Shown here piece after piece: positions 1 through 64,000 of a stretch of DNA of 64,000 nucleotides (position 1 is its first letter; the number at the start of each line of letters is the position of its first letter). The notes under the pieces were generated by a model that saw nothing but the letters and a program-made list of their open reading frames with translations, was not told the DNA's origin and did not search any database. A program made the translations under genes and the position numbers. The stretch comes from a candidate division WOR-3 bacterium (GTDB lineage: Bacteria; Hydrothermota; Tepidihabitantia; SM23-42). The stretch spans positions 138,637-202,636 of the forward strand of contig JAOUFJ010000002.1 of the NCBI GenBank assembly GCA_029858255.1, read 5' to 3'.

Positions 1-719
1 CCGGTCAGGGACTCGACGGCCGCGCAAGAAACTGGCTCTACGGTGTTTGCGGTATTTTCACATACTGCATCGAGGTATGCACGACAACGATACCACCGGG
101 ATCGATGGTGGATGACCTCTGTCAGAGAAATCTCCCGGGAGCATACTATCTATTGGAAAGAGTATCGGAATGTGGTATAACGGGCCACATATACGATTCA
201 TTGACCGGCGAGCCGTTGACTGCCGAGGTCATTATCCACAACTACTACGACCCGAACTTGCCTCCACGCAGGAGCGACGCCGTATATGGCCGTTTCCTGA
301 GAATATTGAAGCCAGGAATATATGATATCGAAATACGCAAACACGGTTACGCCCCTGTATACTACGATGATATGCAAATCATTGACGGACAAATGACCGA
401 ATTCGATATAATGATGAGCAGGACCGGAGGTGAAATGCCGGCACCGGTCCTTCAAAAAAAAATCAAGGTGCGTCCGAATCCCAGCAGTAACAACGTATTC
501 ATTGAACTCGACGACGGGATGGCGCTTACTTCACTGGCTGTATACGATGTAACCGGACGTCTGGTGAAGAATTTTGAAAATCCAGATCGTCGTATGATCT
601 GGCAGGGCGTGGACGAGCAAAACCGTGCCGTTGCCGAAGGTATTTACTGGCTATTGGGAGAGAATGAAGGAAACCAAACAATACAGAAGGTCGTTCTGAT
701 CAAGGGTTCGGTGAATTAG
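1..719 (+). CDS. T9SS (Por) C-terminal sorting-domain protein, 5'-partial. The reading frame is open to the window start. It has a CarboxypepD_reg-like segment and a C-terminal T9SS CTD.
   Basis: Frame of ORF 105..719 has no stop back to nt 3. C-terminus 'KVRPNPSSNNVFIEL...LAVYDVTGRLV...GIYWL' matches the T9SS C-terminal domain pattern. 'GHIYDSLTGEPLTAEVII' is Cna-B/CarboxypepD_reg-like. Confidence 0.55.
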   Translation, partial: GQGLDGRARNWLYGVCGIFTYCIEVCTTTIPPGSMVDDLCQRNLPGAYYLLERVSECGITGHIYDSLTGEPLTAEVIIHNYYDPNLPPRRSDAVYGRFLRILKPGIYDIEIRKHGYAPVYYDDMQIIDGQMTEFDIMMSRTGGEMPAPVLQKKIKVRPNPSSNNVFIELDDGMALTSLAVYDVTGRLVKNFENPDRRMIWQGVDEQNRAVAEGIYWLLGENEGNQTIQKVVLIKGSVN

Positions 720-743
720 AAATAGAAATAAATCTCTCTATTT

Positions 744-1613
744 TCAGACAAACGCGATAATCAACACGCATGCAAGAACCCAGGAAACAAGACACAACTG
801 AAGAGGCAGGTCGCTGAACAGCACCCTTTCTGGAATATCCGTCTCCTGCTTCTGGTATGTTATGTATAGATACCTGAATATACCGTAGATCACGAAAGGT
901 ATCGTAAAGATCAAGTTTTTTGTACCGAACTTGGTAACGGTTTCAGGCGCGAGCGTGTACAGACAATAGGCAACTATGCATGCAGCAGTGACAACGGCGA
1001 TCATCTGGTTCAAGAGTGGCAGTGAATATTGTGACAATATTTTGCGATGTTTTGCTGCATCTTCACCAAGAAGAACGATCTCTGTCCGTCGCTTCGCGAC
1101 CGCGAGAAAGAGTGCTATCAACAAGGTACAAAGCAGTAGCCATGACGATATTTCCACATCTATCACCACCGCGCCGGCAATTGCTCTCAAGACATATCCA
1201 AATGCCACGAACAATACATCGAGTATCACTATCTGCTTCACTCCGAAAGAATAAACCAGCATTAGCAGACCGTAAATGCAGCAAACAATAAAAAAATTAG
1301 TGCCGAGAGAATAACTGCCGGCGAGAGATACGAACATTAGCACAATAGCAATAGCGCCCGCCGGCAACCTCTTTATCCTGCCGGCCGCAATCGGGCGCTT
1401 TGATTTGGCTGGGTGCTGCAGGTCCTCTCTGTAGTCAATTATATCGTTTATGATATATCCGCTGCTACTCAGCAAAGAGAAAACTATGAAAGCAATAATA
1501 CTTTTCTCAACGCTCTCAGGAATGAAAAAGTGTCGACTGAAGATGAGCCCGGCAAATACAAAAACATTCTTTAACCACTGCCGCGGGCGTAGCAATCTAA
1601 CATACACTATCAA
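744..1613 (-). CDS. UbiA-family prenyltransferase, decaprenyl-phosphate phosphoribosyltransferase-like
   Basis: Polytopic membrane protein. Motif 'NDIIDYREDLQHPAKSKRPIAAGRI' is the UbiA NDxxDxxxD plus RP(I/L)A signature. Confidence 0.7.
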   Translation of the reverse strand: MIVYVRLLRPRQWLKNVFVFAGLIFSRHFFIPESVEKSIIAFIVFSLLSSSGYIINDIIDYREDLQHPAKSKRPIAAGRIKRLPAGAIAIVLMFVSLAGSYSLGTNFFIVCCIYGLLMLVYSFGVKQIVILDVLFVAFGYVLRAIAGAVVIDVEISSWLLLCTLLIALFLAVAKRRTEIVLLGEDAAKHRKILSQYSLPLLNQMIAVVTAACIVAYCLYTLAPETVTKFGTKNLIFTIPFVIYGIFRYLYITYQKQETDIPERVLFSDLPLQLCLVSWVLACVLIIAFV

Positions 1614-1645
1614 TAACCCTCCTCCACCTGAGAATCGGAATTTAC

Positions 1646-3010
1646 TTAGAAATCTGTGGCACTTGTGAAAGTAAAGTCACGTACCTTCAATGCGGGGACT
1701 ACTGTGCCGGTCGCGAAACGCGGTCCATAACCCGGATCACCCGCAACCAATTCCGGACGATTCGAAATACTGTGTACTCTATTCATAACATCGATGATAT
1801 TCTCGGTGAATCTCAAATTCTTTACACCCTTTGTGAGTTTACCGTTCTCTATGAGAAAAGTACCATCTCTCGTCATTCCGGTAAAGATCAGTTTGTGAGG
1901 ATCGATTATGTTGGTGTAGTGAAAACGCGTCACCAATATGCCGTGATCAGTCTCCCGAATCATCTCATCTACACTTTTCCCACCAGGCTTCATTACGATG
2001 TTCAAGGGTATAGGGCCGAACGGGTTGGGCGCGCCAAGTGCATGCCCGGTCGATTTCTTCTTCTCTTTATACGCCGCAAGTGAGTCATAGACCACGTTTT
2101 CGGCAACGCCTTTGTCGATGAGCACAAGACGTTTTTTTGGAACACCTTCAAAATCAAAAGGAAACGTAAACCCATTCCTGGCGAAAGGATCATCGACCAC
2201 CGTAATCCTATCATCAACGATCTTCGAACCCAATTTTCCGGTTAGATAAGAACGCTCTTCCTGAAATATCTTACCATTAAATGCATAAAATGACATGTAA
2301 TCAATGAACTCGCTAGCGGCAAGCGGCTCGAATATCGTGGTATAGCTACCCGGACTGAGGTCCACGGGATCTCTTGAGAGCAATGCTTTCTTTGCTGCAA
2401 TTTCTGCCAGTTTTTTGAAATCAACATCTCGAACATCACGGGCACCGATCTGAGCATATCCAGTTGAGTTACCGGTTGACATGACAATATTGGTGAAAAT
2501 ATCACCGCAGACCGAATAGGCAAAAATACCTAACGAATTTCCAACACATATCTCTGCACTACCATTCGAAACGGAACCAAAAGCATCGAGATCATTCTGT
2601 CGGGCAATGCCCACGATCACTCCAACAGCTCTCGCACGATCACGCTCAGAAAATGACCCAGTACTTTTCACACTGGATTTGAGCACGCGGTACTTGCTTG
2701 AAGGGGCTTTTGGCAGTGATACGAAATCCTTATTTTCTCTTTGATGGTGGGCGATCCTCTCAGCCCAGGCAACGGTTTCGCGTATCTTCTTAAGGTCGAG
2801 AGAATTAGTTGAAGCAATACCAAGCTTTTTCCCGAGTACGACCCGAATTGAAATACTACTGTTGGACTCACTGACATTCTGATGGATATAGTTGTTCGCA
2901 AAACGAGTAAGGGCTTGTTCATGATTCAAGATAGACACCTCAACCTGATCGGCCTTTGAGTTATCTTTCACAAAATTAACGATTCTTCTGGCTTCTCTTT
3001 TTCCAATCAT
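1646..3010 (-). CDS. TldD/PmbA family metallopeptidase
   Basis: 454 aa, overall TldD/PmbA family similarity. No partner gene is adjacent. Confidence 0.7.
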   Translation of the reverse strand: MIGKREARRIVNFVKDNSKADQVEVSILNHEQALTRFANNYIHQNVSESNSSISIRVVLGKKLGIASTNSLDLKKIRETVAWAERIAHHQRENKDFVSLPKAPSSKYRVLKSSVKSTGSFSERDRARAVGVIVGIARQNDLDAFGSVSNGSAEICVGNSLGIFAYSVCGDIFTNIVMSTGNSTGYAQIGARDVRDVDFKKLAEIAAKKALLSRDPVDLSPGSYTTIFEPLAASEFIDYMSFYAFNGKIFQEERSYLTGKLGSKIVDDRITVVDDPFARNGFTFPFDFEGVPKKRLVLIDKGVAENVVYDSLAAYKEKKKSTGHALGAPNPFGPIPLNIVMKPGGKSVDEMIRETDHGILVTRFHYTNIIDPHKLIFTGMTRDGTFLIENGKLTKGVKNLRFTENIIDVMNRVHSISNRPELVAGDPGYGPRFATGTVVPALKVRDFTFTSATDF

Positions 3011-3139
3011 ACAACTCCTTTTCTGTGATAATGCATGTCATATTCTATATGGAATCCCATCTAAGTCAATCAATATTTATACCCATGCGAGCATTAATAT
3101 TAATGCCTATTGTTCGATTACTGGTATCTGTCGTGACTA

Positions 3140-3694
3140 CTAGAGATGTTCGATGAGTATCTTCACACCAATCAGTATTAACATTAAACCACCAACGACC
3201 CTTATCCGAGCTTTGAAAAATATACCCAATTTATCACCAAGGTAATATCCGATAAAAGAGAGCAAGAAGGTAACTGCGCCAATAATGAGTACAGTACGTA
3301 AGATGGCCGCATCTAATAATGCTAAACTGACACCCGCTGCCAGGGCATCAATACTCGTCGCAATGGAAAGGAGCAAAAGAATATGAAAATCAAGTGGATT
3401 AGTACCGGACCGCTGGGATTCAGTCTGCAAGGACTCGTATATCATGTGTAACCCGATGAAGCAGAGCAGAATGAAAGAAACCCAGTGATCGATGCCGCTT
3501 ATGATGTTCCTGAATAATGAACCCGCCGCCCAACCTATTAAGGGCATGCCGGCCTGAAAAAAACCAAAGAATATACCTATCCTTAGAGCATGCCTTAATC
3601 GTACCCGGGTGGCAACAATACCGCTGCTAATAGCAACGGCAAATGCATCGAGGGCAAGCCCAATAGCCATGAAAAATGTCACATATATGTTCAT
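3140..3694 (-). CDS. mntP: Manganese efflux pump MntP (DUF204 duplicated domain)
   Basis: 184 aa, 6 TM. N-terminus 'MNIYVTFFMAIGLALDAFAVAISSG' is typical MntP. Confidence 0.65.
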   Translation of the reverse strand: MNIYVTFFMAIGLALDAFAVAISSGIVATRVRLRHALRIGIFFGFFQAGMPLIGWAAGSLFRNIISGIDHWVSFILLCFIGLHMIYESLQTESQRSGTNPLDFHILLLLSIATSIDALAAGVSLALLDAAILRTVLIIGAVTFLLSFIGYYLGDKLGIFFKARIRVVGGLMLILIGVKILIEHL

Positions 3695-3842
3695 AAATAA
3701 AAAATAATGCCATGTTGTCTAATCACATCTAAATCTGCCTTACCTAAAAGATTGGATTCAATGTCCGATTCGAATACAAGGTGGATTATACATTGCATTT
3801 TATGACTGTCAACAAATATCAAATAGTGCGATTTTCGATTTA

Positions 3843-4526
3843 CTACGATGTGTTCCGGGGAGTCAACACGAAAAATAGACTCGACTCATCGACTTCTTCG
3901 ATGTGAATACCAACCGGCAGATCTTTCACAATAGCACGAAACTGCTCGGGAACAACCGTCGTCGCTGCGAAGCCGTCCTTGCAGACGATGAGACCGTCAC
4001 GCGTCTTATCGAGATCAATCTCACCGATCAACCCTTCTTGGGCTTGCAGTTCAAACCAACACAGACGATCTGCCCATATTTTTGGTGAATAACTGGAAAA
4101 AAATATTTTTCCATTTTCTTTTACTACGCGGAGGCTCTCGCGTACAAGTTCTTTCTCATCGACATGAAATGCAGAGATACCATTCTGGATACAAAATACA
4201 TGTTCAAATGAATTGTCGGCAAATCCCATTCTCATTGCATCCATAACTGCCAGGTGACAATTGCCATACCCCTGCATGAAACGCAGAGCATATTCAATAT
4301 TCGAAACTGATATATCTACACCGTATATTGCTCCGGACCTTGCCGACAGGTATTGCAGAACACGTCCGTATCCGCACCCTAGTTCAAGCACGCTATCGCC
4401 GGGTGCTATGTGGCGTGCTACATAACCCATCTCAGACACCAGATACTGCCGGATGCGCGGCGGCGCCAAGTCATAGCAGCGTCTCAATCGAGTACCAGAC
4501 AATTTATCCCGGTAGTATCCAATCAT
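3843..4526 (-). CDS. Class I SAM-dependent methyltransferase
   Basis: Motif I 'VLELGCGYGRV'. Confidence 0.6.
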   Translation of the reverse strand: MIGYYRDKLSGTRLRRCYDLAPPRIRQYLVSEMGYVARHIAPGDSVLELGCGYGRVLQYLSARSGAIYGVDISVSNIEYALRFMQGYGNCHLAVMDAMRMGFADNSFEHVFCIQNGISAFHVDEKELVRESLRVVKENGKIFFSSYSPKIWADRLCWFELQAQEGLIGEIDLDKTRDGLIVCKDGFAATTVVPEQFRAIVKDLPVGIHIEEVDESSLFFVLTPRNTS

Positions 4527-4565
4527 CGAACCCTTGAAAGGAAGGTCTTCGTATCTCTGATGTGG

Positions 4566-5732
4566 CTATTCCAATTCGTCGAGCCAGCCGGCTGTCGCTA
4601 CAAGCCTGCGTTTGAAGAATTTGCCCAGATTATCCGGGTCCTTAGCCTGATGGTATCTGAAGTACATGTAGCCATCCAGAAGACCCAATATCTCGATCTT
4701 CCCGGTTCTGTGAGACATGACGTATCTGAACCGCTTGCTTGGACCATCTAGCATCTTCTTCGCGTTCTCGACTACCTGCAGTCCTTTGTGAAGTAGCAGC
4801 TGAAAGTTGTGTTTCACACGCTTCACCGGTCGGCATTGGAATACATAGTACGGTTGTATACCCACCCTCAGTAATTCCTTCTGAAGGGCAGCCAGCACGT
4901 CTGGTGTATCGTTCACGCCTTTAAGGAGAACGGTCTGGTTGCTAACCGTAACCGAGGCACGCTCAAGAGCCTTAACCGCGGCTATGGTCTTCTCCGAAAT
5001 CTCACGGGGGTGATTTATATGCGCTACCACAATGATCCTCTTCTTACGTAGTGCATAATACCTGAACAATGCAATAAGGTGCTTATCCTGAAGAATCCTA
5101 TCTGGCAACGCGACTGTAATCTTTGTGCCAAACCTGATGAAATTGAGATGGTCGATAGCAGAGAGTTTCTGCAAGAAACGTTCAATAATATCCGTGGTAA
5201 GAATCAATGGATCGCCACCGCTTATCAAGACATTGGTGATCTCAGTATGCTTTTCAATATATTTTACCGCATCATTGAACCGTTTCAGTATTTCACCAGT
5301 TTCCAATCCGATCAACCTCTTCCTGAAACAATAACGGCAGTAGGTGGCACAGCGGTTTGTCGCGAGTATCAGTGCCGTCTGCGCATACTTGTGTTGAAGT
5401 CCAGGCATTTTTGTGTTGGACAACTCACCGCTTGTATCATACTGTCCAAGAAGATTGAACTCCTCGGCCGACGGCACGATCATCTTCCTTATCGGATCAT
5501 CAGGATCATTCCGATTAACGAGAGAAAGATAATGATGGGTGATACGCATGGGATGTCTCTCAATGACATCTGAGATCTGTCTTTTTTCCCGTTGAGAAAG
5601 TCTAAGGTGTCTATCCAAATGCTCCACACTTCGTACGCTTTCTCTTAGCTCGCGACGCCACACATCGTCGACAGGTATCTTCTCGCGGTTTGTATTTGCT
5701 CTAATCAATATGGTCACCTCATTTCCTGGCAT
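4566..5732 (-). CDS. KamA-family radical SAM aminomutase (lysine 2,3-aminomutase-like)
   Basis: 'CATYCRYCFRKR' CxxxCxxC radical-SAM motif in a KamA-like context; ~390 aa. Confidence 0.75.
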   Translation of the reverse strand: MPGNEVTILIRANTNREKIPVDDVWRRELRESVRSVEHLDRHLRLSQREKRQISDVIERHPMRITHHYLSLVNRNDPDDPIRKMIVPSAEEFNLLGQYDTSGELSNTKMPGLQHKYAQTALILATNRCATYCRYCFRKRLIGLETGEILKRFNDAVKYIEKHTEITNVLISGGDPLILTTDIIERFLQKLSAIDHLNFIRFGTKITVALPDRILQDKHLIALFRYYALRKKRIIVVAHINHPREISEKTIAAVKALERASVTVSNQTVLLKGVNDTPDVLAALQKELLRVGIQPYYVFQCRPVKRVKHNFQLLLHKGLQVVENAKKMLDGPSKRFRYVMSHRTGKIEILGLLDGYMYFRYHQAKDPDNLGKFFKRRLVATAGWLDELE

Positions 5733-5917
5733 ACTTACGCTCTATGATCCATACTAGTGCGAAAGAAATTTTACGTACGTTTATTATAAACAATATAAAG
5801 CATCGTGTCAATGCTCTAAAGCATTACATATTGACCAAATTATCAAATTGGGAGTGATATTATGCTACAGGACGTACATGTCCTTCAAAGTCGGGACGAC
5901 ATGCACTTGGATCACGG

Positions 5918-7906
5918 TCACGATCGGAAAGTCATCTCAAAAACAGTTCCAGTGTTCTTATGACTTGTTATGCTGATATTACCACCGTGATCCTTGATTA
6001 TTTTTTGTGCTATATACAAGCCCAGACCAGTTCCACTTTTCTTCGTGCTATAATATGGACTGAATACACGCTTTTTTTCTTCTTCGTCCATACCGATGCC
6101 GTTATCAGCGACAATGAGCCTTATTCCTCCTCGAGACCCGGTCAGACTGATATCAATTCTTGGTTTACGGTCCTTCACCGAACCCACCGCGTCGATGGCA
6201 TTCAGCACGATGTTCAAAATAGCCCTTCTAAAATCGTCCGGACTACCAACAAGATTTGTGTCAGTCTCAACGTTCTTCTTCATGTCTATGTTCTGCTCCC
6301 GAATATTGTTCTCTACCAACGGTTCCATATCCCTCAGAATCCCGGCAATGCTGAACGACGTCTTTTCTCTCATCCTTGGTCTTGCAAGCATCAAGAAATC
6401 ATTGACCGTTTTCGTAAGAACCTCTATCTCATGCTTCAGGCTCTCCGTAATGCGCATATAGTCAGCGTCCTCATTGGGAAATTCTTTGGTCAACCTCTGT
6501 ATTCCAATCGACAGACCGTTCAACGGGTTCTTTATCTCATGAGCGAGATTCGCTACCAGATTACCGAGGAAAACAAGCCGCTCTGCCTCTTCCCTCTCCC
6601 TCTCAAACTCCCGTATTTTCGTAACGTCGTGCAGTATGGTAATAGCTCCCGAAATTCTTTGTCGATCATCGAATAGCGGATATGCTGCATATCGGATGTC
6701 CCTGCCAAAAACCCGCTTCTCATCGGCGATCTTCTTGCCCTCCTTCATCACTTTTTCGATATCAAAAGGATCATCAGAGAATACTCTGTCATAGTTGTTA
6801 CCGACGAGGAAATCCTCACCGAAGGCAGACAGTGTGCAGAACATCTCGTTAACTGCACTGATCGCCTTCTTTTGGTCGATCAACAATACACCATCCTCTA
6901 CTGCTCCGAGGGTCTTATGGAACAGATCTTTGATATTTGCGTAAGATTGATAGTTCATCAGCCAGAGAATCAGAAAAAAACTCGCGCCGAATATGATCAC
7001 GAACAGAGCGATAAGCTGCCCTTCTGTCCTCCTAACATGCCGATAATAGCTATCGAGGCTTATCCCAATTCTGAAGATACCAACCATCTCGTCCTCGATG
7101 ATAAACGGGCGGACCAACTCAAGCACATTCTTATCATTGAATTCCTCGATGCGGCTGGTCTCAGTCCTGTTTTCAATAACCTTGACCAGCTCCGGATCAT
7201 CTTCAATCCTACTTATCGTCTCAACATTGGGCGTGGCAAATAATATGCCTTCGGTGTCCTGAAGCACAAGGTAATTCAACATCGGATTTGCCGCCATTTG
7301 ACTTATGATCTTATTAATACCATATTCAGTGCGAAATTCTTTGATACCCTCAGCGGGTAGTTCGATCTGATATATACGTTCGGTAATCACGTAAACAAAC
7401 CGCATGAGTGTTTCGTTCCCAACATCAAAATACTCAAAAGATATCGGCTCAGCTTGTTCGAATATTCTATCGCTGATAAGAAACGGCGTTCCCGAAGCCA
7501 TGATCATTTTTCTGGTGCTCCTACTGAACACCGCGACCGAGCGAAAACCAAAACTCAGTCTCACATTTGCGGTATTTGTTGTTGTCAGGTCGGCATCGAG
7601 CGCACTACAAGCGCCGATCAACTTATTGATGAGTTCATCCTCCAGGCGGGCTTCTGCAAAGATCAAATTCTCCTGGGTCGAGGCAATAACCGAGAGGAAG
7701 GAACGTGCCTGTTCTTTGATCAGATCGAGCATTATCCTTCGGCCACTAATCAAGCCGAGTGTCAAAAAAGTTCCAAGCAGCAATAGAAGTATAATTGCCA
7801 ACAAAAAATAACGCTTCATGCCTTTACCCATTTCCATTTCATAATAACCAAAAGATGCAATGAAGTCAACTAGATGTCTAGTAAGAACGCCTTGCAATTG
7901 CAGCAA
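5918..7906 (-). CDS. Sensor histidine kinase (extracytoplasmic sensor, PAS, HisKA, HATPase_c). The true start is probably the internal 'MKRYFLL' at about 7822.
   Basis: HisKA H-box 'LAHEIKNPLNG'. HATPase 'VADNGIGMDEEE...GTGLGL'. N-terminal TM helices. Confidence 0.75.
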   Translation of the reverse strand: MLQLQGVLTRHLVDFIASFGYYEMEMGKGMKRYFLLAIILLLLLGTFLTLGLISGRRIMLDLIKEQARSFLSVIASTQENLIFAEARLEDELINKLIGACSALDADLTTTNTANVRLSFGFRSVAVFSRSTRKMIMASGTPFLISDRIFEQAEPISFEYFDVGNETLMRFVYVITERIYQIELPAEGIKEFRTEYGINKIISQMAANPMLNYLVLQDTEGILFATPNVETISRIEDDPELVKVIENRTETSRIEEFNDKNVLELVRPFIIEDEMVGIFRIGISLDSYYRHVRRTEGQLIALFVIIFGASFFLILWLMNYQSYANIKDLFHKTLGAVEDGVLLIDQKKAISAVNEMFCTLSAFGEDFLVGNNYDRVFSDDPFDIEKVMKEGKKIADEKRVFGRDIRYAAYPLFDDRQRISGAITILHDVTKIREFEREREEAERLVFLGNLVANLAHEIKNPLNGLSIGIQRLTKEFPNEDADYMRITESLKHEIEVLTKTVNDFLMLARPRMREKTSFSIAGILRDMEPLVENNIREQNIDMKKNVETDTNLVGSPDDFRRAILNIVLNAIDAVGSVKDRKPRIDISLTGSRGGIRLIVADNGIGMDEEEKKRVFSPYYSTKKSGTGLGLYIAQKIIKDHGGNISITSHKNTGTVFEMTFRS

Positions 7907-7959
7907 TCAAAGGTATAATCGGACAGTGCTGCAATCAATTAAAGCAAGGAGGTAATATA

Positions 7960-8523
7960 ATGGCCAAGAAAAAAATTGCATCTAAAATACCAGTCTACCC
8001 GATGCCGGTTATGATTGTCGGTGCAGAAGTAGAGAACAAACCCAATTTTCTAACTGTGGTATGGTTCAGTATGGTCAATTTCAAACCACCGACCATTGCT
8101 GTCATCCTCAACAAAGCACATTATACTAATAAAGGCATATACAAGAATAAAACATTCAGTATCAACATCCCGACGACACAACTGATCGAGGCCACTGACT
8201 ACTGCAGTGTTGTCTCTGGCTATGACCATGATAAATCAAAAGTATTCGACGTATTCTACGGTGAATTGAAGAACGCACCGATGATTCAGGAATGCCCGCT
8301 CACTGCTGAGTGTCGGGTCATACAAACACTTCAATTCGCGACGCATGAGGTGTTCGTGGGCGAAATCGTCAAAACCTATGCAGATGACGCGGTATTAACC
8401 CACGAACATCCTGACATAGCAAAAATCAAACCGATCCTCTATTCAATGTATGACAACTGTTATTGGGAAATGGGCAAAAGTATCGGACGAGCGATGCATA
8501 TTGGCAAACGGTTAAAAACATAG
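7960..8523 (+). CDS. Flavin reductase-like (FMN-binding split-barrel) protein
   Basis: 187 aa. 'PVMIVGAEVENKPNFLTVVWFSMVN' is typical of the flavin reductase domain. Confidence 0.55.
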   Translation: MAKKKIASKIPVYPMPVMIVGAEVENKPNFLTVVWFSMVNFKPPTIAVILNKAHYTNKGIYKNKTFSINIPTTQLIEATDYCSVVSGYDHDKSKVFDVFYGELKNAPMIQECPLTAECRVIQTLQFATHEVFVGEIVKTYADDAVLTHEHPDIAKIKPILYSMYDNCYWEMGKSIGRAMHIGKRLKT

Positions 8524-8680
8524 GTCGCTCAAGACTACACTAAATGGAAATCAGCACTTCTCCCGTTTGCCCGGCAAACAAACCGGACAAACCCACGCTG
8601 ATCGATTTAGCTAGCAAAAAACACAACATCACATAATTGACTAACACTAGAAAATCGATAATATATAGCACGGAGGCATA

Positions 8681-9583
8681 ATGAAAAGAGACTTTCTCAC
8701 CATGTTCGATCTGACGAAAGACGAGATTTTCGATATATTTGAGCTCGCGAAGACCCTTAAAGATTCGCAGAAGAAAGGAGTGGAACATCGTATTCTCAAA
8801 GACAAAACCCTGGCCATGGTCTTTGAAAAACCCTCCCTGAGAACCAGGGTGACATTTGAAACAGGCATGACGCAGCTTGGCGGACACGCAATATACCTTG
8901 CACCTTCTGATATCCAGCTGGGAAAACGCGAATCTGTGCCTGACGCTGCTCATAACCTTTCCCGCTGGGTTGACATGGTCATGGCCCGTGTCTTTGCTCA
9001 TAAAACGGTTGAAGATTTGGCAGAAAATGCAATGATACCGGTAATTAACGGCCTTTCTGATCTGGAGCATCCATGCCAGGTCATGGCCGACCTTTTCACC
9101 ATAATCGAAAAGAAGGAACACCTCGACAATATCACCCTTGCGTACGTGGGCGATGGTAACAACGTATGTAATTCATTCGTGGCAGCTTCCATAGTACTCG
9201 GCTTCAGACTCAAGATCGCAACACCAGCTGGTTATGAGCCGAACAATGACTATACCGCGAAGGCAAGGACCACGACCCTGACGACTGATCCACGTGACGC
9301 AGTGACCGATGCCGATATCGTATACACCGATGTATGGGCTTCCATGGGACAGGAAAAAGAGGCTGCCCAGAGGAAAAAGATATTCAATAGGTTTCAGCTC
9401 AACGCCGAACTGCTGACGCACGCGAAAAAAGAGTATCTCGTAATGCATTGTCTGCCTGCACACCGTGGTGAGGAAATTACCGATGAAGTAATTGACGGAC
9501 CGCATTCGATTGTGTTCGATGAAGCGGAGAACAGACTGCATGTTCAGAAAAGCATAATGGCCTGGCTCGTTCAACAACGCTAA
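8681..9583 (+). CDS. argF: Ornithine carbamoyltransferase
   Basis: 'SLRTRVTFE' (STRTR carbamoyl-phosphate site), 'DVWASMGQE' (ornithine site) and 'HCLPAHRGEE' motifs. Confidence 0.85.
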   Translation: MKRDFLTMFDLTKDEIFDIFELAKTLKDSQKKGVEHRILKDKTLAMVFEKPSLRTRVTFETGMTQLGGHAIYLAPSDIQLGKRESVPDAAHNLSRWVDMVMARVFAHKTVEDLAENAMIPVINGLSDLEHPCQVMADLFTIIEKKEHLDNITLAYVGDGNNVCNSFVAASIVLGFRLKIATPAGYEPNNDYTAKARTTTLTTDPRDAVTDADIVYTDVWASMGQEKEAAQRKKIFNRFQLNAELLTHAKKEYLVMHCLPAHRGEEITDEVIDGPHSIVFDEAENRLHVQKSIMAWLVQQR

Positions 9584-9590
9584 TCACGTT

Positions 9591-10862
9591 ATGTCGGCCC
9601 AACAGATACTCTGTCTCATAATCTTCGTAATCACCTATGTCGCGATAATTTCATTCCACAAGTACAAATTTCTCATAGCCTGGATCGGGATTGGTTTCAT
9701 ATTAATTTTCGGCATCCTGTCTCCTCCCAAACTGCTCCAGTATATTAACTGGAATATACTCGGCATATTCTGGGGCAGCCTCGTTGTCGCTGAACTATTC
9801 ATACACTCAAGAATACCAGCATATCTTGCAGAAATAATCATCGACCGGTCGAAGAATCTTGTCTGGGCGATAATCTGGCTCTCGGCCTTCAGTGGCGTAA
9901 TTTCGGCATTTGTCGAGAATGTAGCTACTGTTATGATCGTAGCACCGATTGCATTTGAGGTTTCCCGCAAACTAAAGGTTTCACCAGTACCCTTCATCCT
10001 CGGTATCTGCCTCTCCTCGAATCTCCAGGGTACAGCAACGCTGGTTGGTGACCCACCCAGCATGATACTTGCAAGTTATACACGTATGACGTTTAACGAC
10101 TTCTTCTTCTTCAATGGACGACCTGGCCTTTTCTTCGCAGTCGAGGTTGCCGCGATCGTTTCACTCATCGTTCTGTATTTTCTCTTTAGAAAACACAAGG
10201 AGCCCATCCAGCCTATCCGCCCGGAGAAAATCGTCAGCAAATTCCCTGGTTTTCTGCTTATCGGTCTAATCCTGGCTCTTGCTATCGCATCATTCTTTGG
10301 TGGATTCATGGACTATCTGGGTGGTCTTGTGTGCCTGATCTTTGGTGCCATCGGCATAGCCTGGAGCTTCTTTTCTGCTAAGATCAAGACATTTCACATA
10401 CTCAGAGACATGGATTGGGAAACCCTTTTTTTTCTGGCTGCAATATTCGGCATTGTCGGCTCATTGACCGAAACTGAAACTACCACTTTCCTTGCCCATG
10501 CTGTAGGCAAATTGACTTCAGGTAATCTGGTAGTGACCTATCTTATCCTGGTGGTGTTTTCGGTTTTCATCTCGGCGTTTGTTGACAATGTCCCCTATTT
10601 TACCGCTCTGGTCGGCATAATACCGATGCTTGCCTCGTCATATGGATACCCGGTGCACCTTCTGCTGTTCGGTGCAATAATCGGAACGACCGTCGGTGGA
10701 AATATAACACCGATCGGAGCATCAGCAAATATTGTTGGTGTAGGGCTACTAAAGAAACATGGCCATGCTGTGAACTTTTATGATTTCATAAGGATAGGCC
10801 TCCCCTTCTCAATTTTCGCAGTCGCCGCAGGAGCAATCTTTGTCTGGATATTCTGGGCGTAG
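9591..10862 (+). CDS. Polytopic membrane permease (ArsB/NhaD/CitMHS-type ion-transporter superfamily)
   Basis: 423 aa with 10 or more TM helices and an internal repeat architecture. It follows argF directly and may be an ornithine/arginine-related carrier. Confidence 0.45.
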   Translation: MSAQQILCLIIFVITYVAIISFHKYKFLIAWIGIGFILIFGILSPPKLLQYINWNILGIFWGSLVVAELFIHSRIPAYLAEIIIDRSKNLVWAIIWLSAFSGVISAFVENVATVMIVAPIAFEVSRKLKVSPVPFILGICLSSNLQGTATLVGDPPSMILASYTRMTFNDFFFFNGRPGLFFAVEVAAIVSLIVLYFLFRKHKEPIQPIRPEKIVSKFPGFLLIGLILALAIASFFGGFMDYLGGLVCLIFGAIGIAWSFFSAKIKTFHILRDMDWETLFFLAAIFGIVGSLTETETTTFLAHAVGKLTSGNLVVTYLILVVFSVFISAFVDNVPYFTALVGIIPMLASSYGYPVHLLLFGAIIGTTVGGNITPIGASANIVGVGLLKKHGHAVNFYDFIRIGLPFSIFAVAAGAIFVWIFWA

Positions 10863-10951
10863 CACAATTGTCATCGCTGCCACCGATCATGATCGCCCTT
10901 GTTTTGGATATACTACTTGATTTATGACCACTGATATATATAATTTTCTCG

Positions 10952-11863
10952 ATGCTGTATAATATCATATCCTATATCACGCGGGATCCAATGAGAAAAA
11001 TATTCGCTACTATATTCGCCTTCGGCCTATGGATATACGTGGCGATCGGCAACAACTACTCATATCAAAAGCAGATAAAGGTAGTGTACACCAACCTGTC
11101 TGACACTCTCATCATTGTAGATTCAGTGTCCAGTATCAAAGTGACTTTTTCCGGTCGTGGTGGTGCTCTTTTCAGTATATGGGCTGCTCCGCCAAAGGCA
11201 CAGTGTGACCTGAGGGAAAAGGAAAGCGGGCAATTTGAGATATCTACAAAAGACCTAAAAATACCAGTGGGCTACGGACCTCTCAGAGTTGATTTTGACA
11301 AACCTGCGTTAGCAGTATCAATTGATCGAAAGATCATGAAAACGATCGCGGTGCGAGTTCCGATAAAGGGTACTTTAAAAAAGGGATACGCGATCAGCGA
11401 TATGATCGTTCTTGATACAATAGACCTGACCGGCCCCCAAGAAGTGCTCGACCAGGTCAGTGAACTCATGACCGAGTCGCTGAATGTACGAAATCGAAGC
11501 ATTTCTTTCGAAAAAGACCTGAGACTTGAAATACCTTCCCCCATGCTTGACGTTAAGAAGAAAAGTGTCAAGGTAAAGACAATAATTAAAGAAAGCATGA
11601 GAAAGACGTTGACCGACATACCACTGGTCCTCATATACGCACCTGGACAAAGTGCAAGGTCAGAAAGAGATGCCCTCGATACTTTGATCGTTGAGGGTAC
11701 GACGGAGCGAATAAATCGACTATCGAATACTGACATCGAAGTTAGGGTCAAACTAACAAAGCTTGGGCCAGGCGAGTACCTGCTGCCAGCCGAGATTGAT
11801 CCACCCGAATATGTCACACCGGTGAAATCTGTTCCGCAAAAATTCAAGATCACGATCTACTGA
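10952..11863 (+). CDS. Hypothetical membrane-anchored/exported protein
   Basis: N-terminal TM 'IFATIFAFGLWIYVAI'. No recognisable motif. Confidence 0.35.
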   Translation: MLYNIISYITRDPMRKIFATIFAFGLWIYVAIGNNYSYQKQIKVVYTNLSDTLIIVDSVSSIKVTFSGRGGALFSIWAAPPKAQCDLREKESGQFEISTKDLKIPVGYGPLRVDFDKPALAVSIDRKIMKTIAVRVPIKGTLKKGYAISDMIVLDTIDLTGPQEVLDQVSELMTESLNVRNRSISFEKDLRLEIPSPMLDVKKKSVKVKTIIKESMRKTLTDIPLVLIYAPGQSARSERDALDTLIVEGTTERINRLSNTDIEVRVKLTKLGPGEYLLPAEIDPPEYVTPVKSVPQKFKITIY

Positions 11864-12023
11864 GAATACACACATATATTTCATAGATTCAGCCTAGACC
11901 CCAACACAGTATAGCTAGTTTGAATGCGAAAAGGGTATCTACTTTGCATCCCAGACCGGGGAAACTTGACATCCTTGGGTTTTGGATTATAATTTTGATG
12001 GAATTGTTGCCGCAATTACATTC

Positions 12024-12106
12024 GCGAGGATGGCGGAACAGGCAGACGCACTGGATTTAGGATCCAGCCCCGAACAGGGATGGGGGTTCAACTCCCCCTC
12101 CTCGCA
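12024..12106 (+). tRNA. tRNA-Leu (anticodon TAG), long variable arm, CCA not encoded
   Basis: Acceptor GCGAGGA/TCCTCGC. Anticodon stem CTGGA/TCCAG with loop TTTAGGA (anticodon UAG). T-arm GGGGG-TTCAACT-CCCCC. A long variable arm is consistent with Leu. Confidence 0.8.
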
Positions 12107-12124
12107 CATTGAGGAGAAAAATCT

Positions 12125-13336
12125 TTGGAATACAAAATATTGAAGGAAACAGATACAACTAAGGAAATCGAAATAACCGTTCCCCGCGCCGAGCTCGAAA
12201 GACTCATCAACGAGGAAACCGATAGTGTTCGCAAAGATCTGACTATCGATGGATTCCGCAAAGGCCGTGTCCCCAGAACTTTGATAAGAAGCAAGTATGC
12301 AGACAGTCTCAAAGCACAGGCCATGGATAGACTCGCCAGGCAGGCGTATCTCTCCGTTGTCAGAGAAAAAGAATGGCAGATCGCCGGGCAATCTGAAATC
12401 AGGAATATTGAAGATACCGACCCAATAAGCATCACACTCTACGTTGAAGTAATACCTGAATTTAATGTCGATAGCTACCTAAATATCGAAATTTTCAAAG
12501 AAGCACCTTCTCCTGATGATTTCCTTCTTCAACAGGGCATGAACGCATTGAGAGAGCAGCATGCAACAATAAAGGCGGTCGACCGACCGGCAGTGGTAGA
12601 CGACCTCGTAACAATGGACATAGAAATCAAGGAAAAAGGCAATTCCAGAAAGGAATCTGACCAGACCGTGCGAATAGGCGATCGTTCTCTTCCCGATGAA
12701 TTGAACAGAACGCTCGTTGGCATGAAAACATCAGAAAAAAAAGAGGTCAAGATCGAAGAAAAAGACTACGTGATTTCGGTCAAGAAAATCGAGGAGAAAA
12801 TCCAACCAAAGATCGATGATGAATTCGCCAGCAAACTGAAATTGGCCGATGCGGAAGAGCTCAAGAAGAAAATCCTCGAAAGCGTCAAGCAACAGGAAGA
12901 AAAAAGGATTGAAGAAGACTTGAAGGAGTCAATCTCTGAGATCCTTCTGGAAAGAATAAAATTCAAGGTGCCAGACACCCTGACAAATAAGGAATACGAA
13001 AAAATCCTCAAGGATTACGGTATTCCTGACTCCGAATCAAACAAGGAAAGATTCTGGACCGTTGCCGAAAAAAGGATACGATTTAATCTTATACTGAACA
13101 AAATCACTGCAAAAGAGAACCTCCAGGTAGGTGAACCAGAAATAATGGATCTTGTTACAAAGATTGGGATAAAGCTAAACGACCAGAACCGTAGCGATGT
13201 CGTTGAATATCTTGGCAGTCTTCTTAACAGGGAAAAAACACTGGACTTCCTCTATAAGAATGCCAAGATCAGTGAGAAGAGTCGCATTTTGACTCCAAAG
13301 GAGGTAGCTGATGATACCCATACCGTTCGTCATTGA
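12125..13336 (+). CDS. tig: Trigger factor (TTG start, RBS GAGGAG 8 nt upstream)
   Basis: 'DGFRKGRVP' N-terminal ribosome-binding signature region. Gene order tig-clpP-clpX. Confidence 0.85.
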
Positions 13337-13898
13337 GCAAACCGGTCGGGGTGAGCGTGCATACGATATCTACTCCCGCCTTCTCAAAGAACGGATCATT
13401 TTCATCGGAACGCCGATAGATGATAATATCGCGAACCTAGTAATGGCTCAATTACTTTTCCTCGCAGCGGAGGATGCTGCAAAGGATATCAACCTCTACA
13501 TTAATTCGCCAGGAGGCATTGTCTCATCGGGATTGGCAGTATATGATACAATGCAATTCGTTAAGCCCCAAGTTTCGACGATATGTATTGGCATGGCGGC
13601 AAGCATGGCCGCACTGCTATTGACAGCTGGCGCCACCGGCAAAAGATATGCATTACCGCACGCACGAGTGATGATACATCAACCAGAGGGAGCCTTTCAG
13701 GGACAGGCATCAGATATTGCTATCCACGCAAAAGAAGTACTGACGATCAGGGAAGTATTGAACAACCTATTCGCGAAGCACACCGGGCAGACAGAGGACA
13801 AGATAGGCAAGGATACCGACCGCAACTACTTTATGTCTGCACTAGAAGCGAAGAAATATGGCATAATCGACGAGATCCTCGACAAGGGGAAACAATAA
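13311..13898 (+). CDS. clpP: ATP-dependent Clp protease proteolytic subunit
   Basis: 'IYINSPGG' and Ser-His-Asp context ('[11 protein letters not shown]', 'HQP'), typical ClpP. Confidence 0.9.
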
Positions 13899-15113
13899 GT
13901 GCCACGTATCGTTTGTTCGTTCTGTCAAAGACCAAAACCAGTGGTCAAAAGAATGTTTCGTGGTCACCGGTCTTATATTTGCGACGAGTGTATTAAGGTT
14001 TGCAGCAGTATCATGAAAGATGAGACAGAATTCTCCCCCCTGAGTGATTTTATTCTGCCGAAACCTGCTGAAATCAAATCTTTTCTTGATCAATACGTGA
14101 TCGGACAGGAAAGGGCAAAAAAGGCGATCTCGGTTTCAGTATATAATCACTACAAAAGGATCAAAAATAGGAAGAATGATATTGAAATACAGAAAAGCAA
14201 CATATTGCTGATGGGTCCCACCGGTACGGGTAAAACGCTTATCGCACAGACACTTGCCCGTTTACTGCATGTGCCTTTTTCCATCTCCGATGCGACACCG
14301 CTTACCGAAGCCGGTTATGTTGGCGAGGATGTTGAGAATATTCTGCTCCGGCTACTCCAGGCTGCGAACTACAATATACAAAACGCTGAGATCGGCATCA
14401 TTTACCTCGATGAGATCGACAAAATCACAAGAAAATCCGACTCGCCATCGATCACCAGGGATGTATCCGGCGAGGGCGTGCAGCAGGCTCTTCTAAAAAT
14501 CCTCGAAGGCACGGAAGCTAACGTTCCCCCGCAAGGAGGAAGGAAACATCCTGAACAGGAGTACATCCGGATCAACACATCTAATATATTATTCATCCTG
14601 GGCGGGACATTCACGGGTATCGAGGAAACAATCTCGAGGAGACTCGACCGCTCGGCCATGGGATTTTTGGGTATAACAAATGACAGAAAAAACAACTACG
14701 ACCAGGTTATCGAATCTATAGAACCGGATGACCTGGTGAAGTACGGATTGCTTCCGGAATTCGTAGGACGGGTCCCCGTGATTGCTACTCTCCACAAGTT
14801 GTCAAAGGATGCACTGGCTGAAATCCTCGTCAAGCCAAAGAACTCCTTGCTGAGACAGTATTCAAGATATTTCCAGATGGAAGGCGTGGTCCTCGAATTT
14901 ACCGACGATGCGATCGATGAACTAACTGAACAAGCACTGAAGTATAACACAGGAGCAAGAGCTCTAAGGTCAATAATGGAAAATCATATGCTGGACGTAA
15001 TGTTCCATCTTCCTGATAAGAAGGGTGTTGAGAAGTGCATCATCACACGCGAGGTCCTGCAACGAAAAGCAAACCCGGAATACATTGCGAAGAAAAGGAA
15101 AAAAGCACTATGA
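13899..15113 (+). CDS. clpX: ATP-dependent Clp protease ATP-binding subunit ClpX
   Basis: N-terminal C4 zinc finger 'CSFC...CDEC'. Walker A 'GPTGTGKT'. Follows clpP. Confidence 0.9.
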   Translation: MPRIVCSFCQRPKPVVKRMFRGHRSYICDECIKVCSSIMKDETEFSPLSDFILPKPAEIKSFLDQYVIGQERAKKAISVSVYNHYKRIKNRKNDIEIQKSNILLMGPTGTGKTLIAQTLARLLHVPFSISDATPLTEAGYVGEDVENILLRLLQAANYNIQNAEIGIIYLDEIDKITRKSDSPSITRDVSGEGVQQALLKILEGTEANVPPQGGRKHPEQEYIRINTSNILFILGGTFTGIEETISRRLDRSAMGFLGITNDRKNNYDQVIESIEPDDLVKYGLLPEFVGRVPVIATLHKLSKDALAEILVKPKNSLLRQYSRYFQMEGVVLEFTDDAIDELTEQALKYNTGARALRSIMENHMLDVMFHLPDKKGVEKCIITREVLQRKANPEYIAKKRKKAL

Positions 15114-15853
15114 ACATCTTCATGCCGCTCTATCTCAAACTGAGTAAGAAAAGGTTTTACCGCCCTTTTAAACCCCTCGGGACAAAGAAAAAATTGTGGC
15201 ACCTGGTATCTGTCCCCGGAAGCCCTGCGGAATTCTTCAGAGCGACGCCTTTTCTGGTAGGTCTGAGCAAGATTGGAAGTGTCGTTATGTTGATGCCAAA
15301 GAACCTTGAAACCATACGATCGTTTATGAAAACGAAACAATTCGAAATAATTCTATACGAGAAGAAACCGTCCCTCTTCTCAGAGGATTATAAACGCGTG
15401 GCCGTACAACTTGGTAACCGACATTTCCATTTTCTCATCGAACTGAACCAACCGGCGAACGTATCACTGCCCTACCTCGGCAATATCCAGAGGAGGGTAT
15501 CATTCTTTGACAAAAACATCTTTCCTTATTACAACATCCTTGTAAAAGACAGCTATACATCCTTGCTGGAATTTTTTGACATTGAATCAACAAATGGTCA
15601 AGAAATGTTCCACTTTTACAGCCGTGAACTGAAAACAACCGAAAAGAACATCCATAAATCACGTCCGTTACTATTCATCAACGAAGCCACCCCGATTGAT
15701 TGGGATGGTGGTAGCATTATCGTCGGAAAAGACATAATGCCCGATGATCCAGAAATCTGGAAGGTTTTGTATATCGCCGACGCCTATTATGGTAAGCAGG
15801 ATGCTTTCTACGAATTTGCTTTGCTACATAACAAGGAAATAGTGAAGAAGTAG
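15110..15853 (+). CDS. Hypothetical protein (start moved to ATG 15110; the ORF-track N-terminus overlaps clpX)
   Basis: ATGA overlap with the clpX stop. No clear motif. Confidence 0.4.
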   Translation: MNIFMPLYLKLSKKRFYRPFKPLGTKKKLWHLVSVPGSPAEFFRATPFLVGLSKIGSVVMLMPKNLETIRSFMKTKQFEIILYEKKPSLFSEDYKRVAVQLGNRHFHFLIELNQPANVSLPYLGNIQRRVSFFDKNIFPYYNILVKDSYTSLLEFFDIESTNGQEMFHFYSRELKTTEKNIHKSRPLLFINEATPIDWDGGSIIVGKDIMPDDPEIWKVLYIADAYYGKQDAFYEFALLHNKEIVKK

Positions 15854-15856
15854 ATC

Positions 15857-17014
15857 ATGATAATCAGACACCGCTTGAGTTCAAGAGCCCTGGCAATATA
15901 CTTCCTGATCGGCATTGCACTCATAGGCATCGTTACTTACATTTATTCGAACTACCTGATTCAGCGCATAAGAACGGAAACGGAAACGACTTCACGCCTC
16001 TTCGCAGAATTTGCACGTGGACCCAGTATCGACGAAGAGCGTCTTCTGGAGCTATTCTACGAAATGGTTATCAAGCGGATCGATTTTCCCGTGATACTGA
16101 CCGATGCCGAAGGGACACCCTATTCATCCAAGAATGTAGAAGAAAAAGACCTGGACAAAGCCGTGGAGAAGCTGGATCGCGTGCAAAGACCAATCCCCAT
16201 GGTGATCCGACAGGGTGCAGATTCGACACTACTCGGCCACGTGCACTGGGGATTGTCCCCCTTCACCAAATCACTGCAGATCCTGCCATTTGTTGAAACC
16301 GTATTTCTGATAGCTTTTCTCTTTCTTGGCTTTTGGGGCTATCTGATTTACCGCAAGAGCATCGAAGAAAAAATTTGGAATTCCCTCGCAAAAGAAACGG
16401 CTCATCAACTGGCAACACCTTTGTCTTCGCTCATTGGCTGGCTTGAGACGATAAAAGGAAACATAGATATTGAGGTATACAAGGGGATTCATGAAGACGC
16501 TATGCGGATGCGTGAAGTTCTCGAGAAATTCTCCCGTATCGGTCTCCCGCCGCGATTAGTTGAGAAAGACCCAACCGACGCGGTGAAAAACTCGGTGGAC
16601 TACATAAGGAGACGTGCCCATTCAAAAATAAAATTCACCGAGAAATACGGACGATTGCCCGCAGTCAGATTCGATGATGTTCTACTTGGATGGGCAATAG
16701 AAAATATTTTGAAAAACGGGTTGGATGCAATTGGTGACCAGTCCGGTGAAATATCAATTAAAACCAGAAAATATGAAACTTCTGGAGCGATTATCGAGAT
16801 AACGGACACTGGGAGGGGCATCAAAAGCAGCGGGAACATATTCAAACCGGGTTATACGACGAAGAAGTACGGGTGGGGACTGGGTCTGGTTCTTACAAAG
16901 AGGATCATCGAGGAATACCACGAAGGAAAATTATCTCTAAAGGAAACAAGTTCAAAGGGAACATGTTTTGAAATCTACATACCGGGAGTGAAAAATGAAA
17001 ATTCTTTGGATTGA
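15857..17014 (+). CDS. Sensor histidine kinase (2 TM plus HisKA/HATPase), PorY-like partner of the downstream PorX-like regulator
   Basis: H-box 'HQLATPLSSLIGW'. G-boxes 'DTGRGI...GWGLGL'. Overlaps the regulator gene by 20 nt (translational coupling). Confidence 0.7.
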   Translation: MIIRHRLSSRALAIYFLIGIALIGIVTYIYSNYLIQRIRTETETTSRLFAEFARGPSIDEERLLELFYEMVIKRIDFPVILTDAEGTPYSSKNVEEKDLDKAVEKLDRVQRPIPMVIRQGADSTLLGHVHWGLSPFTKSLQILPFVETVFLIAFLFLGFWGYLIYRKSIEEKIWNSLAKETAHQLATPLSSLIGWLETIKGNIDIEVYKGIHEDAMRMREVLEKFSRIGLPPRLVEKDPTDAVKNSVDYIRRRAHSKIKFTEKYGRLPAVRFDDVLLGWAIENILKNGLDAIGDQSGEISIKTRKYETSGAIIEITDTGRGIKSSGNIFKPGYTTKKYGWGLGLVLTKRIIEEYHEGKLSLKETSSKGTCFEIYIPGVKNENSLD

Positions 17015-18503
17015 TGACGAAATAGATCTGCTGAAACCATTCATCTACCTCCTGCAGAAAGAGGGCTACGAGGTGAAAACAGCACCCAGCGGAGAAGACG
17101 GTGTGAATATGGCAAACAAGGAACAATTTGACCTGATTTTCTTAGATGAAATAATGCCCGGAGTTGACGGTCTGGAGGTGCTTAGAAAAATAAAAAGCGA
17201 GAGCTCACAACAACTCGTTGTAATGGTTACAAAAAGCGAAGAAGAAGATCTGATGACTCAGGCATATGGCGGTTGGGTCGATGACTATATAACAAAACCA
17301 TTCAGTTTCAACCAGTTACTTTCAGTATTGAATCGCACATTAAAACGCCGCGTGATTATCGAAGAAAAAATGGCGGAAGAGTATTCAACCCAGCTACGGA
17401 CAATGATAGAACCGACCGGATATAGCGACTGGATTGAATATTATCGAAATATTGTATCATGGGACACGCGCCTTTTAGAATTCGGAAGCAAAGATCTTAA
17501 GACGATCCATGAGGAGAAAAAACGGGAAGGCAACGCCGGCTTCGCCAAATTCATTGAGAGCCAGTACTCCAGTTTTCTCAAAGGCAAAGGACCCATCTTG
17601 TCTCACCAGATCTTCTCGCACCTTGTTTTTCCTACATTAAACGACGGGCCAATCTACTTTGTAATCTTTGATTCGATGCGCCTCGACCAGTACATGAAGT
17701 TGATCCCCTTTCTGAAAGACTACTATGAGATAAACAATCACTACTACTATTCGATACTGCCGACTGCCACACCGTACTCAAGGAACTCTATATTCGCAGG
17801 ATTGCTGCCTCTCGATATTGTACAGCTGTATCCTCAATACTGGACTTACGATGAGAAAGGGCAGAACAGATTCGAACGCGATCTGTTCAATGAGCAATTG
17901 AAGCGCAACAACTTACGGGTTAATTTCTCCTTCTACAAACTATCGTCAATTTCCGAAATAGAGAGAAGCATTGAAAAAATAAAGGGAGAATCAACCGAGA
18001 TAGTCATCATAGTCATTAACTTCTTTGACATGCTTATCCATTCCATTCCCGGCAGAGGCGATATGAAAGGTATACTTGACGATGAACGTGTACTGCTGAA
18101 TATACTGGCATATTGGTTCCCCCTGTCGCCGATTTTCGAATTATTCAAGAGTCTACTGGTCAATGATAGGAGGGTCATACTGACCACCGACCATGGTTTC
18201 ATAAGGGTGCGCCGGCCTACCATTATCTACGGGGGACGCGAGATATCGCCAAACCTTCGCTACAAATACGGCCCGGCTTTGAGGGTAGACAAGAAAACTG
18301 CGTTGCTCCTGAACAGTCCAGGAGACATCTGCTTGCCGAGTGAAGATCCTTCGGTCCGATTTGCCATTGCCAAAGAAGATCACTACTTCATCTATCCAAC
18401 GAAGCCGACCGAGTACGAAAGGGAATTCAAGTACACATTCCAGCACGGCGGTATATCCACCGAGGAAATGATCCTTCCGGTAGGAATACTGAAACCAAGA
18501 TAA
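16995..18503 (+). CDS. Response regulator with CheY-like receiver and C-terminal PglZ/alkaline-phosphatase-superfamily domain (PorX-like T9SS regulator)
   Basis: Receiver 'KILWIDDEIDLL...DLIFLDEIMPG'. The 350-aa C-terminal domain resembles PglZ, as in Porphyromonas PorX. Confidence 0.7.
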   Translation: MKILWIDDEIDLLKPFIYLLQKEGYEVKTAPSGEDGVNMANKEQFDLIFLDEIMPGVDGLEVLRKIKSESSQQLVVMVTKSEEEDLMTQAYGGWVDDYITKPFSFNQLLSVLNRTLKRRVIIEEKMAEEYSTQLRTMIEPTGYSDWIEYYRNIVSWDTRLLEFGSKDLKTIHEEKKREGNAGFAKFIESQYSSFLKGKGPILSHQIFSHLVFPTLNDGPIYFVIFDSMRLDQYMKLIPFLKDYYEINNHYYYSILPTATPYSRNSIFAGLLPLDIVQLYPQYWTYDEKGQNRFERDLFNEQLKRNNLRVNFSFYKLSSISEIERSIEKIKGESTEIVIIVINFFDMLIHSIPGRGDMKGILDDERVLLNILAYWFPLSPIFELFKSLLVNDRRVILTTDHGFIRVRRPTIIYGGREISPNLRYKYGPALRVDKKTALLLNSPGDICLPSEDPSVRFAIAKEDHYFIYPTKPTEYEREFKYTFQHGGISTEEMILPVGILKPR

Positions 18504-18588
18504 ACAGATCGTTACACGGATAATGGTTTCGAAAAACGAATCGGACAACGGCATCGTCTGACGTCTCACGGCACAATAACACACCGCC

Positions 18589-18632
18589 AGTTTCGTTAAT
18601 CTCGTTAGTATCGTTATTCCCGTTGGAAAACC
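18589..18632. repeat. Family A intergenic repeat ('CGTTAATCTCGTTA...ATCGTTATTCCCG') inside a 540-bp gene-free convergent intergenic region
   Basis: Shares a 35-40 nt motif with 35779-35820 and 60204-60242. An inverted copy is at 60385-60420. Confidence 0.55.
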
Positions 18633-18867
18633 GGATCTCGATTCACGATATTGAACCTGCACGTATCTAGTATCTTTCACTACCTGAAGTAATACGAATA
18701 CGAAATACGATCAACGATTACGAAACCGTATCGCTTCTCCGAACCGTCAAGCGTTACACGATTCGTTTTGAACGTCCCGACCCAACAACCATCTGCGTCA
18801 TTATTGGTGCCGATTATATCTGGCTCCCCATGCGCCACGATATTAACGGGCAAAACGTCGTTGTTTA

Positions 18868-18935
18868 TGTCATTTGTATTTAAGATTTTGAATTTGTTTA
18901 GTAATTCGATATTAGGATTTCGGATTTGAGGTCCC
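18868..18935. repeat. Dispersed AT-rich intergenic repeat, family B, copy 1
   Basis: 'CATTTGTATTTAAGATTTTGAATTTGTTTAGTAATTCGATATTAGGATTTCGGATTTGAGG'. Compare 28903, 46755 and 58062. Confidence 0.6.
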
Positions 18936-19042
18936 GGGTTTCGTTACCGTAACCGCCCAATGTCGCCTGTCAAAAATGTGGGGTCTCTACCGGAGGGCGA
19001 AATATCAAATTACCAAAAAAATAAAGTAGAGACCCCGATTTT

Positions 19043-21112
19043 CTATTCTGGAGCAAAAGTGAAAGGAATTGACACCCTCTGTTCAAAAGAAGTGCCGTCT
19101 TTCGTAGCAGGATTGAATTCCCACTGACGGGCGGCAGCCAGTGCAGCCTGCTCACACGCTGGATTGCCAAAACTCTTGATGATTGTAGCATCCTTGACCG
19201 ACCCGTTAGTACCAACGAGAACTCGTACAACAATCGTACCAGAAGCTGCAAACTCGAGAGCGGCAGCAGGATACTTGGGCTGGACGCGCCTGACAGCCTC
19301 CGCACGTGTGATGACGGAAGGTTTAGGAGGTGCGGGCGGCAGCTCGGCCACAAGCGACGCGGACCCGGTATCGGCAACCGCTGTATCACTTTGTGCTGCT
19401 GCCTCAAGAAGTCTCTCAGGTGCGATCACTGAAGGCGGTTCCTCCCTGGCCGTTCCTGTGGTTTCGAGGACAGCTGGCAGAGATGTAACACCCGACGTCC
19501 CTTCTGTTGACGTCTCGGTTGGAGGAATTGCCGATGCCAGGCTGACTCTACGTTCTGCTTCAGGGATCCAATACTCGGTTGCGTTCGCCAATCGCACCTC
19601 ATGGTCAATACCCCTTACTCGCTTGTAAGTCGCGGCGATCCTGTCAGGTACTACAAGAAAAGAATAGGGTTGTTCCTCATAAACGACCTTCTGGAACTCA
19701 TTCCAGACGGCTCTTGCCTTATTACGATCCAGCATGGAAATGCCTGCATCGATTAATGAATCTACAAGCGCGTTGGAATAGGACACAAGGTTATACCGAC
19801 CTTTTGAATGCCAATACAGGGTCGGGTCGATTTTATCACCGACGCGCCAGCCCATCACGAAACCATCGAATTGCCTGTCCACAAGAACGTTCACAAAATC
19901 ATTTGCCGCGAGTGTCTGCGTAATCACTCTTATACCAATCTTCTGCAGATCATCTGCAATGTAGCGCAATATGGCGAGTCGGTCAGGGTTTTCCGAGTTG
20001 GTGATGATTCTGACCGTAAAGTCCGTTCGATCCTTGTCAATTACCCTATTACGATTGTAGTCCACGAAACCCTGTTCCCGCAATAGAGAACGGGCTCCTT
20101 CTATATCATAGATAATAGGATGAACTTCAGAATTATATGCCCACGACGATGGGGGTAACGGTCCCAATGAAATCTCCCCCCTACTGCCGTAGATGTCGCT
20201 CAGTATCCGCTGTCTGTCAATAGCCATCGCTAATGCCTTACGCACGCGCACATCCTTCAGAAACGGATGAGTCAGGTTCCATCCAATATAAAGATAGGAA
20301 CTACCAGGTTCAGAATAGATACCGACATTATCATTATTCCTAATTGCTTCTGCAGTACTGGGTGTAATATTAAACATCATTTCCAGATCGCCGTCCCGAA
20401 AATCTTCCAGCATTTCATTTGTGCTCCTGTAATGCCTGATCCGTATCTCATCTAGGGGTGGCCGGCCGTCATAATAGGTTTCGTTGGCAACCAGTATCAT
20501 CACTGAACCCCGAACCCATTCTTCCACACGATAAGGTCCATTACCAGTAGGCGATGCACCGAACTCACTACCGAGTTGTTCGTTGATATGTCTGGGCACT
20601 GGCATGATGTCCGAATCAGTCAAAATATCCGCGTATACCTTGTCAAATGTGAATTTTATCGCGTAATCACCGAGCACCTCAACCTTATTAATAAAACGGA
20701 GCGCATTGATATTCGGATAATTATTCGAGGGCTCCTTCATCTGCTCGTAAGTGTAGAGCACATCATACGCTGTCACCGGTTCCCCATCCCACCATTCAAC
20801 ACCTTTTCTTAAATAATACGTAATTGATTTCAAGTCTTCCGAAAATTCCCATGACTCAGCAAGAACTGGCCTCATTTTGCCGGTTCCCGGATCGATCTCA
20901 TGGAGGCGCAAGAAAAGTAAGTCGAGGATTTCATTGGACGTGAATACCGACGGTTCAAGCGGACTGATTACCGCAGGGATTTCCATAGTACCTACAGTCA
21001 AAATTCCACCGGGCTCACCGTCGAATCTTTCGACCTTACCCTGGCAGGAAAAAAACACGAATACAAGAAGCACAGTGGCAATTGGCAAACGTCGCATATC
21101 AGCCTCCTTCAT
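19043..21112 (-). CDS. Lipoprotein fusion: signal peptide with lipobox, family-5 solute-binding domain (SBP_bac_5, oligopeptide-type), Pro/Ala-rich linker and TonB C-terminal domain
   Basis: N-terminus 'LLVFVFFSC'. C-terminus 'PPAPPKPS...VQPKYPAAALEFAASGTIVVRVLVGTNGSVKDATIIKSFGNPACEQAALAAARQWEFNPA' matches the TonB_C consensus. Confidence 0.65.
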   Translation of the reverse strand: MKEADMRRLPIATVLLVFVFFSCQGKVERFDGEPGGILTVGTMEIPAVISPLEPSVFTSNEILDLLFLRLHEIDPGTGKMRPVLAESWEFSEDLKSITYYLRKGVEWWDGEPVTAYDVLYTYEQMKEPSNNYPNINALRFINKVEVLGDYAIKFTFDKVYADILTDSDIMPVPRHINEQLGSEFGASPTGNGPYRVEEWVRGSVMILVANETYYDGRPPLDEIRIRHYRSTNEMLEDFRDGDLEMMFNITPSTAEAIRNNDNVGIYSEPGSSYLYIGWNLTHPFLKDVRVRKALAMAIDRQRILSDIYGSRGEISLGPLPPSSWAYNSEVHPIIYDIEGARSLLREQGFVDYNRNRVIDKDRTDFTVRIITNSENPDRLAILRYIADDLQKIGIRVITQTLAANDFVNVLVDRQFDGFVMGWRVGDKIDPTLYWHSKGRYNLVSYSNALVDSLIDAGISMLDRNKARAVWNEFQKVVYEEQPYSFLVVPDRIAATYKRVRGIDHEVRLANATEYWIPEAERRVSLASAIPPTETSTEGTSGVTSLPAVLETTGTAREEPPSVIAPERLLEAAAQSDTAVADTGSASLVAELPPAPPKPSVITRAEAVRRVQPKYPAAALEFAASGTIVVRVLVGTNGSVKDATIIKSFGNPACEQAALAAARQWEFNPATKDGTSFEQRVSIPFTFAPE

Positions 21113-21158
21113 CCTATCTAATCAAATTATATTGGGGATATGAATTATGTCAAGAGAC

Positions 21159-22019
21159 TTAATTCTCGACCATCTTATTACCGAAAAAGACCTTCATATG
21201 GGGCCACGGTATCTCAATACCTTCCCGGTCAAATTCTGTTTTTATGCGCTTGCGCAATTCACCCATGACTTCCCACTGCACGAGCGGCTTTGTGTCCCCA
21301 AGAATCTTGATATCAATGCCTGAACTGCCAAGTGCATCTACCCTCAGAACCTGTGGTGCCTTGATTATTTTCTTTTTCCAGTCAGGCTCCTCGTACATCT
21401 GAAGGCATACGCGGTTGATGACACCGATAACACGCTCTAGATCCTCGCCATAACCAACTGAGATATTCAAATTCACGCGGGAGTATTCCTTGGTGAAATT
21501 ACTCGCAATAGAAATCTCGCTGTTCGGAATATAGTGGACAATACCATCAAGATCGCGAAGAACAGTCCGCCGCAGATTGACCTCCTCAACTAGACCGCTG
21601 ACACCTCCCACCTTTACAACATCGCCGATTCCGTACTGATTTTCCAGTAATATGAAAAGACCGTTTAAGACATCCTTTATCAAACCCTGTGCCCCGAAAC
21701 TAATAGCCAGTCCGACGACGCCAAGACTGGCCAAAGCAGGTCCGATATTCACACCGATCTGTCCCAATACCGTGAAGAGCACTATCACACCAATCACTAT
21801 TCCAATTGTGTTGGTTATAACATGCGAAATCGTCTTGCTCCTGGTTTTTATCATTATTTCTGGTTTGTCTCTCATCCTGAAATGAATCGTTCGCCTAATA
21901 ACACGAGGAACTAAACGTGTCGACAACAACCAGCCGACAAATCCCAAAACGACGATAATGGCGATCTTAATGCCAAAAGCTTGCAGCCATTCAATCATCT
22001 TTCCTCCTGAACCATTCAA
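21159..22019 (-). CDS. Mechanosensitive channel, MscS family
   Basis: TM3/beta-domain region 'GVVGLAISFGAQGLIKDVLNGLFILLENQYGIGDVV' is typical MscS. Confidence 0.75.
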   Translation of the reverse strand: MNGSGGKMIEWLQAFGIKIAIIVVLGFVGWLLSTRLVPRVIRRTIHFRMRDKPEIMIKTRSKTISHVITNTIGIVIGVIVLFTVLGQIGVNIGPALASLGVVGLAISFGAQGLIKDVLNGLFILLENQYGIGDVVKVGGVSGLVEEVNLRRTVLRDLDGIVHYIPNSEISIASNFTKEYSRVNLNISVGYGEDLERVIGVINRVCLQMYEEPDWKKKIIKAPQVLRVDALGSSGIDIKILGDTKPLVQWEVMGELRKRIKTEFDREGIEIPWPHMKVFFGNKMVEN

Positions 22020-22923
22020 TGATCCGGATCAAACCGGCATTCAGGTCGACCTTGGGGGTCCAACCAAGTATCTCTTTTGCTTTCGCTATATCAGGTTTTC
22101 TCCTCTTAGGGTCATTTTCCGGCAGTGGCAGGAATTCCAATCCCGATGTGCTTAAGCACAACTTCTTTATGATATCAGCGACCTCAAGCATGGTGTATTC
22201 CTTTGGATTACCAATGTTAATCGGATAGGCATATCCAATTTTGACCGCCTTTGTTATGGCCTCAACCATATCGCTGATGTAGCAGAAACTCCTGGTTTGT
22301 TTGCCATCGCCGAAAATTGTCAGCGGCTCGTTCTTCAATGCCTGACTGATGAAAGTCGGGACTACCCGTCCATCTTCTTCCTTCATCCGTTCGCCGTAGG
22401 TGTTGAATATCCTGACGATCGTTGTTTCCACCTTATGCTCCCGGTTATACGCAGCAGTCAGCGCTTCAGCAAATCTCTTCCCTTCATCATATACCGCTCT
22501 CGGTCCAACCGGATTAACGTTTCCCCAGTAATCTTCTTTCTGTGGGTGTTGCTCGGGATCGCCATAAACCTCGCTAGTCGAAGCCAGCAGAAACTTTGCA
22601 TGTTCCCGCCTGCTTAGTTCAAGCATGTTGAATGTCCCCACTGATGAGGTACGCATTGTTTCGATCGGATATCTTAGGTAGTCAAACGGACTGGCGGGCG
22701 ATGCAAGATGCATAATGACATCGATCCCATCCGAGATCATATCAACATTACAAACATCTTCCTCGAGAAAAGTGATGCTCCCTCTGTTCAAGTGGTCTGC
22801 AATGTTCTCCCTGCGCCCGGTAATCAGACTGTCAATGACAATCACCTCATCACCAGCCGCAACATAATGATCAACAAGATGTGATCCGATGAAACCTGCG
22901 CCACCTGTTATCAAAACCTTCAT
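21991..22923 (-). CDS. UDP-glucuronate decarboxylase (UDP-xylose synthase, SDR family)
   Basis: 'ITGGAGFIGSHL' Rossmann motif, 'YDEGKR' and 'RIFNTYG' UXS signatures. Confidence 0.8.
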   Translation of the reverse strand: MKVLITGGAGFIGSHLVDHYVAAGDEVIVIDSLITGRRENIADHLNRGSITFLEEDVCNVDMISDGIDVIMHLASPASPFDYLRYPIETMRTSSVGTFNMLELSRREHAKFLLASTSEVYGDPEQHPQKEDYWGNVNPVGPRAVYDEGKRFAEALTAAYNREHKVETTIVRIFNTYGERMKEEDGRVVPTFISQALKNEPLTIFGDGKQTRSFCYISDMVEAITKAVKIGYAYPINIGNPKEYTMLEVADIIKKLCLSTSGLEFLPLPENDPKRRKPDIAKAKEILGWTPKVDLNAGLIRIIEWFRRKDD

Positions 22924-24212
22924 CGGCCTATTCCACTATAGATGAACCCCAACTCCTTCATCTTCTCCGGTTGAAATACATTACGCCCGTCGACAAATAC
23001 TGGTTGACGCATGGCTTTCTTCACCTTCTGTAAATCCATTTTTTCAAATTCCGCCCATTCGGTAACGAGCACTATCGCATCGACATCCTCTGCTACATCA
23101 TAAGCATTATCACAATAATCGATATCCGGCATTATTTTCTTTGCTCTTTCCATGGCCACAGGATCGTACGCTTTGACGGTCGCACCCTCGCTCATTAATT
23201 GGCTAATAATCGTAATAGACGGCGCAAATCTCATGTCATCTGTGTTGGGTTTGAAAGCAAGGCCCAAAACTCCAATCTTCTTGCCCCTGAGATTCCACAG
23301 CAATTCTTCGGTCTTCTTGACGACCCTGCGCATCTGTTCCTCATTGATATTTTCAACTTCTTTCAAAAGACGAAAGTCATAACCAAGTTTTGCTGATATG
23401 CCGATGAAAGCCTTCAGATCCTTGGGAAAACAGAATCCACCGAAACCAGCACCGGCGTTCAAAAAATCACGTCCGATTCTCTTGTCCAACCCCATTCCTT
23501 CGGCTACCTTTGTAACATCGCCACCCGATCTCTCACAAATGATCGAAAGCGCGTTCATGAAGGATATCTTAGTTGAAAGAAAAGAATTTGATGCGTGCTT
23601 TATCAACTCGGCACTCGCTATATCAGTGACTATCTTCGGCGATTCAATGGGACGGTAAAGCTCAAGGAGTTTCTCCTCTGCCCGTTTGCTTTCAACACCC
23701 AGAACGATCCGGTCCGCGTATAAGAAATCATTTATTGCAGAACCTTCCCGCAGGAACTCAGGATTCGAAGCCACATCGAACTCGCTACCGTGTTTGTTAA
23801 ATCTTTCGACCACCATGCGTACCCATTGACCTGTCTGTACGGGTACCGTACTCTTCTCGATTATGATCTTGTAATCACGCATAGCTGCGCCGATCTCTAT
23901 CGCCACCTGTTCGATGCTCGACAGATCAGGTTCTCCATTATCCTTGGGAGGAGTACCCACGGCAATGAATACGAAGAATGACTTATCGACACCTTCACCA
24001 GTATTGCTCGTGAAACTGAGCCTGCCGGCTTTCACGTTCTTCTTCACCAATTCCTCAAGCCCCGGCTCATAGATGGGTATACCGCCGTTTTTCAACACAT
24101 CGATTTTACTTGTGTCGTTATCAACACAAATGACTTCGTGACCGATCTCAGCAAAGCAAGTTCCCGAAACAAGACCAACATAACCCGTGCCTATCATGCA
24201 CACCTTCATCAA
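22920..24212 (-). CDS. ugd: UDP-glucose 6-dehydrogenase
   Basis: 'VCMIGTGYVGLVSGTCFAEIGHEVICVD' N-terminal NAD motif and catalytic Cys region 'GGFCFPKD'. Confidence 0.85.
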   Translation of the reverse strand: MMKVCMIGTGYVGLVSGTCFAEIGHEVICVDNDTSKIDVLKNGGIPIYEPGLEELVKKNVKAGRLSFTSNTGEGVDKSFFVFIAVGTPPKDNGEPDLSSIEQVAIEIGAAMRDYKIIIEKSTVPVQTGQWVRMVVERFNKHGSEFDVASNPEFLREGSAINDFLYADRIVLGVESKRAEEKLLELYRPIESPKIVTDIASAELIKHASNSFLSTKISFMNALSIICERSGGDVTKVAEGMGLDKRIGRDFLNAGAGFGGFCFPKDLKAFIGISAKLGYDFRLLKEVENINEEQMRRVVKKTEELLWNLRGKKIGVLGLAFKPNTDDMRFAPSITIISQLMSEGATVKAYDPVAMERAKKIMPDIDYCDNAYDVAEDVDAIVLVTEWAEFEKMDLQKVKKAMRQPVFVDGRNVFQPEKMKELGFIYSGIGR

Positions 24213-24251
24213 AATCCTCCTTCCAATATAATCTTGTTCAATAATCCAATT

Positions 24252-25199
24252 TTAACGCCGTCTGTAAAACAGAAACAACACACCGCCGATGAGGGAATAG
24301 ACAAAAATAATAAAAAATGATAATAGCGACATAGCCAGAGAAACCTCACCGTCAAGCCCTACTCGCGAAAATAGAAGAACATAGGAATTCTCCCGTATAC
24401 CGAGTCCATTAAGTGACACCGGGATCATGGATACGACGTTTATGATGGGAACATAAAGAAAAAAAGGAATGATCCCGACCTCGGTATGCCCCATGCCCAA
24501 CAAGACAAAGAACGGGGCGATCGCCAGTGTTGTTTGTATGATGACTGAATGAACAATACACAATGCGATCGTACCCCAAGCTCCACCGAATTCGGTTCCT
24601 GCCGCATGTAACCGGTTGAGCCTCTCACCGAGTTGTAATAACCTCATCCTGCTGATAAGCGGTGAGAAAGTATTGTAAGCTTTTTGTGAAAAGAAAACGT
24701 ATGTAACCAGCAGAACAATACTCAGTCCAACTACCATGAAAGGAAGAAATTCAGTATCGTTTCTCATTACTAACAGATAAAAAACCGCAATCAGAGCAAA
24801 AATGAACAGACCGACAAAACCCAGTATTCGATCGACGATAACCGTTGCCAGTGAATCAGCTCGGCGGTCCTTCATTGTATATACTACACGCATCATATCA
24901 CCGCCGACTGTTGTCGGTAGAAAGTTGTTGAAAAAAAGAGAAATAAAGTATATCACCAGCGTACGCCCAAAAGGTATGTTGAATTTTTTGAAATCAAGCA
25001 ACACTTGCCAGCGCCATGCTGAAACGAGGATAAAAATAAGATAAGGTACCGACGCATAAAGAAGATACCTTCCGCTGACACCACGAATATTTACCAGTAT
25101 TTCCTTTATATCGAGTGCCCAGAAAAGGAATATGATCAGGCCTAAACCAACAACGACCCGGGCAATCGTCAACAATGTTCTAAACTTTGGGTTTTTCAA
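24252..25199 (-). CDS. Flippase-like polytopic membrane protein (lysyl-PG synthase TM-region/UPF0104-like)
   Basis: 8 or more TM. Commonly paired with polyprenyl-phosphate GT2 enzymes. Confidence 0.5.
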   Translation of the reverse strand: MKNPKFRTLLTIARVVVGLGLIIFLFWALDIKEILVNIRGVSGRYLLYASVPYLIFILVSAWRWQVLLDFKKFNIPFGRTLVIYFISLFFNNFLPTTVGGDMMRVVYTMKDRRADSLATVIVDRILGFVGLFIFALIAVFYLLVMRNDTEFLPFMVVGLSIVLLVTYVFFSQKAYNTFSPLISRMRLLQLGERLNRLHAAGTEFGGAWGTIALCIVHSVIIQTTLAIAPFFVLLGMGHTEVGIIPFFLYVPIINVVSMIPVSLNGLGIRENSYVLLFSRVGLDGEVSLAMSLLSFFIIFVYSLIGGVLFLFYRRR

Positions 25200-26064
25200 G
25201 ATGGTCCAGTATAGCGCGTATCGATTCTCCTATTAGCGCCAGTGAAAAGAAAAGGATGCCAGATATAACTAATAGAATAACCAGATACAGGAGAGGACGA
25301 AAGCCATATCCAAAAAGCCTCAGGACGATCGACAAAATTCCTACGGCAACTCCTGCAAGGACCGAGAAAAGACCGATGGTGCCAAAATAGAGCAAAGGTT
25401 TCTTCATGAAAGACAGCTGAAATTTCACTGCAAGCAAATCAAAGAACCCAATTAAAATGCGTGACTTCTGCTGGTATTTCGGAAGACCGTACTTCCGGGG
25501 GCGAATGTCCACTTTTATTTCACCGATCCGGTAGCCGGCTTCCTTTGCCAGAGGCACCAGAAAGCGATGCCAATCCTTGCGCAGCGGTATATCGTTAAGA
25601 ACATCTTTCCTTACCGCTTTGATCGCGTTCATATCGTGTACCTCGAGACCGAACAGCTTCTTCGCCCATAAATTATACGTATTTGACACAAATTTCTTAT
25701 CGTATTTCCCTTGTTTCCAACCTGTGGCAATATCGAATCCGTTATCGATCAGCGCGATCAATCTGGGAATGTCGTTTGGGTCATATTGCATATCGGCGTC
25801 AAATATCACTATGACATCGCCTTTCGCCGCCTTCGCTCCGGACATTATAGCTTGCGTTTTGCCCATATTCCTTTTATGCCGGACGCAACGTAAATAACGT
25901 CTCTTATGCTTTTTCAATATATCGGACGTTCCGTCTTCGGAGCCGTCGTCGACTAAGATAACCTCATAGTTTCGCTTCTTTTCAACAAATTTGTCGAATT
26001 CCTCGATGAGAAGCGGTATGTTTACTGCTTCATTATATGCAGGAACTACAACAGAAACCTTCAT
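25180..26064 (-). CDS. GT2 polyprenyl-phosphate glycosyltransferase (ArnC/GtrB/DPM-synthase-like) with two C-terminal TM helices
   Basis: 'VVVPAYNEAVNI', 'DDGSEDGT' and 'DADMQYDP' motifs. C-terminal TM pair. Confidence 0.75.
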   Translation of the reverse strand: MKVSVVVPAYNEAVNIPLLIEEFDKFVEKKRNYEVILVDDGSEDGTSDILKKHKRRYLRCVRHKRNMGKTQAIMSGAKAAKGDVIVIFDADMQYDPNDIPRLIALIDNGFDIATGWKQGKYDKKFVSNTYNLWAKKLFGLEVHDMNAIKAVRKDVLNDIPLRKDWHRFLVPLAKEAGYRIGEIKVDIRPRKYGLPKYQQKSRILIGFFDLLAVKFQLSFMKKPLLYFGTIGLFSVLAGVAVGILSIVLRLFGYGFRPLLYLVILLVISGILFFSLALIGESIRAILDHLEKPKV

Positions 26065-26127
26065 GTCTGATTATATGAAATCTCGTTACTTAGTCAAGAG
26101 GAGAACCAAAAATACAGCTTTCACTTC

Positions 26128-26724
26128 TCATACAGCAGGCAAAGTATCTGACAGCGCTATGATGGTAAGCTGACAGATCCTCTTGAGCGTCTCTAATATA
26201 CCGATGTTTCTAATTGCGACGCTCTCGAAATACTGATAATCTTCATTATTCAATTGTGTTTGGAGCTCTTTGATCTCCATGATGTTCGGTAGATCACGTT
26301 TGTTGTACTGAATTATCATCGGAATATCCTTCAGGATTAAATCATACGCTCTCAGATTATCCTGCAGGTTGTACATACTCTCGATGTTCTCCTCCAACCG
26401 TTCCCGCTGAGAATCGACCACAAAAACCAATCCATCGACGTTTCTCAAAACCAGTCTGCGCGATGCATTATAGTAAACCTGACCAGGTACCGTATACAGA
26501 TGGAACCGTAGTTTCCAACCCTTGATCTCACCCACATCAATAGGCAGGAAATCAAAGAATATTGTTTGGTCCAGATCGGTTGCAAGACTCATCATCTGGC
26601 CCTTTCGGTCAGACGATAATTTAGCATATATCGAACGCAAATTGGTCGTCTTGCCACCCAGGCTCGTCCCGTAGTACACGATCTTGAGGTTGAGCTCTTT
26701 ATTGGCGTAGTTTAAGTTCGCCAT
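26128..26724 (-). CDS. mglA: MglA-like Ras-superfamily GTPase (motility/polarity regulator family)
   Basis: Near end-to-end match to MglA: 'KIVYYGTSLGGKTTNL', 'LFFDFLP', 'RFHLYTVPGQVYY' and 'IQYNKRDLPN'. Confidence 0.8.
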   Translation of the reverse strand: MANLNYANKELNLKIVYYGTSLGGKTTNLRSIYAKLSSDRKGQMMSLATDLDQTIFFDFLPIDVGEIKGWKLRFHLYTVPGQVYYNASRRLVLRNVDGLVFVVDSQRERLEENIESMYNLQDNLRAYDLILKDIPMIIQYNKRDLPNIMEIKELQTQLNNEDYQYFESVAIRNIGILETLKRICQLTIIALSDTLPAV

Positions 26725-26727
26725 AGT

Positions 26728-28215
26728 TCAGGTTATTTCAACAAGATTAAGTGAATTATCCACCGTAAACGTACTAATACCGTCGGTCAGGACCGGTGCC
26801 GGGTTACCTTCTCCAAAAGGCACCAGGGTCTTGAGCATGGCCACGTCTGATTTACGCAAGAAAGCCTCGGGTTTAGGCTCCATCGATTTACAGTCATCCA
26901 AAATATCAGGAGCTTGATGCTCTACATATTCTTTGAACTCACGAAGGAAAACTTCAAGATACCTTTTCTCCATCGAAAAACCAGCCGCTTTCTTATGCCC
27001 TCCGAAATCCAGGAAAAACTTTCGCATCCGGTAGAGCAACTTGTACAGGTCGAAATCGCAACTCCGTAATTCACCTATGCATTTTTCATTTCTTATGCCA
27101 ATTATCAAAGAATTGCGCTTAAAATAATCGCGTAGACGCGCTGCAACAGAACCAAGAAAGTGCTGCTTAGAAAGGGGCACGAGCGAAATAACCAGCCTCG
27201 ACGTCACCTCGGCACTCGATATCACCTCACTGAACATGTTGTCAATTTCCTGCCGGCGTCTTTGATCCGTGTCTTTCAGAGTAGAGTAGATGTCTCGGAC
27301 CCTACTCAAATCATTTTCAACAAAGAAATCGACACCCAATCTCGGATCGATATAAGCTGCCGAGCCGATTGTCGGCAAGACTTCTTTGAGTACCCTGTGC
27401 ATTTCGACCTCACCATACTCTCTAAGACACACAGCCCACGCTTCATCGACATGATTGACCAAACTCAACCCATGGATACAGAATACCCTGTTCTCGTCAC
27501 ATAACGCGACACGGTCTGCAAAAGTGCCGATACAAACGATGGGATAGAATGATTTCTTCAAACCATAGAATTCATTCGCGCTCATGCTGAAAAACTCCTG
27601 ATAGAGGAACTGCGCGAGTTTAAAGGCAACACCAACACCAGCCAGGTCCCGGAAAGGATATCGTGAATCCTGTCGCTTCGGGTTCACTGCAGCAATCGGA
27701 AAATCGGTGCGCTTAGTCTCATGGTGGTCGCAAATAATCGCCTTCAATCCCTCTTGTTCGGCAATACGAAAGTTCTCTTCATTGCTGATGCCAAAATCTA
27801 CGGTCAGAAGCAACCTAACTCCCTTCTCTCGATACGAAGAAAGAACCTGAGGATTCAATACGTAACCATCCTTCTCACGAATGATCGGGTAAACATGCAC
27901 GGCGCCGCTGCCCTTGGTAATATCATCCAATGCCTTGTACATGACTGCGGCCGATGTATATCCGTCTACATCGTCGTGCGTGTAAATGAGTATCCCCTCC
28001 CCACCTTTTGCCGCGGTTATGATCTCTTCAGCAGCACGGGCGATGTCCGGCAACAAACCAGGATCGTGGAGCTGTGAAGAATCCGGATAGAGATACCTTT
28101 TTGCCTCGCTATACTCTGGATAGCGTCGGGCAATAATTTCTGCCACCTCCCGCGGAATCGAAAAATCGGTGGCATATTTTTCAACGAGCATTTTGTCGGC
28201 ATCACGCAGTGACAT
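26728..28215 (-). CDS. RecJ-like DHH/DHHA1 phosphoesterase (single-stranded-DNA exonuclease RecJ family, short form)
   Basis: 'ILIYTHDDVDGYTSAAV', 'LLLTVDFGISN', 'ICDHH' and 'GGHKKAAGFS' (DHHA1) motifs. Confidence 0.7.
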   Translation of the reverse strand: MSLRDADKMLVEKYATDFSIPREVAEIIARRYPEYSEAKRYLYPDSSQLHDPGLLPDIARAAEEIITAAKGGEGILIYTHDDVDGYTSAAVMYKALDDITKGSGAVHVYPIIREKDGYVLNPQVLSSYREKGVRLLLTVDFGISNEENFRIAEQEGLKAIICDHHETKRTDFPIAAVNPKRQDSRYPFRDLAGVGVAFKLAQFLYQEFFSMSANEFYGLKKSFYPIVCIGTFADRVALCDENRVFCIHGLSLVNHVDEAWAVCLREYGEVEMHRVLKEVLPTIGSAAYIDPRLGVDFFVENDLSRVRDIYSTLKDTDQRRRQEIDNMFSEVISSAEVTSRLVISLVPLSKQHFLGSVAARLRDYFKRNSLIIGIRNEKCIGELRSCDFDLYKLLYRMRKFFLDFGGHKKAAGFSMEKRYLEVFLREFKEYVEHQAPDILDDCKSMEPKPEAFLRKSDVAMLKTLVPFGEGNPAPVLTDGISTFTVDNSLNLVEIT

Positions 28216-28642
28216 TTTTGCCTAACTCCCGCGATTTACCTTCCCCTGACTTGTCGGGCTCAATACGCGCCCGGAGGAAAGTCAGTATCTCTTCGTGTTC
28301 CTCGGGCATGAGTACGAACACGCCCCTGAATTGATTCAGAAACGTCTTGCGGCGAAACGGGCTGAGAAGTACCCCATTCTTTCCCACATAAACCCGTCTG
28401 AATTCCGATAATTTTCGTTTCTGAGTCATGAAAATATTCTTTATTATGATCTCCTCATCGTTGATATCATACGCAGTTGGGAAGAAATAAGAATGCACGG
28501 ATACGAAGAGTATGATGAAACCAAAGAGACTCCAGAAAAGACCGTAAAACACAGCCACGATGACAACGAAGGCGACGATGAAAATAGCACTCAACACTGC
28601 TTTGTTGAGATTCCGCTTGGCAGGATGTACATTCCAATTCAT
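28202..28642 (-). CDS. Small membrane protein with bacterial PH-like domain
   Basis: Two N-terminal TM helices followed by a bPH_2-like segment. The 3' end overlaps the RecJ-like gene start. Confidence 0.35.
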   Translation of the reverse strand: MNWNVHPAKRNLNKAVLSAIFIVAFVVIVAVFYGLFWSLFGFIILFVSVHSYFFPTAYDINDEEIIIKNIFMTQKRKLSEFRRVYVGKNGVLLSPFRRKTFLNQFRGVFVLMPEEHEEILTFLRARIEPDKSGEGKSRELGKNVTA

Positions 28643-28760
28643 AGGCTTTGCCTTGTGCTATTTCCCACCATGATAGTCGTCTATACTCTGTTTTAGCATT
28701 CCTAACTCAAAACTCTGAAATCATCAAGATAGATAAGGAGATAAGAAAACCCATAGAAAA

Positions 28761-28835
28761 TGGGCCCGGAGGGACTCGAACCCCCGACCCGCTGATTATG
28801 AGTCAGCTGCTCTAACCAACTGAGCTACAGGCCCC
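28761..28835 (-). tRNA. tRNA-Met (anticodon CAT). It could alternatively be lysidine-modified tRNA-Ile2.
   Basis: Minus-strand sequence GGGGCCTGTAGCTCAGTTGGTTAGAGCAGCTGACTCATAATCAGC...GGGGGTTCGAGTCCCTCCGGGCCCA. Standard cloverleaf. Loop CTCATAA. Confidence 0.8.
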
Positions 28836-28902
28836 ACTACCATACGGCAAATTATAGTCAAGAACAGAGTTTTGTCAATCAACCACTCAAAATCTAGAAG
28901 AT

Positions 28903-28975
28903 GCTGTTTTGATCATTTGAATTTTGAGATTCGTATTTGTTTAGTATTTAGAATTTCTGATTTAGGACTTGGCTT
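28903..28975. repeat. Family B repeat, copy 2, next to tRNA-Met
   Basis: 'TGTTTTGATCATTTGAATTTTGAGATTCGTATTTGTTTAGTATTTAGAATTTCTGATTTAGGACTT'. Confidence 0.65.
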
Positions 28976-29045
28976 GGCCAGCCATAGCCATTGGCCTAAT
29001 TAACTCGGGTGAGGCCGTCTTGACTAGCACTCGTATTGTTTTATA

Positions 29046-29879
29046 ATGTCCCAGGCTAAGCCAATGTTAGTAAACGAAGTCAAATGCAAATCAATACTCA
29101 ATAAATCAGGCATTTCAGTCATTGACTACGCAATTAACCCCTATTATGGATGTGCCCACAAATGCCAATACTGCTATGCCGTCTTCATGAAGAGATTCAC
29201 CGGACATACAGAACCTTGGGGTGACTTTGTCGATGCAAAGGTGAACGGTCCGGAAGTGCTGGCACAGCAGCTCCAAAGACTGAAAAAGCGCAGCCGGATC
29301 TCATTCGGCACAGTCTGCGACCCTTACCAACCACTTGAATTAAAATATCAAATAACTCGAAAATGTCTTGAAATATTAATACCTTACCGCCATCGTGTAT
29401 CCATTTTGACAAAGTCGGCGATCGTCATTCGTGATGCCGACGTTCTGCGTAGGCTTTACAAGGTAAGGGTTAGTTTCACAATAACATCTATGGAAGAGAA
29501 GGTCAGAAAAGTATTTGAGCCGGCCACGCCTTCAGCAGAAATGAGATTCAAGGCGCTCCGAACACTCAGTCAGGATGGGATAAACACCAGCGTATTTGTC
29601 GCACCTGTCATCCCCTATATCTCTGATTCGCCCACTGCAATTGCTGATATCTTTAAAGCAGCCAGAAGTGCCGGCGCCGATTATGTGATGTTTGATACTC
29701 TGAATCCTTACCCAAAGGTGTGGCGCAATGTCCAGAGGCTCGTTAAGAACCAATTTCCTGACAAATTCGAATCCTTCAATACGTATTATACAAACCGGAA
29801 AATGTACAAAGTGCGCTTGCGGGAAAGGATCCGTAGTCTCGGAGAGAAATATCGCATAGACTACAGATTCGCTTTTTAG
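29046..29879 (+). CDS. Radical SAM protein, SPL/DNA-photolyase-like (COG1533-type)
   Basis: 'GCAHKCQYCYA' cluster-binding motif near the N-terminus. Confidence 0.55.
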   Translation: MSQAKPMLVNEVKCKSILNKSGISVIDYAINPYYGCAHKCQYCYAVFMKRFTGHTEPWGDFVDAKVNGPEVLAQQLQRLKKRSRISFGTVCDPYQPLELKYQITRKCLEILIPYRHRVSILTKSAIVIRDADVLRRLYKVRVSFTITSMEEKVRKVFEPATPSAEMRFKALRTLSQDGINTSVFVAPVIPYISDSPTAIADIFKAARSAGADYVMFDTLNPYPKVWRNVQRLVKNQFPDKFESFNTYYTNRKMYKVRLRERIRSLGEKYRIDYRFAF

Positions 29880-29939
29880 TCACCCCTGTCAGCGTTGCCG
29901 GATATCGTATGTGCAAATACCGTTGATCTACCGGAATCG

Positions 29940-30788
29940 TCATGACTCCCCGTAGGAAAGCAATTTCTCAATCGTATAATGCTTCCCGTCCTCTGCCGCC
30001 AGCACGGTGATCCCGGTTCTTTCTTTCAATTGCCGCGCAACATTCCAAGGGCCAGTTCTTAACATCGTCATGCCGAAATGTGTGATGATCGCCACCTTTG
30101 GCTTGATCCCGGATATTATTTCGGCACAATCATCGACAGATAAATGGTCTATCTCAGAGGGCCCCAACTTAATCAAATTCATTATGATCACGTCCGCCCG
30201 ATACGCGGAAATGAGTTCTGGGAAATACTTCGTATCTGTTACGTAGGAGATGGTGTGTTCCTTATACGAAAGTCTGAATCCGTAAGTTTCCACACGGTGC
30301 TCATGTCTGACAGGAAATAGGAATTGTAGGTTTCCAAGTCTGAAGTTAAGGTCCTTTCTGATAATAATGGTCTCATCGAGAAATCCGAGAAGGTATTTAT
30401 GAATGACGCCATCTTCTCCAAAGGCATCAGAAGGAGCCAACAAAAGACCACGTCTGTTATTACCGCCCTTGGTCATGACATCGAGATAGACGTTAACATC
30501 CCCACTGTGGTCGATGTGCTTGTGTGTAAGGATTATGGCGTCGATTCTTTCTGGGCTGAATTCTGGCAGGTAGGTCAGAAGCCGATACAGTGATTCGGGA
30601 CCAGGATCAACGAGCACATTCCTGCCCCCGATTCTGAACAACATACCACCAGTTGCCCTTAACTGCTTAGCGATTACATATCGCGCGCCGCCAGTACCAA
30701 GAAAAACAATCTCGTCTGTATCGGCACGTTCCAGATTGTTATTAGCCGACGGTCCGGTTATTCTTTTCTTCCCCGATGTTTTTTTCAT
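29940..30788 (-). CDS. MBL-fold metallo-hydrolase
   Basis: 'HKHIDHSGD' (HxHxDH). Confidence 0.65.
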   Translation of the reverse strand: MKKTSGKKRITGPSANNNLERADTDEIVFLGTGGARYVIAKQLRATGGMLFRIGGRNVLVDPGPESLYRLLTYLPEFSPERIDAIILTHKHIDHSGDVNVYLDVMTKGGNNRRGLLLAPSDAFGEDGVIHKYLLGFLDETIIIRKDLNFRLGNLQFLFPVRHEHRVETYGFRLSYKEHTISYVTDTKYFPELISAYRADVIIMNLIKLGPSEIDHLSVDDCAEIISGIKPKVAIITHFGMTMLRTGPWNVARQLKERTGITVLAAEDGKHYTIEKLLSYGES

Positions 30789-30831
30789 CCGTTAAGTTGC
30801 GGTAAAGTGTCAGTTAATGAACTCTGCGATC

Positions 30832-31899
30832 TCAGGACTGCCCATCAGTACCGAGTCGTTTTCTAATGTATTCGGCGCGTCTGATGTCCCTGTCCTGTTC
30901 TTCCAATAACTCGCCGAAATAAAGTTGAATGTTTGCTGGCCTTGATATGACCATTATTTCATTGAGCGTCTGTAGTGTTATGTCTTTGACAATCCCAACG
31001 CCGACACCGAACCTTAACGCAGACAGCAAATTGAGAACTTCGATACTGTTAATGGTCCGTGCAGCTCTTAGAATCGCCACGCTGCGAAAAATCTTGTCTT
31101 CAAACTCACTGCGTGCCTTCGTCATTATGACATCACGAGCTTTTTTCTCAATATCGATAATCATCTTCGCCAGTTTCGTTATTCTCTCGAGCAGATCATC
31201 CTCTTTGAAACCAATCGTATACTGGTTCGATATTTGAAAAAGGCTTCCCCTGATCTCACTTCCCTCTCCATAAATGCCTCTAACGGTCATACCTATCTGA
31301 AGTGCACCCTTCAATACCTTCTCGACCTCATTCGTAAAAACCAGACCGGGAAGATGCATGAACACCGATGCCCTCATCCCCGTCCCGATATTGGTGAGGC
31401 ATGAGGTAAGAAAACCATAGCCATCATTATATGCAAAACTGACGTTGTCACCGATGAACTCTTCGGTTCTGAACACTTCGCTTGAGAGATTGGTGAAATT
31501 CAGGCCGCAACCGATGCCTTGAAACCGCAAGTGGTCTTCTTCATTTATCATCACTGAAAGATTTCCGCCCTCACTTATGAATACGCTTGTGGGTTTCTCC
31601 TTGGTGATAAAACCAGGCGAAACAAGATGGCATTCGAGTAGTGATTCTCTCTCCAACGGTTTCAACTCACGCAAATTCAGGAACTCACCATTTATTTTGC
31701 CATCTATTATCGAACGTATCAAACCGATCAGATATTCAGCATCGGATTGTTTCATCTTCAATTCAAAAGGAATACTGTCAAGGTTCCGGGCGATTCTTAT
31801 GCGTGATGACACGACGATCTCACTCTCCTCCCCGCACGGCAGTGTTTTGTCCGATGAGGGGATCAGCCAGCGGATATTATCAAACATCTTCGACACCAT
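30832..31899 (-). CDS. mcsB: Protein arginine kinase McsB (ATP:guanido phosphotransferase)
   Basis: Phosphagen-kinase-like catalytic domain. It sits downstream of a McsA-like zinc-finger/UVR protein. Confidence 0.75.
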   Translation of the reverse strand: MVSKMFDNIRWLIPSSDKTLPCGEESEIVVSSRIRIARNLDSIPFELKMKQSDAEYLIGLIRSIIDGKINGEFLNLRELKPLERESLLECHLVSPGFITKEKPTSVFISEGGNLSVMINEEDHLRFQGIGCGLNFTNLSSEVFRTEEFIGDNVSFAYNDGYGFLTSCLTNIGTGMRASVFMHLPGLVFTNEVEKVLKGALQIGMTVRGIYGEGSEIRGSLFQISNQYTIGFKEDDLLERITKLAKMIIDIEKKARDVIMTKARSEFEDKIFRSVAILRAARTINSIEVLNLLSALRFGVGVGIVKDITLQTLNEIMVISRPANIQLYFGELLEEQDRDIRRAEYIRKRLGTDGQS

Positions 31900-32353
31900 A
31901 GCCCTTGAGTTTATCCCTTATCTTAGCAGCATCTTCATACGCTTCACTGTCCAGGGCTTTCTTGAGGTCTTCTCGTAACTTGTAGATCTCAAACCCTTCC
32001 TTGGTGCCGGAAGAAGACTTCCTGCCTATATGACGATCGCTCTGATGGATCTGCTTGATTAGATGCCTGATGTGATCATCAAACGTAGCAACGCATTGAG
32101 CACAACCGAACCGTCCCACTCTCTTGAATTCAGCCAAAGACATGTAACAACTCGGGCAGATCACTTTTTCGTCCTGGGCACTCTTCTGCCTAAGCAGCTT
32201 CTGAAGAATCTCCAGGGGCGATAATTTCTTAGTTCCAAGCAGTCCTCGTTTGGATGCACACTCATCGCAGAGATGCAATTCAACAGTTTTATCGGGCAGT
32301 ACTTCCTTAAAAAAAATCGAGGCCGGCTTGTTCTTACAGTCGTCACACAGCAT
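31880..32353 (-). CDS. mcsA: McsA-like activator (CxxC zinc fingers plus UVR domain)
   Basis: 'CDDCKN', 'CDEC', 'CPSC' and 'CAQC' pairs. C-terminal UVR motif 'ALDSEAYEDAAKIRDKL'. Confidence 0.6.
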   Translation of the reverse strand: MLCDDCKNKPASIFFKEVLPDKTVELHLCDECASKRGLLGTKKLSPLEILQKLLRQKSAQDEKVICPSCYMSLAEFKRVGRFGCAQCVATFDDHIRHLIKQIHQSDRHIGRKSSSGTKEGFEIYKLREDLKKALDSEAYEDAAKIRDKLKGYGVEDV

Positions 32354-33083
32354 ATAGCCTTCCTTCCTTCAACCTGTAAACCTGAGTGCCCACCTTCGCA
32401 ATATCCAACGAATGTGTAACAAGGACGATCGTCCTATCTTCGTCTTTTAGACTGCCAAATACTTCGAGCAGTTTATTCGTATTACCCTCGTCGAGATTGC
32501 CTGTCGGCTCATCAGCGAAGATTATCAGAGGGTCATTGACCATCGCCCTGGCTATTGCCACTCGCTGACGCTCCCCACCGGAGATCTCATCGGGTAGACG
32601 GTGCTGTTTATCTCCGATGTCGAATCTCTCCAGCAAATCGAGTGCTTTTTGATACGCGATCGGCGGCGTAACGCCGTTGACCAATGCCGGTAAAGCGACA
32701 TTTTCCAGACATGAAAATTCGGATAGAAGGTGATGAAACTGAAAGACGAATCCCATCTTTTTATTCCTGACCTGCGATAGACGAATATCATCGTGAGAAG
32801 TGATATCAACAGAATCAAAGACAACGGTCCCGCCGGTCGGCCGGTCAAGACCACTTATTAGATGCAACAAGGTCGATTTGCCGCTCCCCGAAGGGCCGAG
32901 AATCACTACAAAACTGCCTTTCTTGACCTTAAGGTCAACACCATGGAGAACATCGATAGTCTCGTTCTTCAGATAATATGTCTTGCTAAGATCGGAGGTG
33001 TCGAGGATGATATCACTCATTACGCAATGCCTCAACGGCGGTGAGTTCGGTCGCTCTTTTTGCCGGGTATATGGTCGAAACAA
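32343..33083 (-). CDS. ABC transporter ATP-binding protein (LolD/MacB-type)
   Basis: Walker A 'GPSGSGKST'. Signature 'ISGGERQRVAIARA'. Confidence 0.8.
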   Translation of the reverse strand: MFRPYTRQKERPNSPPLRHCVMSDIILDTSDLSKTYYLKNETIDVLHGVDLKVKKGSFVVILGPSGSGKSTLLHLISGLDRPTGGTVVFDSVDITSHDDIRLSQVRNKKMGFVFQFHHLLSEFSCLENVALPALVNGVTPPIAYQKALDLLERFDIGDKQHRLPDEISGGERQRVAIARAMVNDPLIIFADEPTGNLDEGNTNKLLEVFGSLKDEDRTIVLVTHSLDIAKVGTQVYRLKEGRLYAV

Positions 33084-34209
33084 AACTTATCAAGATCGCT
33101 GCCACTGCAGTTATAATGAAGTCATTCACATCCATTTCCACAGGTAGTGTTTCAATGAAATAGATATCGCCAGGCAAAGAAACCTGATACTTATCAAGAA
33201 TCGTACACGCGAAAAATGCGAACGCCAACCCGAGAGTTGTCCCGATGAGACCGATGATGCTACCATGATATATGAACACCCGCATGATCTGCCGGGCAGT
33301 AAAACCAAACGACCGCATGATTCCTATCTCTTTTGTCTTCTTCTTCACCATATTTATTAGCGTGCCCACAATATTGAAACCAGCAACTATTATGATCAAG
33401 ACCAACACAATAAAAGTAATGATTTTTTCTATCTTCAGTGCGGCAAAAACAGACCGGTTGGATTCAATCCAATCTTGTGCACGGTACGGATAGCCAAGGT
33501 CGTTCTCAATACGCCGGGAATATTGCGGAGCTCTGTATATATCATCGACCTTCACCGCAACACCGCTTATGCTTTTGCCCATTTCGAATAATGACTGGAC
33601 ATCCTTCAGATCCATGAAAATTAGAGTGGCATTGTAATCATAATAACCAAAATCGAATATACCGTTGAGAATAACTCTTTTCGCCCGAGGCACCAAACCA
33701 AGTTGATCCCCGAAAGGCAAGGCGATAACAAGCGAATCGCCAATACTCACGCCAAGACTATGGGCGAGTTCAACTCCGATGACACAGCCGCCGTCAAGTT
33801 TGAAGGCTCCACTGATCATCTTCTGCCCTATCTCGGTGATATCCGTCTCCAACTTATCATCAACACCCTTTATGACAACCCCGTCAAGGTGTTGCCTGTA
33901 TTTGATGACCGACTTCTGGTACACAAATGGCGCCGAGGCTTGAATAAAATCGTATTTTTCCAATGTTTGCATCACACTGCCATAATCGCGAATGGGTTCG
34001 TTGAAGTATTTGCGAACAATAATGTGCGGTGTTCCGCCAAGTATCCGTCGACGCAGTTCGTTCTGGAAACCGTTCATCATCGAAAGTGTAATCAAGAGCG
34101 CGGCAACACCGACGAAAATCCCGCCGATGGCAATTATCGTAGAGAACGAAAGGAATTTTCTCCTGCGTGACAGCAGGTAACGACGTGCGACAAAGAATTC
34201 AGTGTTCAC
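33013..34209 (-). CDS. ABC transporter permease, FtsX/LolCE family (MacB-like periplasmic domain)
   Basis: N-terminal TM, large periplasmic domain and a C-terminal 3-TM FtsX domain. Paired with the upstream ATPase. Confidence 0.7.
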   Translation of the reverse strand: MNTEFFVARRYLLSRRRKFLSFSTIIAIGGIFVGVAALLITLSMMNGFQNELRRRILGGTPHIIVRKYFNEPIRDYGSVMQTLEKYDFIQASAPFVYQKSVIKYRQHLDGVVIKGVDDKLETDITEIGQKMISGAFKLDGGCVIGVELAHSLGVSIGDSLVIALPFGDQLGLVPRAKRVILNGIFDFGYYDYNATLIFMDLKDVQSLFEMGKSISGVAVKVDDIYRAPQYSRRIENDLGYPYRAQDWIESNRSVFAALKIEKIITFIVLVLIIIVAGFNIVGTLINMVKKKTKEIGIMRSFGFTARQIMRVFIYHGSIIGLIGTTLGLAFAFFACTILDKYQVSLPGDIYFIETLPVEMDVNDFIITAVAAILISFVSTIYPAKRATELTAVEALRNE

Positions 34210-34297
34210 TAAACACGAGGCCCGAAGGGCAATCTAAGGCAATTGACGGTTATATGACATGAACACGTAGAAAACATGATGGGGCGTTTGAAGGCAA

Positions 34298-35764
34298 TCA
34301 AGGATTATCCGTGGTTTCCTTCCGCAATTGCGGAAAGAGTATGACATCGCGGATCGATGGAAGGTTGAGGAGAACCATGCACAGACGGTCAATACCGATA
34401 CCAATACCGCCCGTCGGTGGCATACCATGTTCGAGGGCACGAATGAAGTCCTCATCGATCTGCCGAATACCATCTTCATGGTGCGCAATTTGAGCCTCGA
34501 AACGTATTCGCTGCTCCATTGGGTCATTCAGTTCGGAAAACGCGTTGGCAATCTCCACCCCGAACATAATGAATTCAAATCGTTCGACAAGACGCTCATC
34601 AGTGCGATGCGTCTTGGCAAGGGGCGATATCATCTTAGGATAGTCGATCACGAAAGTGGGCTCCATGAGCTCTTTCTGCACCAGTTCACCGAAGAGTTTG
34701 TCGATCTTCGAACCAAGCGAGAGTTTTTTGCAGTCTATACCGTGGCGCTCGCATTGCCTGTCAATTTCGGAGTCTTGCACATCAAGCACATCTATCCCCA
34801 ATTTGCTTTTCAGGGCTTCAGTGTATTTCACTCTCCTGAATGGCCGTCGAAATTCGATCTCCCTCTCCAGGAATTTCAACCTATTTTCATTACTTCTCTG
34901 TTTTACAAGGAACTCCATTAAATGTTCAACCAATTCCATTATGTCATTATAGTCTGAATATGCCTGGTACAATTCGAGCATTGTGAATTCGGGATTATGC
35001 ATGCGGTCTATACCTTCGTTACGGAAATCACGACACACTTCGTAGACTTTTTCTAGGCCTCCGACGATCAACCTTTTTAAGTATAATTCATCCGCGATCC
35101 GCAGGAACATATCCTGTTCAAGGGCATTGTAGTATGTCTTGAAAGGATTAGCCGCCGCACCCCCGTATATCGATTGAAGCACCGGCGTCTCGACTTCCAT
35201 AAACCCGCGTTCGTCCAGGAAAGTGCGCATCAAAGATATCAATTGAGTTCTTTTCCTGAAACTATCCCTGACTTCGGGATTAGCGATCAGATCAAGATAA
35301 CGCTGGCGATAGCGGATCTCGATATCCTTCAGGCCATGCCATTTTTCTGGTAATGGACGCAAAGCCTTAGAAAGAAGCACATAGTCGTCGACAAGCACGG
35401 TTATTTCACCCGTCTTCGTTTTGAAAACACTGCCGTTCACCCCGACAAAATCACCAGCATCGAAATACTGAAAAAGTTCGAACTTTTCCGCAAGTTTGTC
35501 CTTTCTGAAATACAACTGTACACGCTCAGATTCATCAGACAGTGTAGCAAAGAGAGTCTTGCCGTGGCCGCGAACTGTAATAATTCGTCCACATGTCCGG
35601 ATCTTCTCTTCAGTTTTACTCAATGTCTCGAACTGCGTTTTTATCTGTTGAAAATTGTGTGAACGGTCGAATTTGTAGGGATATGGATTTACTCCTAATT
35701 CTTTCAATTTATTGAGTTTTTTCAGCCGCTCTTCCATCCCAGAATGATACACCAAATCAACCAA
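34298..35764 (-). CDS. lysS: Lysine--tRNA ligase (class II)
   Basis: Motif 2 'RDFRNEGIDRMHNPEFTMLELYQAY'. OB-fold N-terminal region. ~490 aa. Confidence 0.85.
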   Translation of the reverse strand: MVDLVYHSGMEERLKKLNKLKELGVNPYPYKFDRSHNFQQIKTQFETLSKTEEKIRTCGRIITVRGHGKTLFATLSDESERVQLYFRKDKLAEKFELFQYFDAGDFVGVNGSVFKTKTGEITVLVDDYVLLSKALRPLPEKWHGLKDIEIRYRQRYLDLIANPEVRDSFRKRTQLISLMRTFLDERGFMEVETPVLQSIYGGAAANPFKTYYNALEQDMFLRIADELYLKRLIVGGLEKVYEVCRDFRNEGIDRMHNPEFTMLELYQAYSDYNDIMELVEHLMEFLVKQRSNENRLKFLEREIEFRRPFRRVKYTEALKSKLGIDVLDVQDSEIDRQCERHGIDCKKLSLGSKIDKLFGELVQKELMEPTFVIDYPKMISPLAKTHRTDERLVERFEFIMFGVEIANAFSELNDPMEQRIRFEAQIAHHEDGIRQIDEDFIRALEHGMPPTGGIGIGIDRLCMVLLNLPSIRDVILFPQLRKETTDNP

Positions 35765-35778
35765 AAGTCAATACGAAA

Positions 35779-35820
35779 ACGTTAATTGCGTTACTTTCGT
35801 TAATCTCGTTAATTTCGTTT
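35779..35820. repeat. Family A repeat copy in the lysS / hypothetical divergent promoter region
   Basis: 'CGTTAATTGCGTTACTTTCGTTAATCTCGTTAATTTCGTT'. Confidence 0.5.
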
Positions 35821-35930
35821 CTCATCTTCATATCCTCTCATCTTCTTAACTTCTGTGTTTCTCCGTACCACCGTGTCTTCCAGTCTCAGCTTCTCCGTTT
35901 CTCAGTGGCCTTTACGGGACGTACCTTCTC

Positions 35931-36533
35931 TTGACTACAGAGACGTTATACATACAATTTCCTATGAATAACAATGAAATTCGGCGGAAGATCCTACAGA
36001 TATTATATGAAAGCTTCACAGAACATCCATATAACAGAGTAACTCCAAAGGAATTCAAAGATACACTGAACATTAGTCTGAAGGAATTGCATTTCAACAT
36101 CATCTACCTCGAGGAAAAAGGATACGTCGAATTGTCGAAACCGCTCGAAGGCAGCGTGTTCGTCGGTGCCCGGATCACACCGAGAGGTGTCGACCTTGTC
36201 GAAGATGAATGTGAGTTCAATGTGCACTTTCCGCTGCAACCTACTACCCGGCATGTCTCCACCGACATACTCCGACAGTTCGATGCCCTATCAAAACAGG
36301 CGAGTGAACTTACAGACCTGGGGGATGATTCGAAGGAACTGATAATCGAGGAAATTAGATCAATTCAGGACGAACTCAACAAGAGTGAACCCATCTATTC
36401 GGAAATAAAGAAAAACGTCGACCGCATAAAAGAACGCAATTTCGACACCTGGCAGAAATTGATCGAAATACTCAGGGACCCGGTAATCACAACTATCCTT
36501 AGCCATGCTGCCAGGAACGAACTCGGAATATAA
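35931..36533 (+). CDS. Hypothetical protein (possibly winged-helix-like; the true start may be the internal 'MNNNEIRRK')
   Basis: Open frame only. Confidence 0.3.
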   Translation: MTTETLYIQFPMNNNEIRRKILQILYESFTEHPYNRVTPKEFKDTLNISLKELHFNIIYLEEKGYVELSKPLEGSVFVGARITPRGVDLVEDECEFNVHFPLQPTTRHVSTDILRQFDALSKQASELTDLGDDSKELIIEEIRSIQDELNKSEPIYSEIKKNVDRIKERNFDTWQKLIEILRDPVITTILSHAARNELGI

Positions 36534-36569
36534 ACCTTCACGCAATTGCGCGCGAAGTAATCCCACCGT

Positions 36570-37010
36570 CTATATTCTCGCTAGATTCTTCGCCGGCACC
36601 GCATAAAACTCAACTGTATCAGAAAAAGGACCTCTCTGCGGCGTCTCCTGCCTTACCTCGATCCGAACCGGCTCAGCATTTTTAGTCACAAATGTATCAA
36701 TTGATCTTGTCATGGTAACACCCAGGAGGAAGGCACCGAACGCATAGACTAAACTCCTTGGGACACCCAGGAGTCGTGCACTCCTGGGCTTTTGCACGCG
36801 GAGCTGACTCCTGATTTTAGCATAGATATCGGGTGATGGTCTAAACCTAGCCGAGTTCTTGAAGGCAGAAACCGTCGCCTCCACATGTCTCATTTCAGCG
36901 TGACATTTCTGACAGGTCGCGATGTGTTCATTCACCTGTATCTGGAGTTCTGCGGGCAATTCTTCAAGAACATTATCAAGCATATATTTACTAATCTCTG
37001 TGCATTTCAT
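36570..37010 (-). CDS. Putative zinc-finger anti-sigma factor (one TM)
   Basis: 'HIATCQKCHAEMRHVE' HxxxCxxC motif plus a single TM. Sits downstream of the ECF sigma gene. Confidence 0.5.
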   Translation of the reverse strand: MKCTEISKYMLDNVLEELPAELQIQVNEHIATCQKCHAEMRHVEATVSAFKNSARFRPSPDIYAKIRSQLRVQKPRSARLLGVPRSLVYAFGAFLLGVTMTRSIDTFVTKNAEPVRIEVRQETPQRGPFSDTVEFYAVPAKNLARI

Positions 37011-37078
37011 ACTGTTCTCCTATCCTGATTTTGTCGAAGGACTTGATACCCTGACAGACCTTATCATCGAAAATATCT

Positions 37079-37603
37079 TTACTTCTCAATCAAACTCCTC
37101 AACTTTTTCAAACCATTATGCATCCTTGATTTCACCGTTCCTACTGGGCAGCACAAAACCTCAGCTATATCGTTATAAGTCATGTGCTCGTAAAACTTCA
37201 AAACAACCACAATCCTTTGATATTCGGGCAGCGTATCAAGAAATTTCTGAACCCTCAGTTCCTCGGTGAAATCATGGCCCGGGTTCGACACAAAATTATG
37301 CAGCTGCTGCTCAAAACATTTCGATTCAGTTTTCTTCTTTCTAAAGTAACTGTAGCAACAGTTGGTCGCGACACGATATAACCATGCTTTGAGATTTCCC
37401 CGCTCATCGAGGTCCGAATGGGCCAGTTTGGTAAAAGTCTGCACAAGGATGTCCTCCGCATAATACCAGTCTCCTATTAATCGAACGCAATAGTTGAAAA
37501 GGCTTCCGCTCAATCGCCCATAAAGATCTTCGAAAGCCTTCTCATCGCCCTTTTTAAACTTCTTATACAGTTCAAAGAGAACCGAACCGGAGTAACCGAT
37601 CAC
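37079..37603 (-). CDS. RNA polymerase ECF-type sigma-70 factor
   Basis: Region 2/4 layout. 'YQRIVVVLKFYEHMTYNDIAEVLCCPVGTVKSRMHNGLKKLR' is the region 4 HTH. Confidence 0.8.
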   Translation of the reverse strand: MIGYSGSVLFELYKKFKKGDEKAFEDLYGRLSGSLFNYCVRLIGDWYYAEDILVQTFTKLAHSDLDERGNLKAWLYRVATNCCYSYFRKKKTESKCFEQQLHNFVSNPGHDFTEELRVQKFLDTLPEYQRIVVVLKFYEHMTYNDIAEVLCCPVGTVKSRMHNGLKKLRSLIEK

Positions 37604-39783
37604 TCCTCCTGGTATTTCCGTATCAAATCAGTCAATTCCTTGTCTTCCGGATTATCCCTCAAGAGATTAGCCAGAAGCGCCACAGCCTTTCCACTCATAT
37701 CATTGTCATGATACATCCGCGCCACTTCCTTTGTCAACTTCGTGTCTCCTGCTTCAAGTCGTAATAACCTTTCGAGCACATCAGCAGCCATATCTTTCTT
37801 ACCCATTTTGAAATACATCTTTGCTTCGTTATAATAAAAAGTCGGCTCTTCACCGAACCGACGTGCAAACTCCAGCATTTCGATCGCTTCTGAGTATCTT
37901 CCTGAATCTTCCAGAGCAGCTGCAAGTTGATATGCTATCGCGGCATAGTTTTTTATCATATTCCGCAGATTAATATCAACGGAATCGATCGACCTGGAAA
38001 ACAACCTCTCAAATTTGAATTCTTCGAGCAAGAGACGTTTCGTGCGAACAACGTCGATGTCAGATTCAATTAATTCATACACCAAACCTGACAATTTAAG
38101 CGGATATCCATATTTTTCAGGCTGGTACAGGGTTGTCGAGAAAACGACTGGTCTAACTTTCTGCATCAAGAGAGCATGCATCAATTGATCGGAAATGGTT
38201 ACCATGCTGCCGTTTTCTCTCTTATGCTCGATCCTATCCAACTCCTCGTCAGACATAGCGAGAGGTAACCCTACTAGTATCAGGTAGCGCGCGTAATCTC
38301 TAATATTCAAAAGACTACGGTTCACGATGATGACATCATTACGGATACCCTTCTCCTGTAAATACCACGCAGGGTATGTGTCGTAGTCACCGTTAGTGAT
38401 GAGAATCGCATTCTGTGGTGCAGAATTCAGCATGTTCTCGTTGAATTCAAGCAAGATGTCGAAATCTGTATCATCACGGAAATGGAGTTTTACTTCCCTC
38501 TCCCAGGTATTGTTGATCTTCACGTAGGATTCCCGGCCATTCCATGCCGCTGAAAACAGCATGGGCCAACTATAGTCTCGATACAATACGACAAAATTAG
38601 CAGCAACTTCATGGACATTTGCGCTTTCATATAGATCAAAGTGATGCAGTTCAAAAACCGCCGGTTCAATTGCGGTCAGCATTGCTGACCTCATCGACAC
38701 TAGCCCATCACCAGAAACCTCCTCAGCAAGATTGCCATCGAAGCTCCTCTGACCACGCAGAGACACAAAGTTCTTATTCTCTGTGGGGTCATCATAATAA
38801 TGGAACCCTGGCAGATTTCTTCTCTCCTGCACACGGGCAATAAATTCTGAGCCGGGTACTAATGCCCGAGCATTATCACCCATTCCATCTATGAAGAAAA
38901 ACCGGAAAGGACTGTTTCCTTCAAGTGCATATTCCAGATCAGCAAAATTTGACCCAGCGAAGGGCGTGCCGATCGCAATGACTGCGGATGAAATGTCTTT
39001 CTGATAATACGAGGTATCGGTCAGATAGCGATGTGTGACTAGACCACCGATCCCGAAGCTGACGACGTCCATACGGAATTGTCCATATTCATCGTGCAGC
39101 CTCTTGAGCTCGTCATGCAAGAACCTGGCATTATCCTCAATGGTTTGCTTGTGATTGTAACGGAATACCCAGACCGGCAGAGTATATCCATTCTGTTTCA
39201 GAGTTTTCTTGAAATTCTCAATGTAGTCGCCAACATAAATATCAGCGACGACCAACAAACCCTCTTTGGTTTTCGTGTGCTCAACAATACCGTATTTGTC
39301 AGGGTTCTTTGTCAAAACATATTCACCACCATGCCACAATCGCGCAGTCAGTGTACTGCCTTTGACCTGCGTATTGGCTAATGGAACAAATCCATTGCTG
39401 ACCATTACTCCAAGACCTATATCTCCGTTTCCTGTGTCGAGCACGATTTCGACGGGTTTATCAAATACAAGCGTCTCAGGCTCAATGACATAGGACTCCC
39501 CTAAGAAAACAAAACCCTGTGCACGAACCCGTTTTCCGAACACATGTTTCCCGAACCTTATCAGCGTTGAATCAGTTACGCTATTTGGCGGGATCTCAAA
39601 CCTTGCTCCATTCACTTCAACAACAGCACCCTGATTTGTTACAATCTTCTCGACGTATGTTTTTTCGACATATCCAGGTGAACAACCAAGAACGCAGACA
39701 ATGATGCCAAAAATCAAGTATTCGATTGTTCTTTGCATGCTACCTCCTATAATAACAACTCGCTCGGAGGCAAAAAGGTTCAA
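37600..39783 (-). CDS. Large lipoprotein with hydrolase-like central region and C-terminal TPR repeats, co-directional with the ECF sigma/anti-sigma pair
   Basis: Lipobox 'VLGCS'. TPR-like C-terminus ('YYNEAKMYFKMGKKDMAADVLERLLRLEAGD'). Confidence 0.45.
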   Translation of the reverse strand: MNLFASERVVIIGGSMQRTIEYLIFGIIVCVLGCSPGYVEKTYVEKIVTNQGAVVEVNGARFEIPPNSVTDSTLIRFGKHVFGKRVRAQGFVFLGESYVIEPETLVFDKPVEIVLDTGNGDIGLGVMVSNGFVPLANTQVKGSTLTARLWHGGEYVLTKNPDKYGIVEHTKTKEGLLVVADIYVGDYIENFKKTLKQNGYTLPVWVFRYNHKQTIEDNARFLHDELKRLHDEYGQFRMDVVSFGIGGLVTHRYLTDTSYYQKDISSAVIAIGTPFAGSNFADLEYALEGNSPFRFFFIDGMGDNARALVPGSEFIARVQERRNLPGFHYYDDPTENKNFVSLRGQRSFDGNLAEEVSGDGLVSMRSAMLTAIEPAVFELHHFDLYESANVHEVAANFVVLYRDYSWPMLFSAAWNGRESYVKINNTWEREVKLHFRDDTDFDILLEFNENMLNSAPQNAILITNGDYDTYPAWYLQEKGIRNDVIIVNRSLLNIRDYARYLILVGLPLAMSDEELDRIEHKRENGSMVTISDQLMHALLMQKVRPVVFSTTLYQPEKYGYPLKLSGLVYELIESDIDVVRTKRLLLEEFKFERLFSRSIDSVDINLRNMIKNYAAIAYQLAAALEDSGRYSEAIEMLEFARRFGEEPTFYYNEAKMYFKMGKKDMAADVLERLLRLEAGDTKLTKEVARMYHDNDMSGKAVALLANLLRDNPEDKELTDLIRKYQEE

Positions 39784-39791
39784 ATTTTGAG

Positions 39792-40130
39792 TTATTCGCT
39801 ATTGAGCCTGCGCAGATCCGTTTCACTGAATCCAAAATAGTGACCAATCTCATGGATGAGCACCTCATGCACCCATTCCTTTATCTCTTCATCGGTTCGG
39901 CTTATGCGCTCGATATTTCTCTTGAAAAGGGTTATGCGGTCAGGCAAAACGTTCCCATACCAGATGCCGCGGTGCTTGAATGGCACACCTTGATAAAGAC
40001 CCAGCAAACTGTCTTGTTCTATGGGCTCTTCTTCAACAACAACTTGAATATTGCTTATTTTCTTACGGAATATTGGAGGTAAACCATCAAGTGCTTCACG
40101 CACCAGTTCAGCAAATCTCTCGCGCTCCAT
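39792..40130 (-). CDS. Small zincin-like metallopeptidase-family protein
   Basis: 'HEVLIHEIGHYFG' HExxHExGH-type motif. Confidence 0.5.
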   Translation of the reverse strand: MERERFAELVREALDGLPPIFRKKISNIQVVVEEEPIEQDSLLGLYQGVPFKHRGIWYGNVLPDRITLFKRNIERISRTDEEIKEWVHEVLIHEIGHYFGFSETDLRRLNSE

Positions 40131-40842
40131 AATAGGGACAGGCTACTTTTTTTTAGGCCTCCCCCTGGGCCTGATCGTTATCTCTATCCCCAATTCCCTG
40201 CATACTTCGGCACGCCATTCTTCATCACCATAAGGTCCTTGTCGCCGAATGCATGTCCTTAATTGCTCAAGCTCAATTCCCGGCAGTGGCTCGTCGACCA
40301 ACTCTCCCCAATTTTCAGGCAAATGCACTGGCAATTCATCTGTTAGGACACACTTCTCACCCGCAATTCTAAACGAATGGGAAGACCATCGCCAGTCCGC
40401 CGCTGTTGTAACCAAACCTGCTCTCACGGGATTCCCTTCAACATATCTGACCAGATTTATCAGATGCTCATCCTGTTTCGCAATGAAACTCTTGAAGCGG
40501 CCCTGCCAAACATGTCCGCACGTACGATAGTGACCATGATAACGCCGAACATGGCTTGTCATAAACCACTGCATCCATCTACTGAGATCTTCTCCCCTCT
40601 CGGGCATGACGACGAAGTGGAAGTGATTTGGCATTACGCAATAAGCAAAAATAGATATCGGTATCCTTGTCTTAGCTTCCTCCGCCAAGTACAAAAAAGC
40701 ATCGTAGTCTTTCTCTTTGTGAAATACTTGTTGTTTTCCATTACCTCGATTCAGAACATGGTAAACGAATCCATCGGCAAGACCTCTTGCGATGCGGGGC
40801 ATGATTCTGAAGGCCTTAAAAAAAGTAGCCTGTCCCTATTAT
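40128..40842. mobile_element. IS200/RAYT-type element: a Y1 HUH transposase gene flanked by 33-bp inverted repeats
   Basis: 40128-40160 'ATAATAGGGACAGGCTACTTTTTTTTAGGCC' is the reverse complement of 40810-40842, with one T-run indel. Confidence 0.75.
40143..40802 (-). CDS. IS200-like / REP-associated tyrosine transposase (Y1 HUH)
   Basis: HUH 'MPNHFHFVV'. Catalytic Tyr motif 'LVRYVEGNPVRAGLV'. 219 aa. Confidence 0.8.
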   Translation of the reverse strand: MPRIARGLADGFVYHVLNRGNGKQQVFHKEKDYDAFLYLAEEAKTRIPISIFAYCVMPNHFHFVVMPERGEDLSRWMQWFMTSHVRRYHGHYRTCGHVWQGRFKSFIAKQDEHLINLVRYVEGNPVRAGLVTTAADWRWSSHSFRIAGEKCVLTDELPVHLPENWGELVDEPLPGIELEQLRTCIRRQGPYGDEEWRAEVCRELGIEITIRPRGRPKKK

Positions 40843-41913
40843 CGTTCGGGCAATATTGATCGCTGTTTTCTTTTTCCCGATACGCCGCAGATTCACGCGC
40901 ATTTGGTCCATCTGCTGCTTATCAGCCAACAACTCTCCCATGACCTGACTGGCATTTTCTTTATCTATCACACGCGCGGCGCCGTGCTTTACAAAGAAAT
41001 CTTCGTTCTTGTCCTCAAGCCCGGCGATCGAGTTGGCAAATAGAAGTACTGGTGCTGCCTGGGAAGCTTCAGTGCTCGTGATACCACCGGCCTTGGTTAT
41101 CAAGATATCAGTCGTCCCGATCAAATCATATATACGTTCGACCATACCCAGAACCTTTAAATTTGATTTGCTCTTCAGTTTACTAATCTTGTCAGCGACT
41201 TCCTTGTTATCACCACACAATACCAGTAGATCGTAATCGAAATCTACCAGTTCACGCGTTACTTCGAACCATTCGCCGCCAAACACGCGACTGCCCATTA
41301 TTGTTGCCGAAATCCTATCGCGGGAGAGGCCGAATCTCTTACGCGCAGCATTCTTGTCGATCCCGGCTTCAAGCTCAAGGCCGATTGGGATGCCATAAGG
41401 AAACACCTGTTCTCTCCCGGCACCGTATGCTACGATTTGATCAACCAGATTTTCATGAGGGATAAAGTAGTGGTCCATTTCTTTGTTCACCCAATGAGGA
41501 TGAACGTAATAATCAGTAACTACAATACCCATTCTGTATCCAAAATCCTTCTTGAAAAGAGCCGAAAAATAGCCCGGCGAGAAATGCGTGGACAGTACAT
41601 AATCCGGTTGATATTCTTTGAGCAATAAAGAGAACCTGCCGGCCAGGATTTTGTGGTAGTCGTACATGAATTGTGAAGAACCAGACTCTACCCCCACCCC
41701 CCCGTAAAAGAATTTTATCAAACCTAGTGCATTCTTCTGCGCAAAATCATATATCTTCTTGTATGCTTTTCCGTAAAGGGGGTACACCCAATCAAAGCAA
41801 TTTTCAAACCTTATTGTAGTGTGTGGGGCGATCTCTTGAAGTGCCTGCATTATTGCCTTTGCCGCCTTCATGTGACCAGCCCCGATTGGAACTGCCAAGA
41901 CCAATACCTTCAT
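40816..41913 (-). CDS. GT28/MGDG-synthase-like glycosyltransferase (MurG/UgtP-like diacylglycerol glycosyltransferase family). Its last 8 codons lie inside the right inverted repeat of the transposase element.
   Basis: 'MKVLVLAVPIGAGHMKAAKAI' N-terminal G-loop. MGDG-synthase-like layout. Confidence 0.6.
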   Translation of the reverse strand: MKVLVLAVPIGAGHMKAAKAIMQALQEIAPHTTIRFENCFDWVYPLYGKAYKKIYDFAQKNALGLIKFFYGGVGVESGSSQFMYDYHKILAGRFSLLLKEYQPDYVLSTHFSPGYFSALFKKDFGYRMGIVVTDYYVHPHWVNKEMDHYFIPHENLVDQIVAYGAGREQVFPYGIPIGLELEAGIDKNAARKRFGLSRDRISATIMGSRVFGGEWFEVTRELVDFDYDLLVLCGDNKEVADKISKLKSKSNLKVLGMVERIYDLIGTTDILITKAGGITSTEASQAAPVLLFANSIAGLEDKNEDFFVKHGAARVIDKENASQVMGELLADKQQMDQMRVNLRRIGKKKTAINIARTIIGTGYFF

Positions 41914-41975
41914 ACAGATCCCATTATATTCAAACGCCTTGACTTTGCAAGTGTGATATTTATACTAGCCATGAG

Positions 41976-42386
41976 GTGCTTATGAAAAAAGTTCTGTTGT
42001 TTGCAATCATTCTAATATCCATCGTCGTCATAGGCTGCACAGAAGAAGAAGAAATTCCGTTCATTTGTCATCTGTACGGCTATATACGAGACAATGATAC
42101 ACAACTGGGCGTTGACGGCATGATAATCCAGATAGTCGAGCTGATCAATCCGTACGATATAAACAGCAATAGAATTCGTTACGACACAACAATGACGCAG
42201 GATTCAATCCCTGGTTTCTTTGAAATGGACAGCGTATGCTACGGTACAAACAAGAGACAGGGAACGGGCATGGTTATCATCGGAATTGACAGCACACTGA
42301 ATCCTGGCTGGTTACAAGGTAGCTATCCGATCGATGTTACAGGTTCAGTAGATACTGTGTATGTATATATCCTGCGTGCGAACTAG
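41976..42386 (+). CDS. Small lipoprotein
   Basis: 'LLFAIILISIVVIGC' signal/lipobox. Confidence 0.4.
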   Translation: MLMKKVLLFAIILISIVVIGCTEEEEIPFICHLYGYIRDNDTQLGVDGMIIQIVELINPYDINSNRIRYDTTMTQDSIPGFFEMDSVCYGTNKRQGTGMVIIGIDSTLNPGWLQGSYPIDVTGSVDTVYVYILRAN

Positions 42387-43577
42387 ATGGAGAAAAAAAA
42401 TAACCAGAGAATAAGATGGCTCGGTAAGAACATCCTGTCTCTCGGTCTGGTTAGCTTATTCACTGACCTCTCGACCGAGATGGCCTACCCCATTATCCCG
42501 GTATTCTTGAAAGAAGTACTTAAGGTTCAACCTTTGTTCATAGGTCTGATCGAAGCGATCGCTGAGTCAACCGCAAGCATTCTCAAAACCTTCTCGGGTT
42601 ACATATCAGACCGCCTCAAAAAGAGGAAGTTGTTCATCATAATCGGCTATAGTCTATCTGCTTTAGTGAAACCACTGCTCGCCTTTGCTATTCAGGGATG
42701 GCATGTCCTCATGCTCCGTTTCTCTGATCGGGTGGGCAAAGGTATCAGAACTGCACCACGCGATGCCCTGATCGCCGATTCTTCGAAGGATGCATATTTC
42801 GGACGCACATACGGGTTCCACCGAACACTGGATACCCTCGGTGCAATGCTCGGCCCATTGACTGCATTCATAGTTCTTGCACTATCAGGAGATAACTACA
42901 GGCTGCTATTCGGTCTTGCGATCGTGCCAGGAATCGTAGCCATCGCTATCATCCTTCTTGGCGTTCGTGAAATAGTACCGGAAGCAAAGCGGGTATTCAA
43001 ATTTTCCCTGAGGCAGATAGATTCACGCCTGAAGGTATTCCTGATAATTATGGTGATTTTCACTCTCGGCAACTCCTCCGATGCATTTCTATTATTGAGA
43101 GCAAGAAATATTGGAGTATCCGCAACGATGATACCGCTGGTCTGGCTTGCATTCAATGTCTCGTACTTCCTATGGGCTTTTCCGGCAGGCGTGCTGTCAG
43201 ACCGTATTGGCCGGCGCAAAACGATCTTCCTGGGTTTCATCATTTTTTCAATCTGCTACAGCGCATTCTCTTTCAATCACAGCCCCGTAGTTATCTGGTT
43301 CATATTCATAATCTACGGTTTGTATTATGGATTCACCGAGGGAAACTTGCGTGCATACGTTGCCGATCTGACCACATCAGAAATACGCGCAACAGCGTTC
43401 GGAGTATACCACACTGTTGTAGGTATAACACTGCTTCCTGCCAATCTGCTGATGGGTTATTTGTGGCAGAAATTTGGTTTTCAGACAGCCCTTTTGCTCG
43501 GTGCTTCCTTATCTCTGATCTCAGGGATCGCGCTCATCCTTTCGGGAAGATGTCCGGCGAAGGGAATAAATTTGTAA
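42387..43577 (+). CDS. MFS transporter
   Basis: 12-TM layout. 'DRIGRRK' loop motif. Confidence 0.75.
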   Translation: MEKKNNQRIRWLGKNILSLGLVSLFTDLSTEMAYPIIPVFLKEVLKVQPLFIGLIEAIAESTASILKTFSGYISDRLKKRKLFIIIGYSLSALVKPLLAFAIQGWHVLMLRFSDRVGKGIRTAPRDALIADSSKDAYFGRTYGFHRTLDTLGAMLGPLTAFIVLALSGDNYRLLFGLAIVPGIVAIAIILLGVREIVPEAKRVFKFSLRQIDSRLKVFLIIMVIFTLGNSSDAFLLLRARNIGVSATMIPLVWLAFNVSYFLWAFPAGVLSDRIGRRKTIFLGFIIFSICYSAFSFNHSPVVIWFIFIIYGLYYGFTEGNLRAYVADLTTSEIRATAFGVYHTVVGITLLPANLLMGYLWQKFGFQTALLLGASLSLISGIALILSGRCPAKGINL

Positions 43578-43653
43578 ATGAATAATAAGAGGCCGTCTCA
43601 ATATTGGCACAATATCGGGTTCGGCTATCATCGACCAGAAAAGGAGGTTCGAT

Positions 43654-45468
43654 ATGAAAAAAATACTTATTTTGTGCCTGCTGTTGACTGCAGTAGCATA
43701 TAGCAGTCAACGAACGGTTGTAGTCGAGGAATTCACGGCTACGACGTGACCATACTGTCCAGGTACGGCAAGAGGTCTTGCCGAAATATATCCCCGTGCT
43801 TATGATACATTGACGGTAATATCGTACCATGTATGGTCCAGTGACCCGTTCAACACTGCTGAAGCCGAAGCGCGTGAAGCTTACTATGGTATATCCGGAA
43901 CACCTACTACTTGGTTCGATGGGGCAATATCCGAGGTCGGCGGGCTAAACACGGGCACCATGTACCCGTTTTTCCGGCATCACGTGACAACACGCGCAGC
44001 AGTCGATAGTCCGTTGGAGATTACACTGACCTGTGATTACGATTCAACAACGAACCAGGGAAATATCGAAGCAACAGTAACCAACACCACTGGAAGTCCG
44101 GTGAGCGGAAACATACACTTTGCCCTTGTCGAGGACAATATTCCCTACAATTGGGGTGGCGGGATGACCGAACTCGATCAGGTAATGCGCGATATGATCC
44201 CCGATGCAACAGGTGAAGCGGTCACAGTACCAGCCTCGGATACGATCATGCGCTCGAGGGATTTCACCGTCCAGGCGAGCTGGAACGAAGTCAATTGTCG
44301 CATCATCGTCTTTGTCCAGGCGTCGAACCGTCTGATATACCAGGGAGCTGAGATATCCATCATCCCTGAATCTCAGATGGTGTACTATGGCATGACCGTG
44401 ACAGAGCTTACAGGTAATGGTAACGGTTACGGAGAACCAGGCGAAGAGATCGAAGTCACAGCCCATGCCAAGAACATGGGAAGCAGTGTGTACACGCTTC
44501 CGGTTACGGTGGAATGTACCGACCCGAATATCACCGTCACTTCCTCCTACGTCGACACTTTTGAAATAGAGCCGGGTGATGTGGACAATGTCATAACATG
44601 GACTTTTGATATCAGTGCGGCTTGTCCTGATCCGCACCTTGCAGAATTCAATCTTGTCTTCGGTGATGGAAACGAGTCAACGGTGCCTTATCTAGTGACA
44701 ACACAATCAGGATTCAGCGACGACATGGAGTCTGGCGAAGGAGAATGGACACACTCGGGGACTTACGACAATTGGCACCTGACCGAGCACAAGAGCAATT
44801 CTCCAACACATTCCTGGTACTGTGGCGTAGAGAACATCTGGCACTATCTGAACCAAAATGATCTTTCACTCGTGTCCCCATATTTCATTGTATCACAGGA
44901 TAGCATATTATCCTTTTATCACCAATACAACTTAGAAACGAACTGGGATTATACGTACGCGGAGATCGAGAACGGTTCGGGTTGGTGGCAGACCCTCGAC
45001 GAATACAACGGTCTTCAATCGACATGGTCACAGGAAGCGTTTTCTCTTGCCAGTTTACAAGGCCAGACCGTACGCGTGCGATTCAGACTCGTCAGTGATT
45101 ACAGCACCTACGCTGAAGGCTGGTACATTGATGATGTCTGGGTGTCCATGACAGGAATAAACGATCTGAACACTCCGGAGGAACTTAACGCCATTTCCCT
45201 GAGCGTATCTCCTACCCTATTCTCCAGGCAAACGACCATCAGCTTCGGCATCGAACAGAGCGCAGGACAGATAGCGCTCAAGATATACGACGCTGCAGGA
45301 CGCCTGGTAAAAGATTTTTCTTACACTATACCCAATGCCCCATGCGCTATGCAGATTAGTTGGGATGGTACAGACCAAACTAATCGAAAATTACCAAGTG
45401 GTGTCTATTTCATATCCATGCAAGACTCCAATAGCAAAATCGTCGAGAAAGCGGTCCTTCTGAAATAG
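43654..45468 (+). CDS. Exported thioredoxin-fold SELENOPROTEIN with T9SS C-terminal sorting domain. In-frame TGA (43747-43749) read as Sec in a 'T-U-P-Y-C-P' redox motif. Signal peptide at the N-terminus.
   Basis: ATG 43654 'MKKILILCLLLTAVAYSSQ', then 'RTVVVEEFTATT[TGA]PYCPG...YYGISGTPTTWFDG' (Trx beta1, then CxxC position, then cis-Pro loop). Same frame as ORF 43810..45468, which ends in a T9SS CTD ('ALKIYDAAGRLV...GVYFISMQD'). Confidence 0.7.
43766..43783 (+). promoter_or_regulatory. SECIS-like hairpin 17 nt downstream of the UGA of the Trx-like selenoprotein
   Basis: ACGGCAAG-AGGT-CTTGCCG. Loop contains G-U, about 24-27 nt from the UGA. Confidence 0.55.
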
Positions 45469-45486
45469 CATCTCCAAAAAACACAA

Positions 45487-45518
45487 GGGCAGCACGTTTC
45501 AGCGTGCTGCCCTTTTTT
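45487..45518 (+). terminator. Rho-independent terminator after the T9SS selenoprotein gene
   Basis: GGGCAGCACG-tttcag-CGTGCTGCCC followed by TTTTTT. Confidence 0.75.
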
Positions 45519-45564
45519 CGTCTGTATCAGTTGACACTTAGCCGCCAATGACTATAATAAAACC

Positions 45565-46599
45565 ATGACTGAAAGCAAGAAGAAAGGCATACTTGCCACG
45601 GTCAAATGCGCGGGCTGAGCTTCGAAACTCTCAGCTGCGCAGTTGGCGCAGGCACTAGCATATTTGCCATCGGTTGAGGATCCTGACCTGCTGGTTGGTA
45701 CGAATACCGCAGACGACGCAGGTGTCTACCGTCTGAACGACGAGCTTGCATTGGTTAAAACGATCGACATTCTCACACCCGTCGTCGAGGACGCGCACAC
45801 TTTCGGCATGATCGCTGCAGCGAACTGCATATCGGACATCTACGCAATGGGCGGTGATCCCAAGTTGGCGCTCAACATCGTTGGGTATCCGGGCATGGGT
45901 GACCCCAAAATCCTCGGTGAAATGCTAAAAGGCGGCAATGACAAGGCGCGGGAAGCCAGCGTCACGACCATCGGCGGTCACACCTTTGCCTCGCCCGAAG
46001 TTATGTATGGTCTTTCAGTTTTAGGCTATATCCATCCCCTGAAAATAATCACGAATGCAGGGGCAAAAACTGACGATGTAATTATCCTGACGAAACCAGT
46101 TGGCGTTGGCACCATAATCCAGGCAATGCTTTTGGATAAAGATGAGGGTATAGACATGAAATCCGTTATAGATTCAATGACCACATTGAATCGAGATGCG
46201 TCAATTGCTATGCGCGCGGCCGGTGCGCACGGTGCGACCGACGTCACGGGATACGGTCTTATCGGTCACCTCGTTGAAATGAGCGAAGCGAGCAAATCAG
46301 GTATCGAAATTTCGCTGCAAAAAATACCAGTACACAAAGGGGCCGTGGAAATTCTGGATCGAGGCATCTTCGAACCAGGTATCACGATGAATCTGAATTC
46401 TTTCAGCAACCGCGTGGATAAGGGCGATAGTGATTCAAATCTTGTCAATTTGATCTTCGGCTCGGAGACTTCTGGCGGGTTGATCATTGCCCTGCCTGAA
46501 GAACGGCTCGAAGTATTCAAACAAAACTACAAAAAAGATTTTGCTGTCATTGGCCGCGTGACAAAGGAAAACGCCGGCCGGGTGACACTGATCCCGTAA
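45565..46599 (+). CDS. selD: Selenide, water dikinase (selenophosphate synthetase), Sec-containing form. In-frame TGA at 45616-45618.
   Basis: ATG 45565 gives 'MTESKKKGILATVKCAG[U]ASKLS...LLVGTNTADDAGVY...AAANCISDIYAMGGDP...DVTGYGLIGHL'. The TGA aligns with Cys17/Sec of SelD 'GAGCGCK'. The ORF-track TTG start at 45643 lies downstream of the catalytic residue. Confidence 0.85.
45619..45651 (+). promoter_or_regulatory. SECIS-like stem-loops immediately 3' of the selD UGA
   Basis: GCTGAG-cttcgaaact-CTCAGC (45614-45635), then CTGCGC-AGTTG-GCGCAG (45635-45651). Loop with G-U about 23-27 nt from the UGA. Confidence 0.55.
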
Positions 46600-46754
46600 C
46601 GACGCGAACCTAATTTCCCAAAAATTTGCCATCGCAGGACTAGAAAGAAATTTCGAATCCGTCACACAGGTCGTAACTCGTATTCGTAATTCGTATTCGT
46701 GAATGTCAAAATAGAGAAGAGTAGTAATGTAAGTTTCGTTGTCCACTGTTTCGG

Positions 46755-46815
46755 TCATTAGAATTTTGGTATTGGTTATTGTTTAGCATTTCGTGCTTCG
46801 AATTTAGAATTTGGC
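46755..46815. repeat. Family B repeat, copy 3 (more diverged), downstream of selD
   Basis: '...TTGTTTAGCATTTCGTGCTTCGAATTTAGAATTTGG'. Confidence 0.45.
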
Positions 46816-46905
46816 GAGCAGACCACATTAATTGGCTGGAGCAATCAGCTGCAGATTGTCCTTGACACATTCATAATCCGGGCTATAGTTAGACAGGAGG
46901 TGGTT

Positions 46906-47145
46906 ATGCCAAAATATCTAATTACCCTTCCAAAAATGCCCAAAGAGCAAATAATCACATCTTGAAAGGCGGTTGTTACCGCTTCCGGAGGAAGCAAAAT
47001 CTGCATGGACAAAGCTTATATAGACGAAGAAAACAGTCAGGCGATCTGCTGTTGGAGTGCTCCTGACCGCAAAAGCCTCGAAGAATTATTCGCCAAGGCG
47101 AATGTGCACGTGGAATCAATAAGGAGCGTCACCGAATACAAATAA
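46906..47145 (+). CDS. Candidate small selenoprotein (79 codons, DUF4242-like C-terminal half), in-frame TGA at 46963-46965
   Basis: GGAGG RBS 5 nt before ATG. 'MPKYLITLPKMPKEQIITS[TGA]KAVVTASGGSKICMDKAYIDEENSQAICCWSAPDRKSLEELFAKANVHVESIRSVTEYK'. Hairpin AGGCGGT-TGTT-ACCGCTT just after the TGA. A terminator follows. Confidence 0.4.
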
Positions 47146-47166
47146 TATCCGCTTTGAGTCAATATT

Positions 47167-47196
47167 AAGGGGCGGCGCAAGCCGCCCCTTCTGTTC
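47167..47196 (+). terminator. Rho-independent terminator
   Basis: GGGGCGGC-GCAA-GCCGCCCC followed by TTCTGTT. Confidence 0.7.
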
Positions 47197-47633
47197 CATC
47201 CGACCCCTGACACCCTTTCCTACACAGTACCCCCGTGCAGTCTGTGTAAATCGAACCTGAACGCACAAAAAAATAGACCATTGACATCATTTCTCAATTG
47301 AGTATTCTCTATAGGATGAATTTGCATGTTCTGTACCACAACGGAGGAAAGATATGAAGTGCATCTTATCGCAACCCGGTCGGGTGCGAAATCATATCAA
47401 CCTCTATTTCATCAGAATAACCCCTTCAAAAACACAGTCACATAAATCAATGAATTTCTGCCTTTGTGGAGATGTTCATTCTTATGGTGGTAGAAAGTGA
47501 CTCTGCACAACCGAGGGCTCGGTCGAGTCCATTCACAACCACCCCACAAGAATCATCTAACAAATCCGTCAAAAACTGCACGCTGCTTAACAGCAGCCAT
47601 ACAAAATTATGATCAACAAAAGGAGGTTCGGTA

Positions 47634-47930
47634 ATGGCAAATAAATGGGATACGGTCGTAGGCACCACAGAGTACGCTGAAAATCTCGCGAGGATCAATA
47701 AAATAGCACAGGACAATGGGTACGTACTCAATCCCGATGAAGATAGACTCCGAAAAGTAATCGGCCTCATGACTATGAATAACACTGAATTCGGTAAATA
47801 TTATTGTCCATGTAAGCAAAACCACCCGCTGAATCCCCACAAGGATACCCCTTGTCCCTGTCCTGAAATGAAGAATGAGATCTTCAAAGACGGGCATTGT
47901 TTTTGCAGACTATTTTACAGAAGAACGTAG
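47634..47930 (+). CDS. Ferredoxin:thioredoxin-reductase catalytic-subunit-like protein (FTR-like CPC...CPC...CHC protein)
   Basis: 'YYCPCKQNHPLNPHKDTPCPCPEMKNEIFKDGHCFCRLF'. Strong RBS AAAGGAGG. Confidence 0.6.
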   Translation: MANKWDTVVGTTEYAENLARINKIAQDNGYVLNPDEDRLRKVIGLMTMNNTEFGKYYCPCKQNHPLNPHKDTPCPCPEMKNEIFKDGHCFCRLFYRRT

Positions 47931-47940
47931 GAGAAAGAAA

Positions 47941-49200
47941 ATGAACAATCATGAGCAAATGTGGAAGGAATTAGGTCTTGATGTCGAACTACACAAGGAA
48001 TTGCTCAGATCAATCGACAATACTTTCCAACAAACGGTCGGGAAGCAAAACGAACGCCCTGCTTCCATGGCATACTTCGATCATGTCCTACACGAGTCAC
48101 ACGGCGGCCGAGTTGCTGAACTCATCGAAGCCAGAAAAACAGGTAAAAAATTCATCGGCACATTCTGTATCTATGTACCCGACGAGATCGCCATGGCTGC
48201 TGATGCGATCCCAGTGGCGCTTTGCGGCGGAACACAATTCTCTATCCCGTATGGTGAGAAGATGTTTCCTAGGAACATTTGCCCGCTGATCAAATCAACA
48301 TTTGGACTCGCCCTCTCGAAAACCTGCCCCTACGGTCCGATCAAAGACCTGGGCGTTGGCGAAACTACATGCGATGCAAAAAAGAAGGCCTGGGATGTGG
48401 TAAATTTCCACGTTATGGAAGTCCCCCAGAAGAAGACCGATCTGGATTTCAAATTATGGTATCAGGCCGTTTTGGATTTTAAGAACAGGGTTGAAGAACT
48501 CACGGGGAAGAAGGTGGAAGCAAACAGATTGGCTGAAACAATAAATATCATGAATGACAAACGACGCGCGCTTCAGAAATTGAACGAGTATCGCAAATTG
48601 GACCCGCCGACTATCAGCGGTCTCGATGCGCTTGTCGTCATGCAGGCTGCACTCAACGACGATCCTGCCCGGTTCACTGAACATCTTATAGAACTCAACA
48701 ATGAACTCGATGACCGTGTGCACCGGAGTATTTCGCCATTCAGTAAAGGCGTCAAGCGTATTATGATATCAGGTTGTCCTTCTGTCATGGGTAACTGGAA
48801 AGTGCACTCACTGATAGAAAAATCAGGCGCTGCAATTGTTGTGGACGAAACGTGCACCGGGACGCGCTATTTCAACGATCTGGTCGAAGACGGAGCCCAC
48901 GAAATAGATAAACAACTCCGTGCGTTGGCCGACCGTTACATGAAGATAGATTGCGCCTGCTTCTCTCCGAACAACGAGCGTATGAAGTCGATCGAGAGAA
49001 TTGTCGATGACCGCACCGTCGACGGCGTCGTACAATATATTCTTCAATACTGTCACGGTTACAATGTTGAAGCAATAAGGGTCGCCGGCATTCTGAGCAA
49101 GAAAAGCATCCCCAATATCAAAATCGAAACCGATTACGCTGAAGAAGACATGGGACAACTCCGCACGCGTATCGACGCTTTTCTCGAGCAACTAAGTTAA
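47941..49200 (+). CDS. 2-hydroxyacyl-CoA dehydratase / benzoyl-CoA reductase BcrBC-like (HgdAB family, double-cubane-type) protein. Start moved to ATG 47941 after the FTR-like stop.
   Basis: Family-typical C-terminus '...GQLRTRIDAFLEQL'. Cys-rich N-terminal part. Confidence 0.65.
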   Translation: MNNHEQMWKELGLDVELHKELLRSIDNTFQQTVGKQNERPASMAYFDHVLHESHGGRVAELIEARKTGKKFIGTFCIYVPDEIAMAADAIPVALCGGTQFSIPYGEKMFPRNICPLIKSTFGLALSKTCPYGPIKDLGVGETTCDAKKKAWDVVNFHVMEVPQKKTDLDFKLWYQAVLDFKNRVEELTGKKVEANRLAETINIMNDKRRALQKLNEYRKLDPPTISGLDALVVMQAALNDDPARFTEHLIELNNELDDRVHRSISPFSKGVKRIMISGCPSVMGNWKVHSLIEKSGAAIVVDETCTGTRYFNDLVEDGAHEIDKQLRALADRYMKIDCACFSPNNERMKSIERIVDDRTVDGVVQYILQYCHGYNVEAIRVAGILSKKSIPNIKIETDYAEEDMGQLRTRIDAFLEQLS

Positions 49201-49212
49201 GGAGGAACAATA

Positions 49213-49989
49213 ATAACGGCGGGTATCGATATCGGCTCACGCACAATAAAAAGAGTCCTGATGGATGGAAATAAGGTCATTGATTACGCAATAACAGATA
49301 CTGGCGTCGATCTTCCAAAAAATTTCCAGAGCGTATTAGGCGACCAAAAATATGATGCCCTTGTCGCCACTGGATACGGAAGATATCTTGCACAATCGCA
49401 CCTTAATTGCCGTATCATTACGGAAATCAAAGCCTATGCAATCGGCGCTCATTTCCTATTCCCGGACGTGCGCACCATCCTCGATATAGGCGGACAGGAC
49501 AGCAAGGTAATACGTGTGCACGGCGGCAAGGTAAAGGAATTTGAAATGAATGATAAATGCGCCGCTGGAACAGGAAAGTTTCTCGAAGTCATGGCAACCA
49601 CACTTGGATACACTCTGGATGAATTCAGTACCGCTGCTGCAGAAGCCAATGAAGCCGTGGCAATCAATTCTATGTGCACGGTATTTGCCGAGTCTGAAGT
49701 CGTATCTCTGATATCACGCGGAGAAGAACGCGAGAATATCGCGCTCGGTTTACACCAGTCAATACTCAACCGCATTTTGTCCCTCATGGGCAGAACAGGA
49801 TTCGAGGACCCACTGGTTTTTGCCGGAGGCGTGGCAAAGAACGGATGCATGACCATGCTATTGAAAAAGAAATTGAATATGAAAATACTGTCACCGGCCG
49901 AACCCCAGATAGTGGGTGCGATAGGAGCCGCTTTAATGGCAAAACATAAAGACGATGGTCATGGTCCACAAAAAACGAAAGGAGAGTAG
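49213..49989 (+). CDS. HgdC/BcrAD-type ATP-dependent activase (CoA-substrate-specific enzyme activase, ASKHA). It probably starts at a non-ATG codon about 49213.
   Basis: 'GIDIGSRTIK' phosphate-1 motif is encoded upstream of the first ATG (49261). 'NDKCAAGTGKF' is the cluster-ligand motif. GGAGG at 49201. Confidence 0.7.
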   Translation: MTAGIDIGSRTIKRVLMDGNKVIDYAITDTGVDLPKNFQSVLGDQKYDALVATGYGRYLAQSHLNCRIITEIKAYAIGAHFLFPDVRTILDIGGQDSKVIRVHGGKVKEFEMNDKCAAGTGKFLEVMATTLGYTLDEFSTAAAEANEAVAINSMCTVFAESEVVSLISRGEERENIALGLHQSILNRILSLMGRTGFEDPLVFAGGVAKNGCMTMLLKKKLNMKILSPAEPQIVGAIGAALMAKHKDDGHGPQKTKGE

Positions 49990-49990
49990 C

Positions 49991-50782
49991 ATGAAGTACA
50001 TAAAGGACTTCACGATAAAAGACGTGCAGGACGTGTATGATGGTCCTGGAGGACTACTGTGGGAAGCAGTAATGGGAGAACAGATCCACTCAGGCGGTCC
50101 AGAGGCAACCGACGCACTGGCACAAAAGGTTGGGCTCAAGAAAGGTATGGTCGTATGTGACATATGCAGCGCTTTGGGTGCACCGGCACGCCACCTCGCC
50201 TCAAAATACGGTGTCAAGGTCAAAGGCGTCGATGCTACGAAAACGATGCTTGACAAGGCACGACAGCGCACAAAGGAAGCGAAACTCGAAGAACTCATAG
50301 AATACTATGAAGGCAATGCCCTGGACCTTCCTTTCAAGAAAGAAACCTTTGATGTAGTATGGGGTCAGGAAGCATGGTGCTATGTCACTGACAAAAACAG
50401 GCTTATCCAGGAAGCGCACCGCGTGCTCAAGCCAGGTGGCAAGATCGCCTTCACCGACTGGATAATCACTGGAGAGATATCAAAGCAAGAACTCGACCCA
50501 TTGCTCGAGACTATGGCTTTCCCGTACATGGAATCTTTTCAAGGCTATCAGGACCTGCTGAAACAGAACGGCTTTAATGTACTTGAAGCAAGAGACCAGA
50601 CCGACGAATATGCAGAGTGTTTTGATGATTACTACGAAAAAGTGCACGTTGATTTGAAACCTACGATTCTGGATAATTTTGGGAAGGACCTGTTCGACTT
50701 TGCCTCGAACCTGGTAACGATCTGGCAAAAAGCTTCTCACGAACATAAAGTCGGTAGGGGCCTTTTTATCGGACAAAAATAA
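49991..50782 (+). CDS. Class I SAM-dependent methyltransferase
   Basis: 'MVCDICSALGAPARHLA' motif I. 'VLKPGGKIAFTD' motif. Confidence 0.6.
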   Translation: MKYIKDFTIKDVQDVYDGPGGLLWEAVMGEQIHSGGPEATDALAQKVGLKKGMVVCDICSALGAPARHLASKYGVKVKGVDATKTMLDKARQRTKEAKLEELIEYYEGNALDLPFKKETFDVVWGQEAWCYVTDKNRLIQEAHRVLKPGGKIAFTDWIITGEISKQELDPLLETMAFPYMESFQGYQDLLKQNGFNVLEARDQTDEYAECFDDYYEKVHVDLKPTILDNFGKDLFDFASNLVTIWQKASHEHKVGRGLFIGQK

Positions 50783-50895
50783 CGAATACCGGGGCGTCTT
50801 CAATTTTACACAGAGGCACCCCGCAATTGAACCACGTCACGAAAAAAAGTCAGGCTAAACACTTGACTGGGGCATGACGTACCATTATTATACAC

Positions 50896-51543
50896 GTGTT
50901 ATCTGGAGGTTCATTGCTTGAATCGATAAAAGAAGCAGTCATAGAAATGGATGAGGAGAAAGTAAGTGAGCTGGTATCCAGTGCGCTGAACGAAAAGATC
51001 GAGCCGGTTGACATCCTTGAAAAAGGGTTGATCTCCGGAATGCAGGAGGTAGCATCGCTATTCGCACGCAAGGAATACTACGTGCCCGAAGTCCTACTCT
51101 GCTCTGAAGCATTCTACGCGGGATTCGATATATTAAAACCGCTCATCGGAAAATCATCCCGTAAGCCCAAAGCAAGAATTGTGTTTGGCGTAGTGGAAGG
51201 AGACATACACGATATCGGCAAGAATATCGTTAAGGTCATGATGGAAGCAGCAGGCTACGAAGTCGTTGACCTGGGACGTGACGTACCCGTTGAGGACTTC
51301 ATCAAGGCAGTAGACAAAGAAAGACCGGATATACTCGCATTGTCGAGCCTAATGACCACCACAATGACACTTATGGCTGATATACTAAAGGAATTGGAGA
51401 AACGCAACTTGCGTCGTGGATTAAAGGTCATCGTCGGAGGGGCACCGGTGAATGAGGAATTCGCTGCAAGTATCAAGGCCGATGGCTACAGCCCGGATGG
51501 ACCTTCTGCAGTTAGACTGATCGAGAAACTGCTCAGTGGATAG
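50896..51543 (+). CDS. Cobalamin-binding corrinoid protein (MtaC/MtbC-type, B12-binding domain with N-terminal cap)
   Basis: 'GDIHDIGKNIV' DxHxxG motif. Downstream 'SSLM' and 'VGGAP' motifs. Confidence 0.8.
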   Translation: MLSGGSLLESIKEAVIEMDEEKVSELVSSALNEKIEPVDILEKGLISGMQEVASLFARKEYYVPEVLLCSEAFYAGFDILKPLIGKSSRKPKARIVFGVVEGDIHDIGKNIVKVMMEAAGYEVVDLGRDVPVEDFIKAVDKERPDILALSSLMTTTMTLMADILKELEKRNLRRGLKVIVGGAPVNEEFAASIKADGYSPDGPSAVRLIEKLLSG

Positions 51544-52468
51544 AATCTCTGCCGTCATAAATCATCAAAAATATTTTGCCGTATTTCCGATGGTCTGCGC
51601 TGACCACGGCGCGTATCTACTAAACCTCAAATTCAAGGAGGTTGCAGAAGATGGAGAAAAACTCGCCCATGTCCTGCAGTACACCTATGAACTCTATGGC
51701 TACGATATGGTGCTGGTTTTCTCGGATCCCTACGTTGAAGCACAGGCGCTTGGCTGCCCGGTCGAACTTGACCCTTACCCCGCTCTGATCGGATCTGCAA
51801 CGGTGCATTCTGTCGATCGCACTGAAGAGATCATCCATGCGGCGGACATTCTAAGGAGCAGCATCGACGTTCCGATATTCGTTTCCATCAAAGGTCCCTT
51901 CACTCTCGCTGCCTTCCTCGATGGCATCGAGCATTATCTGAAGATAGTTTTGAAAAAAGAAACAGAGGCCTCGCAGCTCTTGCAGGAAGCACTACAATAC
52001 CAACTGGGATATTTGGAGAGAATTTTGTCCGTCGGTGTCAACATTATGATCGGAGACCCCCTCGCATCATCGAGCGTAATATCGCCCGCAATATTCCTGA
52101 AATATGCATTCACAGGGCTAAAGACGATGGTGGCAAAAGCAAAAACTAGCGGCGCAATCGTTGGCGTCCACATCTGTGGAGACGTAGGCGCAATATCAGA
52201 ATATCTTGATGACCTGGACGCTGATATCCTGAGTATAGAAGGCATCAACATTCGGACAGAGACTTTAAAAATGGGTGGTGTAGGAACCGATACGATATTG
52301 AACGGAGACCTGAAATGCATGAGATCAGAGGTGGAAAATGCGTTCAAAAATGAATTCATAATCCTGTCCACAGCGTGCGACGTTCCACCCCACACAGAGC
52401 CGGCAAATATCAAGGCCATGCTCCGATTCGCCCGTGAGTGCGGCCGTGAATATGGAGTACAAAAATGA
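51536..52468 (+). CDS. URO-D-family methyltransferase (MtaA/MtbA/CmuA-like, methylcobamide methyltransferase type)
   Basis: Uroporphyrinogen-decarboxylase-like fold signature regions. Adjacent to the corrinoid protein. Confidence 0.65.
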   Translation: MDRISAVINHQKYFAVFPMVCADHGAYLLNLKFKEVAEDGEKLAHVLQYTYELYGYDMVLVFSDPYVEAQALGCPVELDPYPALIGSATVHSVDRTEEIIHAADILRSSIDVPIFVSIKGPFTLAAFLDGIEHYLKIVLKKETEASQLLQEALQYQLGYLERILSVGVNIMIGDPLASSSVISPAIFLKYAFTGLKTMVAKAKTSGAIVGVHICGDVGAISEYLDDLDADILSIEGINIRTETLKMGGVGTDTILNGDLKCMRSEVENAFKNEFIILSTACDVPPHTEPANIKAMLRFARECGREYGVQK

Positions 52469-53451
52469 AGTTGATCGGCTATGCGTGCTCTTACATACCA
52501 GTCGAAATACTCTCCGCTACTGGATTGCAGCCATACCGACTCCTCCATGGCGATATAGACCTTTCGAAGCAAGGGGAACGCTTCGTAAGGGTAGATGCTT
52601 GTCCCATGGTGAAATCAAATCTCGCTTATGCCATCCAGAATGCAGACAAATTCGCCGCGCTGATTGGTACAACCGGGTGCGACATGTCTCGCAGAATGTT
52701 CGATGTCCTGAGCGAACAGACGAACATACCAGTGTATATGGTGAATAACCCGAGAACCGACAACCCTGCGATGTATAATGATGAAATTGACTGGCTGGTA
52801 AAACAACTCGAACACTTTTCCCATATGAAATTCACCGACGAGATGATCCGGGAAGAAATATCCAAATGGGAAGGAATGCGCGCAGAATTACGGATCATCG
52901 ACGAAAAGAGAGCAGCCCACCCGTCACTCGTATCGACGACAGACTTCCATAGCGTAATGGCCGGCTATCATAAAGGGTCGTTTGATGAGAATGTCACTTT
53001 CTGTCAGAACCCCTCAGATAGACCAAGGTTATACTTATTAGGCAGCGCTATCACGTACGAGGCAAATCATATCCTTCAATTGATAGAAGAAAATCTCCGT
53101 ATTGTAGGTGATTTCAATTGCGGACTTTCTCGACCCCTTCACATCAAGATCGAAGGACAGAGTATCGACGGCATCAAGAAAGCGTATTACAACCAACCGC
53201 CGTGCCTGTACAAAAGACCGCATCAGAAGTACTACGACTTCGTAGCCATGGAGATTGCCAGACTGAGATGCATCGGTATAATTGCATGGACACTGGATTA
53301 CTGCGATGTTCATGAGTTCGAACTGCAGAAGATCGAAAAGGTATTCAACCTCCCGGTATTAAGGATACGGAGTGATTTTTCCTATCAGGGTAACAGCCAG
53401 TTGAGGACACGAATCGAGGCCTTTGCGGAGATGCTATGTTCGAGGATCTAA
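52465..53451 (+). CDS. HgdB/BcrC-like (2-hydroxyacyl-CoA dehydratase family) protein
   Basis: 'MKLIGYACSYIPVEIL' N-terminus. '...QLRTRIEAFAEML' C-terminus. Confidence 0.65.
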   Translation: MKLIGYACSYIPVEILSATGLQPYRLLHGDIDLSKQGERFVRVDACPMVKSNLAYAIQNADKFAALIGTTGCDMSRRMFDVLSEQTNIPVYMVNNPRTDNPAMYNDEIDWLVKQLEHFSHMKFTDEMIREEISKWEGMRAELRIIDEKRAAHPSLVSTTDFHSVMAGYHKGSFDENVTFCQNPSDRPRLYLLGSAITYEANHILQLIEENLRIVGDFNCGLSRPLHIKIEGQSIDGIKKAYYNQPPCLYKRPHQKYYDFVAMEIARLRCIGIIAWTLDYCDVHEFELQKIEKVFNLPVLRIRSDFSYQGNSQLRTRIEAFAEMLCSRI

Positions 53452-54827
53452 TTCCGCAGAAGATCAGTCTCAAGGAGTGGAGCAGACAGTTCCGTATGCT
53501 CGACGATTCGCAAATAAAAAAGTACAGGTATTACACTAATGATGAGTGGGGTCATTATCTGTCTCCGCCGGCAACGTTCATGGTCTACGGTGCCAGGGAA
53601 CTCAGAAAATTGAAATTCGACAATTCACTAGCCGCGCTCAGGCTCTGGGGGTTTACGCTCAATGAATCTGAAAGACTGTTCAGGGCGCGGCAGAGCGGTA
53701 AACGCATAATCGCAACAATGGGCGACCTTGGGACGATACCCGTTATCGCCATGGCGTTTCCTGACTGTATTCCGTTCTACCCCGACTGCACATGGTGGAC
53801 GCCGTTCTTCAACGAATCTACGGTGCTTCTCGATAAGGCGAGTGAACTCGGCACGCCCGAAGCCAGTTGTTTTGTACGTTCAACACTTGCTGCTTTTTAC
53901 AAAATGGCATACTTCCCAAAACCGGATCTGTTGTTTGCATCAACTGGCGCATCCTGCGATGATTACTCGTGTATCATGCAGATGGTTGCAGACCTCGGTT
54001 ATGAATTGAACTGGCTCGAAATCCCCTATCGCAGGAAATTGCGGGACTACCACGCGGAGGAAAAATATTCTGGAACAGAGCATGGTTTTCAATATCCCGA
54101 ACGTTTCGAAACATACTTGGTGAATGAATACAAGCGCGTCTGGCAAAAAATGCAGGCGCTGACCAATATTGGTGATCTCGAAAAACTCAGAGAAAGTATC
54201 AAAAAGAACAACAGACTGCGCCGATTGGTAGATGATATAAAAAACCTTACAACTGAGGCCGACACCGCACCATTTCCCGGTCTTGAGATGATGGTCATAG
54301 AATTCGGCAATCTATATGGCTACGCGGATACCGATGAATGGTTGGACATCCTGGAGATGATCAAAGAAACGGTCACCGGTCGTGTCAAAAAAGGAATCGG
54401 AGTCCTTCATTCGGATGCGATACCACTTGCGTGGGTCACCCCTACCGCAGACCCATTGCTGCTAAATATTGTTGAGGACATGGGCGGCCGTGTCGTGGCG
54501 ACCGAATATGTCATCAACCAGGCACTTACCGAGATCGAGGAAGATATCGAACCCTTCCGCGCCCTTGCCAGGTCGTTCATGAACGCCTCCCTCATCGGTT
54601 CAACCGAAGAGAGAATCCGTCATATTTCCGAAAACATTGCTTCCGGCAGGATCGCAGGAGTCATCATCACCAACATGTTGGGTTGTTCCCATTGTTCAAT
54701 GGAGACTAGGCTAATCGAACAAAATTTGAAAAACGTGCCCGTGCTCGCGATCGACATCCCTGCGCCACTGGGAATAACCGAACAGCTCAAGACACGAATC
54801 GCTGCCTTCATCGAGATGCTGAAATGA
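53436..54827 (+). CDS. HgdA/BcrB-like (2-hydroxyacyl-CoA dehydratase family) protein
   Basis: '...EQLKTRIAAFIEML' C-terminus. 463 aa. Confidence 0.65.
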   Translation: MFEDLIPQKISLKEWSRQFRMLDDSQIKKYRYYTNDEWGHYLSPPATFMVYGARELRKLKFDNSLAALRLWGFTLNESERLFRARQSGKRIIATMGDLGTIPVIAMAFPDCIPFYPDCTWWTPFFNESTVLLDKASELGTPEASCFVRSTLAAFYKMAYFPKPDLLFASTGASCDDYSCIMQMVADLGYELNWLEIPYRRKLRDYHAEEKYSGTEHGFQYPERFETYLVNEYKRVWQKMQALTNIGDLEKLRESIKKNNRLRRLVDDIKNLTTEADTAPFPGLEMMVIEFGNLYGYADTDEWLDILEMIKETVTGRVKKGIGVLHSDAIPLAWVTPTADPLLLNIVEDMGGRVVATEYVINQALTEIEEDIEPFRALARSFMNASLIGSTEERIRHISENIASGRIAGVIITNMLGCSHCSMETRLIEQNLKNVPVLAIDIPAPLGITEQLKTRIAAFIEMLK

Positions 54828-55855
54828 GCGATATTCTGACCCCACGTGAAAGATTTGGACTGCTGGTGATCGATGAAAAACCCGACCGCTGCAATACAAT
54901 ACCATTAATCACATCGCACGCCGCCACGGTCAAAGGTATGAAGCTCAGAGATTATTACACGAATGGTGAGAACATGGCGCGTGCGCAGATAGCAGCAATT
55001 GAAAAATACGGGCACGATGCGATATCAATTTTCTCAGAAGTAGGTATCATCGCTGAAGCAATGGGGACGGAATTCGAATATCCAGAGAACGACCTGCCGA
55101 TCCAGAGGATACCGGCCCTCCAGAAACAGGATATCGAAGAAATCGAGATACCGATCCCGACCTCAGATGCGAGACTCCCGGTGTATCTCGATGCGATTGA
55201 ATATGCTTACGACGCACTCGGCGACAGAATCCCCATACTGGCCTACATTCCTGCTCCATTCACGACCGGAATGATGCTCTCCGACCCGAACAAATTTCTC
55301 ATCCAAACAATCAAGGAACCGGATCATGTCGCGGCGGTCATGGAGAAATCCCTCGCAGCGGCAATCGAATTATGTTACCATGTCATAGATGTCGGTGGAC
55401 TGCCCATTATCGTTGATCCCCTTGCGTCGTCGAGCGTCATTAGCCCCAAAGCATATCAACAATACGCTCTCCCCTATGAAAGAAAACTCATCGATTTTCT
55501 ACACCGTTACGACCTCGATGTTATACTACATATTTGTGGAGACACTACGCCAATTATCCATATCCTTCCGGAGACGCACGCCGACCTTATCAGTATTGAC
55601 CGTGTGAGCCTAGCGGATACAATTGAAAAATTATCTATGAAAATTCGCGTGATCGGCAACTATGACACATCGCTGCTCGCCTTTTCATCCCCGGACGTCA
55701 TAGCACGCGAAGTAAAAGAAATGGTGAAGCTCTCGATGAATGCGCACAAGGGTTACATCGCAGCAACAGGCTGCGAGGTTCCCATCCACGCCCCTTTCGA
55801 AAACGTGACAGCTTTCATAAATGCAGCGAAGGAGAACGGATGGTATTGGGATTAG
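54824..55855 (+). CDS. Second URO-D-family (MtaA-like) methyltransferase
   Basis: Paralogous to 51536..52468. 'DPLASSSVISP' is shared between both. Confidence 0.65.
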   Translation: MSDILTPRERFGLLVIDEKPDRCNTIPLITSHAATVKGMKLRDYYTNGENMARAQIAAIEKYGHDAISIFSEVGIIAEAMGTEFEYPENDLPIQRIPALQKQDIEEIEIPIPTSDARLPVYLDAIEYAYDALGDRIPILAYIPAPFTTGMMLSDPNKFLIQTIKEPDHVAAVMEKSLAAAIELCYHVIDVGGLPIIVDPLASSSVISPKAYQQYALPYERKLIDFLHRYDLDVILHICGDTTPIIHILPETHADLISIDRVSLADTIEKLSMKIRVIGNYDTSLLAFSSPDVIAREVKEMVKLSMNAHKGYIAATGCEVPIHAPFENVTAFINAAKENGWYWD

Positions 55856-56562
55856 ACGTTGGGTCCAGCTACACAAAAGGAATTGTGTTTGACGGCCGGA
55901 TAAGGGACAAGATCGTTTTCAAAACATCATTCAAGCCAAAACTGGCGGTCGAGAGAGCACTGAATGAACTCCGAGGCTACGACAGCATAGTCGCTACTGG
56001 ATTCGGACGGGAGCTCGTCACGACGGCCGACAAGACGATAACGGAAATCACGGCATTTGCCAAAGGTGCATCTTATTTCGAACCTCAGCTTCGAACTATC
56101 ATCGATATCGGCGGGCAGGATAGCAAGATCATCAAAGTCAAAGATGGGCGCGTCGACCGATTTGTCATGAATGACCGCTGTGCGGCTGGGACCGGAAATT
56201 TCGTTGAGAAAATCGCGCAAGCCCTTGACCTAAGCCTGGCCGAATTCGGCGAGTTGGCCGTGCATGCAGACCGTGCTGAAATCATTGATTCACTTTGCGT
56301 GGTCATGGCCGAAACAGAGATTCTTAGTCTCGTTGGAGAAGGTAAACGGCTTGAAGACATCGTTGCCGGGGTGTGCGACGCGCTCGTTCGGCGAATCGAT
56401 GGTATAGGCAGCCAGATAGGCATTGAGGAACCAATATTGTTCTGCGGCGGCGGCGCCCTTAATCCCGGTCTTGTCAAATCGATGAGACGCATATTCAAGG
56501 AAGTCACCATTCCAGAGTATCCCCAATATGTCGGGGCAATTGGCGCTGCACTGTCGCTCTGA
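55840..56562 (+). CDS. Second HgdC/BcrAD-type ATP-dependent activase
   Basis: 'LGLDVGSSYTKG' and 'NDRCAAGTGNF'. ~240 aa. Confidence 0.75.
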   Translation: MVLGLDVGSSYTKGIVFDGRIRDKIVFKTSFKPKLAVERALNELRGYDSIVATGFGRELVTTADKTITEITAFAKGASYFEPQLRTIIDIGGQDSKIIKVKDGRVDRFVMNDRCAAGTGNFVEKIAQALDLSLAEFGELAVHADRAEIIDSLCVVMAETEILSLVGEGKRLEDIVAGVCDALVRRIDGIGSQIGIEEPILFCGGGALNPGLVKSMRRIFKEVTIPEYPQYVGAIGAALSL

Positions 56563-56657
56563 CAGAGTTCATCGATTGTCCGTGCATATGGACTGGAGAT
56601 AGACCATCATTTCCGACCCCAACCTTGACATCATTATACATATCACTATAATTTCAC

Positions 56658-58058
56658 GTGAAGGATGCCATGAAAACTAAAGAAATACTGAGAAATATTC
56701 CATCGGTGGATAAAATCCTTAACTGGGATGAAATAAAGGAATCTCTCAAAATCCTCAACCAAGACCATATAACCAGGATCATACGCGATAACGTAGAAAA
56801 CTACCGAAAACTTCTGATTGCCGGTGAAAAAATCGACGATAGTCGTTTGAAAAAAGCAATCTTAGCCGATATCCAGGATCTTATCACTCCCTATTTCTGC
56901 TATGCGGTCAATGCGCTCGGTATTGTTTTGCATACGGGATTGGGCCGTGCACCGTTTAACAAACACATTGCAGAAGTCATCCATGATATGTCCATGGGCT
57001 ATTCACGGTTGCAAATCGATGATGATGGAAAGCGGGCTGACCGCTACAAGAAGATCAATCGCTTGCTTCAGATCTTAACCGGGGCCGAAGCCGGGATCAT
57101 CGTCAACAACAACGCTGCCGCAACAATGCTCATCCTCAGTGCAATGGCAAAAGGCAAAGAGGTAATCGTGTCAAGGGGTCAACTCATTGAGATCGGTGGA
57201 GCATATCGTATTCCAGACATAATGGCGCAGAGCGGTGCGATAATGCACGAAATAGGCACAACCAATAGAACACATCTTAAGGACTATACAGGAGCAATAA
57301 ATGAGAACACAGGTGCGATACTGCGCGTGCACCAGTCAAACTACCGTATTATTGGCTTCACCAAAGAAGTCCCATTGGATGAGCTTGTCGAACTGGGGAG
57401 AAAACACAATATCCCGGTTATCGATGACCTGGGAAGCGGAGCGCTGATCGATTTTGCCGCATATGGACTGCCCAAAGAACCTATGGTACAAGAGAGCATC
57501 GCCACGGGAGCTGACGTAGTCTGTTTCAGCGGCGATAAACTGATCGGCGGACCACAATGCGGAATTATTATCGGTAAGAGGCAACATATAGAGTTAATAA
57601 AGAAAAACCCGCTTACCCGGGCGCTGAGATGCGATAAACTAACTAATGCTGCATTAGAAGCCACGCTTCAAATGTTTCTGCTCAAAGAGGAAGATTTAGT
57701 ATTAAATCACGCCGTTTTGGGCATTTTACTTAAACCATTAGATGAAATAAAATCTCGCGCGAAGCGTTGTGCGAGAGGTCTGAAAGCTGCATTTGGCAGC
57801 ATCCTCGAGGTATCTGTACGCTCGGGCGTCAGTGAGATTGGCGGAGGTTCACTCAGTACAGAACAGCTGCCCACCTATCTGGTGGCTATCAAATCACAAG
57901 ATATCGCGGCAAGCGATCTGGCACATGCCCTGCGGCGATACCAAACACCGGTTTTTACCAGGGTTGCCGAAGACAGTGTTCTCCTCGACTTCCGCACCGT
58001 TGTGAAGGGCGAGGAAAAGATAATACTTGAAGCCTTCAAGACAGTCCTCAAAATCTGA
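56658..58058 (+). CDS. selA: L-seryl-tRNA(Sec) selenium transferase
   Basis: 'IIVNNNAAATMLILSAMAKGKEVIVSRGQLIEIGGAYRIPD...HEIGTTNRTH...FSGDKLIGGPQCGII' aligns with SelA, including the PLP-lysine region. Confidence 0.9.
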   Translation: MKDAMKTKEILRNIPSVDKILNWDEIKESLKILNQDHITRIIRDNVENYRKLLIAGEKIDDSRLKKAILADIQDLITPYFCYAVNALGIVLHTGLGRAPFNKHIAEVIHDMSMGYSRLQIDDDGKRADRYKKINRLLQILTGAEAGIIVNNNAAATMLILSAMAKGKEVIVSRGQLIEIGGAYRIPDIMAQSGAIMHEIGTTNRTHLKDYTGAINENTGAILRVHQSNYRIIGFTKEVPLDELVELGRKHNIPVIDDLGSGALIDFAAYGLPKEPMVQESIATGADVVCFSGDKLIGGPQCGIIIGKRQHIELIKKNPLTRALRCDKLTNAALEATLQMFLLKEEDLVLNHAVLGILLKPLDEIKSRAKRCARGLKAAFGSILEVSVRSGVSEIGGGSLSTEQLPTYLVAIKSQDIAASDLAHALRRYQTPVFTRVAEDSVLLDFRTVVKGEEKIILEAFKTVLKI

Positions 58059-58061
58059 TCA

Positions 58062-58130
58062 TGTGTTTTGATCATTTGTATTTTACATTTTGGATTTGCT
58101 TAGTATTTAGATATTCGAATTTAGGATTTT
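58062..58130. repeat. Family B repeat, copy 4, in the selA-selB spacer
   Basis: 'TGTTTTGATCATTTGTATTTTACATTTTGGATTTGCTTAGTATTTAGATATTCGAATTTAGGATTTT', about 80% identical to copy 2. Confidence 0.65.
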
Positions 58131-58191
58131 CAGCAAACGGTCAGTATTATCTAATAATAACAACCGCGAGCAAGAACGAAGGAATCTGAAG

Positions 58192-60114
58192 GTGATGGAT
58201 ACGAGAAAGAAACACATCGTTATCGGTACCGCGGGACACATTGATCACGGAAAGAGCGCTTTGATAAAAGCACTCACCGGTGTCGACCCGGACCGGCTCA
58301 AGGAGGAGAAAGAGCGAGGTATGACCACAGACCTCGGCTTTGTTTTTTACAGCGCCGATGTAACTATCATCGACGTACCGGGTCATGAAAAATTCGTTCG
58401 GCATATGGTAGCCGGAGCATCGACTATTGACTTCGTGATCTTCGTGGTCGCCGCTGACGATGGAGTAATGCCACAAACGCACGAACACCTTGAGATTCTT
58501 AAACTACTCGGAATAAAAAAGGGTATCGTTGTAATTACAAAGAAAGACCTTGTTGAGAAAGACATGCTGGAAGTAGTAATAGACGATGTGAAGCGTGCCC
58601 TGACTAATTCTTTTCTGGAGAATGCGCCGATCATTAAGGTTTCAAATATCACCAAAGACGGTATCGAAGAACTCAGGAAATGCCTCGACGAGCTGATCAC
58701 TCAGATCGAGCCAAAAACCGACCGTGGTATATTCAGGATGCCTATTGACCGCCGGTTCGTGATAAAAGGATTTGGCACCGTGGTTGCGGGCACGGTTTTA
58801 TCAGGCAAAGTCAAAATAGGGGATACTGTCGAGCTACTACCCGAGAAAAAAAGTGTCAAAGTCAGGGGGATCGAAGTCCATAATGAAAAAGTAGATACCG
58901 TGGGCACTGGATTCCGCGCAGCCATCAACCTTGTAGGCGCTGACAAAGATGAGATCGACCGCGGTGATGTGCTCGCCCAGCCCGGTTTTTATGAACCATC
59001 GGAATACCTGAATGCATCTTTATACCTATTGTCTTCCGCTGGCAAGCCACTGAAGAATTTCAGCAGATTGCGGATACACGTCGGGACAAATGAAATATTC
59101 GGCCGCGTTGTGTTACTCGATAAAAAAACACTCGGACCAGGGCAAAAAGCAATGGTTCAGTTCAGATTGGAATCCCCGGCTGTCTGCGACATCAACGATA
59201 ATTACGTAATAAGATCCTATTCGCCACAAATGACCATTGGTGGCGGCCTCATAATCGAGCCCAAAGCGACAAAAGCAAAGGGGTTTGATGAGGAACTGAT
59301 CAGCCATTTGCAGCGCATGGAAGTCGGTGAACCCGTTGTGATCGTAGAAGAGGATCTATTGGCGAATTTCGATCTTCCAAGGAAACCCGAGGAAATCGCT
59401 CATGATGTTAACCTCCCCCTCGCAGAGACGAAAAACCTCATAGAAAATCTGATACAGCAGGGAAAGATAATATGTCTTGACGAAAAACGCGGGTTTTACT
59501 ATCACCAGAAGAACCATGAAAAACTGAAGGCGCAAATCGTCGAAAATCTTGGCACCTACCACAAGGCGAATCCGACCGGCGTCGGGCTTTCCGCCCTTGA
59601 ACTATTGAAGAATATCAGCCGCGGTCTCGATAAAGTTCTCCTGGACCGTACACTCGCAAAAATGGAAAAGGAGAAAATCGTACGCCTCACGCCAGACGGA
59701 AAGATCAATCTATTCGAGCACAAAGTAGTGGTCGACAAAGACCTCGATGCCACGATCAAAAAAATCGAGCAGCTCTTCATTGAAGGCGGCTATAAACCGC
59801 CCTCTTACCAGGATGTGGTTACCCGCAACCTAGATCCTGAGAACGTCGTAAAGAAAGCGTACCGTTATATGCTCGATACCGGGCTCCTGGTAAATGCCGG
59901 CGAGGGCATTGTCTTGCACCAGAATTATGTTAAAGCAGCAGAGCAAAAACTCATCGAATTCTTGAAGACAAATAAGGAAATAAGAGTCTCCCAGTTCCGC
60001 GACCTGCTCGATGCAAGCCGCAAGTTTGTCCTGCCGCTTCTGATATATTTCGACACGCGCGGTGTCACGATCAAACGAGGCGACGTAAGGGTGTTGGGAC
60101 AAAAATACCGCTAA
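58192..60114 (+). CDS. selB: Selenocysteine-specific elongation factor
   Basis: G-domain 'GTAGHIDHGKSAL', 'DVPGHEKF', 'TKKD'. ~640 aa with C-terminal winged-helix extension. Sits next to selA. Confidence 0.9.
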   Translation: MMDTRKKHIVIGTAGHIDHGKSALIKALTGVDPDRLKEEKERGMTTDLGFVFYSADVTIIDVPGHEKFVRHMVAGASTIDFVIFVVAADDGVMPQTHEHLEILKLLGIKKGIVVITKKDLVEKDMLEVVIDDVKRALTNSFLENAPIIKVSNITKDGIEELRKCLDELITQIEPKTDRGIFRMPIDRRFVIKGFGTVVAGTVLSGKVKIGDTVELLPEKKSVKVRGIEVHNEKVDTVGTGFRAAINLVGADKDEIDRGDVLAQPGFYEPSEYLNASLYLLSSAGKPLKNFSRLRIHVGTNEIFGRVVLLDKKTLGPGQKAMVQFRLESPAVCDINDNYVIRSYSPQMTIGGGLIIEPKATKAKGFDEELISHLQRMEVGEPVVIVEEDLLANFDLPRKPEEIAHDVNLPLAETKNLIENLIQQGKIICLDEKRGFYYHQKNHEKLKAQIVENLGTYHKANPTGVGLSALELLKNISRGLDKVLLDRTLAKMEKEKIVRLTPDGKINLFEHKVVVDKDLDATIKKIEQLFIEGGYKPPSYQDVVTRNLDPENVVKKAYRYMLDTGLLVNAGEGIVLHQNYVKAAEQKLIEFLKTNKEIRVSQFRDLLDASRKFVLPLLIYFDTRGVTIKRGDVRVLGQKYR

Positions 60115-60203
60115 CACTTCAGGTTGCGTACAACGAATAACGAAGTCCAGCATCATACGGTCACGAAACCCGTACAACGGTAATATCACACAGCACACGA
60201 GCA

Positions 60204-60420
60204 CGCCGTTAATCCCGTTATTATCGTTATTCCCGCTAACGACTTATACCTCTGCCCTCACGGCAAGAAACGAATATCTTCGATGGAGTATCTAAACACG
60301 AAATGCTGTTCTACCCTTATGAACAATTGGAACGAATACGATCTACGAACACGAATTACAAAGGCATATCGTAACGAAGCCACAACGATACTAGCGATAT
60401 TAACGATAATAACGAACAAA
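60204..60420. repeat. Family A repeat pair in inverted orientation (60204-60242 forward, 60385-60420 reverse) within the 360-bp selB-M48 intergenic region
   Basis: 'CGCCGTTAATCCCGTTATTATCGTTATTCCCGCTAACG' versus the reverse complement of 'TAGCGATATTAACGATAATAACGAAC'. Confidence 0.5.
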
Positions 60421-60474
60421 ACGTTTTCGTACCATTGGGTCTTGATTTCCCCGATTTATCCATTATAATTATGT

Positions 60475-61260
60475 ATGAAGAGGCTATTAATTGTACCCAT
60501 ATTGTTTGTTTTTATTATTAGCTGTGCCACCACCGGGCCTGGTGGTAAGAAAAGCTTGATCCTGATCCCGACCGATACAGAAGTCGAACTTGGCAAAGAA
60601 GTCGTAAAGGAAGTCGAGTCAACGGAAAAAATACTCAATAATTCGGAAGTTCAGAATTACGTCAGTAAAGTTGGACGCAAGGTTGCCAAAGTCTGCGATA
60701 GAAAGGACGTCACATACTCCTTCAAAGTACTCGATAACGAAGAAATAAACGCGTTTGCATGCCCTGGCGGTTTCATCTACATTTACAAAGGCTTGATGAA
60801 AAAAATGGATAATGAAGCACAGCTTGCTGCGGTCCTGGCTCACGAAGTTGGACATATTGTGGCAAGGCATTCAGTGAAAAGGCTCCAGGCAGCATACGGC
60901 TACAGCATCGTAATGGAAGTTGCTCTCGGCGAAAAAATGGGGCAAACAGCACGACAAATGGTCGACGCCGCAGCAGGAGTCATTCTGCTTGGTTATGGCA
61001 GAGATAATGAATACGAAGCTGATGATTACGGAATTCTGTATTCAAAGAAAGCTGGTTACAATCCGAAAGGGATGGTGCAGATTTTTGAGAAATTCAAACA
61101 AATGGAAGGACGTCCCCCCAATACCTTTGAGAAACTGTTGATGTCCCATCCACCTGCGGGCGACCGTATAAATAACGGAAATAAAGAAATACAGAAAATC
61201 GGCGGTACCAATCTTCCCTATTACGAAACCGAATACGCTGCGATAAAGGCGAAACTGTAA
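60475..61260 (+). CDS. M48-family zinc metallopeptidase lipoprotein
   Basis: Lipobox 'FIISC'. 'HEVGHIVARH' HExxH. Confidence 0.7.
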   Translation: MKRLLIVPILFVFIISCATTGPGGKKSLILIPTDTEVELGKEVVKEVESTEKILNNSEVQNYVSKVGRKVAKVCDRKDVTYSFKVLDNEEINAFACPGGFIYIYKGLMKKMDNEAQLAAVLAHEVGHIVARHSVKRLQAAYGYSIVMEVALGEKMGQTARQMVDAAAGVILLGYGRDNEYEADDYGILYSKKAGYNPKGMVQIFEKFKQMEGRPPNTFEKLLMSHPPAGDRINNGNKEIQKIGGTNLPYYETEYAAIKAKL

Positions 61261-61292
61261 GAAAGTCAGGTCATAGCGTGTAGTAAACAATC

Positions 61293-61706
61293 CTAAGCAT
61301 CTTCGGTCTTAGGCGTGGTCTTTGCTCTCTCCTCGAGTTTTCGCATGAGAGAATTAAGCATCTTCCCTACATCAGTGCACGTCTCAATCCACGGTTTCAC
61401 GATTTCGTTTTCCATACAATGACAATCGGCAAGTTTGATAAGCCAATTCTCTGTTTCTGCAGCACTGCAGTGCGCCGTTTCAAGGTATCGAACATATTTT
61501 CTGCGGCCCCTCGAATAGAATCCCTCAGCAATGCTCGCACTGATGTTCCCGGAGCTCCTCAGTAGCTGCTCAAGGATGATCCCAGCTGTTGTCGTCCGCG
61601 GCAGTTTGTCTATCGTATGGTATATCGACACGAATAGATCATGTGACTTCTGCCACACTCTCAGGTCTGTAAAATGCTTTATCGTTTTGTGCTCATTAGG
61701 TTCCAT
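61293..61706 (-). CDS. Four-helix-bundle protein (23S rRNA intervening-sequence-protein family). Start taken at the internal 'MEPNEHK'.
   Basis: Family-typical 'FTDLRVWQKSHDL...RSSGNISASIAEGFYSRGRRKYVRYLETAHCSAAETENWL'. Confidence 0.55.
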   Translation of the reverse strand: MEPNEHKTIKHFTDLRVWQKSHDLFVSIYHTIDKLPRTTTAGIILEQLLRSSGNISASIAEGFYSRGRRKYVRYLETAHCSAAETENWLIKLADCHCMENEIVKPWIETCTDVGKMLNSLMRKLEERAKTTPKTEDA

Positions 61707-61851
61707 AGTGTTTCCTCCTAATATTAATACAAGTTCCAGGAAGGTAATAACAACACTCGACCGTTGAGTGCTTTCCATACGGTATGGTTCTGTCCAATTT
61801 TAGGATTCGATGTGAGAAAATGAGTCTGTATTTGTGTTCTTAATAGAAGAG

Positions 61852-61945
61852 TGGCGGAGGCGTGTAGGAATCGAACCTACCGTCCCCCTTTCGAAGGACA
61901 TCCGGGTTTGAAGCCCGTCAGGCACACCAGCACCCATCCGCCTCC
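61852..61945 (-). tRNA. selC: tRNA-Sec (anticodon UCA), about 94 nt, CCA encoded
   Basis: Minus strand GGAGGCGG-A-TGGGTGCTGGTGTGCC-TGA-CGGG-CTTCAAA-CCCG-...-GTCC-TTCGAAAGG-GGAC-GG-TAGG-TTCGATT-CCTA-CA-CGCCTCC-G-CCA. Long acceptor, long variable arm, anticodon TCA. Confidence 0.85.
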
Positions 61946-62300
61946 ACGAAATTTCCCCAAATCTTTGATTTGGCTGGAAATTTCAGTGGCCTCGTTCCAA
62001 TCCTTCTGGAATGAGGCATCCTCAATCTTAAAACCCCAAATCTTTGATCTGCCTACAAATTTCAGTGGCCTCGTTCCAATCCTTCTGGAATGAGGCATCC
62101 TCAATCTTAAAACCCCAAATCTTTGATCTGCCTACAAATTTCAGTGGCCTCGTTCCAATCCTTCTGGAATGAGGCATCTTTAATTTCAATATCCCAAATC
62201 TTCGATCTGCCTACAAATTTCAGTGGCCTCGTTCCAATCCTTCTGGAATGAGGCATCTTTAATTTCAAAAATCCACCAAATTTCATATTTAGCTACAAAT
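61946..62300. repeat. Tandem direct repeat, 79-bp unit x about 4.4 copies, abutting the 5' end of selC. Each unit has a 10-bp hairpin.
   Basis: 'CAGTGGCCTCGTTCCAATCCTTCTGGAATGAGGCATC' recurs at 61984, 62063, 62142 and 62221. Inter-unit segments are near-identical. Confidence 0.8.
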
Positions 62301-62388
62301 TTTAACCTCCCAACCTCATCTAGGGACCGCTACTTGGATTCTACCGAAAATCGGGTATAAAGTCAAGATACGCAGTCGAAGAGTCACA

Positions 62389-63489
62389 TCACCTGCCCCA
62401 ACCGACGCCGAGCGGCACATATTGAACAGTCATGCCAAATACCCATTCTTTGCTGCCTGAAATGAAAACCCCTGGACTGAACGGCCCCAACTTAAGAATA
62501 CCGGGGTAAATGTTCAATCTAATCCTGTATTCTGGCGCCGTGGAGACCATAAGAGCAGCAAGAAGTGAATTGTTACGATCATAGAACACTCCCGCGCGCC
62601 AGGTCAGAACCGCAGTGAGCACCCTGCCCGTATCCTCTTGTGCTACTCTGACGAGATTCTCCACCAAGAAGCCGCCAGCGATGCTGAGAGCTTGTCCATC
62701 AACCCAGCGATGCGTGACCCCGAACATACCATGTAGACCGAAATGTGTCATCAAATGCCAGTTTTTTTCTTTCGTAAGGGGATATTTTGCGACATAAAAC
62801 TGTCCCATATTCTCAAGATTGCCGTTTCTGAGATTGATAACGGGCTGCATCGACCACTCGGCAAGGTTCAATTTCTCGGAGAAGAAACGACAAAGCCTAT
62901 CACTGGAAAAGAGCAGCATGCCGGCGGGATCAAAAATGAACAAATCCGCAAGATGATCTACGCTCAACTCTTCATTGCCTCTATTCTCAATGATCTCTGA
63001 TAGGGCATGATAAGCCAGCATCGTACCAACAGACCAGAGCCTCGGGACTCCGAATCCGTGATACCGGTACCACTCCTCTGTTGCCCGGAAGTGCATACCG
63101 CCACCTATCACATGCAGAAAATAGTTGGGAACCCATTGATTACCCCTCTCCTTAACTGTCAGAGGCAGAACCTCAGTGGATATGAAACGCCACCATCCAA
63201 AACCGTTTATCGTACGCAGCGGATGCCGCACGGTTTCCCACACGTTTCTACCCCATTCTCCGTAAGGATACGTAAAGATCATCCTATCGTACTCATCGTA
63301 TTTAGGAATTTGCAGAATACCATACCCACCGTTAATAATAACGTTCATGGGATTATAGTTCGCCTGTGTTCCGTAGGGCAATGCATGATAAAAAAAGTAT
63401 GGGATCGTATCACTTGTCGGAAATACGTCAGTCTTCCCCTGCTCGGCGGCAGGATGAGCGACCGATACCACCTGAGCAGATAGCAGCAA
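62389..63489 (-). CDS. Hypothetical exported protein
   Basis: Long ORF with hydrophobic N-terminus. No motif recognised. Confidence 0.35.
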   Translation of the reverse strand: MLLSAQVVSVAHPAAEQGKTDVFPTSDTIPYFFYHALPYGTQANYNPMNVIINGGYGILQIPKYDEYDRMIFTYPYGEWGRNVWETVRHPLRTINGFGWWRFISTEVLPLTVKERGNQWVPNYFLHVIGGGMHFRATEEWYRYHGFGVPRLWSVGTMLAYHALSEIIENRGNEELSVDHLADLFIFDPAGMLLFSSDRLCRFFSEKLNLAEWSMQPVINLRNGNLENMGQFYVAKYPLTKEKNWHLMTHFGLHGMFGVTHRWVDGQALSIAGGFLVENLVRVAQEDTGRVLTAVLTWRAGVFYDRNNSLLAALMVSTAPEYRIRLNIYPGILKLGPFSPGVFISGSKEWVFGMTVQYVPLGVGWGR

Positions 63490-63623
63490 TATAATACCCG
63501 GGAAAATTACCTTAATGTTGATTACTCATTCTACACGTTTTTAGTAATTGGTCAAGGGCATGGGTATGAGTTGACATGACGTAGCATAATGATTATCATT
63601 AGTCCGAATGAGGAGGCAAGAAA

Positions 63624-64000
63624 ATGCTCAGCCGATATAAGTCTATTTTTTTGATACTTAACATAAGCGCAATACTGGGATTTTCAATACCATCGATAAT
63701 CTTTGCCATGCCGGCGCAGCATCAAGTTGATGCACCTCACTCTTGCATAGTGGGCAGGGCACTGGAACATCCAAAGAACCTACGCGACTACACAATTGAG
63801 ACTTGCGCGATATTGATACAATTCAGCGACAACCCGGCTAACACAACCGAGCACTCGCCGGCAAGATATGACAGCATGTTCTTTTCAACCGGTGTCTACA
63901 ATGGTCAGTACCGCGTCGGTAGTTTGAATGACTTCTTCCTAGAAAATTCATATGGTACAACCGATGTTACGGGTGGCATTGCCGGAAATCAATGGCACAT
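63624..64000 (+). CDS. Exported protein, 3'-partial (runs off the window end). It is not in the ORF track.
   Basis: RBS AGGAGG then ATG. 'MLSRYKSIFLILNISAILGFSIPSIIFAMPA' signal-like N-terminus. Open to nt 64000. Confidence 0.4.
   Translation, partial: MLSRYKSIFLILNISAILGFSIPSIIFAMPAQHQVDAPHSCIVGRALEHPKNLRDYTIETCAILIQFSDNPANTTEHSPARYDSMFFSTGVYNGQYRVGSLNDFFLENSYGTTDVTGGIAGNQWH

Follow-up and report, generated by a model that had tools for sequence, protein, structure and literature searches.

Clusters in which genes for MtaA-like methyltransferases and corrinoid proteins lie near those of the double-cubane cluster protein (DCCP), its reductase (DCCP-R) and the sel genes have already been described by bioinformatics (Kountz & Balskus 2023, PMC10418091; Haft & Gwadz 2022, bioRxiv 10.1101/2022.07.06.499078), a description which the original prediction for the locus studied here had missed. 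DCCP/DCCP-R and sel genes lie in the type 1 mlp clusters, and ClMlp2 methylates selenide in vitro (PMC10418091). DCCP itself is an ATP-driven reductase whose natural substrate is not established (PMC9351452); 955 of its 970 strong hits are found in assemblies which encode SelD (bioRxiv 10.1101/2022.07.06.499078). SdmABC of Methanococcus is needed for the use of dimethylselenide and is induced by selenium starvation (Niess & Klein 2004, as cited in PMC11097638). The nitrogenase-like methylthio-alkane reductase MarHDK is found near "non-selenium" type-1 mlp clusters, for which sulfur or methionine salvage has been proposed (PMC10418091). Similar clusters are known from computer analysis, and no characterised pathway matches the gene combination presented here, as the original prediction had stated.

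We have studied a stretch of 64,000 nt (the 64-kb window) from a candidate division WOR-3 bacterium. Its operon brings together four parts. The first is a corrinoid methyl-transfer set, in which the carrier g5 is combined with g6 and g9, two distinct MtaA-like methyltransferases with Zn(His-Cys-Cys) sites. The second is an ATP-driven reductase of double-cubane descent, encoded by three conserved genes (g7, g8, g10). The SAM methyltransferase g4, which is PEAMT-like and accompanies the reductase genes, is the third. The fourth consists of accessory redox proteins, namely a canonical DCCP and DCCP-R pair (g2, g3) and the FTR-like g1. Judged by sequence, the corrinoid part resembles the type 1 mlp clusters and SdmABC of Methanococcus voltae and M. 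maripaludis. Common to them and to our cluster are several His-Cys-Cys MtaA-like URO-D methyltransferases beside one monomeric corrinoid protein, occurrence in anaerobes, the lack of an H4folate methyltransferase and a frequent linkage to selD, selA, selB and DCCP/DCCP-R. RACE, found in most orthologous loci of our cluster, is a further likeness which the window does not share. Compared with these systems, our core has a predicted HGD-D heteromer with its own ATPase, the HGD-D pair being inserted between the two MtaA-like genes, and the SAM methyltransferase belongs to the conserved unit. The hosts also differ: they are WOR-3, Planctomycetota and Calditrichota, phyla which the text of PMC10418091 does not mention.

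The operon and its corrinoid genes

Pfam and NCBIfam confirm the ten co-directional, tightly packed genes and the families originally predicted at 47634-56562. All are on the + strand, with intergenic gaps from g1 to g10 of 10, 9, about 1 (or -35), 113, -8, -4, -16, -4 and -16 nt. Their domains are FeThRed_B (g1), HGD-D (g2, g7 and g8), BcrAD_BadFG (g3 and g10, which match the acyl-CoA dehydratase activase model), class I SAM methyltransferase (g4), B12-binding_2 plus B12-binding (g5) and URO-D (g6 and g9). None of the ten is a selenoprotein. They are preceded on the + strand by a promoter-like site and by a conserved 5' leader some 325 nt long (together 47281..47633). The site, found by a promoter scan, is TTGACA-16-TATTCT at 47281-47308. 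In the five genomes compared the leader has blocks with 100% nucleotide identity; nested hairpins are predicted in it and it has no match in Rfam.

The first gene, g1 (47634..47930; PF02943, 52 bits), codes for a protein like the FTR catalytic subunit or a ferredoxin:disulfide reductase. Its motifs are CPC...CPC...HCFC: the third one had been misread as CHC. Its top solved relatives are 4tpu and 7pwe, and each of its six cysteines is kept in 11-12 of 12 orthologues. It shares PF02943 and the CPC...CPC...CxC cluster and disulfide motif with the FTR-like ferredoxin:disulfide reductase (PDB 4tpu) and the FTR catalytic subunit, but it is a stand-alone domain of 98 residues, with neither variable subunit nor rubredoxin domain. 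It is weakly related to the double-selenoprotein model of the FtrB family (38 bits, cut-off 160).

The SAM methyltransferase g4 (49991..50782) is a PEAMT/SDMT-like class I enzyme, which matches Methyltransf_11 and related Pfam families. Among solved structures it is closest to phosphoethanolamine N-methyltransferases (5wp5, 1e-24). In the nearest relatives of the window it has about 90% identity, the highest among the cluster proteins. It accompanies g7/g8 even at loci without corrinoid genes, which are organized as S-7-8-A (L069/L070) or S-D-8-a (L064).

The corrinoid methyl carrier g5 (50896..51543) has domains PF02607 and PF02310 and the motif DIHDIG (DxHxxG); it scores 205 bits with TIGR02370, slightly under the cut-off of 215, and all 54 sequences compared have its His105. 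The two URO-D proteins, g6 upstream (51536..52468, 127 bits) and g9 downstream (54824..55855, 236 bits), are closest to MtaA/CmuA, and MtaA 4ay7 is the nearest solved relative of both (5e-22 for g9). The zinc ligands H212/C214/C281 of g6 are invariant (41/41 sequences), those of g9, H236/C238/C317, nearly so (68-70 out of 70). The two positions correspond to two clean paralogue lineages, with the g6 group separate. In all loci with a downstream flank g9 is found directly 3' of g8, with the exception of the corrinoid-less loci L064 and L069/L070. His-Cys-Cys zinc sites are typical of S-methyltransferases and should prefer substrates with S or Se (Kountz & Balskus, PMC10418091); those of g6 and g9 are compatible with sulfur as well as selenium.

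The gene order is far more conserved than expected by chance: a random juxtaposition, which the original prediction had considered, is not what the neighbourhood search found. The core consists of SAM methyltransferase, corrinoid protein, MtaA-like protein, in many cases RACE, two HGD-D proteins, MtaA-like protein and HgdC-type ATPase; the order C-m-(R)-7-8-M-A is syntenic in 63 species-level genomes, with protein identities down to 37-50%. A canonical RACE (PF14574, PF17651, Fer2) lies directly between g6 and g7 in 49 of the 61 informative orthologous loci, alongside g7/g8/g10. No RACE homologue was detected by tblastn in the 64-kb window, and RACE is also missing at the locus in 12 related genomes; five of these genomes are complete chromosomes. 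The clade of the window appears to have lost it, which leaves the standard scheme incomplete here.

Reductases of the double-cubane lineage

The operon has three HGD-D proteins and two ATPases. The first pair is canonical. The seven-cysteine pattern of DCCP (C76, C95, C114, C144, C305, C338, C371) is present in g2 (47941..49200), which scores 445 bits with NF040772 (cut-off 350) and matches DCCP structures 7yyl and 6eno with E = 5e-123. Its start is most likely the ATG at 47941, which has an RBS ahead; therefore g1 and g2 do not overlap. The DCCP reductase g3 (49210..49989; TIGR00241, 250 bits) is an HgdC-type ATPase with a non-canonical ATA start at 49210, preceded by AAGGAGG. The ATG at 49261 given by the ORF finder drops the conserved nucleotide-binding N-terminus AGIDIGS, and the ATA position is ATG in four orthologues (L016, L018, L023, L046). 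Its invariant C117 and C156 correspond to the DCCP-R cluster ligands C115 and C152 (PMC9351452). Having the seven-cysteine motif and the two cluster cysteines of the ATPase, g2 and g3 are orthologues of DCCP and DCCP-R from Carboxydothermus hydrogenoformans (PDB 6eno, 7yyl; PMC9351452).

The nature of the second group is different. DCCP is the nearest solved relative of both g7 (52465..53451; HGD-D 192 bits; 3e-19) and g8 (53436..54827; HGD-D 146 bits; 3e-11), but with NF040772 they reach 148 and 80 bits, far under the family cut-off of 350. The DCCP-derived g7 lacks the N-terminal 60 residues or so and retains six of the seven conserved cysteines (C8, C46, C72, C219, C247, C280), which are kept in 58-61 of 61 orthologues and also in outgroups. 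The conserved cysteines of g8 are C111, C118, C145, C174 and C420; of the four cysteines that DCCP has at the first position and in the C-terminal part, it lacks three. It is a degenerate partner of g7, and its family is rare: only 37 of 1.84 billion representatives match at E<=1e-30. Some fusion proteins join a g8-like domain to a seven-cysteine DCCP-like domain. These fusions, the translational overlap and the invariable adjacency of the two genes predict that g7 and g8 form a heterodimer, with the full set of cluster ligands in g7 only, while DCCP is a homodimer. Their dedicated HgdC-type ATPase is g10 (55840..56562; TIGR00241, 237 bits), which also has the two cluster cysteines of DCCP-R (C114 and C153, invariant in 48/48 sequences) and occurs at loci without g2/g3. 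The invariant cysteines of g7, g8 and g10 fall at predicted cluster-ligand positions; together these proteins seem to make up a reductase of their own within the DCCP lineage. The operon offers a route to testing what such ATP-driven reductases do.

Other ATP-driven systems are comparable in part. The 2-hydroxyacyl-CoA dehydratases (HgdAB/HadBC with HgdC/HadI) and class I benzoyl-CoA reductases (BcrABCD/BzdNOPQ) belong to the same superfamilies: HGD-D proteins with an ASKHA "archerase" ATPase which has a bridging [4Fe-4S] cluster. The logic of their alpha/beta heteromers is similar in g7/g8, but the cysteine pattern of the latter is DCCP-like, not HAD-like. RACE/RamA activases also deliver low-potential electrons coupled to ATP and are associated with corrinoid methyltransferases; g3 and g10 are a different class of protein, of HgdC type. 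MarHDK is an ATP-driven metallo-reductase beside Mlp/corrinoid genes. It is not homologous to g7/g8/g10 (NifHDK fold versus HGD-D/ASKHA), but it may serve as an analogy for the reductive cleavage of C-S or C-Se bonds, which by the same analogy would yield methylthiol or methylselenol.

Selenium genes and proposed function

The operon is found within a selenocysteine locus, with selD upstream and selA, selB and tRNA-Sec downstream. This context had been missed in the original prediction. On the + strand, selD (45565..46599; selenide, water dikinase with AIRS and AIRS_C domains; TIGR00476, 296 bits, cut-off 125) itself encodes Sec: we read directly an in-frame TGA at 45616-45618, in the context KCAGUASK. 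The promoter scan gave a perfect TTGACA-16-TATAAT at 45531 for this gene and another perfect consensus promoter at 56625-56652 for selA (56658..58058, +; selenocysteine synthase; PF03841, 472 bits). The Sec-specific elongation factor selB (58192..60114, +) has GTP_EFTU, SelB-wing_3 and Beta-barrel_SelB domains, and tRNA-Sec (selC) is found on the - strand at 61852..61945 (ARAGORN anticodon TCA; Rfam RF01852, 75 bits).

We consider it about evenly probable that the operon combines corrinoid methyl transfer with ATP-driven reductases of the DCCP lineage in order to free selenide for SelD; selenide salvage is its likely role. Methylated selenium compounds, and probably oxidised or polymeric ones too, would be the sources from which the system releases selenide, for use by the Sec-containing SelD whose gene lies just upstream. 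One MtaA-like enzyme (Mlp) would transfer the methyl group from CH3-Se-R to Co(I) of g5 and the other would hand it to a thiol acceptor. The reductases would deliver electrons of very low potential to a reaction of the selenium substrate or product. This could be the reductive cleavage of a C-Se, Se-Se or Se-S bond or the conversion of Se(0) to a reduced form, in parallel with MarHDK near the non-selenium mlp clusters. The substrate of g7/g8 in this scheme is entirely inferred. Of the two roles originally suggested, one was a reductive step, driven by ATP, with the methyl donor or acceptor as its target; it fits the evidence and is the one that we prefer. Corrinoid activation would not be the primary job of the reductases, because RACE co-occurs in 49 loci and 7-8-A modules exist without corrinoid genes; in most relatives Co(II) would be reactivated by the canonical RACE.

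Among the alternatives, a metabolism of methyl-sulfur compounds survives best, but it is unlikely. Methanethiol, DMS or methylthio-compounds would be demethylated for sulfur or methionine salvage, and the sel neighbours would be an accident of gene order in some lineages. The zinc sites of g6 and g9 are like those of the S-methyltransferases MtaA, MtbA and MtsA (PMC10418091), a weak Sulf_transp match (YedE/YeeE-like) is found within some clusters, and C-S reductases like MarHDK accompany a subset of type-1 mlp clusters (PMC10418091). Sel genes are also absent within 10 kb in about two thirds of the fully flanked orthologous loci: the selenium link could be a single ancient gene order, kept in part of WOR-3 without functional coupling. 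On the other hand, selD and/or selA-selB are found at 10 kb or less from the cluster in 19 of the 63 orthologous loci, far more than a chance placement of three genes in some 2 Mb of genome would give. The linkage is present in both deep branches, and in the distant clade selD directly precedes the corrinoid gene; our operon in the window is flanked by Sec-encoding selD on one side and by selA-selB-tRNA-Sec on the other. The family of g2 is, moreover, nearly restricted to genomes which encode SelD (bioRxiv 10.1101/2022.07.06.499078).

Less probable again is that g10 with g7/g8, or g3 with g2, reduces Co(II) of g5 to Co(I) with ATP. The original prediction had proposed such HgdC chemistry in place of RACE/RamA. 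As a general explanation it fails, since full-length RACE lies beside g7/g8/g10 in most lineages, and therefore the ancestral and general function of the module is a different one; in outgroups the module is also found without any nearby corrinoid gene (S-7-8-A in L069/L070, 7-8-M-A in L066). It stands as a minority possibility for the RACE-less clade of the window, as a replacement of the lost RACE. None of the best 120 of 6846 homologues of the nearest RACE could be traced to the five complete chromosomes, but a distant paralogue elsewhere in the genome is possible, as those 120 are what the check covered. RACE lacks its N-terminal [2Fe-2S] domain in L006 and L009, the two loci with RACE whose g8 has the highest identity to that of the window, and also in L016, which suggests a stepwise takeover of the electron-entry function; L007, L008 and L010 keep only (S)-C-7-8-M-A. 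Against this, no HgdC-type system is known to reduce a corrinoid, and RACE and archerases are treated as separate classes (PMC9351452).

The SAM methyltransferase g4 is not accounted for by a purely demethylating scheme. The system might run in the opposite direction: g4 and the corrinoid system would methylate Se, Te or As which the ATP-driven reductases have reduced, in order to volatilise or detoxify it or to make a methylated product. The high identity of g4 in the nearest relatives, its presence with g7/g8 at corrinoid-less loci and its matches below threshold with models for ArsM-type and selenoprotein methyltransferases agree with this, and the assay of ClMlp2 was run in the methylating direction (PMC10418091). 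We find it improbable: the nearest solved relatives of g4 are N-methyltransferases of PEAMT/SDMT type, not ArsM, no ars, efflux or resistance genes are nearby, and a position between selD and selA-selB favours supply of selenium over its removal. Selenols can be methylated directly by SAM and do not need a corrinoid.

Finally, the cluster might encode an ordinary pathway with a 2-hydroxyacyl-CoA dehydratase or a class I benzoyl-CoA reductase, acting for instance after O-demethylation of methoxy-aromatics; this is largely refuted and highly improbable: besides the HGD-D and BcrAD_BadFG domains there are weak matches to HadC and BzdN/BcrC models, but all dehydratase and benzoyl-CoA reductase equivalog scores are far under cut-off (for instance HadC 118 vs 700, BzdN 92 vs 454), DCCP is the top match of all three HGD-D proteins, each HGD-D unit has one ATPase gene instead of the two subunits BcrA/BcrD, the zinc sites are His-Cys-Cys instead of the carboxylate-containing ones of O-demethylases (PMC10418091), and the CoA-transferase or ligase genes by which the original prediction would have recognized such a pathway were not found in the ten genes or the scanned flanks, nor were 2-hydroxyacid dehydrogenase or dienoyl-CoA hydratase domains; for relatives, the search for all these domains covered a handful of sampled loci.

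Other neighbouring genes

Two more genes are found upstream of the operon, both on the + strand. Between selD and the operon there is a small ORF of 79 codons (46907..47145) with an in-frame TGA at 46964-46966, a candidate selenoprotein. It is weakly SCO4226-like (PF14026 26 bits, under the cut-off of 28.5) and is kept in the same position in four orthologous loci (L003, L004, L005, L036). A GC-rich hairpin lies 3' of it, at about 47168-47190; the orthologues of this hairpin are terminated by a T-run. Upstream of selD we find an Omp28-domain surface protein (43810..45468; Pfam Omp28, InhA-like_MAM, FlgD_ig and Por_Secre_tail) with a T9SS C-terminal sorting domain. Similar genes are present upstream of selD or of the cluster in L003-L005, L040, L042, L045-L048, L056, L060 and L067: it is a recurring neighbour with a possible accessory role.

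The operon, its conservation and its reductases

The region 47634–56562 has ten co-directional genes on the + strand, as found from the ORF listing and its translation, and the gaps between them are all small or negative. The domains proposed in the original prediction were all recovered with Pfam and NCBIfam. The first gene, g1, has an FTR-like FeThRed_B domain; g2, g7 and g8 belong to the HGD-D group; g3 and g10 are BcrAD_BadFG proteins of the HgdC type, which match the acyl-CoA dehydratase activase domain model; g4 is a class I SAM methyltransferase. The corrinoid protein g5 has B12-binding_2 and B12-binding domains (PF02607 and PF02310), with the motif DIHDIG present. The other two genes, g6 and g9, are URO-D proteins: their top NCBIfam matches are MtaA/CmuA and methylcobalamin:CoM methyltransferase models. 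A selenocysteine locus surrounds the operon, with selD upstream and selA, selB and tRNA-Sec downstream, a context which the prediction had left out.

The relatives of g8 form a compact family: none of the best 120 matches is below 60% identity, and those which have a name are mostly WOR-3 or 'Stahlbacteria'. A pattern scan with one genome per species gave 63 loci, in WOR-3 and a few Planctomycetota, which we compared by tblastn with all the proteins of the window. Their core order is g5, g6, an extra gene, g7, g8, g9 and g10, with g4 usually just upstream. The prediction presupposed a conserved neighbourhood, and these 63 loci have one. The conserved order and the near-invariant functional residues rule out a chance juxtaposition: the operon is real and strongly conserved. 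Other genes are variable additions: the FTR-like gene is found in 13 loci, a double-cubane cluster protein (DCCP) with its reductase (DCCP-R) in 8, selD and/or selA-selB in 19, and there is also an Omp28-like surface protein. L017, L028 and L031 have a further pair of genes (3377–5515 in L028), which separates the SAM methyltransferase from the corrinoid gene; one of the pair has a weak, sub-threshold match to Sulf_transp, which is YedE/YeeE-like. YedE is a proposed selenium transporter (PMC5322559).

The protein g2 has 445 bits on the DCCP model NF040772 (cut-off 350) and E = 5e-123 to the solved structures 6eno and 7yyl. Proteins of this class are ATP-driven and can reduce acetylene, hydrazine and azide. 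The cysteines of g2 at 76, 95, 114, 144, 305, 338 and 371 have spacings of 18/18/29/160/32/32, to be compared with the published 19/18–19/29/166–170/32–34/32 (Haft & Gwadz, bioRxiv 10.1101/2022.07.06.499078). Judged by its sequence, g2 is a bona fide DCCP, and g3 is its reductase. Both g3 and g10 are ASKHA ATPases (archerases) like DCCP-R: they have 250 and 237 bits on TIGR00241 (cut-off 125), adjoin their partner genes and have two invariant cysteines for a [4Fe-4S] cluster (C117/C156 in g3, C114/C153 in g10), which match the DCCP-R ligands C115/C152.

The pair g7 and g8 is different. Their closest solved relative is also a DCCP (3e-19 and 3e-11), but on NF040772 they reach only 148 and 80 bits, under the cut-off of 350, and g8 has few equivalent cysteines, so that g2 alone is a member of the class. 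Six of the seven DCCP cysteines are kept in g7 and the C95 position is replaced; the six are conserved in 58–61 of the 61 orthologues, and in outgroups as well. By our own reasoning an [8Fe-9S] cluster needs six ligands, three per cubane, which is the number that g7 would offer. In g8 the equivalents of C114, C144 and C371 are kept together with a family-specific CxPFYPxC pair, which gives five near-invariant cysteines. Both proteins thus appear to derive from DCCPs, yet they stand outside the curated definition. Relatives of g8 with E ≤ 1e-30 are rare: only 37 were found among 1.84 billion representative proteins. Two proteins of 867 and 861 aa (P0290 and P0294) have a g8-like N-terminal half fused to a canonical seven-cysteine DCCP-like C-terminal half, which is Rosetta-stone support for a partnership of g8 with a DCCP-type subunit. 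The overlap of g7 and g8, their constant adjacency and these fusions support a g7:g8 heteromer served by a g10 homodimer.

The FTR-like protein g1 has 52 bits on PF02943 (cut-off 22) and the motif CPC-X13-CPC-X12-CFC with a His before the last pair; the third element is HCFC and not CHC, as had been read before. No gene for the FTR variable subunit was found near g1. Its nearest solved relatives are the FTR-like ferredoxin:disulfide reductase 4tpu and the FTR subunit B 7pwe, with E about 1e-7.

Published mlp clusters and a proposed role in selenium salvage

The closest solved relative of g6 and g9 is MtaA (4ay7), and their His-Cys-Cys ligands align with its HxC...C motif. All 41 sequences compared for g6 share its zinc ligands H212/C214/C281, and 68–70 of the 70 compared for g9 share H236/C238/C317; the histidine of the DxHxxG motif of g5 (His105) is invariant too. 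The two positions form clean paralogue groups, with 28% identity between them and 46% and 58% within them. On MtbA models from NCBIfam g9 has 117 bits and g6 has 67 bits; in Table S1 of the study of mlp gene clusters (MGCs), Mlp3 is nearer than Mlp2 to MtbA (PMC10418091). The paralogue groups and these scores would be in line with a pair made of one Mlp2-clade and one Mlp3-clade protein, as type 1 MGCs have. Since both MtaA-like proteins (Mlps) have His-Cys-Cys zinc sites, a methoxy-aromatic O-demethylase was rejected. An HgcAB-like mercury methylation system was also discarded: g5 is of the MtaC/MtbC B12-binding type, its best NCBIfam matches are methyltransferase corrinoid-protein models, and the absence of any ferredoxin-type domain among the ten genes counts against it.

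These features resemble those of type 1 MGCs, which contain several MtaA-like His-Cys-Cys proteins, a corrinoid protein and the corrinoid reductive activase RACE, without an H4folate methyltransferase (Kountz & Balskus, PMC10418091). Many of them have a DCCP and DCCP-R, several have selA, selB or selD, and 87% of the host species encode the selenocysteine machinery (PMC10418091). The window is similar in having at least two MtaA-like methyltransferases (g6 and g9) akin to the soluble CoM methyltransferases, with zinc sites of the sulfur/selenium type, and a corrinoid protein (g5); neither the ten proteins nor those of the flanking genes have a pterin-binding H4folate methyltransferase domain. 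Type 1 MGCs have been tied to SdmABC, which Methanococcus voltae requires for the use of dimethylselenide (PMC10418091); a homologous locus of M. maripaludis is strongly induced on selenium starvation (PMC11097638). Among strong DCCP matches, 955 of 970 are in assemblies which encode SelD, for a reason that was left open (Haft & Gwadz, bioRxiv 10.1101/2022.07.06.499078). The original prediction saw no characterised pathway here; the combination was already on the bioinformatic record. The operon is less novel than it had seemed, because an association of corrinoid proteins, DCCPs and selenium has been published; it keeps its value because a search for what DCCPs reduce in nature can start from a defined, compact system.

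Four things appear to be new: a heteromeric pair of DCCP descent which has its own ATPase and is part of the core of the cluster, the link of this pair with a methyltransferase similar to those of phosphoethanolamine (PEAMT), its occurrence in WOR-3, Planctomycetota and Calditrichota, and the graded loss of RACE. Our literature search gave no paper on any of these four subjects, and nothing relevant on 'DVU1556' or on WOR-3 together with selenium.

We propose that the cluster salvages selenide for SelD by demethylation of methyl-selenium compounds plus an ATP-driven reductive step, a reading for which the chances are evenly balanced. The Mlp and corrinoid part would demethylate the compounds, with a thiol as the acceptor of the methyl group; electrons of very low potential from the ATP-driven reductases would then serve a reaction of either the selenium substrate or the product. 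This reaction could be a reductive C-Se cleavage, by analogy with the MarHDK reductases near mlp clusters unrelated to selenium, or else a reduction of Se-Se or Se-S bonds or of Se(0); bonds of the disulfide or diselenide type would be a fitting target for the FTR-like g1. The identity and conserved coupling of the parts are well supported and the selenium assignment moderately so; the chemical step of g7 and g8 is a guess. A more specific proposal is tentative and rather unlikely: g7, g8 and g10 would be an unrecognised heteromeric archerase-driven reductase of the double-cubane type, which cleaves or reduces organic or elemental selenium (a C-Se or Se-Se bond, or Se(0)) and works with corrinoid demethylation and the SAM methyltransferase. 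If true, it would give the DCCP family its first natural substrate class and explain its near-absolute co-occurrence with SelD. Metabolism of methyl-sulfur compounds, to which the type of the zinc sites would also apply, is an unlikely alternative for a cluster placed among selenocysteine genes.

Two questions meet at this locus: what the physiological substrate of DCCPs is, a question that PMC9351452 leaves, and by what route anaerobes regain selenium which is methylated or in some other unavailable form. In the window a heteromer of DCCP descent is part of a corrinoid cluster's core and is flanked by selD and selA-selB; the heteromer is conserved in 63 species. This narrows the substrate search to a short list of selenium and sulfur compounds, and the locus names the exact proteins to express.

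RACE and the remaining alternatives

The extra gene between g6 and g7 is a canonical RACE with Fer2, Raco_middle and RACo_C_ter domains, present in 49 of the 61 loci which cover the interval. The window differs from them and from type 1 MGCs: no RACE was found in the operon or in the 64 kb of the window, where tblastn with two RACE queries gave a best E = 0.4. No window protein has the RamA-type domains (PF14574, middle or Fe-S), and a Pfam scan of ten other ORFs, including six of the largest, was also negative. RACE is equally absent in L003, L004, L005, L036, L032, L011 and L014; L007, L008 and L010 have neither RACE nor g6, and in L038 and L041 it has been lost independently. In the two RACE-bearing loci nearest to the window by g8 identity (L006 and L009), and in L016 too, the N-terminal [2Fe-2S] domain is missing from RACE. 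These short forms, such as L006 7772–8941, have about 390 aa instead of 466–511, and many similar ones are found in public data. Among the best 120 homologues of the nearest RACE, beyond which there may be more distant paralogues, none is on a contig with the length of one of the five complete RACE-less chromosomes.

The first candidate role in the original prediction was that HgdC chemistry replaces RACE. It cannot hold in general: the HGD-D pair and its ATPase normally coexist with RACE. There are also loci with the pair in which corrinoid genes are absent. In a Calditrichota contig g7, g8, g9 and g10 are found alone between housekeeping genes. Two contigs have only g4, g7, g8 and g10, with no corrinoid or Mlp genes within 8 kb upstream and 5 kb downstream, and a Planctomycetes contig has the SAM methyltransferase, a DCCP-like gene, a g8-like gene and the ATPase. 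The invariant unit is g7-g8-ATPase, accompanied by the SAM methyltransferase, the downstream Mlp or both; in WOR-3 this unit is combined with the corrinoid protein, the second Mlp and RACE. That the archerase system activates the corrinoid, limited to the RACE-less clade, would agree with the missing or shortened RACE in the window and its nearest relatives and with the five complete chromosomes, but the coexistence with RACE elsewhere and the units without corrinoid genes make it quite unlikely. The g7/g8/g10 reductase might nevertheless do both in that clade, acting on selenium and also reactivating the corrinoid. The series of full-length RACE, RACE without the ferredoxin domain and no RACE is a comparative test of such a takeover.

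The methyltransferase g4 is similar over its full length to phosphoethanolamine and sarcosine/dimethylglycine N-methyltransferases (1e-24). It has a Tyr at what we take to be the position of the catalytic His of PfPMT, adjoined by an invariant Cys. Arsenic methylation was considered and rejected: g4 is weakly ArsM-like but nearer to PEAMT and SDMT, and there are no ars genes nearby. The Mlp ClMlp2 transfers the methyl group of methylcobalamin onto selenide (PMC10418091); that the whole cluster operates in this methylating direction seems improbable.

A CoA-ester dehydratase or reductase, which the original prediction had named as a finding that would speak against it, can be practically dismissed. 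Scores on the NCBIfam models are far under the cut-offs: 118, 65 and 34 bits on HadC (cut-off 700), 92 and 30 on BzdN (454), 66 and 25 on BcrC (421). The search for CoA-transferase and CoA-ligase domains was negative for the ten genes, for the flanks in the window and for a handful of sampled related loci. An acyl-CoA dehydratase or benzoyl-CoA reductase was rejected on both grounds.

Start codons, leader and neighbouring genes

No in-frame TGA is found in the ten genes: every frame is open to its listed stop. The most likely start of g2 is ATG 47941, after a ribosome binding site, so that g1 and g2 do not overlap. The start of g3 is peculiar. The region of its conserved N-terminus (49201–49215) has no ATG, GTG or TTG; ATA 49210 is found directly after AAGGAGG. 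The ATG chosen by the ORF finder drops the conserved AGIDIGS N-terminus, and gene callers give 242 aa. At the same position the orthologues have ATG in L016, L018, L023 and L046, ATA in L004, and ATC in L013 and L039. This non-canonical start is probably a deliberate weak initiation.

Sigma-70-like promoters with perfect consensus precede selD and selA; weaker ones are found at 47281, before the long leader of g1, and at 50863, before g5. From g1 to g10 the + strand gave no terminator-like site. The 5' leader (47309–47633, + strand, about 325 nt; 47281–47633 together with the promoter-like site before it) has several blocks which are 100% identical in five genomes, whose proteins are only about 67–91% identical. 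RNAalifold predicts nested hairpins, one of them sequestering GGAGG. An ORF of 48 codons is also possible, but its wobble positions are invariant. The leader motifs are restricted to the clade of the window. The leader is a candidate for a new cis-regulatory RNA. A known upstream riboswitch was discarded: an Rfam scan of 44000–63000 (E ≤ 1) gave only tRNA-Sec and no match in the leader.

Upstream, selD starts at ATG 45565 (+ strand; 296 bits on TIGR00476) and its codon 18 is an in-frame TGA (45616–45618), in the context KCAGUASK. ORF finders and the public gene call begin it at 45643 (318 aa), after the Sec codon. A small ORF between selD and the operon (46907–47145, + strand) has an in-frame TGA at 46964–46966. 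It is weakly SCO4226-like/DUF4242 (26 bits, under the cut-off), is kept in this place in L003, L004, L005 and L036 and has a hairpin downstream; it is a candidate for an unannotated selenoprotein.

A secreted or surface protein with an Omp28 domain and a T9SS tail is found at 43810–45468 in the window, and in L045 (1213–3798), L047 (2522–5087) and L067 (1604–3403). In each of the two deep branches of the family it recurs directly upstream of selD or of the cluster, and it may serve in uptake or binding. The selenium locus is preceded, at a distance of a few kb, by a gene for an IS200-like Y1 transposase (40143–40802, - strand).

Follow-up and report, generated by a model that had tools for sequence, protein, structure and literature searches.

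The question raised by this locus is what four closely similar AT-rich segments are doing in the spacers of a WOR-3 bacterium, one of them between selA and selB. The segments lie in a stretch of 64,000 nucleotides, called the window throughout, and an earlier sequence-only reading had left three explanations for them side by side: a shared promoter or UP-element module, a small RNA gene family, and a MITE-like element. The same reading had described the copies as non-palindromic, as invariably placed immediately 3' of a stop codon or tRNA, and as mostly clustered in the selenium neighbourhood.

The four copies (c1-c4; Table 1, coordinates in register over the alignment) are small, non-coding and all intergenic. 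They align over 66 nt without a gap, with 40 invariant columns and pairwise identities of 68-82%; c2 and c4 are 80% identical, the value given by the earlier reading. All four are on the plus strand, which is not significant at n = 4. An nhmmer profile built from the copies found four matches in the 64 kb with E values from 1.6e-15 to 4.9e-14, the next best match having an E value of 0.35, and a degenerate 34-nt pattern taken from the 3' half (up to two mismatches) matched c1-c4 only, with 0.00 matches expected from 100 shuffles. The claim that an AT-rich intergenic element recurs four times in the window is therefore borne out, at profile E values of about 1e-14 and a chance expectation of zero. 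Each copy consists of about nine degenerate heptads of the form RATTTMG, and self-identity in the arms is 0.53 at a lag of 7 nt and 0.47 at 14 nt, whereas lags out of step with the period (2-5 and 9-12) give 0.24-0.32. Being T-rich and repetitive with a 7-nt period, the copies could be suspected of a chance likeness among low-complexity spacers. However, the gap-free 66-nt register, the gulf between the four E values and the next match, and the absence of any expected pattern match speak against it, as does the 5' half, which is not part of the search pattern and is still conserved in 134 external matches selected on the 3' half. Chance likeness is already refuted by these data, and we leave it next to no probability. 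Outside the 66 nt, no homology among the copies was found downstream, and upstream only one 10-mer is common to c2 and c4.

Table 1. Positions in the window of the four copies, their neighbours and the sites discussed in the text.
Feature	Position	Strand	Remarks
c1, solo arm	18862..18927	+	nhmmer E 4.9e-14 (window profile), 8.8e-12 (cross-phylum profile); fold z -0.22
c2, solo arm	28905..28970	+	nhmmer E 5.4e-15; fold z 0.44
c3, solo arm	46747..46812	+	nhmmer E 1.6e-15; fold z 0.99
c4, solo arm	58064..58129	+	nhmmer E 4e-15; fold z 0.25
Response-regulator/PglZ gene	16995-18503	+	neighbour of c1
SBP_bac_5/TonB_C gene	19043-21112	-	neighbour of c1 (gene end); convergent
tRNA-Met	28761-28834	-	neighbour of c2; divergent spacer
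Radical-SAM gene	29046-29879	+	neighbour of c2; divergent spacer
selD-like gene	45643-46599	+	neighbour of c3
Small putative selenoprotein gene	46906-47145	+	neighbour of c3
selA stop	58058		neighbour of c4
selB ATG	58195		neighbour of c4
tRNA-Met promoter	28878-28851	-	sigma-70-type, 12/12; outside c2
Promoter near radical-SAM gene	29020-29047	+	TTGACA/TATAAT-type, 11/12; outside c2
Promoter downstream of c3	46862-46889		TTGACA/TATAAT-type, 11/12; outside c3
Promoter-like match inside c3	46783-46810		weak, 9/12
CTCAAAATCT	28886..28895	+	10 nt upstream of c2
CTCAAAATCT	58047..58056	+	upstream of c4; overlaps the last selA codons and stop
TTTG-N18-22-TAnnTTTG	8475-8508		sole match in the window
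PF05635 gene	61296-61706		sole one of the window

The position relative to genes differs from copy to copy. The description as 3' of a stop codon or tRNA suits c4, which begins 5 nt past the selA stop and ends 65 nt short of the selB ATG; for c3 and c1 the start is 147 nt beyond the selD stop and 358 nt beyond the nearest stop, respectively, and c2 is upstream, not 3', of tRNA-Met because this tRNA is encoded on the minus strand. As a promoter or UP-element module, the element would drive or boost the downstream gene. In favour of this are its AT-rich composition, a near-consensus -35 hexamer 49 nt past the end of both c2 and c3, a weak promoter-like match inside c3 and, in other genomes, the frequent position of the outer end 0-27 nt from an ORF start. 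However, the strong promoters are all outside the element, the 49-nt stretches that follow c2 and c3 have no sequence relation to each other, no promoter-like site occurs near c4 or c1, c1 has no downstream gene on the plus strand, and the closeness to ORF starts is in part an artefact of choosing the longest ORF. The Bacteroidetes-type motif TTTG-N18-22-TAnnTTTG, of which the sequence-only reading was reminded, is present in none of the four copies, and its single match in the whole window compares with 1.0 expected by chance. With an orientation of about 50:50 (the downstream gene on the same strand as the element in 57 cases and on the opposite strand in 51) and with copies inside genes and rRNA, as detailed below, a promoter or UP-element function is improbable.

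Nor did RNA folding of c1-c4 give anything above shuffles (z from -0.2 to +1.0), and when c1 was folded together with the ACG-rich array upstream of it, neither structure (z 0.09) nor hybrid pairing resulted. The copies were thus correctly called non-palindromic, although the family to which they belong is, elsewhere, mostly made of inverted pairs. The statement that they are not simple terminators also stood: there is no terminator-like site at c1 or c4 and none that overlaps c2 or c3. For small RNA genes or a structured cis-regulatory RNA one may cite that the copies are conserved, intergenic and multi-copy, and that their U-rich heptads with GGA bear a superficial likeness to the protein-binding repeats of sRNAs. 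Against this, Rfam reported three tRNAs and nothing else in the window at the gathering threshold, permissive scans of c4 and of one full palindrome from another genome gave only sub-threshold chance matches to miRNA-precursor or snoRNA-like families, the copies lack a promoter or terminator of their own, and solo arms in tandem spacers do not prefer a strand with respect to transcription (21 sense, 14 antisense). We therefore regard an RNA role of this kind as very improbable.

The nature of the element became clearer from its relatives in other genomes. Scanning one genome per species with the 3'-half pattern gave at least 120 loci, all in MAGs or single-cell genomes. Among the matches listed, the bacterial carriers include CPR/Patescibacteria, Omnitrophota, Planctomycetota, Desulfobacterota ('Deltaproteobacteria'), Nitrospirota, Chloroflexota, Acidobacteriota, Elusimicrobia, WOR-3, Stahlbacteria and some bins of Gammaproteobacteria and Bacteroidota, whereas two are archaeal, namely a Methanophagales bin and a closed Thermoplasmata chromosome. 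The element is also present on 35 viral contigs, about 20 of these in one phage group with an SPP1-type portal protein. The GC content of the carriers varies from 29 to 67%, and many carrier contigs are only 0.5-2 kb long. A profile made from the 134 external copies (the cross-phylum profile) matched c1-c4 in the window over model positions 6-78 with E values of 2e-12 to 3.2e-11. An adapter, amplification or assembly artefact was considered and rejected, as the copies differ by 20-30%, leave reading frames intact where they lie in genes, and are present in a single-cell genome as well as in closed chromosomes from long reads. Neither by sequence nor by topic did we find a published description of the heptad-arm family in the literature that we covered, which was incomplete.

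Applied to the carrier loci listed, the profile found 236 arms, of which 137 have a head-to-head partner and 99 are solo. Close neighbours were arranged head-to-head, that is a minus arm followed by a plus arm, in 76 of the 86 pairs, with a junction reading ..CAAAAC followed by GTTTTG.., and the resulting imperfect palindromes are 97-235 bp long (median about 136 bp) and fold strongly, with z from -3.3 to -8.9. The outer end of the arm is sharp, with the information content dropping to zero right after ..GGATTT. Since the two-armed palindrome is the usual state, the window copies represent half-elements: a head-to-head partner was found for none of the four by either the window or the cross-phylum profile, and the 64-kb window contains no palindrome or long form. 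The spacer types (67 tandem, 12 convergent and 12 divergent) are those which random intergenic placement would give, and the palindrome often fills the whole spacer between complete, unrelated, co-directional genes. A split gene or an intron was accordingly rejected for the spacer palindromes. At the outer ends of 60 palindromes and 57 long forms, no target-site duplication or target motif was found. Furthermore, no recurrent transposase was found near the elements when 1172 neighbouring ORFs were clustered all-against-all and the ten largest clusters annotated. No Pfam family was found for the arm-encoded peptides.

Besides spacers, the family occurs in genes. In-frame arms were found three times in a LeuRS gene and once each in genes for SecA, a MacB/FtsX permease and a PMT_2 protein, and in a transketolase gene the arm lies between the transketolase domains; such arms add peptides like ..ILNPKSEILNKSQI.. 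to the product. One bacterial LSU (23S) rRNA gene (L035; Rfam 1318 bits) contains four ORF-less palindromes, each with short GC hairpins on its flanks. This locus, with its inverted ends, had at first been weighed as an array of integron attC sites; the candidate was dropped because the 'array' proved to be the 23S rRNA gene and because the arm is conserved, unlike attC. Because copies are present within genes and rRNA, neither efficient termination nor destruction of the mRNA can be a general property of the family, and the intrinsic terminator was rejected with the copies inside LeuRS, SecA and 23S rRNA genes in mind.

In the clustering of the 1172 carrier-locus ORFs, PF05635 ('23S rRNA intervening sequence protein') recurred, as did a phage module. 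Only three of these ORFs are bracketed by a minus and a plus arm: two are PF05635 genes (L037:281-667 and L090:6244-6606), and the third (L048) merely lies between two separate palindromes. Another PF05635 gene abuts an arm. The three arm-linked proteins are closely related (63 and 72% identity to the first), in comparison with 17-35% for the other paralogues, including the window's own, and they match TIGR02436 ('four helix bundle protein') and PDB 2RLD. A search of metagenome contigs with the alignment of the three proteins returned at least 573 coding stretches, and among the best 80, which were examined, the same architecture recurred. An arm is directly upstream of the gene in 66 of 75 testable loci, 68 of the 72 such arms being on the minus strand and overlapping the first codons of the gene (reading M..IQNSKQ); an arm lies 0-10 nt past the stop in 71 of 77 testable loci, 76 of the 80 such arms being on the plus strand; and both sides carry arms in 60 of 72. 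Complete units of this long form have a modal length of 472-473 bp with the ends AAAT(C/T)C...GGATTT and were seen in no fewer than 48 contexts with unrelated flanks (26-68% GC), none of them in rRNA. Their sole ORF is the TIGR02436 four-helix-bundle protein, and no transposase domain was found in it.

At E values of up to 1e-20 the gene subfamily comprises at least 7927 clusters, of which the best 120 are 70-89% identical to the query, with WOR-3, Nitrospirota, Euryarchaeota and Methanophagales among the names of its sources. In WOR-3 SM23_42 and on Methanophagales contigs the gene was confirmed to have arms around it, and on the latter the unit lies between two glutamate-synthase genes. Four cultured bacteria possess distant homologues (up to 37% identity, annotated as 'four helix bundle protein') on plasmids, where the gene is flanked by inverted heptad arrays of other sequence: (AATTCAA)4 and (TTTTGAA)4 in Nostoc flagelliforme, which are 100% complementary, CAGTNNN units in Chondrinema, AATCCCC/AATCGTA versus ACGATTT/TGGATTT in Planktothrix, and GAAGANN units in Pseudanabaena. 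The window itself encodes a single PF05635 protein, which belongs to another subfamily and is without flanking arms. The arms c1-c4 carry no ORF, and next to them no IVP pseudogene remnant was found. The decamer CTCAAAATCT precedes c2 and c4 at nearly equal distances (p of about 0.03 versus shuffles in a local alignment of the regions before the two copies). Ahead of c2 it may derive from a lost partner arm, as a residue of the centre or inner end. The decamer upstream of c4 may likewise come from a partner arm.

The history of the window copies was followed in related genomes. The window's SelB is 100% identical to a protein from a 'candidate division WOR-3 bacterium'. In the selA-selB spacer the arm is present and in register in L125/126 and L127/128 (SelB identity 80% each), has a 32-nt internal deletion in L123/124 (85%), which is consistent with loss of whole heptads, is replaced by an ACG-rich array in L001 (87%), and is absent from L002 (79%). 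Orthologues of c3 are at the same site in L001 (538-603) and L127/L128 (1567-1638). Both c3 and c4 are thus old residents of the selD and selA-selB spacers, but the family as such has no special link with the selenium neighbourhood noticed by the sequence-only reading, the element occurring in unrelated contexts across many phyla. The window's SelA ends in ..FKTVLKI, one residue shorter than the ..FKAILRTT and ..FKTIMKAT of relatives. While c4 is 65% identical to its orthologues, the adjoining 60 nt are only 30-32% identical. Across the phyla, the mean identity of arms is 0.71 within a locus versus 0.69 between loci, so that orthologues are no closer than random pairs. Overall, the window copies are old, length-variable and dispensable, yet close to the common consensus, which may be kept through selection, gene conversion among many copies, or repeated replacement.

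The strongest of the alternatives is a role in the host, in which the arms would be cis-elements, arrays of DNA- or RNA-binding sites for an S23p-family or other shared factor, that selection maintains in certain spacers such as selA-selB and selD-selenoprotein, and would, for instance, tune, protect or organise expression of the flanking genes. The positions of c3 and c4 are kept across relatives with SelB identities of 80-87%, c4 has held its register while its flanks were randomised, one consensus is seen in hosts differing widely in GC with almost no within-genome signal, and a TIGR02436 protein is encoded in the window and, by synteny, in its relatives. Nevertheless, the copy between selA and selB can be missing, replaced or half deleted, and random strand and spacer type, together with copies tolerated in essential genes and rRNA, fit specific regulation poorly. 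We consider a host function of this kind unlikely, although the two copies at orthologous sites leave some room for it.

The reading which we prefer, and hold to be probable, takes the four copies to be passengers in the window, each a solo arm of a selfish element that resembles an IVS and is composed of heptad arms and a four-helix-bundle gene. We infer present or past mobility of the element and its horizontal transfer. The long form would have given rise to the ORF-less short palindromes, the loss of one arm would leave a solo arm, and slippage would change the number of heptads; the four-helix-bundle protein, we would guess, recognises the heptad arms. As passengers, c4 would be carried along in the selA-selB spacer, whereas c2 and c3 would sit upstream of promoters independent of them. 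Several observations count against this reading. Two of the four copies are at sites orthologous among relatives, at the SelB identities given above, and c4 has kept its heptad register beside a randomised spacer, where a neutral passenger should have decayed. Copies at the same locus are barely closer to each other than copies at different loci, which looks like a constraint held everywhere and not like simple descent from a recent burst. Also, the cargo is not a known recombinase, neither target duplication nor target motif is seen, and the window has neither a palindrome nor a long form.

The closest known system is the ORF-carrying intervening sequence (IVS) of 23S rRNA genes, known from Coxiella burnetii and Leptospira, in which, as in the long form, two inverted arms pair as a long stem enclosing a small PF05635/TIGR02436 four-helix-bundle gene. 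The Coxiella IVS has an inverted-repeat stem that is cut by RNase III, an S23p ORF, and, before this ORF, a variable number of tandem heptameric repeats (GACAGAT); it is regarded as selfish, and a role of the ORF in mobility has been suspected but is unproven (PMC4990558). It shares with the heptad-arm family the tandem heptamers of variable number by the ORF and the reading as a selfish, horizontally transferred element (PMC4990558). The heptads themselves differ (RATTTMG versus GACAGAT), and classical IVSs are described from within 23S rRNA helices, whereas the long form was found outside rRNA and the short form is dispersed over spacers and coding genes. The window copies are intergenic single arms, and none of them is located within a 23S rRNA helix.

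Of the options offered at the outset, the evidence favours the MITE-like one, given the dispersal of the arm over many genomes and its placement in spacers, coding genes and rRNA, yet this is not a textbook MITE. Like MITEs, the arms are small, non-coding, multi-copy and mostly intergenic, form inverted pairs, and have a longer ORF-carrying relative with the same ends; terminal inverted repeats are present in the paired form and absent from the solo copies of the window. Unlike MITEs, they show no target-site duplication here, the long form does not encode a known transposase in its ORF, and the arms make up the whole element. In a survey of RefSeq genomes, MITEs are described as taxon-specific (PMC11602168), whereas the arm family crosses phyla and domains.

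The family also resembles the STRR heptamers of cyanobacteria, which are tandem heptanucleotide arrays in spacers with other heptad sequences. On the plasmids of Nostoc, Planktothrix and Pseudanabaena, inverted arrays of such heptamers stand on either side of genes annotated 'four helix bundle protein', and the link between STRR arrays and four-helix-bundle genes is our own observation from four loci; we found no such link in the literature. A further parallel exists with REP/REPIN sequences and their RAYT, where inverted doublets are the main unit, solo copies occur as well, and the location is intergenic, including operon spacers, so that both kinds would be co-transcribed as hairpins. REPs are short, GC-rich, species-specific and tied to a RAYT gene, unlike the 66-nt AT-rich heptad arrays, which are tied to a four-helix-bundle gene. 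Finally, Rickettsia palindromic elements (RPE) are palindromic repeats of about 100-150 bp, present in spacers and in frame within genes, where they add a peptide segment. The arm family is likened to them by description only, on account of the palindrome size and of the placement both in spacers and in frame within genes, and we know of no sequence relation between the two. RPEs are not known outside Rickettsia or in a form with an ORF, whereas members of the arm family occur in many phyla and include a long form with a four-helix-bundle gene; in-frame insertion, the RPE trait, is seen in family members and in none of the four window copies.

For the WOR-3 bacterium itself, the copies are probably inert and, taken alone, ordinary, but they point to a family that is not. 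A 66-nt non-coding arm with one consensus from CPR bacteria to ANME archaea is tolerated in LeuRS, SecA and 23S rRNA, and it is tied to PF05635/TIGR02436, which has been enigmatic since the intervening sequences of 23S rRNA were first described. In practical terms, arms can pass for promoters or sRNAs in the annotation of MAGs, they yield spurious small ORFs (for instance with the peptides ..FRISDLGFRI.. and ..ILNPKSEI..), and they probably break contigs during assembly. More tentatively, and with somewhat less than even confidence, S23p/IVP genes and inverted heptanucleotide arrays might form one large class of transposase-less selfish elements across Bacteria, Archaea and phages, in which the protein recognises the arms and promotes their spread or upkeep. 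Such a class would unite 23S rRNA IVSs, STRR-like arrays and RPE-like insertions, with the four window copies as its footprints, and the ACG-rich arrays of the window would then probably be footprints of the same system. If the link is real, what IVSs are and what S23p does would become testable in cultured cyanobacteria, which have the same architecture.

Family B elements, i.e., 66-nt AT-rich arrays of degenerate heptads occurring as solo arms or as palindromes of two arms, were also found inside genes. In the 23S rRNA gene of a Saccharibacteria MAG, each of the three insertions examined by sequence has a short GC hairpin on both sides, whereby the outer stem bases agree between left and right (e.g., CCGTGC-ATA-GCACGG ... 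CCGTGC-TGTA-CACGG). A GC hairpin directly after the ..GGATTT end of the arm is also present at many CPR copies elsewhere. The three insertions in the leucyl-tRNA synthetase gene of a Patescibacteria MAG comprise one full palindrome and two solo arms, and all Pfam domains around them are intact.

In the selA-selB spacer, the selA stop codon is followed by a short motif with ATG at its end, in most cases (T)CATG, both in the window (58059-58063) and in the selA-selB-region loci of the relatives (L001, L002, and L123-L128). This motif is present in every relative, with or without a Family B element, and the selA-selB arm always starts directly after it. The window SelA is shorter by one residue than those of L001 and L002.

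Concerning the carriers, approximately 20 of the 35 arm-carrying viral contigs from IMG/VR (L129-L163) come from a single group of related phages that have an SPP1-type portal protein. A long-form unit of the WOR-3 bacterium SM23_42, in which two arms bracket a PF05635/TIGR02436 gene, starts directly after the 3' end of a tRNA gene and has lost part of its left arm; a terminator-like hairpin comes after the unit. In every relative examined, as in the window, the M48 peptidase gene is followed by a PF05635 gene. The window's own gene represents a subfamily other than the arm-bracketed one (18% identity), and no heptad arms flank it.

For two solo arms of the window, c2 (near tRNA-Met) and c3 (downstream of selD), a spacer of exactly 49 nt separates the end of the arm from the -35 hexamer of a promoter close to consensus. 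The two spacers (28971-29019 and 46813-46861) have no sequence relation to each other, and the equal distance is probably a coincidence. The long perfect hairpin following the arm c1 is probably the terminator of the convergent gene; a simple terminator scan missed it because of its long loop. The small ORF after selD and c3 has its own promoter (11/12) and an AGGAGG ribosome-binding site, and its translation reads MPKYLITLPKMPKEQIITS-[TGA]-KAVVTASGG.... The TGA context is kept in L001, where the part downstream is marked as SCO4226-like. The ORF probably encodes a selenoprotein, with codon 20 specifying selenocysteine.

Coordinates of the features discussed (window positions unless a locus is named)
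Feature	Position	Strand	Remarks
Long perfect hairpin	18979-19036		arms GGGGTCTCTAC ... GTAGAGACCCC; between c1 and end of convergent gene 19043-21112
Small ORF	46906-47145	+	in-frame TGA 46963-46965; stop 47143-47145; just 3' of selD and c3
PF05635/TIGR02436 "four helix bundle" gene	61296-61706	-	sole one in window
tRNA-Sec	61852-61945	-	adjoins PF05635 gene
ACG-rich intergenic arrays	18655-18774, 35748-35838, 46638-46738, 60117-60187, 60311-60445		low-complexity, ACG/CGT-rich
Inverted pair of ACG-rich array	60216-60238 / 60392-60414		selB-M48 spacer
Phage-group examples	L159:5852-7411, L138:1030-2313		IMG/VR contigs
Long-form unit	L248:2880-3460		WOR-3 bacterium SM23_42, LJUJ01000001.1
23S rRNA gene with insertions	L035:3425-6545		Saccharibacteria MAG CAZUCU010000009.1; four AT-rich palindromes
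Leucyl-tRNA synthetase gene with element	L045:427-3234		Patescibacteria MAG JAOAEC010000008.1; three in-frame insertions

The ACG-rich arrays constitute a second low-complexity intergenic family in the window, with units such as TACGAAT and CGTTATT. In the selA-selB spacer of L001, such an array stands in place of the Family B arm; conversely, a Family B palindrome is present in the selB-M48 spacer of L125/126. A four-helix-bundle gene of Planktothrix is flanked by ACGATTT heptads, and because the units in the window resemble these heptads, the ACG-rich arrays may be a sister heptad-arm family.

Follow-up and report, generated by a model that had tools for sequence, protein, structure and literature searches.

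What does a tandem array of hairpins do directly 5' of the gene for tRNA-Sec (selC), and why is it repeated there? To our knowledge, E. coli is the only bacterium for which the balance of tRNA-Sec with SelB and SelA has been explained, through a SECIS-like element in the selAB leader, and we know of no description of how selC itself is controlled.

The array and the predicted selC leader

We addressed this question in a 64,000-nt stretch of DNA from a candidate division WOR-3 bacterium (hereafter the window), in which ARAGORN and Rfam both place tRNA-Sec at 61852-61945 on the minus strand (anticodon UCA, CCA encoded; RF01852, 75 bits against a gathering score of 47). Directly 5' of this tRNA, four identical 29-nt hairpins recur with a 79-bp period, and TRF returned the same period over 61955-62257 (3.8 copies, 95% matches, score 529). 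The 30-nt core GGCCTCGTTCCAATCCTTCTGGAATGAGGC has four exact occurrences against zero expected and is found nowhere else in the 64 kb. Together, the placement of the array and of tRNA-Sec indicate that repeat-derived sequence reaches the 5' end of the tRNA, bearing out the first-pass annotation of a tandem array abutting it.

Numbered outward from the tRNA, these hairpins (hairpin A, all on the minus strand) lie at 61989-62017 (copy 1, tRNA-proximal), 62068-62096 (copy 2), 62147-62175 (copy 3) and 62226-62254 (copy 4, first in the RNA, GCCUCAUUCCA-GAAGGAU-UGGAACGAGGC). All four copies were delimited by exact core matches and unit comparison; the 79-nt unit of copy 2 is identical to that of copy 3, and a perfect tandem tract of 187 nt spans units 2 and 3. 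A conserved core followed by a near-identical linker had previously been described, and the core stands, with nucleotides 1-40 the same in all four units and nucleotides 1-50 invariant in three. The differences are not evenly distributed, six of seven being clustered within the last 17 nt of the unit; the inter-hairpin segments share 86-100% identity with one another, and two are identical.

A second helix, hairpin B, is intact only in the tRNA-proximal unit (61947-61985, minus strand), where it matches its covariance model with 74.5 bits (E 1e-17), as against 13-14 bits (E 0.3-1.6) for the degenerate versions in the three internal linkers (62186-62225, 62098-62146 and 62019-62067, together 62019..62225 on the minus strand). 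A degenerate fifth module on the promoter-proximal side (62255-62331, minus strand) consists of a weak hairpin, UUAAAAUUUGUAG and a decayed hairpin B; its repeat copy (62276-62302) is 74% identical, and its hairpin B scores 11.4 bits (E ~4). When 4227 Rfam covariance models were searched at E <= 1, tRNA-Sec was the only match in the window region and in three related loci (L007, L011 and L018; L numbers denote compared loci), and a more distant locus, L022, gave no match. A leader peptide or small ORF within the units was also considered and rejected: the 79-bp period shifts the frame, the loop indels of relatives are not multiples of three, and the stems change by compensation.

Along the minus strand we observed, in order, an ORF, a conserved sigma70 promoter, a predicted leader of ~390 nt and tRNA-Sec. 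The ORF (62389-63489, minus strand; 366 aa from TTG, called as 360 aa elsewhere) had been taken for a convergent gene, a reading we correct here, as it is co-directional with selC and its stop lies 22 nt before the -35 hexamer; it had no match in Pfam, NCBIfam or PADLOC. The predicted sigma70-type promoter of the leader-selC transcript (62338-62366, minus strand) has a -35 TTGACT at 62366-62361, a 17-nt spacer and a -10 TAGAAT at 62343-62338, and scored 10/12 in the promoter scan. Across loci it takes the form CTTGACTT-N16-18 followed by a TAGAAT-type -10 (variants TAGTAT, TACAAT and TAGACT), with both hexamers kept and the spacer variable in 10 of 10 loci (the window, L001, L002, L003, L007, L008, L009, L011, L012 and L018) and with a promoter-to-tRNA distance of 135 to 392 nt. 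Given that this conserved promoter is upstream of the array, the array is best described as a putatively transcribed leader of ~390 nt and not as an iterated promoter; that is, it forms part of the DNA for a long predicted 5' leader of the selC primary transcript.

The first-pass annotation had instead placed the selC promoter within the repeat or iterated by it, such that every unit, or the proximal one, would carry it. We regard this as extremely improbable. The array does adjoin position +1 of the tRNA, and most bacterial tRNA leaders are short, those of the other tRNAs of the window being 15-30 nt long and without modules; however, no promoter-like site (at least 9/12 matches, either strand) occurs within 61946-62330, TTGACT-17-TAGAAT lies upstream in all ten loci whatever the number of modules, and hairpin B covaries in structure and has no conserved hexamers.

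Downstream of selC is a four-helix-bundle gene (61293-61706, minus strand; PF05635/TIGR02436) with its own conserved promoter-like box, TTGTATTAAT (61723-61732); the gene is syntenic in every selC-linked locus extending past the tRNA. PADLOC, run on the two genes adjacent to the array and selC, matched no defence or toxin model, and a literature search on 23S-IVS proteins returned nothing informative.

Conservation and copy number of the module

Nine related WOR-3 loci with the same tRNA-Sec (its sequence identical in eight) carry the same promoter and one to six diverged copies of a module composed of hairpin A (11-13 bp), a 3-4-nt joint and hairpin B, whose 5' strand corresponds to the motif RCURAAWUYU. 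The suggestion that the array is tied to selC, for which related genomes had been named as the check, is thereby supported, as the module is in front of selC in 9 of 9 related loci. With the window included, hairpin B adjoins the tRNA in 10 of 10. In the window it has an outer stem of ten pairs including a closing U.G, a 2-nt bulge, and an inner stem of seven pairs (CCAAAUC/GAUUUGG) with an AAA loop, giving 16 Watson-Crick pairs plus the U.G overall, and its last paired base is tRNA position -2; loops across loci include AAA, GAA, GAUA, UAU and similar sequences. Compensatory changes were observed at 9 of the 17 pairs and one-sided changes at none, with 98.6-99.5% of cells paired, values that 0 of 500 shuffles reached, and slid registers were at most 62% paired. 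The closing U.G, which exists only in the sense RNA, is invariant (13/13). The other pairs are Watson-Crick without G.U intermediates, which is unusual for a constraint acting on RNA only, and this pairing is equally good on both strands.

Because stem lengths differ between modules, hairpin A was tested by per-module stem alignment and a chimeric-arm test instead of by pair counts in a MAFFT alignment. Seven distinct upper-stem sequences were found among the modules, each self-complementary, and arm pairing scored 28.5 for native as compared to 22.0 for chimeric combinations. The window hairpin A has 11 pairs and a 7-nt loop. This loop, GAAGGAU, contains GGA in the window, L001, L002 and L007; GGA is missing in L008, and deeper relatives have UUU or UUC. 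A CsrA-type role for GGA loops was rejected, as GGA is not conserved among relatives. The loop is also complementary to the variable arm of tRNA-Sec over 7 nt in the window, a match that is lost in relatives and was therefore treated, by inspection, as chance. Similarity to tRNA-Sec was seen for class-2 hairpin A, alignable with tRNA positions 39-68 (p ~0.005-0.02 per module), and nearly exact matches of 14-16 nt occur in the first module of L007 and in that of L018; the window's own unit has no significant similarity to tRNA-Sec. That the module arose from tRNA-Sec is for us no more than a lead.

Compensatory substitution in both hairpin B and hairpin A would place the module in the general class of structured cis-acting RNA leader elements, and, as judged by this comparative evidence, a group of uncultured WOR-3 bacteria shares it as a conserved leader element not described before. 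A literature search for a selC leader or repeat returned nothing relevant. In ~200 kb searched, the hairpin B model matched only selC leaders and one L022 site, an apparent specificity for the selenocysteine pathway that is subject to ascertainment bias, as all compared loci were reached through the sel locus.

Sequence comparison further indicates that the window's 79-bp array is a lineage-specific amplification, its nearest relatives carrying one module. The hairpin A stem is single-copy in L007, L008/L017, L002 and L012, with the window's own hairpin A present once in L007, L008 and L017, and L018 has an independent array at the same place (67 bp x 2.4). L019 is an independent assembly of the same strain and is 100% identical over 8.9 kb (window 54695-63851); a search of the index for further copy-number variants of the strain gave only one other contig spanning the locus. 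L019 is without exactly 237 bp (3 x 79) in a clean gap, located within 61978-62257 and ambiguous in position over 43 nt, leaving one unit as compared to the window's four. Comparison of assemblies thus shows the copy-number variation that the first-pass annotation had proposed to look for, and the copy number of the array itself is not reproducible. Slippage is suggested by truncated duplicates and by junctions at GGA microhomologies in L009, L011 and L018. We propose that slippage at the repeated hairpins, or unequal recombination between them, may multiply or remove units, gains and losses through which the locus would behave as a VNTR. The extra module copies are probably neutral or weakly modulatory and of little consequence; if they are neutral, the array would be an ordinary VNTR and interest would be confined to the proximal module.

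Two rival accounts of the array were weighed. One is that the assembler expanded it to four copies, or that the true number is one. The single unit in same-strain L019, the 187-nt perfect tract of units 2 and 3, which short reads cannot span, and a Logan contig that stops before the array would fit such an artefact, but we find it improbable: the internal linkers (GUAGGCAGAUC...GGGGUUUUAAGAUUGAGGAU and the ...GGGAUAUUGAAAUUAAAGAU variant) are missing from the one-copy allele and must therefore derive from reads, collapse of tandem repeats is a far commoner assembly error than their expansion, and L018 has its independent array at the same site. The one-copy allele could itself be a MEGAHIT collapse instead of a true variant, and the difference between assemblies of one strain matters because the region is likely mis-assembled. 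The other account, a generic dispersed palindrome (REP/BIME or MITE) that piled up beside selC by chance, would explain why the repeat is an imperfect GC-rich palindrome, at times after GTAG or CAG, and why further GTAG-type palindromes are found in L009, L011 and L012. This is very improbable, as the 64-kb window contains no other copies even with filters off, ~140 kb of related loci gave matches only in selC leaders and the L022 5' UTR, the copies are all direct repeats at a fixed position relative to the tRNA, and the element is kept at the orthologous site though the flanking protein is 66-84% identical.

Transcribed strand and candidate functions

The L022 site provides a second context for the module. 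This more distant genome carries a full module (42.9 bits, E 1e-9), with further compensatory changes, that ends 2 nt before AGGAGG-N5-ATG of an HGD-D/BcrAD/selA/selB operon, AGGAGG being the Shine-Dalgarno sequence. In E. coli, selAB is repressed by a SelB-binding hairpin that is situated 3 nt upstream of the selA Shine-Dalgarno sequence (PMC13449736). The window contains one candidate selenoprotein gene (43654-45468, UGA at 43747) and relatives two more, and three SECIS elements from the clade are short hairpins 17-19 nt after the UGA with G-U loops (AGGU, GUU and AGUUA).

We also assessed which strand is likely transcribed. The first-pass annotation had noted better pairing of the hairpin on the plus strand, and the better fold holds: one hairpin A pair is G.U on the plus strand and A.C on the minus strand (-18.6 as compared to -14.2 kcal/mol), summed minimum free energies of hairpin A are -307 (antisense) and -259 kcal/mol (sense), and relatives show the same bias. 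An RNA product of the plus strand is nevertheless disfavoured. Promoter orientation, the invariant sense-only U.G in hairpin B and the same-strand gene after the L022 module lead us to favour the selC strand as the one that would be transcribed.

A plus-strand product, whether an antisense RNA, plus-strand terminators or single-stranded DNA structures, would account for the greater antisense stability of hairpin A in 14 of 17 modules, for 20 sense A.C/C.A positions as compared to 6 sense G.U, and for two window hairpins that scanned as terminator-like on the plus strand. We give this explanation little credence. Ten of the 20 positions trace back to a single inherited C.A at stem position 2, as would also be expected had the hairpin descended from the tRNA sequence; the other two window copies fail the scan for an intrinsic terminator, and relatives have no U-rich tails, the plus-strand sequence after the hairpin not being U-rich in L001, L007, L008, L012 or L018. 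The scan found no plus-strand promoter in the window, and relatives have no conserved antisense promoter downstream of selC, the conserved box there belonging to the four-helix-bundle gene; the U.G pair invariant in hairpin B exists only in sense, and the L022 module is 5' of a gene on its own strand and has sense G.U pairs. A leader that acts in trans once freed by RNase P, as a protein or small-RNA sponge (CsrB/RsmZ-like or tRNA-spacer-sponge-like) or as a type III antitoxin-like RNA, seems similarly doubtful to us. The leader is repetitive and hairpin-rich, hairpin A is perfect in 4 of 4 units, GGA is exposed in the GAAGGAU loop of the window, L001, L002 and L007, and tRNA-transcript spacers have been described as sponges in the literature; yet the loops are not conserved (L008 is without GGA, and deeper relatives have UUU or UUC), several genomes are down to one module, the adjacent genes match no toxin or defence model, and the strictly conserved trait, the placement of hairpin B beside the RNA downstream, suggests a cis-acting role. 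Binding of SelB by hairpin A or B in the manner of a canonical selenoprotein SECIS would suit the linkage of the module to selC and, in L022, to the selA-selB operon, at nearly the distance from the Shine-Dalgarno sequence of the E. coli SECIS-like element. It is nonetheless most improbable, as the SECIS loops of the clade carry G-U, whereas the loops of hairpins A and B vary and have no conserved G-U.

The explanation we consider reasonably likely overall combines amplified A-B modules in the selC leader, a proximal hairpin B that acts in cis, and near-neutral extra copies. The functional core would be the tRNA-proximal A-B pair, in which hairpin B would act in cis on the RNA beginning directly 3' of the helix. 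We favour hairpin B as a putative endonucleolytic processing signal (RNase III-like) or a signal defining the 5' end; alternatively, it may be an operator for an RNA-binding factor. Either role would gate RNase P maturation of tRNA-Sec and, in L022, ribosome access to the Shine-Dalgarno sequence of the selA-selB operon. A more specific extension, which we hold to be unlikely but worth stating, is that the A-B module regulates the selenocysteine pathway in cis, as an RNA not described before, and couples tRNA-Sec maturation to selAB expression, hairpin B then being an operator for non-canonical SelB binding, SelA, an unknown protein or a specific nuclease. Were this coupling to hold, the module would correspond in function to the SECIS-like element of E. 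coli selAB, and expansion and contraction of the array would tune tRNA-Sec supply within populations. The locus presents a covarying helix 2 nt from tRNA-Sec and, elsewhere, at the same distance from the selA-selB ribosome-binding site, which makes the helix a concrete candidate through which coordinated control or processing could be tested in a phylum without cultured members, and it offers a clear natural example of a structured leader evolving by module duplication, decay and loss.

Comparison with known systems

The array resembles a CRISPR array in its regular spacing and in its ~40-nt hairpin-forming repeat with ~39 nt between repeats. CRISPR repeats can have ends of the AUUGAAAC type, which the repeat end ...CACUGAAAU on the selC strand recalls. 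A CRISPR array was rejected, as the 'spacers' are copies of one another and not unique; in relatives the repeats moreover vary from module to module, and the array adjoins a tRNA without a break. In the two adjacent genes, PADLOC matched no cas family. As in ToxI, tandem short structured RNA units lie downstream of a promoter and upstream of other genes, but a ToxIN-like type III toxin-antitoxin system was likewise rejected: the array is followed by tRNA-Sec and by a TIGR02436 gene that has a promoter of its own, not by a toxin gene, and PADLOC found no ToxN-, CptN- or TenpN-like gene among the two neighbours of the array.

Closer parallels concern the leader as a transcript and as a repeat. 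The leuZ 3' external transcribed spacer, an sRNA sponge without repeats, works in trans through base pairing; it shares with the selC leader a non-tRNA part of a tRNA primary transcript that is under selection, whereas the conserved features of the selC leader are helices and not single-stranded seed sequences. As with VNTR and contingency repeats, the number of units differs between close genomes, apparently even within one strain, and the array is positioned between promoter and gene; its 79-bp, structured unit is unlike the 1-10-bp tracts of classical phase variation.

For hairpin B, the RNase III sites of phage T7 early mRNA and of rRNA-flanking stems are Watson-Crick helices of ~16-20 bp with a small bulge or internal loop, and are found immediately upstream of a Shine-Dalgarno sequence or a stable RNA, defining its 5' end. 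Hairpin B, a candidate site of this kind, has 16 bp plus U.G and is at the short end for RNase III. Relative to the SECIS-like element of E. coli, hairpin B is without the conserved G-U loop of the clade's SECIS elements, and the candidate module precedes a tRNA in the window instead of a Shine-Dalgarno sequence, contains a second hairpin and is amplified in tandem. What the two systems share is a hairpin placed 2-3 nt ahead of the functional start of an RNA from the selenocysteine pathway, the gap to the Shine-Dalgarno sequence being 3 nt for the E. coli element and 2 nt for the L022 module (PMC13449736).

The tandem array and the selC promoter

The source belongs to candidate division WOR-3: the window's SelB is 100% identical to a protein labelled as coming from that division, and its best relatives are the WOR-3 genomes CP070802, CP070705 and CP070686. 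The first-pass annotation had described a hairpin-bearing tandem array beside the tRNA-Sec gene, and this description was correct. TRF called a 79-bp period at 61955-62257 (3.8 copies, 95% matches, score 529), with every other array in the 64-kb window scoring 59 or less, and a 30-nt core recurs in four exact copies (0 expected) and nowhere else in the window. A fifth copy beyond these, at 62276-62302, has 74% identity. ARAGORN placed tRNA-Sec (selC) at 61852-61945 on the minus strand (Rfam 75 bits, gathering score 47). The array hairpin is an 11-pair stem capped by a 7-nt loop, and one pair is G.U in the plus strand and A.C in the minus (-18.6 vs -14.2 kcal/mol). The first 40 nt are common to all four units and the first 50 nt identical in three; units 2 and 3 match across the whole 79 nt, and six of the seven differing positions of unit 4 fall within its last 17 nt. 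TRF also listed short 9-bp tandem runs on CGTTAAT/AACGA (60206-60239, 60384-60415, 18593-18624 and 35780-35819), lying in the selB-M48 intergenic region (60115-60474), at 18589-18624 and at 35780-35819. The 360-bp stretch behind selB contains many ACGA/AACG words; the 9-mer CGTTAATYY occurs six times in the whole window against 2.6 expected, with no clear enrichment.

On the plus strand lie selA (56658-58058) and selB (58192-60114), an M48 peptidase gene coming next, and the minus strand carries in order a 366-aa ORF with no family assigned (63489-62389), then the array, then selC, and finally a four-helix-bundle gene (PF05635/TIGR02436). The upstream ORF, previously taken as convergent, is co-directional with selC. 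The proposal that the selC promoter lies within the repeat or is iterated by it is likewise not supported: a sigma70-type promoter (TTGACT-17-TAGAAT, 10/12 matches; 62366-62338, minus) stands 22 nt past the ORF stop codon and upstream of the entire array, and a promoter scan found no promoter-like site inside. For the other two tRNA genes of the window, a consensus promoter lies 15-30 nt upstream and no such leader is present. In all ten selC loci the promoter consists of CTTGACTT, a 16-18-nt variable spacer and a TAGAAT-type -10 (variants TAGTAT, TACAAT and TAGACT), with the -10 box 135 to 392 nt from tRNA +1. Two lineages have acquired a cold-shock-domain gene, encoded on the opposite strand, between the ORF and this promoter (L002, 11149-11352; L003, 9248-9451); because the promoter stays attached to the leader despite this insertion, it belongs to selC and not to the ORF. 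The array thus occupies a leader position, with a conserved promoter upstream.

Several features of the flanks were also recorded. The upstream ORF has an ambiguous start (a TTG giving 366 aa, vs 360 aa in the public assembly), and its family is widespread, with >300 homologues in WOR-3, Edwardsbacteria, Bacteroidota and Ignavibacteriales and no match to Pfam, NCBIfam or PADLOC models. The four-helix-bundle gene, weakly Avd-like, stays beside selC wherever the sequence of a selC-linked locus reaches past the tRNA, and most loci (the window at 61723-61732, minus; L001-L003, L008, L009, L012 and L018) have a conserved box TTGTATTAAT just 5' of its RBS, with TTGTAA ~17 nt further upstream in several; this gene probably has its own promoter. 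The enlarged spacer between ORF and selC promoter in L012 (5355-5380 and 5593-5617), L011 and L009 contains repeated palindromes ending in GTAG/CTAC (e.g. GTAGTTGCCTGATTTATCAGGC and CCCAATGAATTGGGCAACTAC), which resemble REP-type elements and show no sequence relationship with the module described below.

A two-hairpin module in related loci

Homologues of the flanking ORF, together with exact matches to a segment of the tRNA, led to nine further distinct loci, every locus being reached through a sel locus. Whether the array itself accompanies selC in relatives received a divided answer, as a module is present beside selC in these nine loci and the 79-bp array is absent, the closest relatives having one copy. 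In order, the module comprises hairpin A, a 3-4-nt joint, the motif RCURAAWUYU, which is the 5' strand of hairpin B, and hairpin B. The closest relatives, L008/L017 (flanking ORF 84% identical) and L007, carry exactly one copy of the window's hairpin A (GCCUCAUUCCA...UGGAACGAGGC) and a degenerate promoter-proximal module; L001, L002, L003, L009, L011 and L012 have 2-6 mutually diverged modules each, and L018 has an independent tandem array of its own version (67 bp x 2.4, 93% matches). Synteny with the upstream ORF is gone at <=60% protein identity. The tRNA-Sec is identical in 8/9 related loci, that of L012 (5908-6001) differing only by a compensated pair at the base of the variable arm (GUCC...GGAC to AUCC...GGAU); since hairpin A of this leader retains CGGGAC though the tRNA changed, the leader does not track the tRNA.

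Hairpin B is built of 10 outer pairs, a 2-nt 5' bulge, 7 inner pairs and a 3-5-nt loop, with an invariant U.G closing pair, and its last pair sits at tRNA position -2 in 10/10 loci, followed by GU or GC and then GGAGGCGG, the tRNA start. Among 12 aligned intact copies, both-side changes occur in 9 of the 17 pairs and one-sided changes in none, with 99.5% of cells paired; 0/500 shuffles reached these values, and sliding the partner strand by one column lowered pairing to <=62%. A covariance model matched only these leaders and the L022 site described next in ~200 kb, with no other match in the window even with filters off. Collectively, these data establish conserved, covarying helices and a fixed position for hairpin B.

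The model also matched a second context, L022 (CP070664; SelB 70% identical), at 2432-2478 (42.9 bits, E 1e-9), and no tRNA was found within 13.9 kb there. This hairpin B is preceded by hairpin A and the motif GGGAUACUGAAUUUUG and followed by GU and then AGGAGG-N5-ATG, which belongs to the leading gene of an HGD-D/BcrAD/selA/selB operon. Its stems show further compensatory changes relative to the other copies, adding it to the alignment left the picture unchanged, and the 5' UTR begins at a strong promoter (TTGACA-16-TATGAT, 11/12 matches) ~490 nt upstream, just past selD. Given this second context, the module is a portable element that ends 2 nt ahead of the functional start of the RNA that follows. 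That RNA is part of the selenocysteine machinery in both settings, a specificity not proven given that all loci were reached via a sel locus.

The L022 stretch from selD to the module (1964-2400) holds, besides the promoter, two similar irregular ~65-nt hairpins (2018-2085 and 2172-2232) that start GGAGGCA, finish AACCUCAA and match no Rfam family. The L022 selD has an in-frame UGA at 954 (KCAG-U-ASK) with a SECIS-like hairpin after it. The window itself has a candidate selenoprotein (43654-45468, plus; UGA 43747-43749), secreted and Omp28/thioredoxin-like, with a T-U-P-Y-C motif, a C-terminal secretion-sorting domain and a canonical SECIS hairpin (GGCAAG-AGGU-CUUGCC) starting 17 nt past the UGA; gene callers would divide it in two. 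UxxC genes of this kind are also found in L013/L014 (UGA at 2968), and L003 has two.

Transcribed strand and history of the array

Better folding of the hairpin as plus-strand RNA, first noted in the window, extends to the relatives, which raises the possibility that the functional RNA is antisense to selC. Across 18 listed hairpin A copies (17 distinct sequences), the stems contain 190 Watson-Crick pairs, 26 wobble-type positions and 4 other mismatches; seven unrelated upper-stem sequences are each self-complementary inside their own module, and native arms scored 28.5 vs 22.0 for chimeric ones, with overlap among similar modules. Summed energies favor the antisense strand (-307 vs -259 kcal/mol), as do the wobble-type positions (20 A.C/C.A on the selC strand, i.e. 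G.U opposite, vs 6 G.U), half of the biased positions being a single inherited C.A at stem position 2. However, the conserved promoter points along the selC strand, the invariant U.G of hairpin B exists only in the sense RNA, no conserved antisense promoter was found, and the L022 context likewise argues against a plus-strand RNA. We therefore lean towards the selC strand as the one transcribed, without considering the matter settled.

Copy number, whose variation the first pass had flagged for checking, differs between assemblies. Contig k141_223550 of a second assembly of the strain (ENA ERZ27296335, 207 kb) is 100% identical to window 54695-63851 over 8,920 nt and lacks 237 bp (3 x 79) in a clean gap, leaving one module; a Logan contig of SRR7132115, identical over 7,187 nt, ends within the tRNA and is uninformative. 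Because the internal linkers are missing from the one-unit allele, reads carrying them must exist, and the multi-unit allele is not assembler-made. The number of identical units is uncertain since they form a 187-nt perfect tract, and the one-unit contig represents a true variant or else a collapsed assembly. The tRNA-proximal unit scored 74.5 bits for hairpin B, and the three internal units only 13-14 bits (E ~0.3-1.6), indicating decay of hairpin B in the extra units. Perfect hairpin A in 4/4 units may reflect recency, gene conversion or selection. The internal linkers are, by inspection, nearer the single promoter-proximal linker of L007 than the window's own first linker, so the array has some depth, and its last duplication is very recent.

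Elsewhere, truncated duplicates (the 3' half of hairpin A plus the motif) open the L009 and L018 leaders, and 'hairpin B-GU-GGA|CGCU...' junctions in L009 and L011 point to slippage at short homologies, the first tRNA bases among them. Class-2 hairpin A can be aligned collinearly to tRNA-Sec positions 39-68, a stretch made up of the variable arm and the 3' side of the anticodon stem (p ~0.005-0.02 per module), with 14-16 nt nearly exact in the first modules of L007 and L018 and no alignment to the reverse complement or to tRNA-Leu and tRNA-Met controls; as a lead only, the modules may descend from a partial selC duplication. Module number is variable and unstable, and the extra units are most simply slippage by-products.

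Proposed role and comparison with known elements

We infer that hairpin B acts in cis on the RNA starting 2 nt downstream. It could be a processing signal: its helix is fully Watson-Crick, ~16 bp with a small bulge, and such a helix is reminiscent of the RNase III sites that precede T7 early genes and flank rRNA. A cut there would separate the long leader from a short stub left to RNase P, or in L022 from a short 5' UTR. Hairpin B could instead be an operator, at which an RNA-binding factor would block RNase P or the ribosome. The selAB genes of E. coli are repressed by a SelB-binding hairpin located 3 nt ahead of the selA Shine-Dalgarno (PMC13449736). That a helix beside the cleavage site could matter is speculation.

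Canonical SECIS mimicry was rejected, as three SECIS of the clade have G-U-containing loops 17-19 nt past the UGA, whereas hairpins A and B have variable ones. CRISPR, ToxI-type antitoxin, REP (over the ~200 kb searched), plus-strand terminator and promoter array each failed their defining tests, and the module has no Rfam family. The array as such is probably an inconsequential amplification and possibly mis-assembled; the amplified module, linked to selC and selAB, is an RNA structure that is well supported and previously undescribed, and it can be classed broadly with structured cis-acting leader elements, here with VNTR behavior.
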